Part shown: piece after piece, positions 1 to 64,000 of the stretch
Position numbering within the stretch: the first letter of the stretch is position 1
Layout: every line of letters starts with the position of its first letter
Assembly (NCBI GenBank): GCA_950097015.1
Contig: CATNEN010000008.1
Span: forward strand, 3,100,001 to 3,164,000
Direction: 5' to 3'
Length of the DNA stretch: 64,000 bases
DNA from: Macrostomum hystrix
Taxonomy: Eukaryota; Animalia; Platyhelminthes
Program-made: the position numbers and the translations under genes
Notes under the pieces: model-generated
The model's database searches: none
The model's input: the letters and a program-made list of their open reading frames with translations, nothing else
What the model was told of the DNA's origin: nothing

Positions 1-3000
1 GTCGCTGTCTTCGGGCAGGCAGCTGGGATCGGTGGCGGCGGACGAGGCTTGATGTTTGATGGCAACTGAACTGGGTTCTGTAGTGACTGAGTGTCAGTCG
101 CGACACGCAGAGTAACAATGGGATGGACAGAAATCGAGGAGACACAGGTACATACTCTAACATTGGGGTACATCTACCCAGACCTTTTCATTATCAGACT
201 GTAAAATCTCACTCATGGGCCGCCTAAATTGTACGATCAGTTCGATTAATCAGTCTGGGCCTTCCCCCTAAATTGATGTGTCCTCGCCACGGATTCGAAC
301 TCAGGAAGCTCTCGATCTCTCTCCCCGAAAGAGTGTCCGAAGCGGCCAATCAGGCTTGGAATCAGCCGGGGGACTCACAGGCTCGAGGATTCTGTTTCGT
401 AGTTGGTGAACTCGATCCGGATTCGCTCCCCTGGGCGCGCCTGGAACACGTAGTGGCAGGCGAGGCTCTCGGGGTAAGTGTGCGGGTAGTTCGGGCTGGT
501 GAAGCTGCCTCGGACGCTCTGCCAGCTGCGGAACTCGAAGTAGCAGTCGGCGCCACGATTCTGGTTCTTGAACTCGCCGCTAACGCCGTAGTCTGGAGAG
601 GAGGGGCAGTTGATGAAGAGTCGCCAATCACAGTCGCTCATGTACACGGGCTGTGAGCTGCTTGCCCTTTTGAGCTCGAACTCCTATATGCATTATCGAT
701 ATCTACGCTTGAAATGAGACAACTTCAGGTCATCATAGTTGACATGTGACTCGTGACTGACGTTAGAGAATCAGAGGTCCCTTATACTTCTACACGAAGC
801 CAATTCTTCTACACGGGGGCCAATCCTACAGGTATAAATTGCACCAACCAAACCCAGGTTTTAACTACCAGAACGCCTAAAATATCATGGATCGAGCAGT
901 TAATTCGGACATGCGCAACCGTGAGACCCCTCTCCACAACTGTACCGACCTCTCACGAAGCTGTAGGTGAATTCCAGTCCGCCGCGAGTCCTCGAATCTG
1001 CGGTGGCGTTGAAGGTGACGACCAGGCGGGCCAGACTGGAGCTCATGACGCGCACCGGACGGTCGCGGCTCACTCGGCAGAAGGCGAGCGGCGGTGCCGC
1101 CTCTTCGCGGTCTCCGCCACCTGGCTCCCGCAAGAACTTGGTGATGAGCACCCGGTCGCCGTCACTCCTGGCGCTGCAGCCCGCGCCGCTTAGCAACCCA
1201 GATGGCGGCGATGGTTCCAAATCGACGTGCCGCAGCTCCACGACGATTCGCTCATCCTTCACACCTCGAAGATCCCAGGTGCAGACGCCTCGCTTGTAGC
1301 CCAACGGGAAGTCGTGAGTTCGAACCTGGCCGGACAGCGGCGCCGAGCCTCTGATGATCACAGGCTCCCTTGGACAATCGGGAGAGGAGGCCGCTGTTGA
1401 TGACTGCGGCCTTGGCTGTGGCTTTGGCGGCGGCTGCGGCTGCGTCAATGGGATGAACGGACGCGTCGGTGGAGAAGGCGACGGTTTCAGCTGCATCGGT
1501 GGTGGCATCGACCGGCGGAAGAAGCGGTAAGTGGCGGCAAAGCCCAACTCGCCAGGACCAACAATGGCGTCGGAGCGAAACTCGAGCGTCAAATGGCGAC
1601 CCTCCGACCAGAAGTCGTCAACTGTGCGACGGCCGCACCGGGCTGTGACGCGGCTGCTGAAGTCGACGCCGTAGCCATCGAAAATCAGCAGACGGTCGCC
1701 AATGTAATCGATGCCGCAGGTCCTGCTAAAGGTAAGGAGTCTGTCTTATCTCTGTCCTCGTACCTTTTATTGTCGGTACCTGGCCTGGGCACCGAAATCC
1801 AACCACAGTCCGCATAAACTATAAAGCTGCGCCTCACCCAGTCTCCGAGCCCAGACTGAAGGCCGAGAAGCTGATGCAGACTGTTTCGTCCGGCTCGCCA
1901 AAGAACCTGTACGTGACACGGGCCAGCGGCGGATAGGCGCGGGGGAAGTCCGGGCTGGTGAAGCTGCCCTCCTTGGCGTTGCTGCTAAAGAACTGATGCT
2001 GCAGTTCAGCGTACTGCGGCCTCTGCGATGGAAATCCTGCGAATCCGGGACAGTTTTTGAGGTTTTGCGACTTGTAAAAGCTAGCTCGTAGCTTGTAAAT
2101 TCGTCGAAAAGACGGATATAATTTAGGATTTTAGGAGTCGGGATTCGATCTACTCAAAAGCTAGTCACCCGATCCGATCGCTGCCGCGGCGACATCTTTG
2201 TCCAGTGGGGGCGTTGGCTGCAGCATGTGCCTAGCAACGAAGGCGAAGCGCCCGGCAAAGCCGGACCCCGTAGCCGCATCGGAGTTTGCCTGGAAGCGCA
2301 GCTTCAACACGCCAGCCGGGCTGACAACCTGCTGGCGAGTTTTCGGCGAGCAGTTGGTGGAGAAACTGGCCAGGAGGTTCGAGTCGTCCTTGTCTGAGTC
2401 GAAGACCAGGACTCGATCCTGACTGCTCGAGTCTGTGCTGTGGCAGCCTCCAGTGTCGTTCCCCGTGTACGGGTCACTGCCGAGGCTCAGGCCTTGAAGG
2501 TCCAGACGGATCCGCTCGCCATTCAACGCTCGGAAGACGTAAGTACAGGATGCATCTGGTGGATAGTTCTGTGGATGCTGCGGTGAGAAAAACTTGCCTG
2601 ACTTCACCTGGTCAGTGCTCCAGAACTGGTAGTCGCAGGCTGAGTTGGCGACGGCATGTCCATCCATCCTGTACTGTTCTGTATAGTGAGTGAAATGACA
2701 GTCTATCAGTGTTCTGTACTGTTCTGTACAGAGAGTGTGCTCAGTCTATCAGTGTCCTGTACTGTTTTGTATGCTGAGTGTGATGACAGTCTATCAGTGT
2801 CCTGTACTGACCACGATGTTGTCCAGATCGTCCAGTTGTCTCGAGGCCCTACTAGCACAAAATTTAAACGCATGTTCTGGCAAACACAGCGAATAATGAA
2901 GTGTTTGGCTAGTCGAAGGTGGTATAGCACCGCGAGAATGGCTCGGGTTTCTTTTACAGAGGCCGCAGCCAGGCATCAGATTCTCATGAGAGTGCATCTG

Positions 3001-6000
3001 CTCTTTTCAATTAACTTGTCGTAGGGAGGGGAGAAGCAAATTTGCATACGGCAAGCCGTTAATTAGCATTGATTTTTTTCTTCGAATGTATAAGGAATCT
3101 TCTGGTCTAGTCCATTGGTTAGGAACGAGCGTGACAATCCATTGTCAATGTGGCCTGCATTTGAATGAATCGAACTCTCTGCTTTGTTGTCTGCACTCGT
3201 CCTGCTCTCTATCAACTTACCGACGGAGCGGAAGTGAAAGGTGCCCCGGAAGCCGGAGTAGACGGGCACTGCCGGGTGCACCGCGCCAGGCTCCGTGTGC
3301 AGCTCCAGCATGAGAATCCTGGTGGACGAGTAGAACTGGCGCTGTGGCAGCTGGCTGCCGCACACCTCATAGTTGGGCCGGTCGCCGGGGCTCAGCTCGG
3401 CACGAGGACTGTCCAGGAACAGGCGAACGAAGTCCTCACAACTGGAACATTAGTGGCAGGCGTTACATACGAGCGTATTTTAGTCTGTATTTATTACCTT
3501 TCTTTTTAAGACCCTTTCAAGACCAAGACTTCATTAGTGCCATCTCCTTCTAGTCTTTAGTGTCGTCTCCTTCAAGTCTTTAGTGTGATCTCAGAATCTT
3601 TAGTGTCATCTCCTTCAAGTCTTTAGTGTCGTCTCCTTCAAGTCTTTATTCTAATCTAATTTAGCTCTTTAGTGTCGTCTCCTTCAGGTCATCATTGTCT
3701 TCTCCTTCAGGACTTTAGTGTCATCTCCTTCAGGTCTCCAGTGTCGTCTCAGAATCTTTTGTGTCATCTCTTATAGTCTTGTAAGCTGTCTTAAACTGTC
3801 ACCTCAGTTTATCTCAGGTCTTCAGTGCTATGTCCACTAAAATTTGTACTGAAACACTTCCAGGTGGTTGATTGTTTAGTGGAATTTTAGATTAGGATGA
3901 TATTATAAGATTATTCCTAAATTCACACCAGCTTGTGAGATTTCCCAGTATAGATGCTATTAATGAATAGTGTAGTACGAGCTAGATGCTAACTGGGGAT
4001 TTGCAAGGATGAAGCTCACCTAATCCCTTGCGCAGCTCAGAAGCACACGAGACAAGCACACCCACACATGCTAAGCGTCGACTTAAGCAACGTTCTCAAC
4101 ACATAATTACGGAATTACGAGCTATAGAACGATCATCTGCTATAGCCACTAATGAGAGACTGCAGCAGTGGTAGCAGCGGCAGCTAAGCTAAAATTATTC
4201 AAAGCTAGCGGCATGTGAACTAGTCGAGACATTGCTTCAAAGTCAAAGTAGTTGTCAGACTCAAAGAAAACTATATGCAGGCCACCCTCGGCTCCTGGAC
4301 CAAAAACCATAGTCGCACACGCCTCACACCACCCTGTCTGTCGTAACCTGTCCTTGCTAGGCTTCAATAGCCTTTGAAAACCAATACACAATATAGTGTA
4401 TATAGAGCAGGTGCTTCTTGCTTCTTGCTTATCGGGAAGTTCACATACTTTATACACTTCTGTTGCTGCAATTTATTAGGAGTCATTGTTCCATTTTTGT
4501 ATCGTTTAAACTGCAAAGCGGGGTGATTAAACACAATGTTTAAATGGCCAATATAACATCAAAAACGCATGCTAGGATCTTTTTTGTGCAACTGTATGAC
4601 ACAAAGTCTCACTCTGGACTGCATGTAGATTTAGAAGTAACAGTATGTAATTACGCTTGTTACATACACGCTTGTACAGAAGAACCTAAGGACGCGAAGG
4701 ACAAAGAATTAATGGCTAAAACTGGGATCTGAGCAAATTATTTGGTCCCTAAACTGTACTCGTCCATCCCAATACGCATATCCACGCTGAGAGTGATTTC
4801 CCATAAACAGATCCACCCTAAGAGCCATTTCCCATACTTAGATCCACCCCAAGATCCATTTCCCATACACAGATCCAACCTAAGAGCCATTTCCCATACT
4901 TAGATCCACCCTGAGAGCCATTTCCCATACTTAGATCAACCCTAAGAGCCATTTCCCATACTTAGATCCACCCCAAGATCCATTTCCCATACACAGATCC
5001 AACCTAAGAGCCATTTCCCATACTTAGATCCACCCTGAGAGCCATTTCCCATACTTAGATCAACCCTAAGAGCCATTTCCCATACTTAGATCCACCCTGA
5101 GAGCCATTTCCTATACACAGATCCACCCTAAGAGCCATTTCCCATACTTAGATCCACCCTAAGAGCCATTTCCCATACACAGATCCACCCTAAGAGCCAT
5201 TTCCCATACTTAGATCCACCCTGAGAGCCATTTCCCATACTTAGATCAACCCTAAGAGCCATTTCCCATACTTAGATCCACCCTGAGAGCCATTTCCTAT
5301 ACACAGATCCACCCTAAGAGCCATTTCCCATACTTAGATCTACCCTAAGAGCCATTTCCCATACTTAGATCCACCCTAAGAGCCATTTCCCATACTTAGA
5401 TCCACCCTGAGAGCCATTTCCCATACTTAGATCCACCCTAAGAGCCATTTCCCATACTTAGATCCACCCTGAGAGCCATTTCCTATACACAGATCCACCC
5501 TAAGAGCCATTTCCCATACTTAGATCCACCCTAAGAGCCATTTCCCATACTTAGATCTACCCTAAGAGCCATTTCCCATACTTAGATCCACTCTGAGAGC
5601 CAATTCCTATACACAGATCCACCCTGAGAGCCAATTCCTATACACAGATCCACCCTGAGAGCCATTTCCCATACTTAGATCCACCCTAAGAGCCATTTCC
5701 CATACTTAGATCCACCCTAAGAGCCATTTCCCATACTTAGATCCACCCTAAGAGCCATTTCCCATACTTAGATCCACCCTAAGAGCCATTTCCCATACTT
5801 AGATCCACCCTAAGAGCCATTTCCCATACTTAGATCCACCCTAAGAGCCATTTCCCATACTTAGATCCACCCTAAGAGCCATTTCCTATACACAGATCCC
5901 CCCTAAGAGCCATTTCCCATACTTAGATCCACCCTAAGAGCCATTTCCCATACTTAGATCCACCCTAAGAGCCATTTCCTATACACAGATCCACCCTAAG

Positions 6001-9000
6001 AGCCATTTCCCATACTTAGATCCACCCTAAGAGCCATTTCCCATACACAGATCCACCCTAAGAGCCATTTCCCATACACAGATCCACCCTAAGAGCCATT
6101 TCCCATACTTAGATCCACCCTAAGAGCCATTTCCCATACTTAGATCCACCCTAAGAGCCATTTCCCATACTTAGATCCACCCTAAGAGCCATTTCCCATA
6201 CTTAGATCCACCCTAAGAGCCATTTCCCATACTTAGATCTACCCTAAGAGCCATTTCCCATACTTAGATCCACTCTGAGAGCCAATTCCTATACACAGAT
6301 CCACCCTGAGAGCCAATTCCTATACACAGATCCACCCTGAGAGCCATTTCCCATACTTAGATCCACCCTAAGAGCCATTTCCCATACTTAGATCTACCCT
6401 AAGAGCCATTTCCCATACTTAGATCCACCCTAAGAGCCATTTCCCATACTTAGATCTACCCTAAGAGCCATTTCCCATACTTAGATCCACCCTAAGAGCC
6501 ATTTCCCATACTTAGATCCACCCTGAGAGCCATTTCCTATACACAGATACACCCTAAGAGCCATTTCCCATACTTTGATCCACCCTGAGAGCCATTTCCT
6601 ATACACAGATCCACCCTGAGAGCCATTTCCCATACACAGATCCACCCTGAGAGCCATTTCCCATACGCAGATCCACACTGAGAGCCATTTCCCATACACA
6701 GATCCACCCGGAGAGCCATTTCCCATACACAGATACACCCTTAGAGCCATTTCCCATACTTAGATCCACCCTGAGAGCCATTTCCCATACACAGATCCAC
6801 CCTGAGAGCCATTTCCCATACTTAGATCCACTCTGAGAGCCAATTCCCATACTTTGATCCACCCTGAGAGCCATTTCCTATACACAGATCCACCCTGAGA
6901 GCCATTTCCCATACACAGATCCACCCTGAGAGCCATTTCCCATACGCAGATCCACACTGAGAGCCATTTCCCATACACAGATCCACCCGGAGAGCCATTT
7001 CCCATACACAGATACACCCTTAGAGCCATTTCCCATACTTAGATCCACCCTGAGAGCCATTTCCCATACACAGATCCACCCTGAGAGCCATTTCCCATAC
7101 ACAGATCCACCCTGAGAGCCATTTCCCATACACAGATCCACCCTGAGAGCCATTTCCCATACTTAGATCCACTCTGAGAGCCAATTCCTATACACAGATC
7201 CACCCTGAGAGCCATTTCCCATACTTAGATCCACTCTGAGAGCCAATTCCCATACTTAGATCCACTCTGAGAGCCATTTCCTATACACAGATCCACCCTG
7301 AGAGCCATTTCCCATACGCAGATCCACACTGAGAGCCATTTCCTATACACAGATCCACCCTGAGAGCCATTTCCCATACATAGAGCTGCGCTGAGCCATT
7401 TCCCATACACAAAAAAATTACGCACCGCGAGCCACCATGCTGCGCTGGTTTCAGTGAGAACTCCTCGAAGCTCAGGTGCACGATCTCGCCCACATCAGCC
7501 ACGAACACATAGAGCAGGCAGGGCAGTTCCAGCGGGTATGGCTCCGGATGCCTTGGTGACTTGAACACGCCGGATTTCTTGGTAAGGCCGCTTTGGAACT
7601 GCCGACATCGGCAACCTGGGAAGGTGCAGAAAAACAGCACGGATCGAAACAATAGGTCTTTGTGGCCTACAAAAATTAAGCGAAACTGCTTTGCTGTACA
7701 TTGTCGAAGTAACATTAACGAGCAATAATAAAGATCGCAGGCTAATAAAATATTATTTGCCTAGCATATGTACATTCGTACATCAGGTTATAAAGATCGC
7801 AGGCTAATAAAATATTATTTGCCTAGCATATGTACATTCGTACATCAGCTTTATTTTACATACTCGACGCTCGTTGACAGTACAGTGGGGTCCTGGGGTC
7901 TGGGGTCTGTAGCTCCCAAACCAAATGACAGACATTCGAGAAAGTCCACCAAATGTATAAAACTTTGGCCCGGGTGATGATATAATGGACAGCTGACATT
8001 GCTCGATAAACATCTATGGCGCACCCATATTGGTTCAATAATATACATATTAACAATAAACTTGACACAATATAACCCAGCAATGATTGCAGACATGGTC
8101 AAATGTTAAACTTATTTGACACCCCGATACCACTAGACACCCCGACGAGAATCATTGAATATCTCGACGGTGCCGATGTTTTGTGATTCTGGAAATTGTT
8201 TCATCGAATAGGTTGAACATTTTGGGAGATACGTAAAAAAGGAAAAAGTGGGTATTTAAGAGTTATCGAAAAAGATTAAATACGAAAAAGCATTTTAATC
8301 TCCAAGTTCCAAAACATTTTCTGCTCAGCTGATTGTCCAGTTCAGTGATTGACTCCGCTAACTCCGCCCATTTGACGTTCAAACGACAGGTTAAAAAATG
8401 CAATTCAACTGAGTGCTTCGCGCGTGCTTGAGCATATCTTTGCCATTCTTTGGCCGTCCGGAGCTCTTAAACCATATCCGGACTGATGGGGGCGGAGAGT
8501 GGGCAGCTCGGTCAACCCAAGGCATTAGCAGCGCAACTCAGGGAAATGAAGGCCAATGAAATATACTCATAATTTGATGGATCAGATGAAGAGTATCCAT
8601 TTTTTAATGTGGGACTGCAGTAGAGACTCTGATACATTGTCCTTTCTCTCTTAATCTCCGATTCCACCAGTCATTTGAATGCACAAATCAATTTGGACAT
8701 CAAAATATTATCTATCTATAATGATTTTGCCATTCATAGTACAAGTAGTAATCAATAAGAGTCGGTTTGGAGTTAACCTTGAGTTAGTCGTTGATTCGCC
8801 GACCCCACCTAAATTGGCACAGTTTTAGCCAACTAAAAAGGATTAGATTAGATGGAGCTCTCCTGGCGATTAAAAAGCAACTCACACACACGCCAGACCG
8901 GACCACCCACAGCCCACTCGGATTAATTGCAGATGACACCCTGGGCTTGCCTTCACTGCCCATACCCCCGCCCCCTATTATTAAACTCTCATCAAAGCAC

Positions 9001-12000
9001 CAAACCCACCATCCGCTAAAACGAATGTACATTCGCCAAGCACACTGTACATCACTCAGTCCCAGGGGAATGGAAAATTCCAACACTGCAGCCTAGTGAG
9101 AGGTCCAGTGGTGCACATTTCAAATTAGCTTTATTTATTTACTGTTAACGGACCATTACGAAGTCTGGACCCCAAAGTCAGTCAAATACAAGAGAACAAA
9201 TTAAATAACAAAATTACTAAAAATTTCACCATTTAATGCATACATAATTAGCTTTGACTAATTTAGCTCGAATTAAATTTTTGCTAGTAGCATAATCTTC
9301 TCGGATCCGATACAAAATCCTTCTACCCACCTTTAATAATTGTCTTTTATTAGGGCTACCGCTTCGCTTTGTTTATACGGGCTCTAATTTGTCTTAATGC
9401 TTTCCAGTTGGTAATCAGGGCCCGGCAGGAGGCAGTGGGAAGGTAGGAGATCGCGGCCAGCTCAACTCCATCTCCCTGTCTCTCGCACTCCTATCATTTC
9501 TGTCACCCCAGCACTCAGGAATTCTTGCCTTGATATCAAATCTAATTATTGCGGCACTAATTACCCGGCCTACGAGGAAGGACGCGCGAGAGGTGGCAAA
9601 GTATAGAGATGAGAGGAGATAGAGAAAGCTTTCCAAGAATTATGAGAGCAGCTCGAACCCCCGACTCAGCCAGGAGTTGCAGAGAGAGCTAACTTGAGTG
9701 CTTCCGTATTTTTTATAAAAGTAATATTTTTCAATTGAAATAAGAGCAAGCATGCGCTGGACAGATGACTGCCTTTCAAGGGGACTCCACTTGTACTTTT
9801 CTGGTACTTGCCAAATTTGACAGAACTGGCATGCGGCTTCTGTTGGTTCTTCTTTTGATGCTGCCCCAAATATATTCTTTTTATACCCCCAAACTTCATT
9901 CTCATTCCCTAAAATCGTTATCCTGCCATCCTTATCCTCACCCGACCATCCTTATCATCACCCGACCATCCTTATCCTCACCCGACCATCCTTATCCTCA
10001 CCCGACCATCCTTATCATCACCCGACCATCCTTATCCTCACCCGACCATCCTTATCCTCACCCAACTATCCTTATCCTCACCCGACCATCCTTATCCTCA
10101 CCCAACTATCCTTATCCTCACCTGACCATCCTTATCCTCACCCGACCATCCTTATGCTGATCCCAAGGATCGCAATCCTGATATCAATTATCTCTATCCT
10201 GATCCCAATAATAATTTCTATCCTGATCCCAATCATCTCTATTCTGATCCCAGTCATCTCTATTCTGATCCCAATCATCTCTATCCTGATCCCAATCATC
10301 TCTATCCTTATGCCAACCAGGATAAAGGGCCTGGAGTTAGAATCCTTTATTCGTTGCATGCCGGTGAGTTTTCATCCCGCTGCCTCTTTCTCTCCCATTG
10401 CTCCTCCTGACTGAGATCGTTTAGATCGCACAATGTGGTGACCCGAAGATGACCTTGGAGTTGAGTTTATTGCAGGCTAGATCGGAGTCCTGGGGTTCGT
10501 GAAGACAAATTAGTCGCCTCATTAGGAATCGTTGGGCCTCTCTGCAATTAGCATCCTGTTCCTCGGCTCCCAGGGTCAAGGGGAAATGGAATTTCAGGTG
10601 CAGAGAAAGTGGCAACAGTGTTAATTTTCTCCTGTGTATCAATCGATGTGAGTAGTTGATCAACAATCGGAAAATCGCATTCACGAGTACAATTGTTAAT
10701 TTAAGTAGCAGCTATGGACATAAGAAACGTTGAGCAATCTAAACTAACTAAAACGTTACAACTCAACCCAACTAATTGGCTCACAAAACTTGTTGCTATG
10801 CTCAACATCCCCAACAAGCAGTATTTCGCAGCTCACACGATCTCCCATACAGGCAATAATCCTCTGGATAAGTCAGAAGGGGATAAATCTGGGAATAGTT
10901 TTTCTGCTTGGGAGAGCCAAATGCGAAACGGGATGCACTACTATATGAGCAACTACTTCTCAGCGAAGAATTTGGCGATATAATTTATTGTAGCAGGCCC
11001 CACAATCACTAGGATATAAAGCACAGTCCACATAGATACGAGTACAAACCAAGAGCTTTTCTCTGAGACAGGCCAGAAAATTGGTTGCTGCTGATATTTA
11101 TTATAATTATTAACTTTAAATTCTTTTTTTTCTGCTCAAAGGGGAGGAGACAGTAAAATATAACTGCACGAGGTCTGACAGTTGCGGGACTGACTTTTTC
11201 AAATTTCACCACTTGAAACCTCCCAAAATGCGCACAGCGCAGACCTATTGAAAAAGCAAAATCGATATGATTTTAGTTGAAACAGGACTGACTTGAGTCC
11301 AGATATAAGTCTTCGGTGTCAGAAAGTTTCAGTTATTCATCAAAGCAAGCATGCTATATACTCGTATGCGGGGTGAATAGGCGACAGCCTAAACTGGCCT
11401 TGAAATCTGATTGGCTGACGAAGGAAAATTTGTTACTATTTTTAGAAAATATTTTGGGAATCCCATTATTTCAACAACGCCAATCTACGCACGTGACTAG
11501 CCTCGGCCAATTAAAATTTGAAGTCCGATGTCTGGCGCATAGAGAGGTACATGCTCATATTTTGAGCATGCATGTATGAGCACGTGATGTATATATAGAG
11601 GCTGTTTAATTATGGAAGGCTATCCCGGTTTCCAGCTCATGGAAAACCATTTTCGCCTTAATATGATTGGGCAATGATAATAACCTGTGGCAAAATTCCA
11701 AAAATATTCGGATAAAAAACGGTTTCTTCATGGCCAAAAACCACGAAAAACTAACTTCTGCTACTTAATCGTTCATCGTGATCGTTGGTTCAATTTAGTG
11801 CGATGGGTTCAATCTGCCCAGGCCCCAGGACCCACAACTGATCGCTGGCTGACTGTCAGCTTACGTGCGTCAGTGGCATAAGTGAACTCGTCTTGCTGGC
11901 AGTAAATCCTCTCGAACCCTGGCGCATCGCTGAAGCCGCTGCCGCCGCCTCCGCTGCCACCACCGCTGCTGACAAAGCTGCCTCGCTGCCTCGCTTCAGC

Positions 12001-12188
12001 TTTATGATTTAGTCATTGTTATTAAATTTCGATGCATCATCAGACTGCTGCTGAAAAAGAGTCGGAATAAAAAATGCAGGTAAAAAGCTCCACTTACCGT
12101 GATGTATCGCCTGACAGAGCATGAGAGCAGTGCTGGACAGAAACAGCAGCTGCTGAAGTCGCTGTCTGACGCAAGCTCCTCCGATCAT
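1..12188 (-). CDS. Secreted multi-CUB-domain protein (SOL-1/suppressor-of-lurcher-like), multi-exon, 3' end outside the window. Exons: 12098-12188, 11865-11999, 7426-7615, 3221-3441, 2812-2848 (tentative), 2169-2668, 1838-2036, 957-1722, 379-650, <=70
   Basis: Signal-peptide-like start MIGGACVRQRLQQLLFLSSTALMLCQA, then repeated CUB motifs: GVFKSPRHPEPYP, GKFFSPQHPQNYPPDASCTYVF, GSFTSPDFPRAYP, CTWDLRGVKDERIVVELRHVDL, GSFTSPNYPHTYPESLACHYVF. GT-AG sites and intron phases checked by hand are mutually consistent; the 957 donor and the last exon are less certain. Family assignment is from motif recall, not a search. Confidence 0.85.
3530..3785. repeat. Degenerate ~23-bp tandem repeat (TCTTTAGTGTCGTCTCCTTCAAG)
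   Basis: Visible iterations in the CUB-gene intron. Confidence 0.7.
4777..7410. repeat. 31-bp minisatellite AGATCCACCCTAAGAGCCATTTCCCATACTT, ~85 copies, intronic
   Basis: Period of 31 read directly; the array ends about 10 nt from the donor at 7425. Confidence 0.97.
7728..7848. repeat. Direct tandem duplication with a 62-bp period
   Basis: ATAAAGATCGCAGGCTAATAAAATATTATTTGCCTAGCATATGTACATTCGTACATCAG occurs twice. Confidence 0.9.
9925..10315. repeat. Compound array: 20-bp CATCCTTATCCTCACCCGAC then 21-bp TATCCTGATCCCAATCATCTC
   Basis: Read directly from the sequence. Confidence 0.9.
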
Positions 12189-12883
12189 CACGACCGCTGC
12201 TGCTGCTGATGTGTTGCGGGAAGCAGTTATTGAGGATTCTTTTCAGGGGTCAGAATTCCCTCAGATCTGGTGGACGATATCGCGCTGGGGCTTAGCTCCA
12301 ATGCAGAGGGGATTCCGTGGCCTTGAAGCCTGAGTCAGTGGCTCCTCCAGTTTCTACACTCTGTGACTCGGCCATCCATCAACATGCGATCCTGGCGGCC
12401 TTCTCTCTGGGATCTAACCAGGCTGGGATTAATCTAAGCGATGAGGGAGATCTACGGCCACGGGGAGATTGTTTGACAAGCTCCAGCTTTTGTTCTTCCA
12501 TAACTACCATGGGATCTGGGGATATCACGCTCGCTCCAGTCGCCCCCGGTGAGGATTCCGAACTCAGATTGGTCGGGTGCAGCAACGACCAATGAGGGCA
12601 TAACAACACGGCACAATGGCTCGTGACTCCCTCTTGCTCCGATTTGCAAACGAGCAAACAGAGACAGCCAAGTTTCACAGCTAAAGTTCAATGCTGATAA
12701 TCTTGGAGTTGTGGCAGTAAACTTGTGCGCTGGTGTGCGCTGTGACTGTGATTGATTGTACGCTGGACAAATTAGTGCTTTTCTAGGGACTCCGCTTGTA
12801 CTTTTCTGGTACTAGCCAACTTTGACAGGACTGGCATGCGGCTTCTGCAAGTTCTTCTCTTGATCCTGCCCCAAATATCTACT

Positions 12884-13910
12884 CCTTATCCTCACCCAAC
12901 CATCCTTATCCTAACCCAACCATCCTTATCCTCACCCAACCATCCTTATCCTCAACCGACCATCCTTATCCTCACCCGAACATCCTTATCCTCAACCGAC
13001 CATCCTTATCCTCACCCGAACATCCTTATCCTCACCCGAACATCCTTATCCTCAACCGACCATCCTTATCCTCACCCGACCATCCTTATCCTCACCCGAC
13101 CATCCTTATCCTCACCCGACCATCCTTATCATCACCCGACCATCCTTGACCTCACCGGACAGTCCATTATCTCACCCGACCATCCTTATCCTCACCCGAC
13201 CATCCTTATCCTCACCCGACCATTTTTATCCTCACTCGACCATTTTTATCCTCACCCGATCATCCTCATCCTCACCCGACCATCCTTTTGCTGATCCCAA
13301 TTATCTCTATCCAGATCCCAATTATCTCTATCCTGATCCCAATTATCTCTATCCTGATCCCAATTATCACTATCCTGATCCCAATTATCTCTATCCTGAT
13401 CCCAATTATCACTATCCTGATCCCAATTATCTCTATCCTGATCCCAATTATCACTATCCTGATCCCAATTATCTCTATCCTGATCCCAATTATCACTATC
13501 CTGATCCCAATTATCTCTATCCTGATCTCAATTATCACTATCCTGATCCCAATTATCTCTATCCTGATCCCAATTATCTCTATCCTGATCCAAATTATCT
13601 CTATCCTGATCCCAATTATCACTATCCTGATCCCAATTATCTCTATCCTGATCCCAATTATCTCTATCCTGATCCCAATTATCACTATCCTGATCCCAAT
13701 TATCTCTATCCTGATCCCAATTATCACTATCCTGATCCCAATTATCTCTATCCTGATTCCAATTATCTCTATCCTGATCCCAATTATCTCTATCCTGATC
13801 CCAATTATCACTATCCTGATCCCAATTATCTCTATCCTGATCCCAATTATCTCTATCCTGATCCCAATTATCTCTATCCTGATCCCAATTATCTTTATCC
13901 TAATCCCAAT
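12884..13910. repeat. Compound array: the same 20-bp unit then 21-bp TATCCTGATCCCAATTATCTC
   Basis: Read directly; expanded paralog of the 9925-10315 array. Confidence 0.93.
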
Positions 13911-14596
13911 CTGTCAAACAGAGACAGTCAGTTTCACAGCTCGACTCTCTGTTATAGTTCAGAGTTCAATGCTGATCATCTTGAAATTGTGTGGCAGTAA
14001 AGTTGGAATTGACTGATAAAATGCTGCAAATAGATATGCAATTAAACAACCCTCGTCATATGAAGGTTTGGAAGTTTGGAAATATAGGAATGCAAGAGCT
14101 TAAAAATGTGCAACCGACTGAGAGGGGTTGGGAGTTAGATTGTAAGCCAAGGGAAAACCATTTGTGCCCTTAAGCAATACATTTAATTCTCCATTGACTC
14201 AGTTCGCACAGCTGGTTGTAGAAATTCGGGTGGGGCTACAGTCCATGGACTTCTACTTGTACTTTTAGAACTTGAAAGGAATCATAATAACTGTCACCGG
14301 CTGCTTCAGGAGCCAATCGAAAGTCACCTGGTCGGCCGGTTTTGCAGCACAGGTGCGCTCCTCCTCTGTCGGGATCTCGACTGAAGTCGCAGCATCGAGA
14401 TCCCATTCCTGGTGTCCGCGGTCGCTTGAATTCTGTGAATGTTAGATTGTTTTAATAGCGCTTAGCGCAGATGCCTACTTTCAGTAGACACTAAATGTTA
14501 AACGACATCAATTTTCACAGTCAAAGGGAATGTATTCAAGCGCGTTTATTTCAATGTACGAGTCGTATCATTTGTTTTTTGGACCGAAGTTCCAAA

Positions 14597-15085
14597 CAGC
14601 CACCCCAGTCCCTTAAATCCCTCACATCTGCAGCCACCCCAGTCCCTCAAATCCCTCACATCTGCAGCCACCCCAGTCCCTCAAATCCCTCACATCTGCA
14701 GCCACCCCAGTCCCTCATATCCCTCACATCTGCAGCCACCCCAGTCCCTCAAATCCCTCACATCTGCAGCCACCTCAGTCCCTCAAATCCCTCACATGTG
14801 CAGCCACCCCAGTCCCTCAAATCCCTCACATCTGCAGCCACCCCAGTCCCTCAAATCCCTCACATCTGCAGCCACCCCAGTCCCTCATATCCCTCACATC
14901 TGCAGCCACCCCAGTCCCTCAAATCCCTCACATCTGCAGCCACCTCAGTCCCTCAAATCCCTCACATGTGCAGCCACCCCAGTCCCTCAAATCCCTCACA
15001 TGTGAAGCCACCCCAGTCCCTCAAATCCCTCACATCTGCAGCCACCCCAGTCCGTCAGAACCCTCACATCTGCAGCCACCCCAGT
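14597..15085. repeat. 34-bp minisatellite CAGCCACCCCAGTCCCTCAAATCCCTCACATCTG, ~14 copies
   Basis: Period of 34 read directly. Confidence 0.93.
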
Positions 15086-15302
15086 CCGTCAGATCAGCTT
15101 CTGCAGCAATGCGAAGCCTCTGACGGCTTTGATTCATCTATCCTATTTGTTAATTATCAGGGAAAGGCACGTTGAACGAGTGCACAAATTTGCACCCCTT
15201 TGAAGTGAAATCGGCTTGTACGAGCTAAAAGGCTTGCAGTCTGTAGGTTCTCGTCATCAGGCCTTGCCAATATCCCTCAAAATAGTTTCTAACGAAAACA
15301 TG

Positions 15303-15577
15303 AGTAATAATTATTGCAGGAGGGCTGTGAGCAAAAGTACATTTTTTGGTGACACCAGACCCGCAGCGAGGAGTCGATTCTGCCCATTCCGCTGACTATT
15401 CTGTACTTTCTCATCGTCAGGCAGTGTACACTCTCACTGTGCCTTCGTAAATTGCACGACAAGCCACCAAACCCCTCTGCGCGGCTGCGCCCGAAATGAA
15501 TGTGGCCTCGCCGCGGAATCGAGCTCAGGGACCTTGGCGCGAGAGGCAAACGCGTTAACCGCTCTGCCACCGACCCC
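15303..15577 (-). mobile_element. tRNA-derived SINE, near full-length copy
   Basis: On the minus strand the head reads GGGGTCGGTGGCAGAGCGGTTAACGCG...GAGCTCGATTCC (A-box and B-box-like). The body GTGTACACTGCCTGACGATGAGAAAGT and tail CAGCCCTCCTGCAATAATTATTA recur elsewhere in the window. Confidence 0.7.
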
Positions 15578-16071
15578 CTTACGCTGAATTGCTTAACCTA
15601 TTAAATTTACAGTCCGAAGACTGTAAAACAGATTTCTTGCACAGCTTCAATATAGAGAAAGGAAAGCAGATTATACTCTCGAGGTGTGTGACTGCAGCAA
15701 ATCGATTTCAAGAGCGTCCTACGCTGAATGCTTTGCCACAGATGTGTTAAAGACCTGCAGAATGATACTTTTAAGAGGCCACCAACTCCCTCCACCATAC
15801 GACGGAGGCGGAGAAGCCGAGGCAGAGAGTCCCAGAGTCCCAGAGCCCTCTGATTATCGAATTCGGATACAGTTCTTCTGCCCTCGCGTGACGGCCAGAG
15901 GAAGAAGGATTTACACTCGTTCGGTCTGGCTTGAGAGATATTATCCTATCTGCCCTTCTCTGCTTCCCATCTGTTAGTCAAAGATTTGGTTTCTTGCTTC
16001 TAGCAAAGACACTTGCCTATTTACTTGTGTCAGAAATCATTCGGTGTTTCCTGGCAGACAAACACCTTTAG

Positions 16072-17745
16072 GGAGCTGCAGCCTACTGAGGTACAGGGGA
16101 TGGGAGCTGCAGCCTCCTGAGGTACAGGGGATGGGAGCTGCAGCCTACTGAGGTACAGGGGATGGGAGCTGCAGCCTCCTGAGGTACAGGGGATGGGAGC
16201 TGCAGCCTACTGAGGTACAGGGGATGGGAGCTGCTGCCTACTGAGGTACAGGGGATGGGAGCTGCTGCCTCCTGAGGTACAGGGGATGGGAGCTGCTGCC
16301 TCCTGAGGTACAGGGGATGGGAGCTGCTGCCTCCTGAGGTACAGGGGATGGGAGCTGCTGTCTCATGATGTACAGGGAATGGGAGCTGCAGCCTACTGAG
16401 GTACAGGGGATGGGAGCTGCTGCCTCATGAGGTACAGGGGATGTGAGCTGCAGCCTACTGAGGTACAGGGGCTGGGAGCTGCAGGGGTGCTGCCTACTGA
16501 GGTACACGGGATGGGAGCTGCTGCCTTATGAGGTACAGGGGATGGGAGCTGCTGCCTCATGAGGTGCAGGGGATGGAAGCTGCAGCCAACTGAGGTACAG
16601 GGGATGGGAGCTGCAGCCTCCTGAGGTACAGGGGATGGGAGCTGCAGCCTCCTGAGGTACAGGGGATGGGAGCTGCTGCCTACTGAGGTACAGGGGATGG
16701 GAGCTGCTGCCTCCTGAGGTACAGGGGATGGGAGCTGCTGCCTCCTGAGGTACAGGGGATGGGAGCTGCTGTCTCATGATGTACAGGGAATGGGAGCTGC
16801 AGCCTACTGAGGTACAGGGGATGGGAGCTGCTGCCTCATGAGGTACAAGGTCTGGGAGCTGCAGCCTACTGAGGTACAGGGAATGGGAGCTGCAGCCTAC
16901 TGAGGTACAGGGGATGGGAGCTGCAGCCAACTGAGGTACAGGGGATGGGAGCTGCAGGGGTGCTGCCTACTGAGGTACACGGGATGGGAGCTGCTGCCTT
17001 ATGAGGTACAGGGGATGGGAGCTGCTGCCTCATGAGGTGCAGGGGATGGAAGCTGCAGCCAACTGAGGTACAGGGGATGGGAGCTGCAGCCTACTGAGGT
17101 ACAGGGGATGGGAGCTGCAGCCAACTGAGGTACAGGGGATGGGAGCTGCAGCCTACTGAGGTACAGGGGATGGGAGCTGCTGCCTACTGAGGTACAGGGG
17201 ATGGGAGCTGCTGCCTCCTGAGGTACAGGGGATGGGAGCTGCTGCCTCCTGAGGTACAGGGGATGGGAGCTGCTGTCTCATGATGTACAGGGAATGGGAG
17301 CTGCAGCCTACTGAGGTACAGGGGATGGGAGCTGCTGCCTCATGAGGTACAAGGTCTGGGAGCTGCAGCCTACTGAGGTACAGGGAATGGGAGCTGCAGC
17401 CTACTGAGGTACAGGGGATGGGAGCTGCAGCCAACTGAGGTACAGGGGATGGGAGCTGCAGGGGTGCTGCCTACTGAGGTACACGGGATGGGAGCTGCTG
17501 CCTTATGAGGTACAGGGGATGGGAGCTGCTGCCTCATGAGGTGCAGGGGATGGAAGCTGCAGCCAACTGAGGTACAGGGGATGGGAGCTGCAGCCTACTG
17601 AGGTACAGGGGATGGGAGCTGCAGCCAACTGAGGTACAGGGGATGGGAGCTGCTGCCTACTGAGGTACAGGGGATGGGAGCTGCAGCCTACTGAGGTACA
17701 GGGGCTGGGAGCTGCAGCCTACTGGGAGGTACAAGAGGTGGAAGC
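16072..17745. repeat. 31-bp minisatellite TGAGGTACAGGGGATGGGAGCTGCAGCCTAC, ~54 copies
   Basis: Period of 31; variant blocks recur. Confidence 0.95.
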
Positions 17746-18177
17746 TGCAGTCTAGTGAGGATAAGTTTCTACTGTATTAGTTCCAGGAACATGGATTTAA
17801 AAAAATTAAATTTTCATCAAAAAAAGATGAAATTTGATTGGGCTTGACTTGTGGTGGTTTATAAACTGAGCACAACTTAAAAAAAATTCTCATCTCTTTG
17901 GACATCAGTCAAGTTAAGTGGCTTGATTGCTCATTTGACGCCAGTGTGAAGCCAGGGTAGCTTGACAATGAAGTGACTCCTTCATTCAGCCAGACTTAGT
18001 ACATTTGCTCAATGAGTGGGGTTATAACATTTTATTTAAACGCAAAGTACATTTCGTTTCCATGTACATCGGCAGATATCCGAGAAGTGTGATTGGCTGC
18101 CCAGTCAAGTAAGCAAAAAGTAGGAAAAGTTGAACCAAATAAAATTGTGTCTGTAGACTTTAGGGCAATGTTATTAA

Positions 18178-18248
18178 GCATCGGTGGTTCAGTGGTAGAA
18201 TGCTCGCCTGCCACGCGGGCGGCCCGGGTTCGATTCCCGGCCGATGCA
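18178..18248 (+). tRNA. tRNA-Gly-GCC: tRNA-Gly (GCC)
   Basis: 71 nt GCATCGGTGGTTCAGTGGTAGAATGCTCGCCTGCCACGCGGGCGGCCCGGGTTCGATTCCCGGCCGATGCA; paired acceptor stem, TTCGA T-loop, downstream T-run. Confidence 0.97.
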
Positions 18249-18390
18249 AATATTTTTTTTCCTTATAATGATCAATGATGTACACAAGCTCTTGTAAAAT
18301 AGTCAGGCTGTGATTGGGTGCAGGGTTGGTGTACAAAATGACAGACGCCAATTATCTTTGAAATCAACGCCTGACGTCCTCTGGCATCAA

Positions 18391-18461
18391 GCATCGGTGG
18401 TTCAGTGGTAGAATGCTCGCCTGCCACGCGGGCGGCCCGGGTTCGATTCCCGGCCGATGCA
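18391..18461 (+). tRNA. tRNA-Gly-GCC: tRNA-Gly (GCC), identical copy 2
   Basis: Same 71-nt sequence, followed by TTTT. Confidence 0.97.
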
Positions 18462-19306
18462 TAAACTTTTGTATAATTAGATTTTGCGAAAGAAAATATT
18501 TTAGCGCAAGTCCTGCAGTGGGCAGGCAAGCGAGAGATGTGCAGAAGATAAGCTATCAGCGGACCCCGAATTCCCGAAGGCAAGAAATATTTCAAAAGCG
18601 GCCTGAAACCCGCCTTCACAACAGCTAAATGTGGCGTGTAGCGAGTTTCTATCGAAGCTTCCAAGCCTTTGGGATTAGGGCATTCAAATCCAGAATAGCT
18701 TAGCTAGCGGCCAGCACTATTTTCCCATTGGGGAATTAATAGTCATAATTATAGCATGCTCAAACTTCTGCCGCCGCTAACAGCCCGCAATGTTCCCAAA
18801 CATCCCAAAGATCTTCGCGAAAGAAATTCGATGGAATTTCCCATTTGTTTTATGCTCGAAAAAATACAGCCAAACTGGAGGCCGGATGAGGCAGAGCAGT
18901 TAGCGGGCGCCAACAGTGCATGCTCAGCTGGGTTGGAAACTCAGTCCCTAAAAGGCGAGAAATCTATCGGTTTTCTTTCCTCAGTTATAAAATTGATTGC
19001 CATCCCTTTGCCTCCACTTCTCTCAGCTCCGTCTGCCAGAGTGAAAAGGCTGAGTGTTAGAGTTGGAGAAACAGGAAGAGAGAAATGAGCAGCTGGGTGA
19101 GTGGCTGCACTTCCAGTTCTGCTCGCCCAACTACTAGCCACTTGGCTGCTGTTTGCTGAATGGCAAATATTGCAGTGCGACCAAATAGAAGTCCGCTTAG
19201 TGTTTTGAAATCTCTTGAAAGTGCCCTACTTTGCCTGCATGCTTTGTAGCTGTGGAAATTGGCTGTAAGACACTGTTACCTAGATTTTGTTAGCATGTGA
19301 GAACAG

Positions 19307-19366
19307 CAAGGTCCCTGAGTTCGAATCCGCGGCGAGGCTACATGGAAATTCATTTGGGGCGCAGGC
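19307..19366 (+). mobile_element. SINE head fragment (similar fragments at about 277-308 and a tail at about 59995-60080)
   Basis: AAGGTCCCTGAGTTCGAATCCGCGGCGAGGCTAC with a perfect B-box, matching the family head. Confidence 0.5.
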
Positions 19367-19384
19367 GTTGGGAACGTAGCAGCT

Positions 19385-20115
19385 GGTTGAGTCACTGCCT
19401 CCCCAATCTGCAGGTGTGAGCTGCTTGAGTCACTGCCTCCACCTGTCATCAATCTGCAGGTGTGAGCTGGTTGAGTCACTGCCTCCACCTGTCATCAATC
19501 TGCAGGTGTGAGCTGCTTGAGTCACTGCCTCCACCTGTCATCAATCTGCAGGTGTGAGCTGGTTGAGTCACTGCCTCCACCTGTCATCAATCTGCAGGTG
19601 TGAGCTGCTTGAGTCACTGCCTCCACCTGTCATCAATCTGCAGGTGTGAGCTGGTTGAGTCACTGCCTCCACCTGTCATCAATCTGCAGGTGTGAGCTGC
19701 TTGAGTCACTGCCTCCACCTGTCATCAATCTGCAGGTGTGAGCTGCTTGAGTCACTGCCTCCACCTGTCATCAATCTGCAGGTGTGAGCTGCTTGAGTCA
19801 CTGCCTCCACCTGTCATCAATCTGCAGGTGTGAGCTGCTTGAGTCACTGCCTCCACCTGTCATCAATCTGCAGGTGTGAGCTGCTTGAGTCACTGCCTCC
19901 ACCTGTCATCAATCTGCAGGTGTGAGCTGGTTGAGTCACTGCCTCCACCTGTCATCAATCTGCAGGTGTGAGCTGGTTGAGTCACTGCCTCCACCTGTCA
20001 TCAATCTGCAGGTGTGAGCTGGTTGAGTCACTGCCTCCACCTGTCATCAATCTGCAGGTGTGAGCTGCTTGAGTCACTGCCTCCACCTGTCATCAATCTG
20101 CAGGTGTGAGCTGAT
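19385..20115. repeat. 46-bp minisatellite TTGAGTCACTGCCTCCACCTGTCATCAATCTGCAGGTGTGAGCTGG, ~16 copies
   Basis: Period of 46; nearly homogeneous. Confidence 0.95.
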
Positions 20116-21339
20116 TGAGTCCGTGCAAAAACTGCAACAGCTAACACATTATTTTGAGCACTCGGATCAGAACTGCAGCGCGTGGCAGTGGCGGATGCAC
20201 TAATCGCTTTATTAAGCAAGAAGTTCAAACAGCCCAAAGCCTGTGAACAGCAATTGAGCCCAAAGCCTGTGAACAGCAATTGAGCAGCAATGACTTGAGC
20301 CAAAGAAGCGAAAAAATCTTTCAGTGACGCAGGGGAGTCAGTGGCGGGACAGAGGCTTGTGAGCCACACTCTGCCATACACTTCTCCCCTCACTGTCCCC
20401 TATTATCAGGCTCTTCATCGCGCCATCTCCAGCCTCTCAATCTTGACCGCCGGGCGGGCCTCAATTCTCAGACGCAGTTTTTCATTTAGAATGCCGTGAC
20501 GCGAAGAACGGACACACTCAAGCAGCTGACATGCCCCTCACAGATCCCTCACACAATCCCTGCTCTGCCCCAGCTTCTTCCTGGCTCACGCGGGCAGCTT
20601 TGAAATGTTCCCAAATCGAGAATCCCAGATCCCAGGGCAGGGCGGAAGGCATTGTGGAAGCCCGGTCTCGTATGTTCGGAAAATCCTTATTGGACAGGGC
20701 GCGGGCCGCGTTGATTAACTTCGGAAGCCTGCGGTGGCAGCTCATGGGAGTCACGCGCGCCTCTACTGCCTGCCTAATCCCGCAGTCAGTACTCAACTCC
20801 TCCGCACTGACGTGCTCGAGATCAGCTCCGGTGTGTCATTTAAAGAGTGCAGATTTTGCCACGTTCTCAGCGTCAATTGGTCTCTTGAGCACGGCAGCTG
20901 TAGCTGAGTCTACACGGAAGGGGCTGCCATGCAAACAAACTAATTAGCACGGAGCTGGAAGTGTCGGAGCTGCTGTGCTCAGGCCGCCTGCTGCTGAGTC
21001 ACATGCCAGATACAATGTCTCATTATCTAACATCGTTTCGTAGCCATTCAAGAATTATTCTCAGCCGCCATTCCCACACCTGCATGGGCTTATATTGCAG
21101 TCATTTTCTCAGCCGTGGCCCATAGTATTGTCCCAATAGAGTTTGTGACATGATTGACAATCGGAAGATTTTTTTACATTTTAGTCATTCAATACTTCGC
21201 AGAGAAAGCATGCACTTTTAGCTATTGCACACTATGCGTTTAGATTTGTTTAAATTTAACAAGTAACTGGGAATGCCTCTGAAAGCATAAATGTGACACC
21301 TCATCATTTCATATAGAAAAATGATAGTTATAGACTGGG

Positions 21340-22942
21340 TTAGTCAAACACTGCTGGGTCGTTGGGTCAGGCCTAGTAAAATATTGCAGGGTCCTTGGAT
21401 CAGGATTAGTCAAACACTTCAGGGTCATTGGGTCAGGGTTGGTCAAAGAGTGCAGGGTCATTGGGTCAGGGTTGGTCAAAGAGTGCAGGGTTATTGGGTC
21501 AGGGTTGGTCAAAGAGTGCAGGGTCATTGGGTCAGGGTTGGTCAAAGAGTGCAGGGTCATTGGGTCAGGGTTGGTCAAAGAGTGCAGGGTCATTGGCTCA
21601 GGGTTGGTCAAAGAGTGCAGGGTTATTGGGTCAGGGTTGGTCAAAGAGTGCAGGGTCATTGGGTCAGGGTTGGTCAAAGAGTGCAGGGTCATTGGGTCAG
21701 GGTTGGTCAAAGAGTGCAGGGTCATTGGGTCAGGGTTGGTCAAAGAGTGCAGGGTCATTGGGTCAGGGTTGGTCAAAGAGTGCAGGGTCATTGGGTCAGG
21801 GTTGGTCAAAGAGTGCAGGGTCATTGGGTCAGGGTTGGTCAAAGAGTGCAGGGTCATTGGGTCAGGGTTGGTCAAAGAGGGCAGGGTCAGCAGGGAGATT
21901 CTACTGAGGGTTGAAGGGAATTCTAGTGAGGATTGAAGGTAGATTCTACTGAGGATTGAAGGGAGATTCTACTGAGGATTGAAGGGAGATTCTACTGAGG
22001 ATTGAAGGGAGATTCTACTGAATGTTGAAGGGAGTTTCTACTGAGGGTTGAAGGGAGATTCTACTGAGGATTGAAGGGAGATTCTACTGAGGATTGAAGG
22101 GAGATGCTTCTGGGGGTTGCAGGTGGGTCAGGCCTAGTAAAATATTGCAGGGTCATTGGATCAGGATTAGTCAAACACTTCGGGGTCATTGGGTCAGGGC
22201 TACTCAAAGAGTGCTGGGTCATTGGGTCAGCGCTAGTCAAAGAGGGCAGGGTCATTGGGTCAGGGCTAGTCAAAGAGTGCAGGGTCATTGGGTCAGGGTT
22301 GGTCAAAGAGTGCAGGGTCATTGGGTCAGGGTTGGTCAAAGAGTGCAGGGTCATTGGGTCATGGTTGGTCAAAGAGTGCAGGGTCATTGGGTCAGGGTTT
22401 GTCAAAGAGTGCAGGGTCATTGGGTCAGGGTTGGTCAAAGAGTGCAGGGTCATTGGGTCAGGGTTGGTCAAAGAGTGCAGGGTCATTGGCTCAGGGTTGG
22501 TCAAAGAGTGCAGGGTCATTGGGTCAGGGTTGGTCAAAGAGTGCAGGGTCATTGGCTCAGGGTTGGTCAAAGAGGGCAGGGTCATTGGGTCAGGGTTGGT
22601 CAAAGAGTGCAGGGTCATTGGGTCAGGGTTGGTCAAAGAGGGCAGGGTCATTGGGTCAGGGTTGGTCAAAGAGGGCAGGGTCATTGGGTCAGGGTTGGTC
22701 AAAGAGGGCAGGGTCATTGGGTCAGGGTTGGTCAAAGAGTGCAGGGTTATTGGGTCAGGGTTGGTCAAAGAGTGCAGGGTCATTGGGTCAGGGTTGGTCA
22801 AAGAGTGCAGGGTTATTGGGTCAGGGTTGGTCAAAGAGTGCAGGGTTATTGGGTCAGGGTTGGTCAAAGAGTGCAGGGTTATTGGGTCAGGGTTGGTCAA
22901 AGAGTGCAGGGTCATTGGGTCAGGGTTGGTCAAAGAGTGCAG
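21340..22942. repeat. Two 33-bp arrays (GGGTCATTGGGTCAGGGTTGGTCAAAGAGTGCA; ~21340-21890 and ~22115-22942) separated by a short 23-bp array
   Basis: Read directly; the source of the 11-aa-repeat ORFs in the track. Confidence 0.95.
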
Positions 22943-23342
22943 AGTTCTTAACGAAAGTCCTACCTTATTTCCCAAAGCGAGAAGCGCGGAGCTGCTAATT
23001 TTGAAAAGTAGAATACGAAGATAATTATCAGATTTCAGTGACGGGATAATTCTGAGATAAAACTTCATTTATGAGTTTTATATATATGAGCCTGCGGAAA
23101 GGGAATCAAGAAGAGCTGCTATTCTTCTATGTTAGGGCAAAGCTGGACCAACCAGGCGGTCATTGGTCCAATCCTATTAGACCAACAGAATCCGGTCTGG
23201 AGCCTTCTGTGTGCTGGCCTTTATTTGGAGCTCAGGCCTGTCCGTACAGGGATGCCATTTCCTGGATTATCCAATAAACCGAAGGGTCAATTATTGTTGT
23301 TTTTGTAAGCTGGCAACAGCAGAAAAATATGCCATTTCCTTA

Positions 23343-26300
23343 AAGGGAGATTCTACTGAGGGTTGAAGGGAGATTCTACTGAGGGTTGAAGGGAGATTCT
23401 ACTGAGGATAAAAGGGAGATTCTACTGAGGATTAAAGGGAGATTCTACTGAGGATTAAAGGGAGATTCTACTGAGGATTAAAGGAAGATATTACTGAGGG
23501 TTGAAGGGAGATTCTACTGAGGGTTGAAGGGAGATTCTACTGAGGGTTGAAGGGAGATTCTACTGAGGATAAAAGGGAGATTCTACTGAGGATTAAAGGG
23601 AGATTCTACTGAGGATTAAAGGGAGATTCTACTGAGGATTAAAGGAAGATTTTACTGAGGGTTGAAGGGAGATTCTACTGAGGGTTGAAGAAAGATTCTA
23701 CTGAGCATTGAAGGGAGATTCTACTGAGGATTGAAGGGAGATTCTACTGAGGGTTGAAGGGAGATTCTACTGAGGATTAAAGGGAGATTCTACGGAGTGT
23801 TGAAGGGAGATTCTACTGAGGATTAAAGGGAGATTCTACTGAGGATTAAAGGGAGATTCTACTGAGGGTTGAAGGGAGATTCTACTGAGGATTGAAGGGA
23901 GATTCTACTGAGGGTTGAAGGGAGATTCTACTGAGGGTTGAAGGGAGATTCTACTGAGGGTTGAAGGGAGATTCTACTGAGGATTGAAGGGAGATTCTAC
24001 TGAGGATTGAAGGGAGATTCTACTGAGGGTTGAAGGGAGATTCTACTGAGGATTGAAGGGAGATTCTACTGAGGATTGAAGGGAGATTCTAGTGAGAGTT
24101 GAAGGGAGATTTTACTGAGGATTGAAGGGAGATTCTACAGAGGATTAAAGGGAGATTCTACTGAGGATTAAAGAGAGATTCTACTGAGGGTTGAAGGGAG
24201 ATTCTACTGGGGGTTGAAGGGAGATTCTACTGAGCATTAAAGGGAGATTCTACTGAGGGTTGAAGGGAGATTCTACTGAGGATTAAAGGGAGATTCTACT
24301 GAGGATTGAAGGGAGATTCTAGTGAGAGTTGAAGGGAGATTTTACTGAGGATTGAAGGGAGATTCTACAGAGGATTAAAGGGAGATTCTACTGAGGATTA
24401 AAGAGAGATTCTACTGAGGGTTGAAGGGAGATTCTACTGGGGGTTGAAGGGAGATTCTACTGAGCATTAAAGGGAGATTCTACTGAGGGTTGAAGGGAGA
24501 TTCTACTGAGGATTAAAGGGAGATTCTACTGAGGATTAAAGGGAGATTCTACTGAGGATTGAAGGGAGATTCTACTGAGGGTTGAAGGGAGATTCTACTG
24601 AGGGTTGAAGGGAGATTCTACTGAGGATTGAAGGGAGATTCTACTGAGGATTGAAGGGAGATTCTACTGAGGGTTGAAGGGAGATTCTACTGAGGATTAA
24701 AGGAAGATTTTACTGAGGATTGAAGGGAGATTCTACTGAGGGTTGAATGGAGATTCTACTGAGGGTTGAAGGGAGATTCTACTGAGGATTGAAGGGAGAT
24801 TTTACTGAGGATTGAAGGGCGATTTTACTGAGGGTTGAAGGGAGATTCTACTGAGGGTTGAAGGGAGATTCTACTGAGGGTTGAAGGGAGATTCTACTGA
24901 GGGTTGAAGGGAGATTCTACTGAGGATTGAAGGGAGATTCTACGGAGTGTTGAAGGGAGATTCTACTGAGGATTAAAGGGAGATTCTACTGAGGATTGAA
25001 GGGAGATTCTACTGAGGGTTGAAGGGAGATTCTACTGAGGGTTGAAGGGAGATTCTACTGAGGATTGAAGGGAGATTCTACTGAGGATTGAAGGGAGATT
25101 CTACTGAGGGTTGAAGGGAGATTCTACTGAGGATTAAAGGAAGATTTTACTGAGGATTGAAGGGAGATTCTACTGAGGGTTGAATGGAGATTCTACTGAG
25201 GGTTGAAGGGAGATTCTACTGAGGATTGAAGGGAGATTTTACTGAGGATTGAAGGGCGATTTTACTGAGGGTTGAAGGGAGATTCTACTGAGGGTTGAAG
25301 GGAGATTCTACTGAGGATTGAAGGGAGATTCTACTGAGGGTTGAAGGGAGATTCTACTGAGGATTGAAGGGAGATTCTCCTGAGGATTGAAGAAAGATTC
25401 TACTGAGCATTGAAGGGAGATTCTACTGAGGATTGAAGGGAGATTCTACTGAGGGTTGAAGGGAGATTCTACTGAGGATTAAAGGGAGATTCTACTGAGG
25501 ATTAAAGGGAGATTCTACTGAGGGTTGAAGGGAGATTCTACGGAGTGTTGAAGGGAGATTCTACTGAGGATTAAAGGGAGATTCTACGGAGTGTTGAAGG
25601 GAGATTCTACTGAGGATTAAAGGGAGATTCTACTGAGGATTAAAGGGAGATTCTACTGAGGGTTGAAGGGAGATTCTACTGAGGATTGAAGGGAGATTCT
25701 ACTGAGGGTTGAAGGGAGATTCTACTGAGGGTTGAAGGGAGATTCTACTGAGGATTGAAGGGAGATTCTACTGAGGATTGAAGGGAGATTCTAGTGAGAG
25801 TTGAAGGGAGATTTTACTGAGGATTGAAGGGAGATTCTACAGAGGATTAAAGGGAGATTCTACTGAGGATTAAAGGGAGATTCTACTGAGGGTTGAAGGG
25901 AGATTCTACTGGGGGTTGAAGGGAGATTCTACTGAGCATTAAAGGGAGATTCTACTGAGGGTTGAAGGGAGATTCTACTGAGGATTAAAGGGAGATTCTA
26001 CTGAGGATTAAAGGGAGATTCTACTGAGGATTGAAGGGAGATTCTACTGAGGATTGAAGGGAGATTCTACTGAGGGTTGAAGGGAGATTCTACCGAGGGT
26101 TGAAGGGAGATTCTACTGAGGGTTGAAGGGAGATTCTACTGAGGATAAAAGGGAGATTCTACTGAGGATTAAAGGGAGATTCTACTGAGGATTAAAGGGA
26201 GATTCTACTGAGGATTGAAGGAAGATTTTACTGAGGGTTGAAGGGAGATTCTACTGAGGGTTGAAGAAAGATTCTACTGAGCATTGAAGGGAGATTCTAC

Positions 26301-29300
26301 TGAGGATTGAAGGGAGATTCTACTGAGGGTTGAAGGGAGATTCTACTGAGGATTAAAGGGAGATTCTACTGAGGATTAAAGGGAGATTCTACTGAGGGTT
26401 GAAGGGAGATTCTACGGAGTGTTGAAGGGAGATTCTACTGAGGATTAAAGGGAGATTCTACGGAGTGTTGAAGGGAGATTCTACTGAGGATTAAAGGGAG
26501 ATTCTACTGAGGATTAAAGGGAGATTCTAGTGAGGGTTGAAGGGAGATTCTACTGAGGATTGAAGGGAGATTCTACTGAGGGTTGAAGGGAGATTCTACT
26601 GAGGGTTGAAGGGAGATTTTACTGAGGATTGAAGGGCGATTTTACTGAGGGTTGAAGGGAGATTCTACTGAGGATTAAAGGGAGATTCTACTGAGGATTA
26701 AAGGAAGATTTTACTGAGGGTTGAAGGGAGATTCTACTGAGGGTTGAAGAAAGATTCTACTGAGCATTGAAGGGAGATTCTACTGAGGATTGAAGGGAGA
26801 TTCTACTGAGGGTTGAAGGGAGATTCTACTGAGGATTAAAGGGAGATTCTACTGAGGATTAAAGGGAGATTCTACTGAGGATTGAAGGGAGATTCTACTG
26901 AGGGTTGAAGGGAGATTCTACTGAGGGTTGAATGGAGATTCTACTGAGGGTTGAATGGAGATTCTACTGAGGATTAAAGGAAGATTTTACTGAGGATTGA
27001 AGGGAGATTCTACTGAGGGTTGAAGGGAGATTTTACTGAGGATTGAAGGGCGATTTTACTGAGGATTGAAGGGAGATTCTACTGAGGATTAAAGGGAGAT
27101 TCTACTGAGGATTAAAGGGAGATTCTACTGAGGATTGAAGGGAGATTCTACTGAGGGTTGAAGGGAGATTCTACTGAGGGTTGAAGGGAGATTCTACTGA
27201 GGATTGAAGGGAGATTCTACTGAGGATTGAAGGGAGATTCTACTGAGGGTTGAAGGGAGATTCTACTGAGGATTAAAGGAAGATTTTACTGAGGATTGAA
27301 GGGAGATTCTACTGAGGGTTGAATGGAGATTCTACTGAGGGTTGAAGGGAGATTCTACTGAGGATTGAAGGGAGATTTTACTGAGGATTGAAGGGCGATT
27401 TTACTGAGGGTTGAAGGGAGATTCTACTGAGGGTTGAAGGGAGATTCTACTGAGGGTTGAAGGGAGATTCTACTGAGGGTTGAAGGGAGATTCTACTGAG
27501 GATTGAAGGGAGATTCTACTGAGGATTGAAGGGAGATTCTACTGAGGGTTGAAGGGAGATTCTACTGAGGGTTGAATGGAGATTCTACTGAGGGTTGAAT
27601 GGAGATTCTACTGAGGATTAAAGGAAGATTTTACTGAGGATTGAAGGGAGATTCTACTGAGGGTTGAAGGGAGATTTTACTGAGGATTGAAGGGCGATTT
27701 TACTGAGGATTGAAGGGAGATTCTACTGAGGATTAAAGGGAGATTCTACTGAGGATTAAAGGAAGATTTTACTGAGGGTTGAAGGGAGATTCTACTGAGG
27801 GTTGAAGAAAGATTCTACTGAGCATTGAAGGGAGATTCTACTGAGGATTGAAGGGAGATTCTACTGAGGGTTGAAGGGAGATTCTACTGAGGATTAAAGG
27901 GAGATTCTACTGAGGATTAAAGGGAGATTCTACTGAGGATTGAAGGGAGATTCTACTGAGGGTTGAAGGGAGATTCTACTGAGGGTTGAATGGAGATTCT
28001 ACTGAGGGTTGAATGGAGATTCTACTGAGGATTAAAGGAAGATTTTACTGAGGATTGAAGGGAGATTCTACTGAGGGTTGAAGGGAGATTTTACTGAGGA
28101 TTGAAGGGCGATTTTACTGAGGATTGAAGGGAGATTCTACTGAGGATTAAAGGGAGATTCTACTGAGGATTAAAGGGAGATTCTACTGAGGATTGAAGGG
28201 AGATTCTACTGAGGGTTGAAGGGAGATTCTACTGAGGGTTGAAGGGAGATTCTACTGAGGATTGAAGGGAGATTCTACTGAGGATTGAAGGGAGATTCTA
28301 CTGAGGGTTGAAGGGAGATTCTACTGAGGATTAAAGGAAGATTTTACTGAGGATTGAAGGGAGATTCTACTGAGGGTTGAATGGAGATTCTACTGAGGGT
28401 TGAAGGGAGATTCTACTGAGGATTGAAGGGAGATTTTACTGAGGATTGAAGGGCGATTTTACTGAGGGTTGAAGGGAGATTCTACTGAGGGTTGAAGGGA
28501 GATTCTACTGAGGGTTGAAGGGAGATTCTACTGAGGATTGAAGGGAGATTCTACTGAGGGTTGAAGGGAGATTCTACTGAGGATTGAAGGGAGATTCTAC
28601 TGAGGGTTGAAGGGAGATTCTACTGAGGGTTGAAGGGAGATTCTACTGAGGGTTGAAGGGAGATTCTACTGAGGATTGAAGGGAGATTCTACTGAGGATT
28701 GAAGGGAGATTCTACTGAGGGTTGAAGGGAGATTCTACTGAGGATTAAAGGAAGATTTTACTGAGGATTGAAGGGAGATTCTACTGAGGGTTGAATGGAG
28801 ATTCTACTGAGGGTTGAAGGGAGATTCTACTGAGGATTGAAGGGAGATTTTACTGAGGATTGAAGGGCGATTTTACTGAGGGTTGAAGGGAGATTCTACT
28901 GAGGGTTGAAGGGAGATTCTACTGAGGATTGAAGGGAGATTCTACTGAGGGTTGAAGGGAGATTCTACTGAGGATTGAAGGGAGATTCTACTGAGGATTG
29001 AAGGGAGATTCTACTGAGGGTTGAAGGGAGATTCTACTGAGGATTGAAGGGAGATTCTACTGAGGGTTGAAGGGAGATTCTACTGAGGGTTGAATGGAGA
29101 TTCTACTGAGGGTTGAATGGAGATTCTACTGAGGATTAAAGGAAGATTTTACTGAGGATTGAAGGGAGATTCTACTGAGGGTTGAAGGGAGATTTTACTG
29201 AGGATTGAAGGGCGATTTTACTGAGGATTGAAGGGAGATTCTACTGAGGATTAAAGGGAGATTCTACTGAGGATTGAAGGGAGATTCTACTGAGGGTTGA

Positions 29301-30295
29301 AGGGAGATTCTACTGAGGGTTGAAGGGAGATTCTACTGAGGATTGAAGGGAGATTCTACTGAGGATTGAAGGGAGATTCTACTGAGGGTTGAAGGGAGAT
29401 TCTACTGAGGATTGAAGGAGATTCTACTGAGGATTGAAGGGAGATTCTACTGAGGATTAAAGGAAGATTTTACTGAGGATTGAAGGGAGATTCTACTGAG
29501 GGTTGAAGGGAGATTCTACTGAGGGTTGAAGGGAGATTCTACTGAGGATTAAAGGAAGATTTTACTGAGGATTGAAGGGAGATTCTACTGAGGGTTGAAG
29601 GGAGATTTTACTGAGGATTGAAGGGCGATTTTACTGAGGATTGAAGGGAGATTCTTCTGGGGGTTGCAGGGAGATTCTACTGAGGATTGAAGGGAGATTC
29701 TACTGAGGGTTGAAGGGAGATTCTACTGAGGATTGAAGGGAGATTCTACTGAGGATTGAAGGAGATTCTACTGAGGATTGAAGGGAGATTCTACTGAGGA
29801 TTGAAGGGAGATTCTACTGAGGGTTGAAGGGATATTCTACTGAGGATTGAAGGAGATTCTACTGAGGGTTGAAGGGAGATTCTTCTGGGGGTTGCAGGGA
29901 GATTCTACTGAGGATTGAAGGGAGATTCTACTGAGGGTTGAAGGGAGATTCTACTGAGGATTGAAGGGAGATTCTACTGAGGATTGAAGGAGATTCTACT
30001 GAGGATTGAAGGGAGATTCTACTGAGGATTGAAGGGAGATTCTACTGAGGGTTGAAGGGAGATTCTACTGAGGATTGAAGGAGATTCTACTGAGGGTTGA
30101 AGGGAGATTCTACTGAGGATTGAAGGGAGATTCTACTGAGGATTGAAGGAGATTCTACTGAGGGTTGAAGGGAGATTCTACTGAGGATTGAAGGAGATTC
30201 TACTGAGGATTGAAGGGAGATTCTACTGAGGATTGAAGGGAGATTCTACTGAGGATTGAAGGGAGATTCTTCTGGGGGTTGCAGGTAGATTCTCG
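23343..30295. repeat. 23-bp satellite GGGAGATTCTACTGAGGATTGAA, ~300 copies (~7 kb)
   Basis: Period of 23 with recurring variants. Confidence 0.97.
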
Positions 30296-30857
30296 CTAAG
30301 GTTTAATGTGAAAAATCCCTATTATTGGATGTTGCTTTTTAGATCTCATGCCTTGATAGCTTGCAAGCAGACCTAAGACTATTCGCTGTGAGCCAGAGAT
30401 TCTGTCCAATCGGTTTGATTGTAGGGGTCATCATACCCAGGCAAGTCAGTTAGGAAACAAGTGATCTAAAGACACCAGATCAGCATGCATAAGGATCTAC
30501 ATGCAAATACGGCCTGCTCTGGTGAGTGCGACATCTGACCTCCGCCGGGCCAAGCATAAAACAGCTCACAATGTTATCCTTGGAAGTCTACAGCCCGCTG
30601 GCCTAATGCGCTGTTCCCGCATGGCCCATAAACTGGACTGATCGAAATTGCCAAATCCAATCAAGGTCAGTGAGGAAATGGGAGAGAAATCCCAGTCCAG
30701 GATCTGCCGGCAGACAGGACCATGTTCTTGGTCTGTACACACTGGCGGACAACTTCAGCCGCCCGTCGGCAAACCCCCCGGCAGCATCAGCTGTTCAATT
30801 GCACTACTGACAGTAGCCACTCACTGGCCGAGCTGCTAAGCCAGCTGCCAGCTGCAG

Positions 30858-31693
30858 AGGGAGATTATCATTGAGATGTGAGGGAGATTCTCGTTGAGAT
30901 GGGAGGGAGATTCGCATTGAGATGGAAGGGAGATTCTCATTGAGATGTGAGGGAGATTCTCGTTGAGATGGGAGGGAGATTCGCATTGAGATGGGAGGGA
31001 GATTATCATTGAGATGGGAGGGAGATTCACATTGAGATGGGAGGGAGATTCTCATTGTGATGGGAGCGAGATTCTCATAGAGATGGGAGGGAGATTCTCA
31101 TAGAGATAGGAAGGAGATTCTCGTTGAGATGGTAGGGAGATTCTCATTGAGATTGGATGGAGATTCTCGTTGAGATGGGAGGGAGATTCTCGTTGAGATG
31201 GGAGGGAGATTCTCACTGAGATGGGAGGGAGATTCTCATTGAGATGGGAGGGAGATTCTCGTTGAGATGGGAGGGAGATTCTCACTGAGATGGGAGGGAG
31301 ATTCTCATTGAGATGGGAGGGAGATTCTCATTGAGATGGGAGGGAGATTCTCGTTGAGATGGGAGGGAGATTCTCACTGAGATGGGAGGGAGATTCTCAC
31401 TGAGATGGGAGGGAGATTCTCATTGAGATGGGAGGGAGATTCTCATTGAGATGGGAGGGAGATTCTCACTGAGATGAAAGAGAGATTCTCATTGGGATGG
31501 GAGGGAGATTCTCGTTGAGATGGGAGGGAGATTCTCGTTGAGATGGGAGGGAGATTCTCACTGAGATGGGAGGGAGATTCTCATTGAGATGGGAGGGAGA
31601 TTCTCGTTGAGATGGGAGGGAGATTCTCACTGAGATGGGAGGGAGATTCTCACTGAGATGGGAGGGAGATTCTCATTGAGATGGGAGGGAGAT
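30858..31693. repeat. 23-bp satellite GGGAGATTCTCATTGAGATGGGA, ~36 copies
   Basis: Period of 23; shares GGGAGATTCT with the preceding array. Confidence 0.93.
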
Positions 31694-32302
31694 TAGCAGA
31701 GGACCAAACCATCTGAGGGGTGGAATTCAAATAAAGAACACAACGCAACAGCGGCGCCAAAATCGAGTTTTATCTTTTATAAATGTTAATTTCACTGTTT
31801 ACTCTCATTTAAATCATTGCTGTTTTACTGTCCAAACAAACAAACGCAAAGCAAATCGAGCAAGCTGAGGAATCGAAGGAGAACACACTGGTATCGGCCA
31901 ATCAGAACTAGCTGGCATTTAATTTCACTGCTGGGATCGCGTTTCGGCTGTAGGAGGGCGCGAGCGGAAAGCTACTAAGCACACAGGACTTAATCCCTAA
32001 ATCGCTAAGTTGCACAGATAGAATCTCAAATCGGAATAGTTGAAGACGTCCTTAAGTGCAGGCTGACAGAGAAAGAATGAATCGGACTCGCACACTAAAC
32101 AGTGACACAGAGATGCAGTCTCCAAACGGGACAGGGGCACAACACGCAGTAAAGCACAGTGCACACACTCCACCAGGCCAAGAGAAAGCGCGCACAACGT
32201 TCATGGAGGCTGTGAGACCAGTTCTGCCAGAATGTCCCTCTCATTTCACTGATATTAAACAGACTTGGATGAGGAGGGTGGCAGCGCCCCATTGTGGACC
32301 AA

Positions 32303-35300
32303 TCAGCTAGCGGCATCCTCGTCAAGGGCGTTCCACCGGTTGCTGACTGACACGGCCTCTGGCTTGGCTTGGCCGCCACCGCTGCCTCCGCCGCCTGAGG
32401 TCTGCGGATGCGGCGCGTAGCCCCGGCCGGACCGACTGCCCTGCTCCCGGACACTCTCGAATGGCCGATTGTCCTCGGCCCGCGACCTTGACTCGGCCTC
32501 GTCGTCGTCAGCTCCGGCGCTGCCACCAGCGCCACCGACACTGCCGGGAGCCAGGGTGGGGAACTCCGACACGTCGTTGATGTTGGGCGCGTTCTTATCG
32601 CGTCGTCCGGTGCTGCGCGGCAGCGGCCTCGCCTGGAACAGGTCGGTCGCCGGACGCCCGCTGACTGCTGCAGCCGCGGTGACCGGAGCTGCGGCTCCCC
32701 GACGATTCGGTGGTACGTACTTGGTGCGAGCCGGCGCGGCGCCTTCACCACCAGAGGCAGCCGCCTGCGAGTCGCTTGCATCAGACGTCGCCGTGGGGGC
32801 GGCAGGCGCCGCTGATGAAGCCTCGCTGCCAGCTTCAGTGCTAGCAGCTTCGGCGGTTGGGGAGGCGGCAGAGGCAGCAGCAGAAGCAGCGGCCTCGGCA
32901 GCGGCGGCTTTGCGCTTCCAAGGTCCTTCATCAACGGTGGCGTCGCCATCCTGACCGGAGCCGGACTCGCCGCCGTCGGCTCCACCTCGACCAGACTCCT
33001 GATTGGCTGGCCGGTCCGCCAAGTTGACAACTCGCAGGCCCTCCAAGTTCAGGCTTGATGGATCTTCGAAGTCTTCCCAGTCGTCATCCTCCTAGCCAGC
33101 GATTTGGATTTGGGTTTATGATTTAGTGCTCAGTGTGCAAATTTAACACGAATTCAGCAACCATTTCATGGCTCAAAATTCTGCATGGCTTCATGCGGCA
33201 CACATTATGTAGGTACAATGATGCACCAAATTTTAATGTTACTAGATTTGTAAATATCTGAGAGAACCAAAATTTAAATACAGAAAACACTAAAAGTTGC
33301 AGGACAATGTTACTTGCAAATTCCTAACTCTGTAGCCACATGAATAAATAACACTTGGGACTAGACGGCATATCACAATGACTGTAATACGAACCCAATC
33401 TAGTCTTGAGAGCAGGTAATATAGAGACAATTGCATGGCAATATATCATCAAAAACAAAAATACCCTGGCCTTTTGTACTTGTACTCGTAAACAAATTGG
33501 AATCTAAGTTTTTCAACCAGTTTCAACATTAAAATTAAGGCCTAGTTTGTGTTTTTTGTTCTTGTGGGTGGTGGGGATAGAAAGTCTAAATGTATATTTT
33601 TATTACTAAAATAGTTTTAGTCAACAAATTTAACTTTAATTTCAAAGTAGAAAATATGTTAAAAAATTGGTAAACAAATATTATTCAGCATTTTGTTCAA
33701 TTAAAATATGGTTGTTTTTTTTTACAAAAATATATTTATGTTGTTTTAATACACAAGTTTAGCAAATAGGTTGAAATATTTTGTTTATTTAATTTAAATT
33801 TTTAATTAAATTATGAAACATATTTTATAAACAATTACAAATGTTTGAATTTCTTCCACTTTTTGCTGTACAAAATGGGACCAGAAGCATACATAAAAAG
33901 CTTCACATTAGAATTTGGTATTTATATGTCCCTTGGCTACACACCAATTTCATTCTAGCATGCATGTGCCACCTTTGTAACTATAGGTCCTGCCTATGCC
34001 CCCTAAGTTCCTGAATTATAGACACAGTTGCCATGTCCATAAGCAAGCCACAACTCTAAATTAGGGAAGTTTTCAGCTGATGAGCAAGGCATGGCAACAG
34101 TACCCTAAGTGTGACATTAAATATAGGCATATAAACATAGTCCGAATTTTGTTGGCAGCATGCCAGAAGAAAAATTGTGAAAAAATTGTATGCACGCCAA
34201 GGATGCAAAGTTTTTTTCAAATTGCATGCCAGTGCACAACAAGGTGGTACATCATATAATTTGTATAAAAAAAGAAATAACACATTTTTTTATTTAAAGA
34301 GACAAACTGGCTTCTATTTTTTGTATTTAACAAAAAGCAATATTGAACAGAACAATTTAATTATTTATAGTCTAATAATATACATAGTCTAATTTATAAA
34401 ACTTAAAAATGTTTTTACAGATAACAGAACATTTTGTTTTAAGTCATGCAAAGTCCATTAAATAATTGGTAGATATTTGTACGCTAATTGTACATACAGA
34501 TAGGGCCTACATGAAACACATATTTGATCTCTTTTTAAATGCAATGTACAATTGCATGCTGCACCATTGCTATGCATGCCATGCAAGCCTTGCACGCCAA
34601 AGTGTACACTAACCCTTAAAATATATATCAATGCACCATTCACGCTAGCTGAAAACAAATGCTGGAAAATTCCGGCATGCACTATATGATCTGGACTACG
34701 GAATATTGGATGTTTAGCAATATTTGATGGAGTTCAATGACTTAAACCTGGATAGGGTAATGTATCATCAACCAAACAAGAATGTGTATTTTTTTAACTT
34801 CAAACCTAAGCTACAGATTTTTTATTTAAGATATGATGATAAATCAAAAGCCAAGTTATAGAAAACAGTTACATCTTTATCAAATTTTATCAAATAGAAA
34901 AAGTTATTCCTGCTTTTGCTATTTTATCAAATAGAAAAAAGTTATTCCTGCTTTTTATCAAAAACCGAACAATGATTTTCATGTATCTTCAAACCAAACA
35001 GAGAATTTGATGTTTGGTTTTACAATTTGAGTGAGTGGTTTTATCTTATTTTAAGGAGTGAACTATCATGAACTATGTAATTTGAAAGCATTTTTCATGC
35101 TCTATAAATAACTACATTTATGGTCATTTAATTGGCAAGCAACCACATACAATCTTTGTCTAAAGTATATAATGAGAAAATGTTGTTAAAAAGTATGCTT
35201 TTGCAATAAATATTCTTACTGAAACATCAATATCTTTCTTTCCTCTTAATGCTTCATTGCACATCATGCCTCAGCTTGTAGATAATTTCTTCAACTTTCA

Positions 35301-35791
35301 AATTAGTTGTTCTGTGAAACACAATAGCTTGTTTCTGTCTTGCACGAGACCAAGGAAGAAGTCAAAATTTTTGTTCGGTTTTGAAGATACACTGTTCGGT
35401 TGATGATACATTACCCTACTCAAAAAGAAAACAAAAGCATGATAAAACCTGTCAGGAAAATAGATTATTGACAATAACTAAGTACCAAAATGACATAAGC
35501 AGTGTAATAAAATAATATTCTCTTATTGAAAAGCAAAGCTAGGGGCCTAGAGTAAAAAGACAGGCAAAAAATTCTGCCTTGGTTAGGAAACTTGACAAAA
35601 CATACCTTTGTCTTTTTAAGAACATGTGGTGCTTGTTCGTTACTTTCCAGCTGCTGCTTTTTCTTTAACTTCTCTTGTTTGGCCTCAGTTTCCTTTTTAA
35701 TCTCATCAAAAAGATTTGCCGCAATAACCTTTGTCTTCGACTTTCCTTTCTTCTTATCTTTTTTGGCAAAAAAGTCATCAAGGTCGCCCAT
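32303..35791 (-). CDS. CDV3: CDV3 homolog, 2 exons: 35606-35791 and 32303-33091 (324 aa)
   Basis: N-terminal MGDLDDFFAKKDKKK, EDDDWEDFE...LEGLRV, C-terminal APNINDVSEFPTL and SVSNRWNALD match CDV3 family motifs. Phase-0 intron AAG|gtatgt ... ctag|GAG; TGA at 32303-32305. Confidence 0.9.
34755..35416. mobile_element. MITE-like non-autonomous DNA element in the CDV3 intron
   Basis: TA|GGGTAATGTATCATCAACCAAACA at the left and TGTTCGGTTGATGATACATTACCC|TA at the right (near-perfect inverted repeat, TA flanks). A second internal inverted pair GTATCTTCAAA(A)CC(A/G)AACA; no ORF. Confidence 0.7.
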
Positions 35792-37089
35792 TTTGCAAAT
35801 AGACAAAGGCAGTTAAAATATGCCAAATGTATGAAAAACTGCTTCACCCCGGCACGGCGTGCTGCGAGGCACGGGAATAAATATGCCTGACGGAACTTGG
35901 TGGCGCTTAGTTGAATTCTTGACACTGGTATCGAAAAACTACGAATTCTCTGTTCCGTTAAATTAGAATTAAAAATTCTAAAAAGTGAGTTGTTTAAAAC
36001 AACAAGTATTCCTTTAGTCTAAAAATTTAGATTATCTTTTAAATTTAGACTTGGAATAGAAAAATAATTATAATAAAGAATATGCGAATGACAACAGTTA
36101 AAATATAACTCACCAAATGCGAACATTTTCGCTTTCACCATTTTCTAGAAAGTTCCACTGTTCCAGTAAAAACGTGAGCTACTATGGCTCCAACACGAAT
36201 ATTATTTCTCTAGTAGGTTATAAATATTAGATTTTGTTAGCTTGTATATTTCTAGAAAAATCTTTGTCAGTTGTTGTCTGCACTAATGGCACTTAATTCA
36301 AAGTAAAAATAGTGCCCGCTATTATTACGTACCAATCGCATTTTTTCTATTAAAAGTTAGCGACAGTGCTAATTTGCATCACATTACTAATTATAATTAG
36401 CATTAGAGATGCCCATCACTAAATAGCGTTAGTGATGCCCATCACTGCTTAAAATACAACTTTTAGTTATATGGCTACTGTACAGATACAGCCTTCTTAA
36501 AGAAAAGAGATACAGTCTTATGAAATGTATTTGAAATTAACTGTACATTATGTTGTCCTTTTCGCTACTCATAGTGTTAGTAGTCACTGTAGTAGCACAT
36601 GTTGCAGTTACAGAGCAGGCTCTATCTATACTTTTGTTATTAAAGTATTTTTAATAGTTTAACAAATAAATATTTTGGCATTTTATAATTTATTTTCACT
36701 AATGATATATCATCATCATTAATATGCTAACCCCAGCAAACAAATGGATATTGAAAGCATCAAACTAAACCATTGGCATTGATGTTGGTCAAAACAAATG
36801 TTTTTTTGCCAGATGACTAGATTACTTTAAATTATATCAAAACACAGTCTAGCACAAAATCTCCCTTTATCAATTATCAACAATTAATATAGACAAGCAA
36901 TTCAGCAATTGATGCTCTGATTGCCAAGTCCTTTTTTTTCACACAATCACAGAGCTTTTTGGTTGGAATGGAAACGTGTGTATTAATAACCATGCAATAA
37001 AATATGAATCAATCATAATTTTAAAGCCTCACAAATAAATGGTACAAAATTAAAGAATTAAACTTATCAATTTCTGTAACTTCTCTTGA

Positions 37090-37160
37090 GCATCGGTGGT
37101 TCAGTGGTAGAATGCTCGCCTGCCACGCGGGCGGCCCGGGTTCGATTCCCGGCCGATGCA
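37090..37160 (+). tRNA. tRNA-Gly-GCC: tRNA-Gly (GCC), identical copy 3
   Basis: Same 71-nt sequence, followed by CTCTTTT. Confidence 0.97.
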
Positions 37161-37367
37161 ACTCTTTTGGCATTGGTTAGTAGTTTTAAGGACTTTAAAA
37201 CACATTTATAAAGTTGTAATATTTCAAAGGGGTTTTTTCTTTTTTAGAATTCAAACTGTATTAAATGTCTACACTCATAATATTTTCATACAACAAAACT
37301 TTGCTATTTGTATAATTTTTTGCAATTGAAATCCCCGATATGTGGCAAAAAAAAGTTTTTTTTTCAG

Positions 37368-40300
37368 AAGGTCAAAACATTGTCGAACTACTTTTCGGTG
37401 CGCGAATTCTGCAACCGACCAACTGGTACGGAGTTCGAGATCGCAGAGTCGCGGTTCCACGATGTCAACATCGGACTAGCCCTTGAAAAAGTTGGAATTA
37501 ATCCAGTGTATACAGTCTTCTTTGACTTGCTGCCCAGCCACGTCGTTGGTAAGTCAGGACATGGAGATTCAAGTCGGCTCAACTCAAGCGACTGTTGGAA
37601 TTTAATCTTTGGCGCGCACCTGGCAAAATTCTGTGACTCGAGTAGCCGCTGGAAGTTGCTTGTCACACAGGTGCTGGTCAAGAGCCCGCCGCTGTTACTG
37701 TACGTGGCCCAGCAGGTCATGCTTCTGCTGCTGGATGAGGCAAGCGGCTTCAGTTTCGAGGAAGAATTCCCATCCAGGCCGTTCTGGTACTTCATCTACG
37801 GTCTGGAGCTGCTGGAGACTGCGGAGTGAGTTCCTGCCAGCTGGGTATGCAGCTGAGCATCAACTGACAGTCCCCTGAGTGTCCACTGACAAGTCCACTG
37901 AGTGTCCACTGACAGCCAGTGTCAACTGGGACTGGGTCTGTGGCTGGGACAGTGTCACCCAATGGACTGGGTGTAGTGTCCACGGACACGAACAGCCAAG
38001 AATATTGGAAAATTTTGGCCCGCGATCGCCACTAAAAAGTGATAAAATGTTTTTCTCAACCCCGTTAATTTTCTCCCACCTAGCATTGCTGGTTCCGCTG
38101 ACGTCCCGGATGGCGCGGTCAGCTGCGTCGCCCTGCCGCGAGCGAAGCTGGCTCCGTCGTCCTCGCTGAAGCGACTGCACACTCTGCTGTACAAGCTGTA
38201 CATGTCTGGCCGCAAGTTGAAAGGCGACCATCGTGCCGTCAGCAATGCCAGGTGGGACGAGTTCAAACCCTGGTACAGGGAGCGCCTCCGCCAGCAGCAG
38301 CCGGATGACCGCCGCTCTTCCAGGGACAGCTTGGGCGCAAGTTTCCTGGCTGCTTTCCTAGAAATCGTCTTGGCCAACGAGCCGCACCGGCTGCGACTGG
38401 AGAAAGCGCTCAACCGGCAGGCCATCGCTGCGTTTGACGCCAGCCTGAACCGCTGCCTGCAGCAGACTGTGCGATGGAAGCAGCTGCTGTGCCACGATGG
38501 CTTTGCTCGGTTGGCTCAGCTGTCTTGGAAACAGCAACGGCAGCAGCAGCAGCGCTACTGTTTGCGTCTGCTGGCCCACGATTCACGGGCAATCTTCTGC
38601 GAGTTTACCTTAGACAAGGAAAAGGACTATGTGAGTGCTTGGACCTAACTCTCAGCTGACACTGTCAGACTATGGTCACACTGTCCAACTCTCACCTGAC
38701 ACTGTCAGACTATGGTCACACTGTCAAACTCTCAGCTGACAATGTCAGACTATGATCATTCTGTCCAACTCTCTCCTGAAAGACCTCAGTAATCTATGTA
38801 AGGTTCGCTTGTTGTTTAGCAAAATCTGCGCCGATTTCAGAATGTGATGGCCTTCAACTCCGAGTTGGAGCTGTTGGCGATGTCCTGGTTTCTGCAGCGA
38901 CACAGCCTGCTGGCCGTCAGCTTCAGCCAGTCTTTGCTTGACGGCGGACTTGACCAGCGACTGTACTTACCCAAGTGGCTGCAGAAGTACAAGCCTATTC
39001 CTGGCCTGTGAGAGTGGAGGCTGCGCTATCATTTATTTTGTTCTCTGAGCTGAGCAGTGGGTCAGAGTTAGTCTAGTTTTCCTACTCTCACCTGTAGGGA
39101 TCCGTTCCTTTCGGCCAACGCACCGGTCGGCCCAGAATTGTCGCACGAATCCAACCTGCAGCTAGTCAAGTTGGACTGTTCCAAACCAGTGCTCAAGCTC
39201 AAATCTTCGCGTACAGGCGACCTGTTCTACACCAGGCCCGAGACAGATCTGCCCCAGACAGATCGTCGAGACAGTCAGGAAGATCGGCTGTCGCAGGAGG
39301 CGTGCAGCGGTAGGTTGCTGCCTGGCCTGCTGCTGCTGGCGAGGGTGCTGCCGATAGAGGGTCCGTCTCACCGGGTCGACTCGCTGCCCATACTGCTGCC
39401 TAGCGACTTTCAAGAGCATTGTAAACAGAGTAAGGCTGTTGCTGCTTGGGGTTGAGCGTTAAAGACGTTTGCCTCAAAGTCCCTGAGCTTGTCGTGCAAT
39501 TTACGCCCCTTGGGGCCAACCTCCAAGGCACAGTGAGAGTGTACACTGCCTGAGAAAGTCAGGGCAGATGTACACACCTGTGTGAGAGTGTGTTGCGTAT
39601 CTGTGTGAGTGTGTTCAGGAGACAGCGGAATGGGCAGAATTGCCTCCAAATGATGTGGCATTGCCTGCAGCCCTCCTACAATTATTATTGACAGGCAGTG
39701 CCTGTGCGCAGGCAGGCAATGACAGTGCGCAGACAGTGGTGAAGATCACTTTAACCAGGAACCAGTTCAACCTGCCTCACCGATTGGTTCTCAAGCGAAT
39801 CAAATCTGTAAGTTCCTGATTGAAAGGTCTGCTAGTACACTTTCAGATCTGTTTAATTGGCATGCACTTCATGGAGGTTTATGGACTGTTGAGCTTAATT
39901 GAATGGTGAACCTAATTGGACAGGGGGCAGTTTAAAGGTATAAGTGAGAGTGCAATGGACAGGTGGAGTGCGATGGACAGGTGAGAGTGCAATGGACAGG
40001 TGGAGTGCGATGGACAGGTGAGAGTGCAATGGACAGGTGGGAGTGCAATATGGACAGGTGGGAGTGCAATGGACAGGTGGGAGTGCAATGGACAGGTGGG
40101 AGTGCAATGGACAGGTGGAGTGCAATGGACAGGTGAGAGTGCAATGGACAGGTGGGAGTGCAATGGACAGGTGGAGTGCAATGGACAGGTGGGAGTGCGA
40201 TGGACAGGTGGAGTGCAATGGACAGGTGGAGTGCGATGGACAGGTGGGAGTGCGATGGACAGGTGGGAGTGCAATGGACAGGTGGGAATGCAATGGACAG

Positions 40301-43300
40301 GTGGAGTGCAATGGACAGGTGGAGTGCGATGGACAGGTAGGAGTGCAATGGACAGGTGGGAGTGCAATGGACAGGTGGGAGTGCAATGGACAGGAGGAGT
40401 GCAATGGACAGGTGGGAGTGCAATATGGACAGGTGGAGTGCAATGGACAGGTGGGAGTGCAATGGACAGTTGGGAGTGCAATGGACAGGTAGGAGTGCAA
40501 TGGACAGGTGGGAGTGCAATGGACAGGTGGGAGTGCAATGGACAGGAGGAGTGCAATGGACAGGTGGGAGTGCAATATGGACAGGTGGAGTGCAATGGAC
40601 AGGTGGGAGTGCAATGGACAGTTGGGAGTGCGATGGACATGTTGAGTGCAATGGACAGGTGGAGTGCGATGGACAGGTGGGAGTGCAATATGGACAGGTG
40701 GAGTGCAATGGACAGGTGGGAGTGCAATGGACAGTTGGGAGTGCAATGGACAGGTAGGAGTGCAAAGGACAGGTGGGAGTGCAAAGGACAGGTGGGAGTG
40801 CAATGGACAGTGGGAGTGCGATGGACAGGTGGGAGTGCAATATGGACAGGTGGGAGTGCAATGGACAGGTGGGAGTGCAATGGACAGGTGGAGTGCAATG
40901 GACAGGTGGGAGTGCAATGGACAGGTGGGAGTGCAATATGGACAGGTGGGAGTGCAATGGACAGGTGGGAGTGCAATATGGACAGTGGGAGTGCGATGGA
41001 CAGGTGGGAGTGCAATATGGACAGGTGGGAGTGCAATGGACAGGTGGGAGTGCAATGGACAGGTGGAGTGCAATGGACAGGTGGGAGTGCAATGGACAGG
41101 TGGGAGTGCCATGGACAGGTGGGAGTGCAATATGGACAGGTGGGAGTGCAATGGACAGGTGGGAGTGCAATATGGACAGTGGGAGTGCGATGGACAGGTG
41201 GGAGTGCAATGGACAGGTGGGAGTGCAATATGGACAGGTGGGAGTGCAATGGACAGGTGAGAGTGCAATGGACAGGTGGGAGTGCAATGGACAGGTGAGA
41301 GTGCAATGGACAGGTGAGAGTGCAATGGACAGGTGGGAGTGCAATGGACAGGTGGAGTGCAATGGACAAGTGGGAGTGCAATATGGACAGGTGGGAGTGC
41401 AATGGACAGGTGGGAGTGCAATATGGACAGGTGGGAGTGCAATGGACAGGTGGAGTGCAATGGACAGGTGGAGTGCAATGGACAGGTGGAGTGCAATATG
41501 GACAGGTGGGAGTGCAATGGACAGGTGGAGTGCAATGGACAGGTGGGAGTGCAATGGACAGGTGGGAGTGCAATGGACAGGTGGAGTGCAATATGGACAG
41601 GTGGGAGTGCAATAGACAGGTGGGAGTGCAATATGGACAGGTGGAGTGCAATGGACAGGTGGGAGTGCAATGGACAGGTGGGAGTGCAATATGGACAGGT
41701 GGGAGTGCAATGGACAGGTGGGAGTGCAATGGACAGTTGGGAGTGCAATATGGACAGGTGGAGTGCAATGGACAGGTGGAGTGCAATATGGACAGGTGGG
41801 AGTGCAATATGGACAGGTGGGAGTGCAATGGACAGGTGGGAGTGCAATATGGACAGGTGGGAGTGCAATGGACAGGTGGAGTGCAATGGACAGGTGAGAG
41901 TGCAATGGACAGGTGGGAGTGCGATGGACAGGTGGAGTGCGATGGACAGGTGGAGTGCGATGGACAGGTGGGAGTGCAATATGGACAGGTGGAGTGCAAT
42001 GGACAGGTGGGAGTGCAATGGACAGGTGGGAGTGCAATGGACAGGTGGGAGTGCAATGGACAGGTGGGAGTGCAATATGGACAGGTTGAAACTGAATCAT
42101 CGGCCATCCGCAGTTCTCAAATATTTACAAGCTGAGTCGCCTGCAGTCGCTGGCAGCCCATTCCTGCCGGCTATCGTTCGCCAACATCAACCCGACGCTG
42201 GCGCTGACTCTGCAGCCGGACTTCGGCATCGTCTCGGAGCTCCGGCTGGGTTCGCTCGTTTCTCTGCTGAGGAGCAGTCTGAGAAAGGCCGACTTCACCG
42301 TCAGGCATTTCTTGACCGTGCACAACCAGTGCCTGAGTGCACTCATCTACCTGCTGCGCCAGCCCTGCGTGAGTCCTGACTCGAACCCAGTTCCAGTCTG
42401 ATGGATTCCTGATCGGAACCCAGTTCCTGTCTAATGGAATTCTGATTGAAACCCAGTTACATTCTGATGGATTCCTGATTGGAACTCAGTTCCAGTCTGA
42501 TGGATTCCTGATCGGAACCCAGTTCCAGTCTGATGGATTCCTGATCGGAACTCAGTTCCAGTCTGATGGATTCCTGATTGGAACTCAGTTCCAGTCTGAT
42601 GGATTCCTGATCGGAACTCAGTTCCAGTCTGATGGATTCCTGATTGGAACTCAGTTCCAGTCTGATGGATTCCTGATCGGAACCCAGTTCCATTCTGATG
42701 GATTCCTGATTGGAACTCAGTTCCAGTCTGATGGATTCCTGATTGGAACTCAGTTCTAGTCTGATGGATTCCTGATCGGAACCCAGTTCCAGTCTGATGG
42801 ATTCCTGATCGGAACTCAGTTCCAGTCTGATGGATTCCTGATTGGAACTCAGTTCCAGTCTGATGGATTCCTGATCGGAACCCAGTTCCATTCTGATGGA
42901 TTCCTGATTGGAACTCAGTTCCAGTCTGATGGATTCCTGATTGGAACTCAGTTCCAGTCTGATGGATTCCTGATCGGAACCCAGTTCCATTCTGATGGAT
43001 TCCTGATTGGAACTCAGTTCTAGTCTGATGGATTCCTGATCGGAACCCAATTCCAGTCTGATAGATTCCTGATTGGAACCCAGTTCTAGTCTGATGTAAT
43101 TATGATTGGAAATCCAGTCTGATGGATTCCTGATCAGAACCCAGTTCCTGTCCAGCGTTCATCAGAATATTTCCCTTGCATCACTAGGCGGACATCAGGC
43201 ACCACAACAATATCAAGCTGTCCAACATCCTGGTGGAGTTTTTCGATGACCGGGCCATTGTTATCCGGCTCAGTGACCTGTGCTCCAGTGTCAAACAGGA

Positions 43301-46300
43301 GAGTGTTACTGCCGACCTGCAGCGGCTTTACGTTTGCATGCATGACGAGCTGCTGCAAAAATTTCGACACCAGGGCCTGGAGGTCAGCAGCTGCGAGCAC
43401 TGCTCACAGCTTCTGCCAGTTCTGAAGCGATTGCGAATGGGCGATAGATGCGACATGCTGGCTGATAGTGCTGCGCTCCTCATTGAACTGCTCAACTACT
43501 CCAACTCTGTATCCGATTCCAGTGAGCTCGGGGTTCAGTAGTTAGCTCGGTCTCTGTGCCTGAGTTGGGTGGGTCATTAGGCTGAGTTCGGTGGGTCATT
43601 AGCCTGAGTTGGGTGTGTCATTAGCCTGAGTTGGGTGGGTCAATAGCCTGAGTTGGGTGGGTCATTAGCCTGAGTTGGGTGTGTCATTAGTGTGGTGGGC
43701 CATTAGTGTGGTGGGTCATTAGTGTGGTGGGTCATTAGTGTGGTGGGTCATTAGTGTGGTGGGTCATTAGTGTGGTGGGTCATTAGTGTGGTGGGTCATT
43801 AGTGTGGTGGGTCATTAGTGTGCTGGGTCATTAGTGTGGTGGTTCATTAGTGTGGTGGGTCATTAGTGTGGTAGGTCATTAGTGTGGTGGGTCATTAGTG
43901 TGGTAGGTCATTAGTGTGGTGGGTCATTAGTGTGGTGGGTCATTAGTGTGGTGGGTCATTAGTGTGGTAGGTCATTAGTGTGGTGGGTCATTAGTGTGGT
44001 GGGTCATTAGTGTGGTGGGTCATTAGTGTGGTAGGTCATTAGGGTGGCATTCATCTTGAGCAAAGCTCGTGAACAATTTGTAGTACTCGATGCCTCTGGC
44101 AGTCACGCAGTGGTGCCTGTTGGCCAGCGGCTGCTGGCGGCAGCGGCTGACATCGAGGCCGGCCAGTGTATTGGCATATCGGATATTCCTCAGGGCCTGC
44201 TGCTGAACCCCACCGACCTGCAGCTGACCAGTGAGAGCCTGGGCAGCGGGCACTACGGCGCAGTGGAGAAGGGCATGCTGCTGTACAATGGCAAACGCAT
44301 TCCAGTGGCAGTCAAGACCCTCAGCAGCAAGACTTCCTACAAGCGCTTTGTCGACGAAATTAAAATCCAAGGGAATCTCCCTGAGCACGATAACATTCTC
44401 AAGCTGCTGAAAGTTGAAGAGGGTAAGTAGCTAGTGTCTCAGTGTGTCTTTGTGAGCTGGTGTGTGTCAGTGAGCAGGTGTGTCAGTGAGCAGGTGTGTC
44501 AGTGAGCAGGTGTGTCAGTAAGCTGGTGTGTGTCAGTGAGCAGGTGTGTCAGTAAGCTGGTGTGTGTCAGTGAGCAGGTGTGTCAGTAAGCTGGTGTGTG
44601 TCAGTGAGCAGGTGTGTGTCAGTGAGCAGGTGTGTCAGTAAGCTGGTGTGTGTCAGTGAGCAGGTGTGTCAGTAAGCTGGTGTGTGTCAGTGAGCAGGTG
44701 TGTGTCAGTGAGCAGGTGTGTCAGTAAGCTGGTGTGTGTCAGTGAGCAGGTGTGTGTCAGTGAGCAGGTGTGTCAGTAAGCTGGTGTGTGTCAGTGAGCA
44801 GGTGTGTGTCAGTGAGCAGGTGTGTGTCAGTGAGCTGGTGTGTGTCAGTGAGCAGGTGTGTCAGTAAGCTGGTGTGTGTCAGTGAGCAGGTGTGTGTCAG
44901 TGAGCAGGTGTGTCAGTAAGCTGGTGTGTGTCAGTGAGCAGGTGTGTGTCAGTGAGCAGGTGTGTCAGTAAGCTGGTGTGTGTCAGTGAGCAGGTGTGTC
45001 AGTAAGCTGGTGTGTGTCAGTGAGCTGGTGTGTGTCAGTGAGCTGGTGTGTGTCAGTGAGCTGGTGTGTGTCAGTGAGCAGGTGTGTGTCAGTGAGCAGG
45101 TGTGTCAGTGAGCAGGTGTGTGTCAGTGAGCAGGTGTGTCAGTAAGCTGGTGTGTGTCAGTGAGCAGGTGTGTCAGTGAGCAGGTGTGTCAGTGAGCAGG
45201 TGTGTGTCAGTGAGCAGGTGTGTGTCAGTGAGCAGGTGTGTGTCAGTGAGCAGGTGTGTCAGTAAGCTGGTGTGTGTCAGTGAGCAGGTGTGTGTCAGTG
45301 AGCAGGTGTGTCAGTAAGCTGGTGTGTGTCAGTGAGCAGGTGTGTCAGTGAGCAGGTGTGTCAGTGAGCAGGTGTGTCAGTAAGCTGGTGTGTGTCAGTG
45401 AGCAGGTGTGTCAGTAAGCTGGTGTGTGTCAGTGAGCAGGTGTGTCAGTAAGCTGGTGTGTGTCAGTGAGCAGGTGTGTGTCAGTGAGCAGGTGTGTGTC
45501 AGTGAGCAGGTGTGTCGGTGAGCAGGTGTGTCAGTGAGCAGGTGTGTCAGTGAGCAGGTGTGTGTCAGTGAGCAGGTGTGTCGGTGAGCAGGTGTGTCAG
45601 TGAGCAGGTGTGTCAGTAAGCTGGTGTGTGTCAGTGAGCTGGTGTGTGTCAGTGAGCTGGTGTGTGTCAGTGAGCTGGTGTGTGTCAGTGAGCAGGTGTG
45701 TCAGTGAGCAGGTGTGTGTCAGTGAGCAGGTGTGTCAGTAAGCTGGTGTGTGTCAGTGAGCAGGTGTGTCAGTGAGCAGGTGTGTCAGTGAGCAGGTGTG
45801 TGTCAGTGAGCAGGTGTGTGTCAGTGAGCAGGTGTGTGTCAGTGAGCAGGTGTGTCAGTAAGCTGGTGTGTGTCAGTGAGCAGGTGTGTGTCAGTGAGCA
45901 GGTGTGTCAGTAAGCTGGTGTGTGTCAGTGAGCAGGTGTGTCAGTGAGCAGGTGTGTCAGTGAGCAGGTGTGTCAGTAAGCTGGTGTGTGTCAGTGAGCA
46001 GGTGTGTCAGTAAGCTGGTGTGTGTCAGTGAGCAGGTGTGTCAGTAAGCTGGTGTGTGTCAGTGAGCAGGTGTGTCAGTGAGCAGGTGTGTCAGTGAGCA
46101 GGTGTGTCAGTGAGCAGGTGTGTCAGTAAGCTGGTGTGTGTCAGTGAGCAGGTGTGTCAGTAAGCTGGTGTGTGTCAGTGAGCAGGTGTGTCAGTAAGCT
46201 GGTGTGTGTCAGTGAGCAGGTGTGTGTCAGTGAGCAGGTGTGTGTCAGTGAGCAGGTGTGTGTCAGTGAGCAGGTGTGTCGGTGAGCAGGTGTGTCAGTG

Positions 46301-49300
46301 AGCAGGTGTGTCAGTGAGCAGGTGTGTGTCAGTGAGCAGGTGTGTCGGTGAGCAGGTGTGTCAGTGAGCAGGTGTGTCAGTGAGCAGGTGTGTCAGTAAG
46401 CTGGTGTGTGTCAGTGAGCTGGTGTGTGTCAGTGAGCTGGTGTGTGTCAGTGAGCTGGTGTGTGTCAGTGAGCAGGTGTGTGTCAGTGAGCAGGTGTGTC
46501 AGTGAGCAGGTGTGTGTCAGTGAGCAGGTGTGTCAGTAAGCTGGTGTGTGTCAGTGAGCAGGTGTGTCAGTGAGCAGGTGTGTCAGTGAGCAGGTGTGTG
46601 TCAGTGAGCTGGTGTGTGTCAGTGAGCAGGTGTGTCAGTAAGCTGGTGTGTGTCAGTGAGCAGGTGTGTCAGTAAGCTGGTGTGTGTCAGTGAGCAGGTG
46701 TGTCAGTAAGCTGGTGTGTGTCAGTGAGCAGGTGTGTGTCAGTGAGCAGGTGTGTGTCAGTGAGCAGGTGTGTCGGTGAGCAGGTGTGTCAGTGAGCAGG
46801 TGTGTCAGTTGTAAGGAGTGCTGAGCCGAGAGATGATTTGTGTAGACGAAAAAGCCTAAAGCGAAGTAGGCTCTGAGCAATCGATTATATTTGATATTTG
46901 GTGATGAACATGCAACGTGCGGCCGATGGGTGCAGATGTACATTAATCGCTCGCAACTCCACGCACACTACGATATAACTCAGGGCCTACAGCTAACACG
47001 GCTAAATGAACGCGCGCCCACTTGGCGCCTACACTTCTCCCCAACTAGAGAGATTGCCGGGGGATAAAAGAGAAAAAAGCAAAGCTTTAGAGCAAGGGAT
47101 TGTTGCAACAATCTAGCGGAAAAAGTCCATAGAACGCAAGACAGTCCATAGCAACTCATTTGAGAAAATACGGCCGCACGCAAAATGAGTTATTGTTTGT
47201 AGCTAAGCACTTTGCTACGCGCAGCCCTGGGATGCTGTCGTGTGGCGACACAATCGCTAGGGTTAGCGGTTGGCTGGCCGGCAGACTGGCCGGCGGACTG
47301 GCCGGCGGACTGACCAGCAGAGTGGCCGGCAGACTGGCCGGCGGACTGGCCGGCGGACTGACCAGCAGAGTGGCCGGCAGACTGGCCGGCAGACTGGCCG
47401 GCGGACTGACCAGCAGACTGGCCGGCAGACTGGCCGGCGGACTGGCCGGTGGACTGACCAGCAGAGTGGCCGGCAGACTGGCCGGCGGACTGGCCGGCGG
47501 ACTGGCCGGCGGACTGGCCGGTGGACTGACCAGCAGAGTGGCCGGCAGACTGGCCGGCGGACTGGCCGGCGGACTCTATCAGGGGCCGCAGTTGAGTGAC
47601 GTGTCGCATGCACGATTGTTCGCCGCGTTGAAGGACGCACGTGTCTCCCTGGACCAGCTTGACAGTCCACGGAGAAGGCTCAAAAGGCAGTTGAAGCTTG
47701 TTGCGCGGTTGCTGCTTTCGTAGAACTTTGCTGCCGTCAATGATGCCGTGCTCCTGGGCAGCCTTGCGGTCATCGAATCTTGATTTCATATCTTGCACGT
47801 AATTCCGGTGCCAGTCTTGAACTTCTTCATGATTCACCTCGACCGGCTGAGACGGCTTAGTGGTCGGGATGCCATCGTTCATCTTCCTGCCCATGAGGAG
47901 TTCAGCGGGTGCGCGGCCGGTTGCTCGGTGCGGTGTTGTGCGGAAAGCCAGCAGCCAGTCCTCGATGGCCTCCTTCCAGTTACGCCCTTCGGCCACAGCC
48001 GTCTGGATGACTTTTCCAATGCTCCGGTTGACTCGCTCTGTCGCTCCATTGGATTCAGGGTGGAGCGGGCAGATAAGGCGATGTCGAATGCCATAGGTGG
48101 TGAGGAAGCTGCGGAAAGCGGCTGAATTGAATGGCGGGCCGTTGTCAGTGACCACCTCGATAGGGACGCCGAATCTACCGAACAGTCGGCGAAGGTGCGG
48201 GCTCACGCTCTCCGCTGTCGATGAGTTCAGGAAGCTGACTTCTGGATATTTTGAGTAGAGGTCTGTGATGACTAGCAGCATCTGGCCCTGTACTGGTCCG
48301 TAGAAGTCCATGCCTAGAGTGAGCCAGGCACCGTCTGGGATCTGCGTTGGTTTAAGAGGCGTTTGACGCGCTCCAGTGGAGGCGGCCTGGCAGAGCGTGC
48401 AGCACTGAACAAAGCTCTCGCAGTCGCTGCGCATGCGAGGCCACCAGACTTTCGTTTGCAGCCGCTTCAGGGTTCGGTCAGCGCCTAGATGGCCGGTGTG
48501 CGCTAGTTGGAGGACAGGCCTGCGCAGTGTCTCCGGGATGACGATGAGGTCGCCCCTTAGCAGGACGCCGTCACTCTCTGAGAGCTCGTTGCTGACGGTC
48601 TTGTAGGAGCGCTGGGCCGGGTCGCGGATATTCCAGTTACCGGTTCGGATGGCGCTTAGCGCCGCCTGGATGCCGCTGTCGGTGCGCGACGCTTCCCGCA
48701 CTTGCGCGAGGCTGAAGCCCTTTGGCACAGCTCCGGCCGACACGGCGTTGACGAAGGCGGTGTCAAGTTCTTCAGCAACGTTCCTCCTTGATTCTGGCAG
48801 TGGCTGCCGGCTTAGCAGGTCGGCTGGATTGGTCGGCCCGGGTCGGTAAATCAGATCGAAGCGGAGGTGCTGGATGCGCAATGCCATCCGTTCGATTCGT
48901 GGCGGTGGACGAGAGCCAGGCTTGAACAGCGGCACGAGTGGTCGGTGGTCTGTTACTACAGTGAAGCCTGGGTCTCCGGCTAGGTAGTGTTCAAACTTCA
49001 AGCACCCGAATTTGATGGCCAGAGCTTCTCGCTCTATCTGCGCGTACCGCTGTTCCACTGCTGAAAGGGCTCTGCTGGCGTAAGCCACGGGTCTGCTGCT
49101 GCCGTCCGGCTGCCTCTGCGTGAGGATGGCGCCCAGTCCGACCGGGGAGGCGTCCACTAGGAGCTCGGTTTGCCGCCTGCGGTCGAAGAAGGCGAGCGTT
49201 TCCGCGGCGCCTATTGCTTTTTTAATGCTTTCGAATGCCGCAGTGTGCTTATCCGTCCACTCCCAGACCTGGCCCTTCTTTGTCAATTGACGTAGGGGCC

Positions 49301-52300
49301 CGGCGAGGTGAGCGAAGTTTGGGACGAATTTTGACAAGAAGTTCGCGGTGCCAAGGAATGAGCGGACGTCGGAAACGTTTTCAGGTTGCCGAAAGCTCTG
49401 CATGGCCTCAATTTTCTCAGCAGCTGGCTCCATGCCCCGAGCAGTCAGGCGCATGCCGAGAAACTCGATGGACGGTCGGGAGAACCTGCACTTGTCCCTG
49501 TTGAGGGTGATGCCGTACTCACGCAGGCGCTGAAGGCACGCGTCCAGTCTCTTATGGTGTTGCTTTAAATCAGATGCGTAGATCACCACGTCATCGTGCG
49601 CCCACCGGACGCCTTCAATGTCGCTGAGGATGCCCAGCATGATCCGTTGCAAAATCTCCGAGGCATTCGTGAACCCCATGCTAAGTCTTTTAAGTCGCAT
49701 TAGTCCGAGAGGCGTGCTGAAGGTGAAGTAGTGGCGGCTGTCTTCGTGAACTGGAATCTGGTAGAACGCCTTGCGGATGTCTAGTTCACTGAAAATTTTA
49801 GCGTTGGCCATCTCCTCCGTGATCTCTTCTAGCGTGGGGATCTGTTGTTTCTCCGGTATAACGAAAGCGTTGAGGTCGCGGAGATCCTGGCAGATTCTGA
49901 CGCCCCCGTCGGTCTTGGGCACTACTACCATACGGGATACCCAGGCGCTTGGTCCTTTGACGGCCTCAATAATGTCCTGCTTCTCTAGTGCCCGGAGTTC
50001 GTTAACTACGGCTTCTTTGAGGTGAGCAGCTACCCGGGAAGGCGCCTGGCATACCGGAATGGCATTTTCGGATAGCTGGACTTTGACCTCTACGCCCTTG
50101 ATGCAGCCGATGCCGTTGAATGCCTCTTTGTGCCGGTGCAGAATTGCGTCGAGTTGAGGATCGTTTGACTGCTGTGACGGCGTGTCAGAGACTGCGCTAA
50201 TTTCCTGCGCGTCGGAGATCTGTGGCCTCTGGATCTTCAGCACTCCAAGTTTGAATGCAGGCTGGCGTCCCAGAATAGTCAGGCCGTCGCCGTCCATGAT
50301 GTGAAATGTCGCGGTAGTCTTGGCTGCTCCAACTTTGATGTGGAGTTCGGCGACCCCTGCAATCTTTAGAGGTGTCGGTACCCCGTAGGCGCGGACTTCT
50401 GTTCTTGTTGGACGAAGGTCCGGTAGATTAAGAGTCCTGAAGGTTTTGAGACTCATGATACTACAGCTGGCTCCGCTATCAATCATCATGGGCAGTTGTC
50501 GATTTGCCACCTGTACGGACAGCGAGACGTCGGCTGGGTAGTCGCCGCCGTCGTACAGAGCAAACACATCTTCCTCCGTGGAGCCGTCAGCCGAACTGAA
50601 GACTGCATTAGTGCTGATTCTCTGCTGCTGGGTCCGGTTGCTGTGCATCTGTCGAGGCTGGCGGCAGGCCAAAGCGAGATGGTTGGGTTTGCCGCAGTTG
50701 CGGCAGATTTTACCTTTGGCTGCGTCACAGGTGGCGTGGCCTTTCTCGCCGCAGCGGTAACACGTGAGCTGCTTCTGATCGCCGGACCTGCTGCTCGTCA
50801 GAGTCGCGCCTCTTCTGTCAGGTTTCACCTTATCGCCATGGGCAACGCTCGCCACATGCGTCTCCGACTTCTCCATCTCGGTGGCCTGTTCATCGGCTGC
50901 CTCAAACGCCCTAGCCTTCCGTAGCGCCTCGTCAAGGCTGATGTTCGCTTCCTGGAGCAGCCGCCTGCGAAGCTTGTCGGATGAGCAAGTTGCCACGAGC
51001 TGGTCCCTGATGAGGGAGTCTTTGAGATTCTCGAACTCACACGGCTCTGCAGCTGTGCGCAATCTGGCGTACCATGCGTCAATAGATTCTCCAGCTGCCT
51101 GTGTGCTGAGGCGGAACTGGTATCTAGCGAAGACTACGTTTTTTCGAGCATTGAAGTGAGACTTTAGAGCGTCAAGCGTATGCGAGAGGGTGAGTTCGCC
51201 GGCCTGTGCTTTCGCTGTCAGGTCGGCGTTTTCACGGATGATGTCGGCGATTTCCTTGCCAGCTGTGTAGCTCAGTAGCTTGCATCTTTGCTTCTCGTTG
51301 GTGATGCCTGATGCATCAATGAAGTCTTCGAAACGAGACGCCCATTGATTCCAGCGCTTGCCCGCGTTGTGTGGGTCTGCTGATATTGCGAATGGCTCAG
51401 GCGGGGGCAGTGAGAGAAAGTTGGCTGTCATTTTTTTACCGCGCGGTAGGCGGCTTGCGATGCCACTGTAAGGAGTGCTGAGCCGAGAGATGATTTGTGT
51501 AGACGAAAAAGCCTAAAGCGAAGTAGGCTCTGAGCAATCGATTATATTTGATATTTGGTGATGAACATGCAACGTGCGGCCGATGGGTGCAGATGTACAT
51601 TAATCGCTCGCAACTCCACGCACACTACGATATAACTCAGGGCCTACAGCTAACACGGCTAAATGAACGCGCGCCCACTTGGCGCCTACATCAGTGAGCA
51701 GGTGTGTCAGTGAGCAGGTGTGTCAGTGAGCAGGTGTGTCAGTGAGCAGGTGTGTCAGTGAGCAGGTGTGTCGGTGAGCAGGTGTGTCGGTGGGCTTGTA
51801 TTCCCATAACGGTGCCAAGTTACTTCAATCCTCGCAGGCATGAAGCAGCTGATCACGCCCTTAATGGAGACAGCATTGGACAAGTTCCTGACGAAGAACC
51901 GGGAGAAGATTAGTCGACCGGGCGGTCTGGCGCTCAGCTTCTTGCGGCAAATCGCTTGTGTGAGCCAACGGAGCGGAGTACAATGGCTCGGGCCTTTAAT
52001 ATAACTCTTAAACATTTTTCATAATTAGATGTCGAGGACTTAATACCTTAGAAAATCTGCGTGTAGTTGCTCCCGCCGTTTACCCAATCAAACATAATAT
52101 TTGAGACTCGCTAAAATGCAGGGCATGAAATTTCTATCCGACAATGGAGTGTTCCACTGCGATCTGGCCACCCGCAATGTCCTGATGGAGAATCTCAACA
52201 GCCTCGTTGGTCCTCAGCTCAGAATCGGCGACTTCGGCCTGTCGGGCATGTTCAAAACCGATGCCAACTATTACCGCATGGCCGACGACCGCGAGCTGCC

Positions 52301-52682
52301 CATCGCCAACCTGCCGCCAACTGACATCTATGAGAACTGCATCTGCAAGACCACAGACAGCTGGAGCTTTGGCATCCTGATCTGGGAGCTCTTCAACGAT
52401 TGCCCAGTGCATCAGGGCTTCCAATTGCAGGGTATCTCCGAGCTAAAACTGGCACGGCTCAAGCAGTTCGTGACCGAAAAGCCCGAGTGCTACCTGTTGG
52501 ACCTGAAGCGTTTGCCCAACAACCTGAGTGAGCTGGTCAAGCGCTGCTGGGAGCCGGTCGCCAAGAAAAGAATAACTTTGCAGGAAATCTATTACGAGCT
52601 GCACGCTATGACCTCACTGGCTCTGCCATCCGAAGCCAACGGTCACTGCGGACCTGGCCAGTCAGAGCTCTCCACCACTTGA
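37368..52682 (+). CDS. JAK: Janus-kinase-like protein (FERM-like, degenerate SH2 region, pseudokinase, tyrosine kinase). Exons: 37368-37825, 38084-38630, 38841-39007, 39098-39429, 39695-39807, 42114-42368, 43188-43521, 44084-44422, 51838-51959, 52122-52682
   Basis: The spliced exons total 3228 nt with one open frame and compatible phases at all nine introns. FERM-like EKVGINPVYTVFFDL (JAK2: KACGITPVYHNMFAL). Pseudokinase LGSLVSLL...QCLSALIYL...HNNIKLSNILV...IRLSD (JAK JH2: HGNVCAKNILL...IKLSD). Kinase LGSGHYGAV, VAVK, HDNILK, HCDLATRNVLMEN, IGDFGL, NYY, SWSFGILIWELF. Confidence 0.85.
38648..38780. repeat. Short ~40-bp tandem repeat in JAK intron 2
   Basis: ACTCTCAGCTGACACTGTCAGACTATGGTCACACTGTCCA, about 3 copies. 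Confidence 0.75.
39448..39689 (+). mobile_element. SINE copy, same family, filling JAK intron 4
   Basis: GAGCGTTAAAGACGTTTGCCTC...GAGAGTGTACACTGCCTGAGAAAGTCAGGGCAGATG...CAGCCCTCCTACAATTATTATT. Confidence 0.65.
39943..42085. repeat. Variable 18-22-bp minisatellite GAGTGCAATGGACAGGTGG in JAK intron 5
   Basis: Read directly; generates the ~720-aa artefact ORFs. Confidence 0.96.
42378..43145. repeat. 33-bp minisatellite GTTCCAGTCTGATGGATTCCTGATTGGAACTCA in JAK intron 6, ~23 copies
   Basis: Period of 33; each unit carries inverted GTTCCA/TGGAAC. Confidence 0.95.
43555..44042. repeat. ~22-bp units then 16-bp GGGTCATTAGTGTGGT array in JAK intron 7
   Basis: Read directly from the sequence. Confidence 0.93.
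46810..51690 (-). mobile_element. Full-length Ty3/Gypsy LTR retrotransposon (Mag-like organisation)
   Basis: 224-bp TG...CA LTRs at 46810-47033 and 51467-51690 that read identical. 5-bp TSD TCAGT on both sides. Polypurine tract GGGGAGAAG before the 3' LTR. PBS-like TGGCATCGC after the 5' LTR. Single gag-pol ORF. Confidence 0.97.
47190..51431 (-). CDS. Gag-Pol polyprotein (1413 aa): Gag with two zinc knuckles, protease, RT, RNase H, integrase
   Basis: CYRCGEKGH and CRNCGKPNHLALAC; MIDSGAS; YQIP...AHDDVVI; VDASPVGLGAIL; HTGHLG...CTLC, MDFYGP, TDNGP, NGATERVN. The order PR-RT-RH-IN is the Gypsy type. Confidence 0.96.
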   Translation of the reverse strand: MTANFLSLPPPEPFAISADPHNAGKRWNQWASRFEDFIDASGITNEKQRCKLLSYTAGKEIADIIRENADLTAKAQAGELTLSHTLDALKSHFNARKNVVFARYQFRLSTQAAGESIDAWYARLRTAAEPCEFENLKDSLIRDQLVATCSSDKLRRRLLQEANISLDEALRKARAFEAADEQATEMEKSETHVASVAHGDKVKPDRRGATLTSSRSGDQKQLTCYRCGEKGHATCDAAKGKICRNCGKPNHLALACRQPRQMHSNRTQQQRISTNAVFSSADGSTEEDVFALYDGGDYPADVSLSVQVANRQLPMMIDSGASCSIMSLKTFRTLNLPDLRPTRTEVRAYGVPTPLKIAGVAELHIKVGAAKTTATFHIMDGDGLTILGRQPAFKLGVLKIQRPQISDAQEISAVSDTPSQQSNDPQLDAILHRHKEAFNGIGCIKGVEVKVQLSENAIPVCQAPSRVAAHLKEAVVNELRALEKQDIIEAVKGPSAWVSRMVVVPKTDGGVRICQDLRDLNAFVIPEKQQIPTLEEITEEMANAKIFSELDIRKAFYQIPVHEDSRHYFTFSTPLGLMRLKRLSMGFTNASEILQRIMLGILSDIEGVRWAHDDVVIYASDLKQHHKRLDACLQRLREYGITLNRDKCRFSRPSIEFLGMRLTARGMEPAAEKIEAMQSFRQPENVSDVRSFLGTANFLSKFVPNFAHLAGPLRQLTKKGQVWEWTDKHTAAFESIKKAIGAAETLAFFDRRRQTELLVDASPVGLGAILTQRQPDGSSRPVAYASRALSAVEQRYAQIEREALAIKFGCLKFEHYLAGDPGFTVVTDHRPLVPLFKPGSRPPPRIERMALRIQHLRFDLIYRPGPTNPADLLSRQPLPESRRNVAEELDTAFVNAVSAGAVPKGFSLAQVREASRTDSGIQAALSAIRTGNWNIRDPAQRSYKTVSNELSESDGVLLRGDLIVIPETLRRPVLQLAHTGHLGADRTLKRLQTKVWWPRMRSDCESFVQCCTLCQAASTGARQTPLKPTQIPDGAWLTLGMDFYGPVQGQMLLVITDLYSKYPEVSFLNSSTAESVSPHLRRLFGRFGVPIEVVTDNGPPFNSAAFRSFLTTYGIRHRLICPLHPESNGATERVNRSIGKVIQTAVAEGRNWKEAIEDWLLAFRTTPHRATGRAPAELLMGRKMNDGIPTTKPSQPVEVNHEEVQDWHRNYVQDMKSRFDDRKAAQEHGIIDGSKVLRKQQPRNKLQLPFEPSPWTVKLVQGDTCVLQRGEQSCMRHVTQLRPLIESAGQSAGQSAGHSAGQSTGQSAGQSAGQSAGQSAGHSAGQSTGQSAGQSAGQSAGQSAGQSAGQSAGHSAGQSAGQSAGQSAGHSAGQSAGQSAGQSAGQPTANPSDCVATRQHPRAARSKVLSYKQ

Positions 52683-52684
52683 CG

Positions 52685-53325
52685 GGTGCCAACCTACACT
52701 CTGGGCTGGGGTAGGTGCCAGCTTACACTCTAGGCTGGGTGGGTGCCAGCTTACACTCTAGGCTGGGTGGGTGCCAGCTTACACTCTGGACTGGGGGGTG
52801 GGTATCAGCCTACACTCTGGGCTGGGGGTGGGTATCAGCCTACACTCCGGGCTGGGGTGGGTGTCAGCCTACACTCTGGACTGGGGTAGGTGCCAACCTA
52901 CACTCTGGGCTGGGGTAGGTGCCAGCTTACACTCTAGGCTGGGTGGGTGCCAGCTTACACTCTGGACTGGGGGGTGGGTATCAGCCTACACTCCGGGCTG
53001 GGGTGGGTGTCAGCCTACACTCTGGGCTGGGGGTGGGTATCAGCCTACACTCCGGGCTGGGGTGGGTGTCAGCCTACACTCTGGACTGGGGTGGGTTTCA
53101 GCCTACACTCCGGGCTGGGGTGGGTGTCAGCCTACACTCTGGACTGGGGTGGGTGTCAGCCTACACTCTAGGCTGGGTTGGGTGTCAGCCTACACTCTGG
53201 ACTGGGGTGGGTGTCAGCCTACACTCTGGACTGGGGTGGGTGTCAGCCTACACTCTGGACTGGGGTGGGTGTCAGCCTGTACTCTAGGCTGGGGTGGGTG
53301 TCAGCCTTCACTCTGAGCTGGGGTT
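52685..53325. repeat. 29-31-bp minisatellite GTGTCAGCCTACACTCTGGACTGGGGTGG directly after the JAK stop codon
   Basis: Read directly from the sequence. Confidence 0.93.
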
Positions 53326-54194
53326 GGGCAAGCCAACGAATCTTTATAATTCTCCTTTTACTCGTCATTAAGCGCCATTTTACATTTTTAAATGTTGTTT
53401 TTAGCTGGCCTGGACTAATTTTACTTTAATTTTTATGTAACTTTTTTCTGAATTTTCTCAGCCTATTTTTTTTGTGATTTGTTAGAGAATTGACTGGACA
53501 CTGGATGAAAGTAATGTAACGAATTTAATGAAGTTTTGCCTCATGAATAGAAAGCTTTAAAATTAATTAGCTTCAGCAGCTTATTGTATTTAGGCAGTAT
53601 TTTCTTGTATGATCATGCTTACATAATAAGCGTAAGCCTATTAAGCTAGAATTATTCAGTTTCTGCATATTGCCAACTTAACAAATAAATGATTTGTTGC
53701 TCTTGAGAGCATAACAGGTGTGGCTTGAAAGCAGAACTTTTGTTAAAGACAAATCTATTTATTGACAGCACCTCTAGTAAATAAATTGAGGTTTTCACAT
53801 GCAAGTACTTGTATAATTAACGCTCACACAATCACATAATTACAATTACATGAATTAATTAAAACAAAAATGTAATCTCATACTGTAATAAAACTATGGC
53901 ACAGTATGTTTCATTCTCATGAATATAGTTTAAATTTATAATCTCCGACGATTATAAACCTTAGATTATCCTGGAGAGAAACAAAATAATGTACGATTAG
54001 ATAAGATAATTTGAAATATGAGCACTGCCCCATTACAACTTTGGTAACAGTTAATGAGAATATGAATTTACTGCGAAGTAAACCCTACTAAAAGTTTAGT
54101 GGAAGCAACGGTGTACACAACCGCGATAGTCATTCGTCATTCGTAATTTTGTGATTTCGATTAAGCCATCTTAGATCTTAAAGTTGATCTCGAC

Positions 54195-57100
54195 TTACAA
54201 GTAGTCCAGACTGCTTTCTCGTTGGCTCTTATACTCGTCCTCTGCAGTGGGTGGCAAGGCCGTAAGATAATCGTCCTCTGCAGTGGGTGGCAAGACCGTA
54301 AGATAATCTTCCTCTGCAGTGGGTAGCAAGACTGTAAGATAATCGTCCTCTGCAGTGGGTGGCAAGACCGTAAGATAATCTTCCTCTGCAGTGGGTAGCA
54401 AGACTGTAAGATAATCGTCCTCTGCAGTGGGTGGCAAGACCGTAAGATAATCTTCCTCTGCAGTGGGTAGCAAGACTGTAAGATAATCGTCCTCTGCAGT
54501 GGGTAGCGAGACACTAAGATACTCGTCCTTTTTAATAGGTAACGAAATTGTTAAACACTTGGCCTCTGCGGCAGGTGGTGAGACTGCGACCATTTTTCGA
54601 AATTGGCACTGTTGATGCGATTGAGTTATTGGCGAAGCATTGATGTAGTTTATATCATATCTTGGTGCTACATCCTGTGAAATTTAATTTACTAAAGAAA
54701 TCCAATCAGCAAAACTCGACCGCACTCACCATGCTGAACTGCTCGGCTTGTCTCGGCTTGGTCGCTTGTTTTAAGCAGTTTGACTTCTGCCTGATGACTC
54801 TGAGCTGGAGAGAGTGAAATATTAGTATAACGGTTGATTCGGTGAATTAAAATGATTTTAAATCATCACTAAGTATTCCAGCCCACACTAGCAAATTCAC
54901 CAGACAAAAAACTGCCGCCACAATGACCGCCAGCACCAGTGCAGCGCAGAAGCCGCTGATGACCCAGAGCAGCCGAGCATGAGCAGCTGGGCACTTGAGC
55001 TCGGCGCTGGCCATGTGCTCAAACTGGTTGCCCGGCAGGATCTGCACTGCTGAGCACCTGACTGAGCCGCTGCATCCTGGCCGCTCCGTCAAGACCCGCC
55101 AGTGACTGACGAGGCCAGCTGCCTCCGAGTGCTGAAACCGTGAACTCAGTTTTCTATCGCACTGAATCAATCATGAGCCATGATGCCCTGTTAGTCAGCT
55201 CGCTCGGGGAAACCAATTGGATTTCTGTGCCTATCCGGATTGTCTGGGAAATGAGGATCTTATAGGGTCTGAGAATTTGATCTAGCCTCTGGGATTTGTG
55301 AATCGAGGATCAAAGATCTAAGGATCTGGCGTCTGATAATCTGATCTTGAATCTGAATATCTCAGGATCTGGGATTTGAGGATCTGTGATATTTGTGATC
55401 TGGGGATCTGGGACCTGGGGATCTGGGACCTGGGGATCTGGAAACTGGGGATCTGGAAACTGGGGATCTGGGACCTGGGGATCTGGGACCTGGGGATCTG
55501 GGACCTGGGGATCTGGAAACTGGGGATCTGGGACCTGGGGATCTGGGACCTGGGGATCTGGGACCTGGGGATCTGGGACTTAAGCTAGTCTGCTCTACCA
55601 GCTATAGCTGTTCCACAAACACGATCAAGCTCATACTAGAGGCCTTAAAAGAATTCCGTAAGAGTTCTATCAGTTGTAATAGCTTACCGGAGAAACGAGA
55701 GGAAGTTTTCGAATCTCAATTGTGCAGTTAGCATCAATAATGGTGCACCTGTGCTCAGGCGAGGGCTGAGCTGCAGAGGAGACAAACTGCACGGTGAGGC
55801 CTAGTGCGAGGTCGTTGCTGCAATTCAGCACCGTGGCTGACACACTCGATGGCTGTTCTGAGGAGTGACGTGCGGCAGCTGGTCCAGTTGGCTATAAGTC
55901 TGCATTCCACCTACCCCTAACTTCTTACCCTAACGATGGGGGTGAGATGCAGAGCGGTCAACGCGTTTACCTCTCGCACTAAAGTCCCAGAGTACAGACA
56001 GTAAAGGACAGAGTGCTTGACGATGAGAAAAGTCAGGGCAGATGTACACACCTGTGTGAGTCTGTGCCTGCGTATCTGTGTATCTGTGTACGTGTGTGCT
56101 CAGGAGTCAGCGAAATAGGAAAAATTGCTCCCCCTCGCTGGCTGCGGGTCCACTGTGACTAAATGATGTGCAATTGTCCGCAGCCCTCCTGCAATTATTA
56201 CCCGAACAATATTGATGCCTCCTATCTAAATGGTGCATGCAATTTGTGCGCCTTGACAGCTTCTGCAGTATCTGAAAGCCAGGCTTTTGGGTTGGCTGCT
56301 GCAAGAGACACTGAAGTTCCACCTCACTATAGAGATCGCTATCAATATCACGTGTTTTGACTCTGCTATTACCACTTATAAGCTATGTACTTTTGCCCTC
56401 AGATTCTACATAGGGTGTTAAAGCAGAACAGCATTTGCTTGAACTTAATATTTCGCATCCAAAGTGATCCAGGAGTTGTAAGAATGAGAAATAATAATTA
56501 CTCTGGCTTTTATTTCAGTTCTTTTTAGCAAAAACTACTTGACTCACTGAGCACAGTCACCATGGCTGATGCTTGAATTGAGTCCGCCTTGCAAGTGTAC
56601 TTTCCCGAGTGCAGAAGCTGCGCCCGATCGATTTTAAGCTGGCCATCCGCATGGCAACTACCAGTTGGGGTGCACAGCTGGATCCTATGGGATATTGTGC
56701 TCAGCTTCGAGTAGTCGCACAGCAGCTTGCAGCTCACAATGGCTGTTGAATTTTCTTTCACAAATTCAGGTTCAGAGCGAACACCTGGCCGTGTAAATAG
56801 ACAAAGACTCTGCTCTGATCGGTAGTCGGTACTTTAACTACAGTTTTAGACGGTACGCAGGCACACACTCACACAGGTGTGTGTGCTCATCTTGCCCGAA
56901 AAGTCCCAAATCCTTCTCTACATGGCTGCGCCCCGCCGCGTGGCCTCGCCGCGGAATTGAGCTCAGGAACCTCGGTTCGCCACTCAATCCCATTTCACTA
57001 CACAGATTCTAGATTCACTGCTATTCACATACAAAGTGCTGAATGATCACACCTGCACTCTGGGTATTTTGAGTAAAATGGCTGCTTTGGCTTATCGAAA

Positions 57101-59300
57101 TTTCATTTGGCACCTCAGAACCGGAGCCTCAGCGCCAAATCGGCACCCTGATTTTTTAAGGCTGGAGCCAAAACTCTGAATTCATTTTTGATAAAGATAA
57201 AGACAATGGAGTGATTGAAGATCAGAATGACAAAATAATTGATGGATTAGAAAACTTCTAAGAAATCGCAGTGCTTGGCGGTTTTGTCTATTTTTTTTGT
57301 CGTGATTTCTTGGAATTCTAGGAAAATACTTGATTTGCTTGTGCCATAGAACATAATACACTAAGACAAACACATTAAGATTAGTTGCTTCTTGCTCGCT
57401 CATGTGTATACTACCTTACCAAGGTAGGATTACTAAATAGGCTAGATGCATGATAAAATCTGAGTGTATGACTATTGACTGACAGACTGTCTCAATGTAA
57501 ATATATCCGCAATGTTAAAAGAAAATGAATGACGAGGCCTATGGCTATGTAAAATGAAGCATGAGGGTGTATTTGAGGTCACATACAATTTTGACACCAC
57601 AGTACACCATCGTCTAGTCTGTCAACCAATCAGTCACCTCCCAACGCTGTTAGCAGGCGCTGCCAAATAGATTTTCTATAGGGGGAATTTCCGAATTTCC
57701 GAATTCCCCCCTTGGTATAAAAACGGGCGGCAAAATGGCTTGGTAGTCCTACTGTTAATAATGAAGCAACTCACTCAGCTGAGCTTTCTGGAGTGTCAGA
57801 TCGGAGAAGCTCATGTAGTCCAAAAAACTGGATGCGTTGGCTGCCGAAATGTCTTTTCTCAACAGGAGGTACCTGACCTAGAGATATTTGATGCAACGGC
57901 TTAGTTAAGACCTATAGGGTGTAATTTTTTGTACTAAGGGTGCTGTAAAATTTTCCGAGCTTGATCTGAGTACGAATTGCGTCTTATTAGACGTAAAATT
58001 GTAACATATTGACTTATAAACAATGTTTGATTACACAAAAAATTCATTACATAGGAATGTTTTCGTTTAAAGTTGTTAACGATTAAAAATCCCTACTTCA
58101 CGGTTTAATTTTAGATTCACAGATACAAATATTTGTCACTGTCGTTGACATGCCATGATAAAATTGGACTCACTCACCTTAGACCCAAACTCCCAATGAT
58201 TTTTTGGTGCACTCATTTCGTCACTTAATAGGCTGAATTGTTAATCGTGTCTGCAGCGATTTAAGTTTAACCCAATTGCTTTATCACTCACGTAGGCTGC
58301 GGTACATGGAAACATTTTGTCTATGGCCAGGCCAGGCATATGATTTCCCTTTAAACAATTTTGGGGTAGGGAATTTTGTGTCTATGACATTCAACAGCCC
58401 ATTGAATGGAACGGAGGGGGGAACCGGGTGCTAAAATGCGAAAGCGAGCAAGATAAAAACAACTCAGCCAGATCAGCACTCCATTCTTTTCTTTCCTCCA
58501 TGGCCTAATCGGACTCAATTTGTACTCAGGGCAAACAATAGTCCGGAAACTTTTACTGCACCCTCATATTTTGAGATTATCCTCGCAGACACAAAACAGA
58601 ATCGACTCACCTCTGCAAAACAGTCCACTGTGAACTTCTCCCCGGCTATGACCTCGCCATTATGTTTGCTCCTGGTGACGCCGCACCGTTTCCAGTGCTG
58701 TTGGGATTGTTTGAACTCTCTGCTCAGACTATTTGAACTGCAGTGATCGCCTGAGAACAGCTCAGCGTTGCTGCTTGTTGTCCAGATCTCTATGCCTTGG
58801 GTTCTCGGGTAGACATAATTAAACTCGTCTGAAAGCATGCGTTAGTTATTCTACCTGACAAAATAGCCGTAGAGCAGGCCCATTGTGCTTAACAAGCTCA
58901 CCCTCTCTGCCCTTCAAGGTAACCGATCTGATCAGCAATGTCTCATTTAGTCGCACCGCGAACCAGTGGAATCCGCTGTCTGCTTGGCTCTTGCTAAAGC
59001 TGTGCATGAACTCGTAGCTCAATCGGACATCTCGCACCCTGTCCTCAGCAGCCTGGTTCCTGGCATTGAAGCACGTGCCATTATAGCTGGAGGACTGCCA
59101 GGAACTGAGCACTCTGTTCCTTCGAACTTGGAAATCACCTAAATTTTGTGAATAAGTTGGCTGGGCGATCAGGTAGCCAGAGCAATATCACACGGTGCTA
59201 CAAAATCCGCACAGCAACACCTGTAGTACTCACAAGCAAACTCGGCTCTGGCCCATATGGCCCATTCTACCAACAGTAAAATTCGTAGAGAAAATTTCAT
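54195..59300 (-). CDS. Type I membrane receptor: signal peptide, F-type-lectin (F5/8C-fold)-like domain, Ig domain, further beta-rich segment, TM helix, Tyr-repeat tail. Exons: 59234-59300, 58902-59138, 58611-58828, 58292-58296 (or -58320), 58178-58232, 57775-57877, 56548-56784, unresolved link, 55688-55891, 54901-55161, 54730-54804, 54195-54674
   Basis: Signal peptide [19 protein letters not shown]. Lectin-like WQSSSY...FMHS...HWFAVRL...[11 protein letters not shown]...VRYLLL. Ig VSCKLLC...[20 protein letters not shown]...[29 protein letters not shown] followed by basic RVIRQK. Tail has repeated (D/E)DYLTV. Phases agree everywhere except between 56548 and 55891. Confidence 0.75.
54228..54530 (-). 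repeat. Coding 36-bp minisatellite (12-aa PTAE(D/E)DYLTVL(L/P)) in the receptor tail
   Basis: In frame with a spliced exon starting at 54674; units alternate as a 72-bp dimer. Confidence 0.88.
55398..55578. repeat. 15-bp repeat GGGGATCTGGGACCT in a receptor intron
   Basis: Read directly from the sequence. Confidence 0.92.
55938..56197 (+). mobile_element. SINE copy, same family
   Basis: GCAGAGCGGTCAACGCGTTTACCTCTCGC...GACGATGAGAAAAGTCAGGGCAGATG...CAGCCCTCCTGCAATTATTA. Confidence 0.65.
56858..56980 (-). mobile_element. SINE partial copy, same family
   Basis: GTGGCCTCGCCGCGGAATTGAGCTCAGG matches 15500-15530; the adjacent CACACAGGTGTG segment matches the family body. Confidence 0.55.
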
Positions 59301-60226
59301 TCTTCCTCTGCGAAACATTTTCCGCACAGATTCCATTAGTTTATAAATGTGCCTGTGTACATGAGGTCCCTCATGATCCGTGTTCCGTACCCTCCAGCCT
59401 TGACTTGCTTGCAGACAGTTTGCAAAGATTGCTAACGTTAAACAGAAACTGCATGGCATGCGGGGCTAATGAATTTCTGGTTAACTTCTGTTGGCAACCG
59501 CAAAATCCATCCAGATTAAATTGATAATAAATTTATTTGTATTTAAACAATTTTCAAACACGCTTAAAAGCGAATGCATTTGTGCTATCATCTCGTACAC
59601 ATCGCAACACTTGGCTGCTGTTTTCTCTGCTACACATATTGATTTTATTATTCGCTTGTCACATCGAAGGTCCTATCGAAACACTCACTGGAGAATTGAG
59701 TATTTTTAGCAACAAGTACAAAGCGTACAACTAATTAAATTAGCCTTATGAAATGATTAAGCTTGAAAAACGCAATAAAATGTTACTCCTTGAGGGAGTT
59801 TTTCAACTCCTTTTCAGTCGTCCCTTTGTTTTATTTTTGTAATTGTAGACGTGGACGAAACGATATTTTCCAAGACCAAAAACTTAGAAATTTGCTCGTA
59901 AATTACATTTTATACCAAGAATTTAAAGAAAACTTAGTTATTTCTAGAAACAAAATCGTTAAAAATAGATTATCATAACAAAAAAATTGTAGAAGGCAGA
60001 ATTACCTCCTGGCTGGATGTGGGTCCACTGTGACCAAATGATGTGCCATTGCCCACAGCCCTCTAGCAATAATTATTACTATTTTTTTCCTGAACGCAAA
60101 CACACTATTGATAGCAGTGTCAGATAATGCACGCGAGTGTCACTAGCATCTGTGCACCTGTGCTCATATTTCGGCTCAAATTTGTAACTGACATTCTCTG
60201 GCACCTCTGAGACCAGTTAGTTACTT

Positions 60227-61582
60227 CGGGTGTGTCATAAGTACGAGTAATGTCACTGAGGGTAAAACAGACCAACTAACAATCGCAGATGAACGAAACT
60301 GTATCAATCAACAACATAGTGTCCCCCAATATCAATCACCCTCTGGCGCTCGTACAGCTTCTCTACCTCAGCCTGCAGGTGTTTTTCCTCCAGCTGTCGG
60401 AACCAGTGCAACGCGGCTTCTTTGACCTCATCATGGTTTGCGAAACTTCTCTGGGAAAAGTCTGCCTTCAGCCATTTAAAGAGAAACCTGTCGCACAAGT
60501 TGAAGTCTGGGCTGTAGGGACTCTGCCAGAGCAGATTTACTCGCCGTCCAGCCAGAAAATCCGAAACAGCCTGACAGGTGTGGGGCCGTGCGTTGTCCAT
60601 CTGCCACAGAACTTCGTTCAGGTGAATCGGGTTTGACCGGAGCGTGCGCCAGAGGTTCCCAGTGTGTCGGACAAAGTCGATGAAGTACTGGCCATCGACC
60701 TTGGTGTTTGGCGGAGTTGTACAGATGGAGACTCGTTTGTTTGGCGTGAATGCCACCAGCAGCATGGTCTTCTTGTCTGAGATGGACCTCCTGGTCACAG
60801 TCAGCCTGGAGTCCCCAGCTCCCAGCCAGCAGCGATTGTCTGCCTTGCTGCTTTTGCCATCCAGGTGGAGCCAGGTCTCATCCTCAACAACCAGGCAGTT
60901 TAGGATGTCATCCAAGCCCCGGCTGCTGAACACCTTGCGGATCTGATTGGCGCAGTTCACACGGGCCTGACGTTGGTCCGCAGTGAGGTCATGGGGCACC
61001 CAGACCGAGCAGACGTTTCGGAGATGGAGATCCTCTGTCAAGATGCGATGGACTGTCTTGAAATCAATCTCCAAGCAGTCCGCTAGCTCCCTGACAGACT
61101 GCCGCGGGTCTTCCTTGACCAGGTCGCTGATGACTTCGATGTTCTCTATTGTCCTGGTTGAACATGGTCGTCCAGATCTGGCGGCATCTCCCAATTCGAA
61201 CCCAGGATCAGTAAAGTTCTGAAACCACCTGTAAATTGTCCTGCGAGTTGGGCAGTTGTCTGGCAGTGTGTTCCGGAGATCCTCCTCTACTTCAAGTGCA
61301 GATTTTCCAAGCTTGAAGCGAATGAAAGCGTAGAACTGGATGTGCGTCTTGTCGTGATTCATGTTGAGTTTTGCTCGTTGCAAAAAGAAGATTTCATCAC
61401 GTTGCGCTTGCTAAATCTGATTAACAAATTCTTGCGACAGTTTTGGCCATAGACATTAAAATTGCTGCTCAGGTGTGGTGGCAACTTCTCAATAAATGTA
61501 CTTTCAGAATATAATATATTTGGATGATTATTGCTTTGGGTTCCCGCACAACAACCACAGTGACATTACTTATGACACACCG
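60227..61582 (-). mobile_element. Mariner (Tc1/mariner, DD34D) DNA transposon, about 1.35 kb
   Basis: Inverted termini GGTGTGTCATAAGTA..ATGTCACTG at about 60227-60257 and 61558-61582; the right end is flanked by TA; the left TIR is interrupted by 6 nt. Contains a transposase ORF. Confidence 0.9.
60304..61362 (-). CDS. Mariner transposase (352 aa from the first ATG)
   Basis: TIYRWF, RSGRP, WVPHDL, DETW, MDNARPH, YSPDFNLCD motifs; uninterrupted ORF. Confidence 0.93.
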   Translation of the reverse strand: MNHDKTHIQFYAFIRFKLGKSALEVEEDLRNTLPDNCPTRRTIYRWFQNFTDPGFELGDAARSGRPCSTRTIENIEVISDLVKEDPRQSVRELADCLEIDFKTVHRILTEDLHLRNVCSVWVPHDLTADQRQARVNCANQIRKVFSSRGLDDILNCLVVEDETWLHLDGKSSKADNRCWLGAGDSRLTVTRRSISDKKTMLLVAFTPNKRVSICTTPPNTKVDGQYFIDFVRHTGNLWRTLRSNPIHLNEVLWQMDNARPHTCQAVSDFLAGRRVNLLWQSPYSPDFNLCDRFLFKWLKADFSQRSFANHDEVKEAALHWFRQLEEKHLQAEVEKLYERQRVIDIGGHYVVD

Positions 61583-62699
61583 TAGTATTATTATTATTAT
61601 TATTATTATTGAGGTGCGCACGCCGATTGGGTGCTGATTTTTTTGTTTATTTTATGTTTGAGGTTAAACAAATCGATTTTTTAAAGAGAAGGCGATAGGA
61701 AAACAGTAGCATGCGTAATTTTAGGTTATTAAAATATTTGAAAAAAAAACAAATTTTTGAAATAAACAAAGGCATTAAAACAAAAAATGAAATATTGAAA
61801 TTTAAAGAGAAAATTAAAACTGACCGAAAGGAGAATAGCGATTGTGTTTTCGCATTCTAACTATGGGCCTCAGGGCAGTGGCTTTTTATCTAGCTTTAAG
61901 TATGCTTTCTATGAAGTCCACAAAACTTTCTGTTAATTCTGTGCTGTCCTGTGTCACTAAATACACAGTTTTGTCATCAGCTGTTAGGCTTTCGAAAATA
62001 CGAACAATACCTGCCACTTTCTCTATGTATTTATTTCTAATTGGAACATAAACGGACTAATCGCATCTAAAGAGAATATGAGAAGTTTCGTTCTCTACCT
62101 CGACTCTACATTTTGGACATGTTCTGTTTTCATAGGCGATTTTCGGTCTTACAGTGCGCAATGTCTCACTGGCCAGTTTGTGGTCTCCTAGACGAAATCG
62201 GGACATTGTGCGCCTGCAGCACCGCATAGGGCGTTACAATGCAAAGGTTCTATTAGATGTAATTTTTCCAGATCGATTTTATTAAAAAGTTTTAAGTGAC
62301 GATGCAGAAAAAAATACCACGAAAAGTTAGCAGCAAATCTCTGCTAGCTTCTTCAGCTTGGCGCAGATCAGCACACGTACACGCCGTGGGTGGCGTTCTC
62401 AAGATTGCAGTCGGAGTTCTCATACTCTGCACCTCTCGCTGTCTGCTGACTCAGGGCCTGAACCTGAAGCTCCGTTTCTCTACTGCGGCTCTGCTGTTGA
62501 TTAAGTGAAAATCTCATGTACAAAATGCTCAGCTACATTCTAACACAAGCATGGTCCGGGCCAGAGAAAACACGTACCAAGCCGATGTGCTCCGACTGGT
62601 CCGAACGCACAACCCCTCGGCAACAGCGGGGAAGAGCAAGACTGATAACACCGAGCTGCAAGCGAAAAAGCTCGACGAGTGAACTCACGCAAAGTGGTG

Positions 62700-63651
62700 G
62701 ACATAGGTTCAAAGCGAAGAGGTGGACGTAGGTTCAATGCGAGGAGGCGGACGTAGGTTCAAGGCGAAGAGGTGGACGTAGGTTCAATGCGTGGAGGCGG
62801 ACGTAGGTTCAATGCGAGGAGGCGGACGTAGGTTCGAGGCGAGGAGGTGGACGTAGGTTCAAGGCGAAGAGGTGGACGTAGGTTCAATGCGAGGAGGCGG
62901 ACGTAGGTTCGAGGCGAGGAGGCGGACGTAGGTTCAATGCGAGGAGGCGGACGTAGGTTCAAGGCGAATTGGTGGACTTGGTTCAATGCGAGGAGGCGGA
63001 CGTAGGTTCAAGGCGAGGAGGCGGACGTAGGTTCAATGCGAGGAGGTGGACGTAGGTTCAGTGCGAGGAGGCGGACGTAGGTTCAATGCGAGGAGGCGGA
63101 CGTAGGTTCAATGCGAGGAGGCGGACGTAGGTTCAATGCGAGGAGGCGGACGTAGGTTCGAGGCGAGGAGGCGGACGTAGGTTCAATGCGAGGAGGCGGA
63201 GGTAGGTTCAATGCGAGGAGGCGGACGTAGGTTCAATGCGAGGAGGCGGACGTAGGTTCAATGCGAGGAGGCGGACGTAGGTTCAATGCGAGGAGGCGGA
63301 CGTGGGTTCGAGGCGAGGAGGTGGACGTAGGTTCAATGCGAGGAGGCGGACGTAGGTTCAAGGCGAAGAGGTGGACGTAGGTTCAAGGCGAAGAGGTGGA
63401 CGTAGGTTCAAGGCGAAGAGGTGGACGTAGGTTCAAGGCGAAGAGGTGGACGTAGGTTCAAGGCGAAGAGGTGGACGTAGGTTCAAGGCGAAGAGGTGGA
63501 CGTAGGTTCAAGGCGAAGAGGTGGACGTAGGTTCAAGGCGAAGAGGTGGACGTAGGTTCAAGGCGAAGAGGTGGACGTAGGTTCAAGGCGAAGAGGTGGA
63601 CGTAGGTTCAAGGCGAAGAGGTGGACGTAGGTTCAAGGCGAAGAGGTGGAC
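62700..63651. repeat. 25-bp minisatellite GGACGTAGGTTCAATGCGAGGAGGC, ~38 copies
   Basis: Period of 25; the variant switches to AAGGCGAAGAGGT distally. Confidence 0.95.
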
Positions 63652-64000
63652 TTATTTCAATGCAACAACACTCACCCAGATCAGTGCTGCCAACACACTA
63701 CCTATCAAAATGACTGCCGAAGAGAAGCCCCAGAAGAAGGACATCCTGAGCCTGCTCTTTGGAGTTGATCTAATCGTAGATTCACAAGTTCGCCCTGTTT
63801 GTAAGGTTTGTCCTGTCAGATTTTTTTGTTCAGATAACAAAAAAGTTGGACCTGTGGGTCGTGGGTCTGTGGGTTTGAATAATAAACTCAATAAATCGAA
63901 GCGAAATACTCGTAGAAGGCGACATCTATAAGACGAAAGGAAACCTCAATGAGTATAACTAGCAAGTTGAACTCACTACAGAACGACGAAGTGTTCTTTT

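What the first reader, a model, noticed from the sequence alone, without database searches (positions are those of the whole stretch)
37368..52682. Divergent Janus kinase hidden across 15 kb of minisatellite- and retrotransposon-filled introns
Seen: ten exons splice into one open 1075-codon frame with JAK-order domains and specific JAK echoes (GINPVY in FERM; HNNIKLSNILV/IRLSD pseudokinase; GHYG, HDNILK, DLATRN, activation-loop YY). The ORF track shows only fragments. Known: a tandem pseudokinase plus tyrosine kinase behind FERM defines JAKs. My recollection, which needs checking, is that JAK is missing or hard to find in several flatworm kinomes, so a divergent copy here would matter for JAK-STAT evolution.
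Basis: partly seen in the sequence, partly recalled or inferred. Interest (0 to 1): 0.8.

Follow-up and report, generated by a model that had tools for sequence, protein, structure and literature searches.

The report
Divergent JAK-like kinase gene in flatworm
A ten-exon gene hidden between repeat-filled introns of a Macrostomum-like flatworm encodes a dead kinase domain of the Janus-kinase type followed by a live tyrosine kinase, which makes it the best candidate so far for a flatworm JAK, although its front half cannot be recognised and no RNA evidence could be obtained.

Summary
I rebuilt a ten-exon chain (37368-52682, +). Exon 1 starts at a splice acceptor, so the start codon is still missing.

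- **Tyrosine kinase:** the last three exons encode an intact domain (Pfam 6e-27).
- **Pseudokinase:** exons 6-7 lie just upstream and match the JAK pseudokinase (JH2) specifically. They score 20.1 + 13.4 bits on a JH2 profile, 10.0 + 0.0 on a generic kinase profile and 2.4 - 1.4 on JH1. All 97 control kinases prefer JH1.
- **Closest relatives:** ranks 2-4 among 1.84 billion protein representatives are bivalve JAKs, but no hit exceeds 44% identity.
- **Tree:** the kinase-domain tree is unresolved. Placement with JAK is not rejected (p-AU 0.35).
- **Front half:** the N-terminal 470-510 residues match no FERM or SH2 profile, and AlphaFold on single exons failed.
- **Pathway partner:** a STAT gene exists elsewhere in the genome.

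Verdict: a probable, very divergent JAK-family kinase. The JAK-type pseudokinase-kinase pair is shown; the FERM-SH2 half is not. The scan also noted this same stretch in another reading (s1-306107), but not on other DNA.

The parts
37368..37825 (+). Exon 1 of my model (152 codons). It starts at an acceptor (ttttttcag|AAG) and has no in-frame ATG. It carries the 'ALEKVGINPVYTVFFDL' echo of the JAK FERM F1 motif.
   Evidence: for the sites; the best local hhalign hit falls on the F1 motif, but E is 0.23-0.28; no profile hit. AF2 pLDDT 40.5.
38084..38630 (+). Exon 2 (182 codons). Helix-rich, with no recognisable family.
   Evidence: for the sites; no Pfam hit. ESM Atlas gave nothing. AF2 pLDDT 38.3.
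38820..39007 (+). Exon 3 (about 62 codons), unrecognised.
39098..39309 (+). Exon 4 (about 70 codons). An alternative donor at 39429 in the same phase adds 40 codons. Unrecognised.
39671..39807 (+). Exon 5 (45 codons). By position and pattern ('LLTGSACAQ...TVVKITL') it is the likely start of the pseudokinase N-lobe. This is inference only.
   Evidence: for sites and phase; no significant profile score.
42114..42368 (+). Exon 6 (85 codons; alternative acceptors at 42132 and 42147 in the same phase). Pseudokinase helix C to helix E.
   Evidence: JAK profile positions 531-605, 17 bits, E 3e-5 among 569 pieces. JH2 20.1, other kinases 10.0, JH1 2.4 bits; best of 500 shuffles 5.4 bits.
43188..43521 (+). 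Exon 7 (111 codons). Pseudokinase catalytic loop 'HHNNIKLSNILV' (Asn where active kinases have the catalytic Asp, as in the JAK JH2 'HGN') and 'IRLSDLC' in place of DFG. A divergent C-lobe follows.
   Evidence: JH2 13.4, other kinases 0.0, JH1 -1.4 bits; best shuffle 3.4 bits.
44066..44422 (+). Exon 8 (about 118 codons). End of the pseudokinase and linker, then the kinase N-lobe (GSGHYG, VAVK, helix-C Glu, HDNILK).
   Evidence: PF07714 4.7e-8. JAK profile 813-888, 43 bits. JH1 37.9, other kinases 32.7 bits..
51838..51959 (+). Exon 9 (40 codons). Kinase hinge and helices D-E ('LITPLMETALDKFL...SFLRQIAC').
   Evidence: hhalign columns 919-944, colinear with the neighbouring exons.
52122..52682 (+). 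Exon 10 (186 codons plus stop). Kinase C-lobe with HCDLATRN, DFG, activation-loop YY and DSWSFG, plus a JAK-length insert between helices F and H.
   Evidence: PF07714 6e-27; best PDB match is mouse JAK1 7t6f, 1.1e-20; 117.7 bits; spacing 63 against a JAK median of 64 and 54 for other kinases.
39944..42086 (.). 19-bp minisatellite (112 copies) that fills intron 5.
42374..43152 (.). 33-bp minisatellite (24 copies) that fills intron 6.
43558..44047 (.). 22-bp and 16-bp minisatellites that fill intron 7.
44452..46809 (.). 18/34-bp minisatellite in intron 8. It continues at 51691-51792 on the far side of the retrotransposon.
46810..51690 (-). LTR retrotransposon inserted into the intron-8 minisatellite, antisense to the gene. 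LTRs at 46810-47033 and 51467-51690 are 100% identical. It has an intact 1413-codon gag-pol frame at 47190-51431.
   Evidence: RT, RNase H and integrase domains; closest named relatives are Macrostomum lignano proteins.
52684..53324 (.). 29-bp minisatellite directly after the stop codon, probably inside the 3' UTR. The first AATAAA is at 53684.

Best explanation
This is a single-copy gene for a very divergent non-receptor tyrosine kinase of the Janus-kinase family.

Shown:
- The C-terminal third is an intact tyrosine-kinase domain. The glycine loop, lysine, helix-C glutamate, catalytic Asp and Asn, DFG and a tandem-tyrosine activation loop are all present.
- It has two unusual substitutions: HRD reads HCD and APE reads PPT.
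- Directly before it lies a kinase-like domain that has lost the catalytic Asp and the DFG motif. This domain resembles the JAK JH2 pseudokinase specifically.

Inferred:
- As in JAKs, the pseudokinase restrains the kinase.
- The unrecognisable N-terminal 470-510 residues hold the enzyme on the tail of a receptor that has no kinase of its own.
- Receptor pairing lets two kinases phosphorylate each other on the YY loop and then phosphorylate the receptor and a STAT. A STAT gene exists in this genome.

The gene was missed because its exons are separated by minisatellites and a young retrotransposon.
For: - **Kinase domain:** Pfam PF07714 at 6e-27 and 4.7e-8. The best PDB match of the C-lobe exon is full-length mouse JAK1 (1.1e-20), followed by a block of JAK1, TYK2, JAK3 and JAK2 entries.
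- **Closest relatives:** of 1.84 billion representatives, ranks 2-4 are bivalve JAKs, and about 25 of the best 150 are JAKs.
- **Colinear JAK profile hits:** a 24-sequence JAK profile hits four pieces of the locus in order, at positions 531-605, 608-633, 813-888 and 929-1089. hhalign gives the same order for exons 6 to 10.
- **JH2 specificity:** exons 6+7 score 33.5 bits on the JH2 profile, 1.0 on JH1 and 10.0 on other kinases.
- **Controls:** all 97 non-JAK kinases prefer JH1 (best difference -11.7 bits), and shuffled exons reach at most 5.4 and 3.4 bits.
- **JH2-type catalytic loop:** it has Asn where active kinases have the catalytic Asp, and 'LSD' in place of DFG, as in JH2.
- **Helix F to helix H spacing:** 63 residues, against a JAK median of 64 and 54 for other kinases.
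- **Gene structure:** nine GT-AG introns in compatible phase with no inner stops.
- **Copy number:** the C-lobe exon is single copy in the genome.
- **STAT:** a STAT gene lies on contig C24.
Against: - No FERM or JAK SH2 profile matches the first four exons or any other place in the genome.
- The F1 echo is not significant (E 0.23-0.28).
- On C-lobe profiles the kinase domain is no closer to JAK JH1 (108 bits) than to other kinases (114-126 bits).
- In the best tree the window sits on a very long branch beside unnamed metagenomic kinase fragments, not in the JAK clade.
- The N-lobe exon's best PDB matches are EGFR, Eph and Met, not JAK.
- There is no start codon, no RNA evidence and no orthologue above 44% identity, even though Macrostomum lignano proteins are in the databases.
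Confidence: 0.68

Rival explanations
1. It is a JAK-derived kinase that kept the pseudokinase-kinase pair but replaced or lost the FERM-SH2 receptor-docking half. It would then be a soluble or differently anchored tyrosine kinase that does not work through cytokine-type receptors.
For: All FERM and SH2 profile searches are negative. The ESM Atlas does not recognise exon 2. A named mollusc JAK2 that Pfam also fails on, Patella P0059, still matches other JAK N-termini at 1e-10, whereas this gene does not.
Against: - The N-terminal half has about the length of a FERM-SH2 module: 470-510 residues here against about 540 in JAKs (the JAK figure is from my own knowledge).
- The best local alignment of exon 1 against two different JAK alignments falls on the F1 motif both times.
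- Single-exon searches of a gene on such a long branch have low power.
Confidence: 0.17
2. There are two units. Exons 1-4 belong to another gene or are non-coding open frames, and the kinase gene starts near exon 5.
For: No RNA evidence links them. Exons 1-4 match nothing. Antisense open frames of similar length lie over exons 1-2. I chose among alternative splice sites partly by phase.
Against: - Strong GTGAGT and GTAAGT donors and pyrimidine-rich acceptors chain exons 1-5 in phase without stops.
- Exon 5 starts in mid-codon and has no ATG of its own.
- A pseudokinase-kinase pair with no N-terminal domain would be unusual for this family (my own knowledge).
Confidence: 0.08
3. It is a silent or decaying gene copy (pseudogene) that is drifting. 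That would explain the long branch and the altered HRD and APE motifs.
For: The branch is very long, at 2.8 changes per column. HRD reads HCD and APE reads PPT. There is no start codon, a young retrotransposon sits in intron 8, and no listed run is on record as RNA.
Against: About 1056 codons stay open across ten exons with intact splice sites, which would not survive that much neutral change. The catalytic Lys, Glu, Asp, Asn and DFG are all kept. Four small runs of about 43 million letters hold 96% of the last exon's words, which suggests transcriptomes, though this is not proven.
Confidence: 0.07

Closest known systems
Lophotrochozoan JAKs: Lingula anatina JAK2 XP_013399489 (P0016), Mytilus galloprovincialis JAK1-like XP_076088168 (P0003), Argopecten irradians JAK2-like XP_069106529 (P0002), Patella vulgata JAK2 XP_050402352 (P0059)
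   Same: Pseudokinase followed by a C-terminal tyrosine kinase. They rank at the top for the C-lobe exon. The JH2 profile matches exons 6-7. The helix F to helix H insert has the same length.
   Different: Identity is only 27-34% in the kinase domain. Their N-termini are recognisably alike and most carry Pfam FERM_F1, FERM_F2 or SH2_1, which this gene does not. The bivalve proteins are longer, with extra kinase-like stretches.
Vertebrate JAK1 (PDB 7t6f, full-length mouse JAK1)
   Same: It is the best solved-structure match of the C-lobe exon. The alignment has only one four-residue gap, and the activation loops are similar: TDxxYYxxxDDR[DE]xP.
   Different: HRD reads HCD, APE reads PPT, and FERM and SH2 are not detectable. 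The N-lobe exon matches EGFR, Eph and Met better.
Drosophila Hopscotch (from my own knowledge, not tested here)
   Same: It is a single invertebrate JAK whose FERM and SH2 are hard to detect by profile, and it works with one STAT and one receptor.
   Different: No sequence comparison was made here.
Unnamed metagenomic and protist TK/TKL kinase fragments (P0057, P0081, P0098, P0011)
   Same: They are the nearest rows to the window's C-lobe in the free tree, and their group profiles score as high as or higher than JAK JH1.
   Different: Support is weak (bootstrap 88, SH-aLRT 29). Pfam finds only a single kinase domain in the ones scanned (P0057, P0081, P0098), so none shows a JH2-type pseudokinase upstream. 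The grouping is probably long-branch attraction.

Membership tests
Janus kinase (JAK) family | C-terminal tyrosine-kinase domain (JH1) with the catalytic residues | tested here: met
   PF07714 at 6e-27 and 4.7e-8. GSGHYG, VAVK, helix-C Glu, HCD, N, DFG and YY are all present.
Janus kinase (JAK) family | JH1 falls inside the JAK JH1 clade | tested here: inconclusive
   In C-lobe-only trees the window has a branch of 2.8 and lies outside JAK without support. Held with JAK, the tree is 11.3 lnL lower, p-AU 0.353. Group profiles do not favour JAK.
Janus kinase (JAK) family | Pseudokinase (JH2) directly N-terminal of JH1, with Asn replacing the catalytic Asp | tested here: met
   Colinear profile hits at 531-605 and 608-633. 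JH2-specific scores of 20.1 + 13.4 bits, against 10.0 + 0.0 for other kinases and 2.4 - 1.4 for JH1. Controls.
Janus kinase (JAK) family | N-terminal FERM domain recognisable by sequence profile (Pfam FERM_F1, FERM_F2, Jak1_Phl, or a JAK alignment) | tested here: not met
   No hit on exons 1-4 or anywhere in the genome. The only signal is a non-significant echo at the F1 motif.
Janus kinase (JAK) family | FERM and SH2 folds in the N-terminal half | tested here: inconclusive
AlphaFold on single exons without an alignment gave pLDDT 40.5 and 38.3. No fold search was justified.
Janus kinase (JAK) family | SH2-like domain between FERM and JH2 | tested here: not met
   PF21990 and PF00017 gave nothing at the locus. 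The JAK N-terminal alignment hit only SH2 domains of other genes.
Janus kinase (JAK) family | All domains on one transcript | not testable with these tools
No spliced protein of this gene is in the protein collections.
JAK-STAT pathway | A STAT gene in the same genome | tested here: met
   The exon at L015:5568-6209 (-) matches only STAT chains in the PDB (17 hits, best 7.3e-6). STAT_bind scores 18.9 bits about 3.4 kb upstream of that exon on the same strand.

The most novel reading that the evidence does not exclude
This is the first Janus kinase of a flatworm. It would be retained in the early-branching Macrostomum lineage together with a divergent STAT, with a receptor-docking half so remodelled that no FERM or SH2 profile sees it. 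It may be paired with the kinase-less lectin/Ig receptor with tyrosine motifs that lies 1.5 kb downstream. That would mean JAK-STAT signalling was not lost at the base of the flatworms, and that profile-based kinome surveys overlook such genes.
Probability: 0.4. Interest if true: 0.72.

Novelty: new variant of a known kind. Interest (0 to 1): 0.58.

Why it matters
- **A gap in flatworm signalling.** JAK-STAT is a core animal signalling route. Flatworm STATs have been described (planarian stat5: PMC13662587, PMC8797187), but I found no report of a flatworm JAK, and the Schistosoma mansoni tyrosine-kinase families include none (PMC3135232).
- **A testable candidate.** A JAK-type pseudokinase-kinase gene in a Macrostomum-like flatworm gives a concrete upstream kinase for flatworm STAT. 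It can be tested by RNAi in a regenerating model animal.
- **What it would say about gene loss.** It suggests that the loss of JAK, if real, happened within the flatworms rather than at their origin.
- **A practical lesson.** Genes cut up by minisatellite-filled introns can escape both ORF tracks and gene models. No orthologue above 44% identity exists in public protein sets, although Macrostomum lignano proteins are included.

Tried and rejected
- **Word search.** The C-lobe exon found nothing.
- **Big HMMER search.** It found no close orthologue.
- **Pfam and PDB.** Pfam on the N-terminal open frames gave nothing. PDB phmmer of exon 7 alone gave nothing.
- **JAK profiles on the genome.** JAK FERM, PH-like and SH2 Pfam profiles hit nothing at the locus.
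- **Custom F1 profile.** Exon 1 did not rise above noise. Weak hits in the AT-rich 34-35.5 kb region lie on both strands at about 0-8 bits and were rejected as noise.
- **ESM Atlas.** Exon 2 scored at the level of shuffled sequence.
- **AlphaFold.** Exons 1 and 2 gave pLDDT about 40, so I ran no fold search.
- **C-lobe trees.** FastTree, quick and careful trees were all unresolved.
- **First STAT_bind hit.** On its own it matched no STAT in the PDB. The STAT call rests on the SH2 exon found afterwards.
- **Joined model.** Every search was done exon by exon and by reference.


Full report
**What is there.**

The window is G000:C8:3100001-3164000 of a 220-Mb genome. Earlier notes of this scan call it a Macrostomum-like flatworm. 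I checked this indirectly: the closest named relatives of the retrotransposon in the locus are Macrostomum lignano proteins, up to 80% identical.

From the DNA around each open piece I built this exon chain:

| Exon | Coordinates | Note |
|---|---|---|
| E1 | 37368-37825 | starts at an acceptor |
| E2 | 38084-38630 | |
| E3 | 38820-39007 | |
| E4 | 39098-39309 | or donor 39429 |
| E5 | 39671-39807 | |
| E6 | 42114-42368 | or acceptors 42132, 42147 |
| E7 | 43188-43521 | |
| E8 | 44066-44422 | |
| E9 | 51838-51959 | |
| E10 | 52122-52682 | ends in the stop codon |

All nine introns are GT-AG with GTGAGT-, GTAAGT- or GTAGGT-type donors. All phases fit and no exon has an inner stop. The total is 3171 nt, or 1056 codons plus stop, and 1096 with the alternative E4 donor. 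The count of 1075 is not reproduced exactly.

37368 is an acceptor, and E1 has no in-frame ATG. An ATG at 37340 is one base out of frame, and the A8 and T10 runs lie between it and E1. Another follow-up in this genome reported a one-base frame break 'as assembled'. The 5' end is therefore open.

**Introns.**

- Intron 5 is filled by a 19-bp array of 112 copies.
- Intron 6 is filled by a 33-bp array.
- Intron 7 is filled by 22-bp and 16-bp arrays.
- Intron 8 (7415 nt) holds an 18/34-bp array.
- A 4881-bp LTR retrotransposon has inserted into that array, antisense to the gene. Its 224-nt LTRs are 100% identical and its 1413-codon gag-pol frame is intact.

Such arrays cover much of the window. 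They are a trait of this genome, not of this gene.

**The kinase domain.**

- E8 and E10 match Pfam PK_Tyr_Ser-Thr at 4.7e-8 and 6e-27.
- E9 supplies the hinge.
- The glycine loop, the VAVK lysine, the helix-C glutamate, the catalytic Asp and Asn, DFG and a YY activation loop are all present.
- HRD reads HCD, and the APE motif reads PPT.
- The C-lobe exon is single copy in the genome. The next best locus is 33% identical.

**Is the kinase domain of JAK type?** The evidence is mixed.

For:
- The best PDB match of E10 is full-length mouse JAK1 (1.1e-20). A block of JAK1, TYK2, JAK3 and JAK2 entries follows, mixed with EGFR, TrkC and ROR1.
- In the search of 1.84 billion representatives, ranks 2-4 are bivalve JAKs. 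Lingula, Crassostrea and Patella JAKs follow, and about 25 of the best 150 hits carry JAK N-termini. Part of that rank comes from summing two or three kinase-like domains per protein.
- The distance from helix F to helix H is 63 residues. The JAK JH1 median is 64 and the median for other kinases is 54, with 13 of 130 at 60 or more.

Against:
- The N-lobe exon prefers EGFR, Eph and Met.
- C-lobe group profiles give 108.7 bits for JAK JH1, 115.8 for a protist-type group and 126 for all others together.
- In FastTree, quick and careful IQ-TREE trees of the C-lobe, the window has a branch of 2.6-2.8 changes per column. It sits without support beside unnamed metagenomic kinase fragments.

Holding the window with the JAK JH1 clade costs 11.3 lnL, p-AU 0.353. 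An earlier test against the poorer quick tree even favoured the held tree. The tree therefore neither shows nor rejects JAK membership.

**The pseudokinase.** This is the decisive result.

A profile of 24 full-length JAKs from the hit list was searched against all 569 six-frame pieces of window 30-56 kb. It hit four + strand pieces in colinear order:

| Piece | JAK profile positions | Score |
|---|---|---|
| 42096-42398 | 531-605 | E 3e-5 |
| 43188-43538 | 608-633 | E 0.009 |
| 44035-44427 | 813-888 | 43 bits |
| 52098-52679 | 929-1089 | 117.7 bits |

hhalign gave the same order for E6 to E10.

The first two hits are adjacent in the profile. In the DNA a phase-0 GT-AG intron joins them, and it removes the 33-bp array exactly.

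Domain-specific profiles separate the signal:

| Exon | JH2 | Other kinases | JH1 |
|---|---|---|---|
| E6 | 20.1 | 10.0 | 2.4 |
| E7 | 13.4 | 0.0 | -1.4 |

Controls:
- All 97 non-JAK kinase domains score higher on JH1 than on JH2. The best difference is -11.7 bits and the median is -81.
- 500 shuffles of E6 and of E7 reach at most 5.4 and 3.4 bits.

The aligned catalytic loop reads HHNNIKLSNILV against the JH2 consensus vHGNicckNvLv, and IRLSD against vKLsD. So Asn replaces the catalytic Asp and DFG is lost, as in JAK JH2.

E5 looks like strands 1-3 of this domain by position and pattern only. The rest of its C-lobe (the end of E7 and the start of E8) has the right length but no detectable similarity.

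A pseudokinase directly before a tyrosine kinase is, by established knowledge, the hallmark of JAKs among tyrosine kinases.

**The N-terminal half.**

E1-E4 encode 468-508 residues, close to the roughly 540 of a JAK FERM-SH2 module. None of the following found a FERM or SH2 match at the locus:
- Pfam on the open pieces;
- FERM_F1, FERM_F2, Jak1_Phl and SH2_1 searched over the whole genome;
- the full JAK profile;
- an F1-only profile;
- a 13-sequence FERM-SH2 alignment searched over the genome, which hit only SH2 domains of other genes;
- the ESM Atlas.

Among the 150 hits, GI.P[VIL][YF] occurs only twice, both times in JAK F1 domains. The best local hhalign alignment of E1 against two different JAK alignments falls on that F1 motif both times. 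However, E is 0.28 and 0.23. That is a lead, not a demonstration.

AlphaFold on E1 and E2 alone gave pLDDT 40.5 and 38.3, so I ran no fold search.

One named mollusc JAK2 (Patella, P0059) also lacks Pfam FERM hits. Its N-terminus still matches other JAKs at 1e-10, which this gene's does not.

**Expression.**

The runs search found no holder on record as RNA. Four runs of about 43 million letters hold 96% of the last exon's words. Two runs of other organisms hold 41-49%. I worked beside those places afterwards. Expression and splicing are therefore untested.

**Pathway context.**

STAT_bind and STAT_alpha profiles gave only weak hits. Around the best hit, on contig C24, an exon (L015:5568-6209, minus strand) carries a 'GSFLLRFSE' SH2 and matches only STAT chains in the PDB (17 hits, best 7.3e-6). 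A sub-threshold STAT_bind match of 18.9 bits lies about 3.4 kb upstream of that exon on the same strand. The genome therefore has a STAT.

**Literature.**

- The S. mansoni tyrosine-kinase family table lists no Jak (PMC3135232).
- Planarian stat5 is described without a JAK (PMC13662587; PMC8797187).
- I found no paper on a Macrostomum JAK.

**Verdict.**

The locus most likely encodes a very divergent member of the JAK family. The JAK-type pseudokinase-kinase pair is shown. The FERM-SH2 half, the start codon and the transcript are not. I file it as a new variant of a known kind, not as a proven JAK orthologue.

Noticed in passing
G000:C24:1484568-1489048 (L015:5568-6209 minus strand; L011:1474-1953 minus strand): A divergent STAT gene. 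Its SH2 exon matches only STAT chains in the PDB, and a sub-threshold STAT_bind match lies about 3.4 kb upstream of that exon on the same strand. A minisatellite-filled intron lies between them.
   Followed up: partly
window 46810-51690 (-): An LTR retrotransposon with 100% identical 224-nt LTRs and an intact 1413-codon gag-pol frame. It is inserted inside an 18-bp minisatellite, is very young and may still be active. Its closest named relatives are Macrostomum lignano proteins.
   Followed up: partly
It is a conceivable partner for a JAK-like kinase. I did not examine it.
   Followed up: no
window 37340-37367: An ATG is followed by A8 and T10 runs directly before the exon-1 acceptor and is one base out of frame with exon 1. 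If the assembly carries one base too many in these runs, this would be the start codon.
   Followed up: no
window 4780-31694: At least ten further long minisatellites with units of 20-46 bp, including a 23-bp array of 302 copies at 23343-30293 with strong GC skew. Arrays of this kind fill much of the window.
   Followed up: no
   Followed up: no

Follow-up and report, generated by a model that had tools for sequence, protein, structure and literature searches.

A Macrostomum hystrix gene apparently encoding a lectin-headed Ig receptor with a putative tyrosine-repeat tail

Introduction

Known F-type lectins, such as the eel agglutinin AAA (1k12) and striped-bass FBP32 (3cqo), are soluble proteins, in contrast to the protein predicted here, which would be membrane-anchored and carry an Ig domain and a signalling-type tail. 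Their canonical fucose-binding motif reads HX24RXDX4(R/K) (PMC5712786). Drosophila Furrowed (CG9095) is a membrane protein with a degenerate F-type lectin domain, in which the basic triad is partly replaced (PMC5712786, PMC12221842). Furrowed additionally possesses a C-type lectin domain, CCP repeats and a transmembrane (TM) segment, yet has neither an Ig domain nor an array of Tyr motifs, and its likeness to our protein is by description only. Another relevant group are the Hydractinia Alr proteins, which are clustered, lineage-specific type I Ig-like receptors with Tyr motifs of loose consensus, including an "ITAM-like" motif that ends in YAPV, i.e., with Val at +3 (bioRxiv 10.1101/2022.03.25.485889). 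These proteins differ in the lack of a lectin-like head and in having one to three motifs instead of nine in tandem, and the sequences are unrelated.

The Siglecs, e.g., CD22, share the design logic of a sugar-binding-type head, an Ig stalk, one TM segment and several SH2-docking Tyr residues in the tail. However, the head of a Siglec consists of a V-set Ig domain instead of a jelly roll, and Siglec tails carry true ITIM/ITSM consensus motifs in dispersed single copies rather than in a tandem array; we thus regard the resemblance as analogy, not homology. The combination of an F-type-lectin-like head, an Ig stalk and a Tyr-motif tail is absent from two reviews of F-type lectins. To our knowledge, almost no immune or self/non-self receptors have been characterised in free-living flatworms. 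A literature search for Macrostomum together with F-type lectin returned no paper, and broader searches yielded nothing on the family described below.

Results and Discussion

Gene organization

The window analysed here is a stretch of 64,000 nt from the M. hystrix assembly GCA_950097015.1 (contig CATNEN010000008.1, positions 3,100,001 to 3,164,000). The original prediction had pointed to a signal peptide, lectin-like head motifs, an Ig domain, a TM helix and a Tyr-rich tail, and we located all of them on the minus strand within 54195-59300, distributed over nine exons (1818 nt, 605 codons by coordinate check):

59234..59300, minus strand: exon 1, start codon and signal peptide; ends in phase 1, donor GTGAGT
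58902..59138, minus strand: exon 2, first part of the head (WQSSSY .. MHS .. GFHWFAVRL); 50-61% identity to paralog exons
58611..58828, minus strand: exon 3, second part of the head (D-EFNYVYPR .. IEIWT .. FSGDHCSS .. W.RCG .. FTVDCFAE), from paralog comparison
57775..57877, minus strand: exon 4, final head strands (VRYLLLRKD); kept in paralogs, contiguous with exon 3 in M. lignano P0005 and P0006
56548..56784, minus strand: exon 5, one Ig-like domain (VSC .. HSGKYTC), from fold prediction and Foldseek
55688..55857, minus strand: exon 6, N-terminal half of a conserved, family-specific membrane-proximal domain of unassigned fold; 37-47% identity to paralog exons
55400..55579, unstranded: minisatellite with a 15-nt unit in the intron that separates exons 6 and 7, from a repeat scan
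54901..55131, minus strand: exon 7, C-terminal half of that domain and TM helix; donor GTGAAT after VFCL, phase 0
54730..54804, minus strand: putative exon 8, basic juxtamembrane stretch; acceptor ctctctccag, donor GTGAGT, phase 0 to 0, placed by splice signals and phase only
54195..54674, minus strand: exon 9 (putative join), cytoplasmic tail with 12 Tyr, ending ..SSLDYL-TAA; acceptor aatttcacag followed by G, phase 0
54222..54545, minus strand: coding minisatellite of nine 36-nt units, xLPTAE(D/E)DYL(T/S)V; TRF period 36, 8.3 copies, 91% matches

Concatenation of the exon coordinates gave GT-AG at every border, compatible phases and no internal stop in the nine exons; the borders of exons 5 and 6 were adjusted manually. 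Up to the TM exon the structure is established, as the residues at all of these junctions agree with those of the M. lignano proteins P0002, P0003, P0005, P0006 and P0011. For instance, the codon spanning exons 1 and 2 encodes Cys, likewise in P0002 (..TDCEFPVRR..) and P0011 (..GLCRLKIARNR..), while exon 6 corresponds to residues 222-275 of P0006. The attachment of the tail to the ectodomain through exons 8 and 9 would follow from splice logic only. On the whole, the gene is apparently intact and its predicted product is a type I membrane protein, a candidate receptor. Intron 3 contains additional open frames at 58430-58293 and 58240-58178 with GTGAGT donors; these have no paralog support and were left out of the model. 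Two parts of the gene had gone unnoticed in the original prediction, namely the conserved membrane-proximal domain, which is divided between exons 6 and 7 (55857-55688 and 55131-54901), and the small basic juxtamembrane exon (54804-54730).

The lectin-like head

Searched exon by exon, the head gave no Pfam match, and a phmmer search of exon 2 against PDB gave no useful one. A genome scan with PF22633 produced 131 matches, none of which falls in the gene or its paralogs, and even the best relative, P0003, stays below the cut-offs of PF00754 (16.7 bits, cut-off 28.2) and PF22633 (14.5 bits, cut-off 27.8). The head structure was taken from an AF2 model of the homologue P0006, which is 44-56% identical to the head exons of the gene, and not from a model of the gene itself; its pLDDT is 70-94 over the head residues. 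P0003 was discarded as a folding target, since its model is devoid of the last head strands, and P0014 was excluded as chimeric.

Foldseek retrieved 3cqo as the best match of the P0006 head model (E 3.7e-5), with 1k12 also among the matches. VIA Z scores were 11.9 for 1k12, 11.4 for 3cqo, 10.7 for lectinolysin and about 10.5 for CBM32. The two F-type lectins are the closest to the head model, with 133-138 residues aligned at an rmsd of 3.3 and 17-19% identity. Compared with all PDB sequences, the family profile likewise ranked 3cqo (E 0.055) and 1k12 (E 0.1) first, as its sole meaningful matches, and strand motifs resembling WW-R-V-DL and SVT-I-xNR-xD are common to both groups. These data, obtained on the homologue, indicate that the head is a divergent galactose-binding/F-type-lectin-like jelly roll; a jelly-roll fold had been set beforehand as the test for the N-terminal domain, and it was found. 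Nevertheless, CBM32 modules and galactose-oxidase N-domains lie within about 1 Z, so that the F-type assignment inside the superfamily is a preference and not proof.

By its sequence, the head is not a canonical F-type lectin. In the profile alignment, conserved Arg residues of the family correspond to Arg79 and Arg86 of the eel agglutinin, the latter being the Arg of YPR in exon 3, which is invariant in A2. The family His falls on AAA His47, whereas Ser occupies position 52, so that two of the three residues of the fucose triad are aligned. The gene motif reads H-X31-R-E-D-X7-R, with a 3-residue insertion between the equivalents of Arg79 and Arg86, which bears out the longer spacing and the displaced distal Arg noted in the original prediction against HX24RXDX4(R/K). 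The Asp of this motif is not conserved among paralogs. In the aligned head we found no CC after R-x-D that would be equivalent to the vicinal Cys82-Cys83 pair, and no DG in the aligned segment as expected of the h2DGx calcium motif. Hence, of the F-type lectin domain proposed originally the jelly-roll fold stood, while the Pfam cut-offs, the His52 equivalent, the Cys pair and the Ca motif speak against a canonical member.

Ig and membrane-proximal domains

An AF2 prediction on the window's own exon (56549-56782) returned an Ig fold with pLDDT 83, thus confirming the originally proposed Ig domain. Foldseek related this model to Ig domains of Izumo1, Lingo-1, LAG3, CD22 and NCAM (TMq 0.54-0.72), while the Pfam Ig_3 match is below the cut-off (E 0.0023; 18.9 bits, cut-off 30). 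C18, G60, Y62 and C64 are invariant over 25 paralog Ig exons, and exon 5 forms an Ig beta-sandwich in its model, with the Cys pair of strands B and F and the G-x-Y-x-C motif. The membrane-proximal and TM exons have no Pfam match. The hydrophobic span of the TM exon has a Kyte-Doolittle mean of 2.82. The GTGAAT donor of this exon is an imperfect consensus, and read-through would reach a stop 17 codons on.

A family of Macrostomum genes

The paralog search proposed originally detected paralogous copies at no fewer than 27 genomic sites, where identity to the head, Ig, membrane-proximal and TM exons amounts to 34-61%; on account of this conservation, the architecture is not a product of chance. 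The paralog alignments contain 33/78 invariant columns for exon 2 and 34/72 for exon 3. The gene is a member of the Macrostomum family, with which it shares both the exon order (head, Ig, membrane-proximal domain, TM) and the conserved junctions. It has one Ig exon, the paralogs three or more.

A profile of the head recovered 11 relatives in 1.84 billion representative proteins, ten from M. lignano and one from a JGI metagenome. The family thus appears confined to Macrostomum, besides the single metagenome protein, which is in line with the original impression of an unfamiliar receptor type. The M. lignano homologues A0A1I8JJS2, A0A1I8H6B9, A0A1I8GJD6 and A0A267DY59 are 33-62% identical exon by exon and share its arrangement, in which the head is followed by (Ig), membrane-proximal domain and TM; none is near enough for an orthologue. 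Their tails differ in being short, with two or three Tyr (..EYENSEYKLENATGIYIL, or ..ECSYLSV..DCTVYLEIV), and none has the repeat. These entries are automatically named "Ig-like domain-containing" or "uncharacterized".

The usual tail exons of the family were assigned to class A (..EYENSEYKLEN..Y) or class B (EC.YLTV..DCT.Y.EIV). In paralogs, the tail exons contain the motif E-C-x-Y-L-T-V..P.A once, the YL(T/S)V core of which is also that of the repeat, and paralog tails pair the YL(T/S)V motif with one of the TxYxxI/V type.

The tyrosine-repeat tail

What sets this copy apart is its putative tail, in which a minisatellite in the last coding exon multiplies an acidic Tyr motif to nine units. 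The exon encodes 12 Tyr in 159 aa. The 12-residue units follow (E/D)(D/E)-Y-L-(T/S)-V, seven of them with YL(S/T)V and two decayed; a diverged edge unit retains DEYLSV, the other half having drifted. Tabulation of the units and a matrix of their identities revealed an exact 72-nt higher-order repeat made up of the inner units, whose identity implies recent expansion. The tail exon DNA is unique in the genome. A search with the tail protein gave 159 genome matches, which we rejected as unrelated 36-nt satellites (PTAEANLQDTLK, YLPLYQSTYLSV and others) that lack the acidic YLTV motif and often contain stops; the genome is rich in 36-nt satellites that likewise read open. Weak Pfam matches of the tail were dismissed as low-complexity noise.

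The tail exon contains no strict ITIM (S/I/V/L)-x-Y-x-x-(I/V/L), position -2 being Asp or Glu, no strict ITSM T-x-Y-x-x-(V/I) and no strict ITAM Y-x-x-(L/I)-x6-12-Y-x-x-(L/I). Once Val is permitted at +3, six overlapping ITAM-like pairs with x8 spacing emerge. Consequently, the ITIM/ITAM-style tail predicted originally holds for the ITAM-like spacing but not for the strict motifs.

Alternative explanations for the repeat

The explanation to which we incline, with somewhat more confidence than doubt, is that the nine exons make up an apparently intact gene for a lectin-headed Ig receptor of 605 residues, the nine-unit Tyr tail of which would serve multivalent SH2 docking. We consider it rather unlikely that the repeat is a non-coding minisatellite in the 3' UTR or just past the gene, in which case the protein would end soon after the TM segment, by read-through or via a different small exon, as a receptor with a short tail or none, the Tyr motifs would be accidental and the gene would be another, rather divergent, family member. 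All three frames of the array are open with one Tyr per unit in each, so that its open frame proves nothing, and both the window and the genome abound in minisatellites, some with a 36-nt period and also open. Moreover, the tail has no detectable homology to the usual tail exon of the family, homologues of exons 8 and 9 at the paralog loci do not rise above noise, a word search against 5.8e9 protein clusters found neither a relative of the tail nor a product of the gene, and a search for the exact exon 8/9 junction in JGI metagenome contigs, to which we give low weight, found none. On the other hand, the paralogs L023/L024 leave the TM exon at the identical codon (VFCR followed by GTGAGC), thus read-through is not a family habit. 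Two short introns flanking exon 8 (96 and 55 nt), with strong acceptors, a GTGAGT donor and phases 0-0-0, lead from the TM exon, via a basic stretch directly after the TM segment, into the sole frame with acidic YL(T/S)V. This frame stays open over some 43 codons ahead of the array and reaches its stop 8 codons behind it, and its core is identical to the Tyr motif that comes first in the common family tail exon; neither a class A nor a class B tail exon follows the TM exon in the window, the YL(T/S)V core alone being shared.

If the tail is translated, it might mainly direct sorting, with seven YxxV motifs bound by AP-2 mu2 and constitutive endocytosis of a cargo- or scavenger-type lectin receptor, an explanation that we find unlikely. 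YxxPhi motifs bind AP-2 when unphosphorylated; the tail has seven matches to Y-x-x-(L/I/M/F/V), and a lectin-like head would fit an uptake receptor. Yet a single YxxPhi suffices for sorting, which leaves a nine-fold amplification unexplained, and acidic residues, typical of tyrosine-kinase substrates when just before Tyr, immediately precede the Tyr here. Paralog tails, in addition, combine the motif with the TxYxxI/V type, typical of SH2 docking. It is improbable that we are dealing with an unexpressed copy on the margin of the cluster, which has begun to decay recently and whose frames are open by chance. Such decay could be read from the reduced number of Ig exons and from the larger, satellite-bearing introns, but the nine exons show neither stops nor frameshifts, all splice sites are intact and the invariant family residues of exons 2 and 3 are retained.

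Possible roles of the receptor and its tail

Under the docking explanation, the head would bind an extracellular ligand, possibly a glycan, though probably not via the canonical fucose triad. Clustering of the receptor could then allow a Src-type kinase to phosphorylate the acidic Tyr array, which, with its 12-residue spacing and ITAM-like register, may form a multivalent docking platform for SH2 proteins; the YxxV motifs could additionally drive AP-2-dependent uptake. The family would represent a lineage-specific equivalent of receptors of the Siglec or allorecognition type. The oddity of this copy is that a minisatellite within a coding exon has multiplied a signalling-type motif nine-fold. 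As a speculation that we hold to be quite unlikely, the translated minisatellite could act as an evolvable gain control, in which each unit is a phosphotyrosine docking site, neighbours are paired in ITAM-like register and the copy number varies among individuals. Unequal crossing-over would alter the number of sites between individuals, and alleles of one recognition receptor (immune, allo- or mate-recognition) would therefore signal at different strength. If the exon is expressed, it would offer a natural series on how the number of docking Tyr sets receptor output.

As for the phosphotyrosine machinery, we detected 77 exon matches to SH2 in the genome. In the search for a Syk-type kinase, no kinase domain was found within 3 kb of two tandem-SH2 open frames. 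The genome does encode an SH2-SH2-PTP open frame, i.e., a tandem-SH2 phosphatase of the SHP type, which is a possible SH2 partner of the array.

Gene model and exon structure

The locus is a real gene, in which an F-type-lectin-like domain is set in a new receptor architecture. In the 220-Mb flatworm assembly that we searched, where the window lies on contig C8 (3100001-3164000), the gene is modelled with nine exons.

Exons of the receptor gene (window coordinates)
Exon 1, 59300-59234, minus strand: start codon and signal peptide
Exon 2, 59138-58902, minus strand: head, part 1
Exon 3, 58828-58611, minus strand: head, part 2
Exon 4, 57877-57775, minus strand: head, last strands
Exon 5, 56784-56548, minus strand: Ig-like domain
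Exon 6, 55857-55688, minus strand: membrane-proximal domain, first half
Exon 7, 55131-54901, minus strand: membrane-proximal domain, second half, and TM helix
Exon 8, 54804-54730, minus strand: basic juxtamembrane stretch
Exon 9, 54674-54195, minus strand: tyrosine-rich tail and stop

All borders follow the GT-AG rule with compatible phases, and the exons add up to 1818 nt (605 codons plus stop); the exon 5/6 borders were set by hand, guided by codon positions. Homology and fold tests were performed on single exons or database homologues, and the exon coordinates were joined only for length, phase and stops.

We found that the genome contains 27 or more DNA-level paralogs of the head exons 2 and 3, and that exons 2-7 match the paralog loci with 34-61% protein identity and their order kept. 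The exon 1/2 junction codes for Cys, in agreement with the M. lignano protein P0002 (..TDCEFPVRR..). Other junctions likewise agree with M. lignano relatives: ..KGRE/DE.. with P0003, ..C../VRYLLLR.. with P0005 and P0006, ..TVL./.P.SVS.. with P0002 and ..L.PVS/..G.VS.W.. with P0006. Taken together, the paralogs, the ordered protein matches and the M. lignano junction residues make the predicted gene model secure through the TM exon. All receptor elements claimed by the original prediction are found at 54195-59300; it mentioned neither the membrane-proximal domain of exons 6-7 nor the small exon 8.

Two open stretches within intron 3 on the minus strand (58430-58293 and 58240-58178) end in perfect GTGAGT donors and have no counterpart among the paralogs; they may represent decoy or alternative exons, or insertion remnants. 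A 15-nt minisatellite is located at 55400-55579, within intron 6.

The lectin-like head

The head exons have no match in Pfam, and the best full-length relative scores below cut-off with both F5_F8_type_C (16.7 bits) and PF22633 (14.5 bits). When the exon 2 sequences of seven paralogs were made into a profile (A1) and run against 1.84 billion representative proteins at E<=0.001, only 11 proteins were retrieved, 10 bearing M. lignano names and one being an unnamed JGI metagenome protein. The latter, P0009 (JGI/IMG, 1598-nt contig), is a divergent family member (27-33% identity) and the sole relative without an M. lignano name; its source is presumably flatworm DNA within an environmental sample. 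Apart from P0009, the family appears restricted to Macrostomum.

Among all PDB sequences, the two top matches of the family profile are the striped-bass F-lectin 3cqo (E 0.055) and eel agglutinin 1k12 (E 0.1). A model of the head was made on P0006 (UniProt A0A1I8JJS2), which is 44-56% identical to the head exons of this gene, with 45 rows of relatives and paralog exons as input; pLDDT is 70-94 in the head and the remainder is poor. With this model, Foldseek ranks 3cqo first (E 3.7e-5) and 1k12 seventh, and VIA-align gives Z scores of 11.9 (1k12), 11.4 (3cqo) and 10.7 (lectinolysin), the runners-up being CBM32 modules, galactose oxidase and neuropilin (Z ~10.3-10.7). Each weak, the model matches and the independent profile matches converge on an F-type-lectin-like jelly roll, which the head probably adopts. 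The jelly-roll fold of the N-terminal domain, on which the original prediction had staked its claim, is thus recovered in the model of the homologue P0006.

Canonical F-type lectins are characterized by the motif HX24RXDX4(R/K), the calcium motif h2DGx and a Cys-Cys bridge (PMC5712786). In contrast, this gene carries H-X31-R-E-D-X7-R, in line with the atypical spacing of H, RED and distal Arg claimed earlier, and its head is devoid of CC and DG. In the profile alignment with the F-type lectin AAA, the KGRE and YPR arginines of the family align on Arg79 and Arg86, its His aligns on His47, and position 52 is occupied by Ser. The Asp following KGRE varies among paralogs. Judged by its motifs, the head is not a canonical F-type lectin. 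Given these departures in spacing, His, CC, DG and Asp, sugar binding is possible and would be unlikely to use the classical triad.

On contigs C1, C3 and C7, PF22633 (canonical F-type/NedA-like galactose-binding domain) gives at least 131 exon matches above its cut-off, many of them in tight tandem arrays, e.g., C1:8455116-8463417 and C3:4453030-4462596. In the whole-genome scan, none of the 131 canonical domains fell in this gene or its paralogs; the arrays seem to be a separate large expansion, with no sequence relationship to this family's head.

The Ig domain and membrane anchor

Exon 5 reaches only 18.9 bits with Pfam Ig_3. Modelled on the sequence in the window together with 24 paralog exons (pLDDT 83), it matches the Ig domains of Izumo1, Lingo-1, AMIGO, LAG3, CD22 and NCAM (TMq 0.54-0.72), and its Cys pair and G-x-Y-x-C are invariant in the paralog exon alignment. 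This fold and the invariant Cys pair uphold the predicted Ig domain. The gene has one Ig exon, whereas its paralogs have three or more. Exon 7 includes a 19-residue stretch with a mean hydropathy of 2.82.

The tyrosine-rich tail

The TM and tail DNA is unique within the genome, and the tail is the distinguishing feature of this gene copy. Exon 9 contains nine 36-nt units reading xLPTAE(D/E)DYL(T/S)V, of which the inner ones form an exact 72-nt higher-order repeat and the edge ones share 21-27/36 identity with other units; Tyr accounts for 12 of the 159 residues. No strict ITIM, ITSM or ITAM pattern occurs in exon 9, owing to an acidic residue at -2 and Val at +3. Relaxing +3 to admit Val gives six overlapping Y-x-x-V-x8-Y-x-x-V pairs, and YxxPhi is matched seven times. 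Of the tail originally predicted, the Tyr-rich character stands; the ITIM/ITAM style fails the strict consensus, and the tail is ITAM-like only in its spacing, with Val at +3. In Hydractinia Alr1, motifs with Val at +3 were termed 'ITAM-like' (bioRxiv 10.1101/2022.03.25.485889).

The common tail exon of the family (at least 17 copies) has a single E-C-x-Y-L-T-V..P.A, followed by DCT-x-Y-x-E-I-V. Exon 9 has the same YL(T/S)V core and no alignment beyond it; the array may therefore have arisen either by amplification of the family motif or by convergence. Other 36-nt-period arrays that read as long open frames are L027 (G000:C25:8218559-8219074) and L020 (C27:132518-133116), composed of LKPTAEANLQDT and YLPLYQSTYLSV units, respectively. 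They have the period and the 'PTAE' letters in common with the tail repeat and lack the acidic YLTV motif.

The weakest link of the gene model is the joining of the exon 8-9 tail to the receptor, towards which the sequence leans, though not strongly. The donor that ends the TM exon falls on the homologous codon in the paralogs L023/L024 (VFCR/GTGAGC; here VFCL/GTGAAT), the two introns are short (96 and 55 nt), their acceptors are rich in pyrimidines and one donor is GTGAGT, and the phase runs 0-0-0 via the strongly basic 25-residue exon 8 into the sole frame with the acidic Tyr motif. DEYLSV is retained in the diverged first unit, and no other family tail exon was found downstream of the TM exon. 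On the other hand, the array is open in all three frames, with Tyr in each, and many 36-nt satellites in the genome also read open. The tail has no relative in a protein database of 5.8e9 clusters, and no transcript was found there or by an exact junction search in JGI metagenome contigs. The tail is unusual, and putative as a part of the receptor.

Membrane-bound chimeras, Furrowed among them, appear in reviews of F-type lectins, but none of those listed combines Ig domains with tyrosine tails (PMC5712786, PMC12221842), and our literature search found no paper on this Macrostomum receptor family. What is new in this copy is the single Ig domain together with a private, repeat-built tail.

Proposed signalling and phosphotyrosine readers

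We propose that the head would bind a ligand, upon which the acid-flanked tail tyrosines would become phosphorylated and SH2 proteins would dock multivalently on the tail, possibly together with YxxV-driven endocytosis. The genome yields 77 SH2 exon hits. One open frame (L028:1977-3299, minus strand; G000:C1:10614977-10616299) combines SH2 with a tyrosine-phosphatase domain (PF00102, E 5.9e-75), and another SH2 lies ahead of it at C1:10616342-10616578. This gene is predicted to encode an SHP/Corkscrew-type phosphatase, and its SH2-SH2-phosphatase arrangement is a plausible reader of tyrosine-motif tails. Two other open frames, L029:3616-4614 on the minus strand and L030:2239-3138 on the plus strand, each have a pair of SH2 domains and may encode Syk/Shark, p85 or other proteins; the ~3 kb around them revealed no kinase or other domain, and no Syk-type kinase was identified.

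Neighbourhood of the gene

An exon of the family's other tail class is located at 62374-62568 of the window (minus strand; ..AEYENSDCNLENATHGVYV), 3 kb upstream of the gene start. It is the 3' end of a neighbouring receptor gene, which makes the gene described here the last in a cluster running past the window's end. At least eight further head exons of the cluster are found in the extracted loci L011-L014. The DNA immediately downstream of the gene has a 29-nt satellite (53000-53324), and elsewhere in the window long blocks with a GC skew of 0.47-0.62 (22-31 kb and 40-47 kb) suggest further strand-biased satellites.
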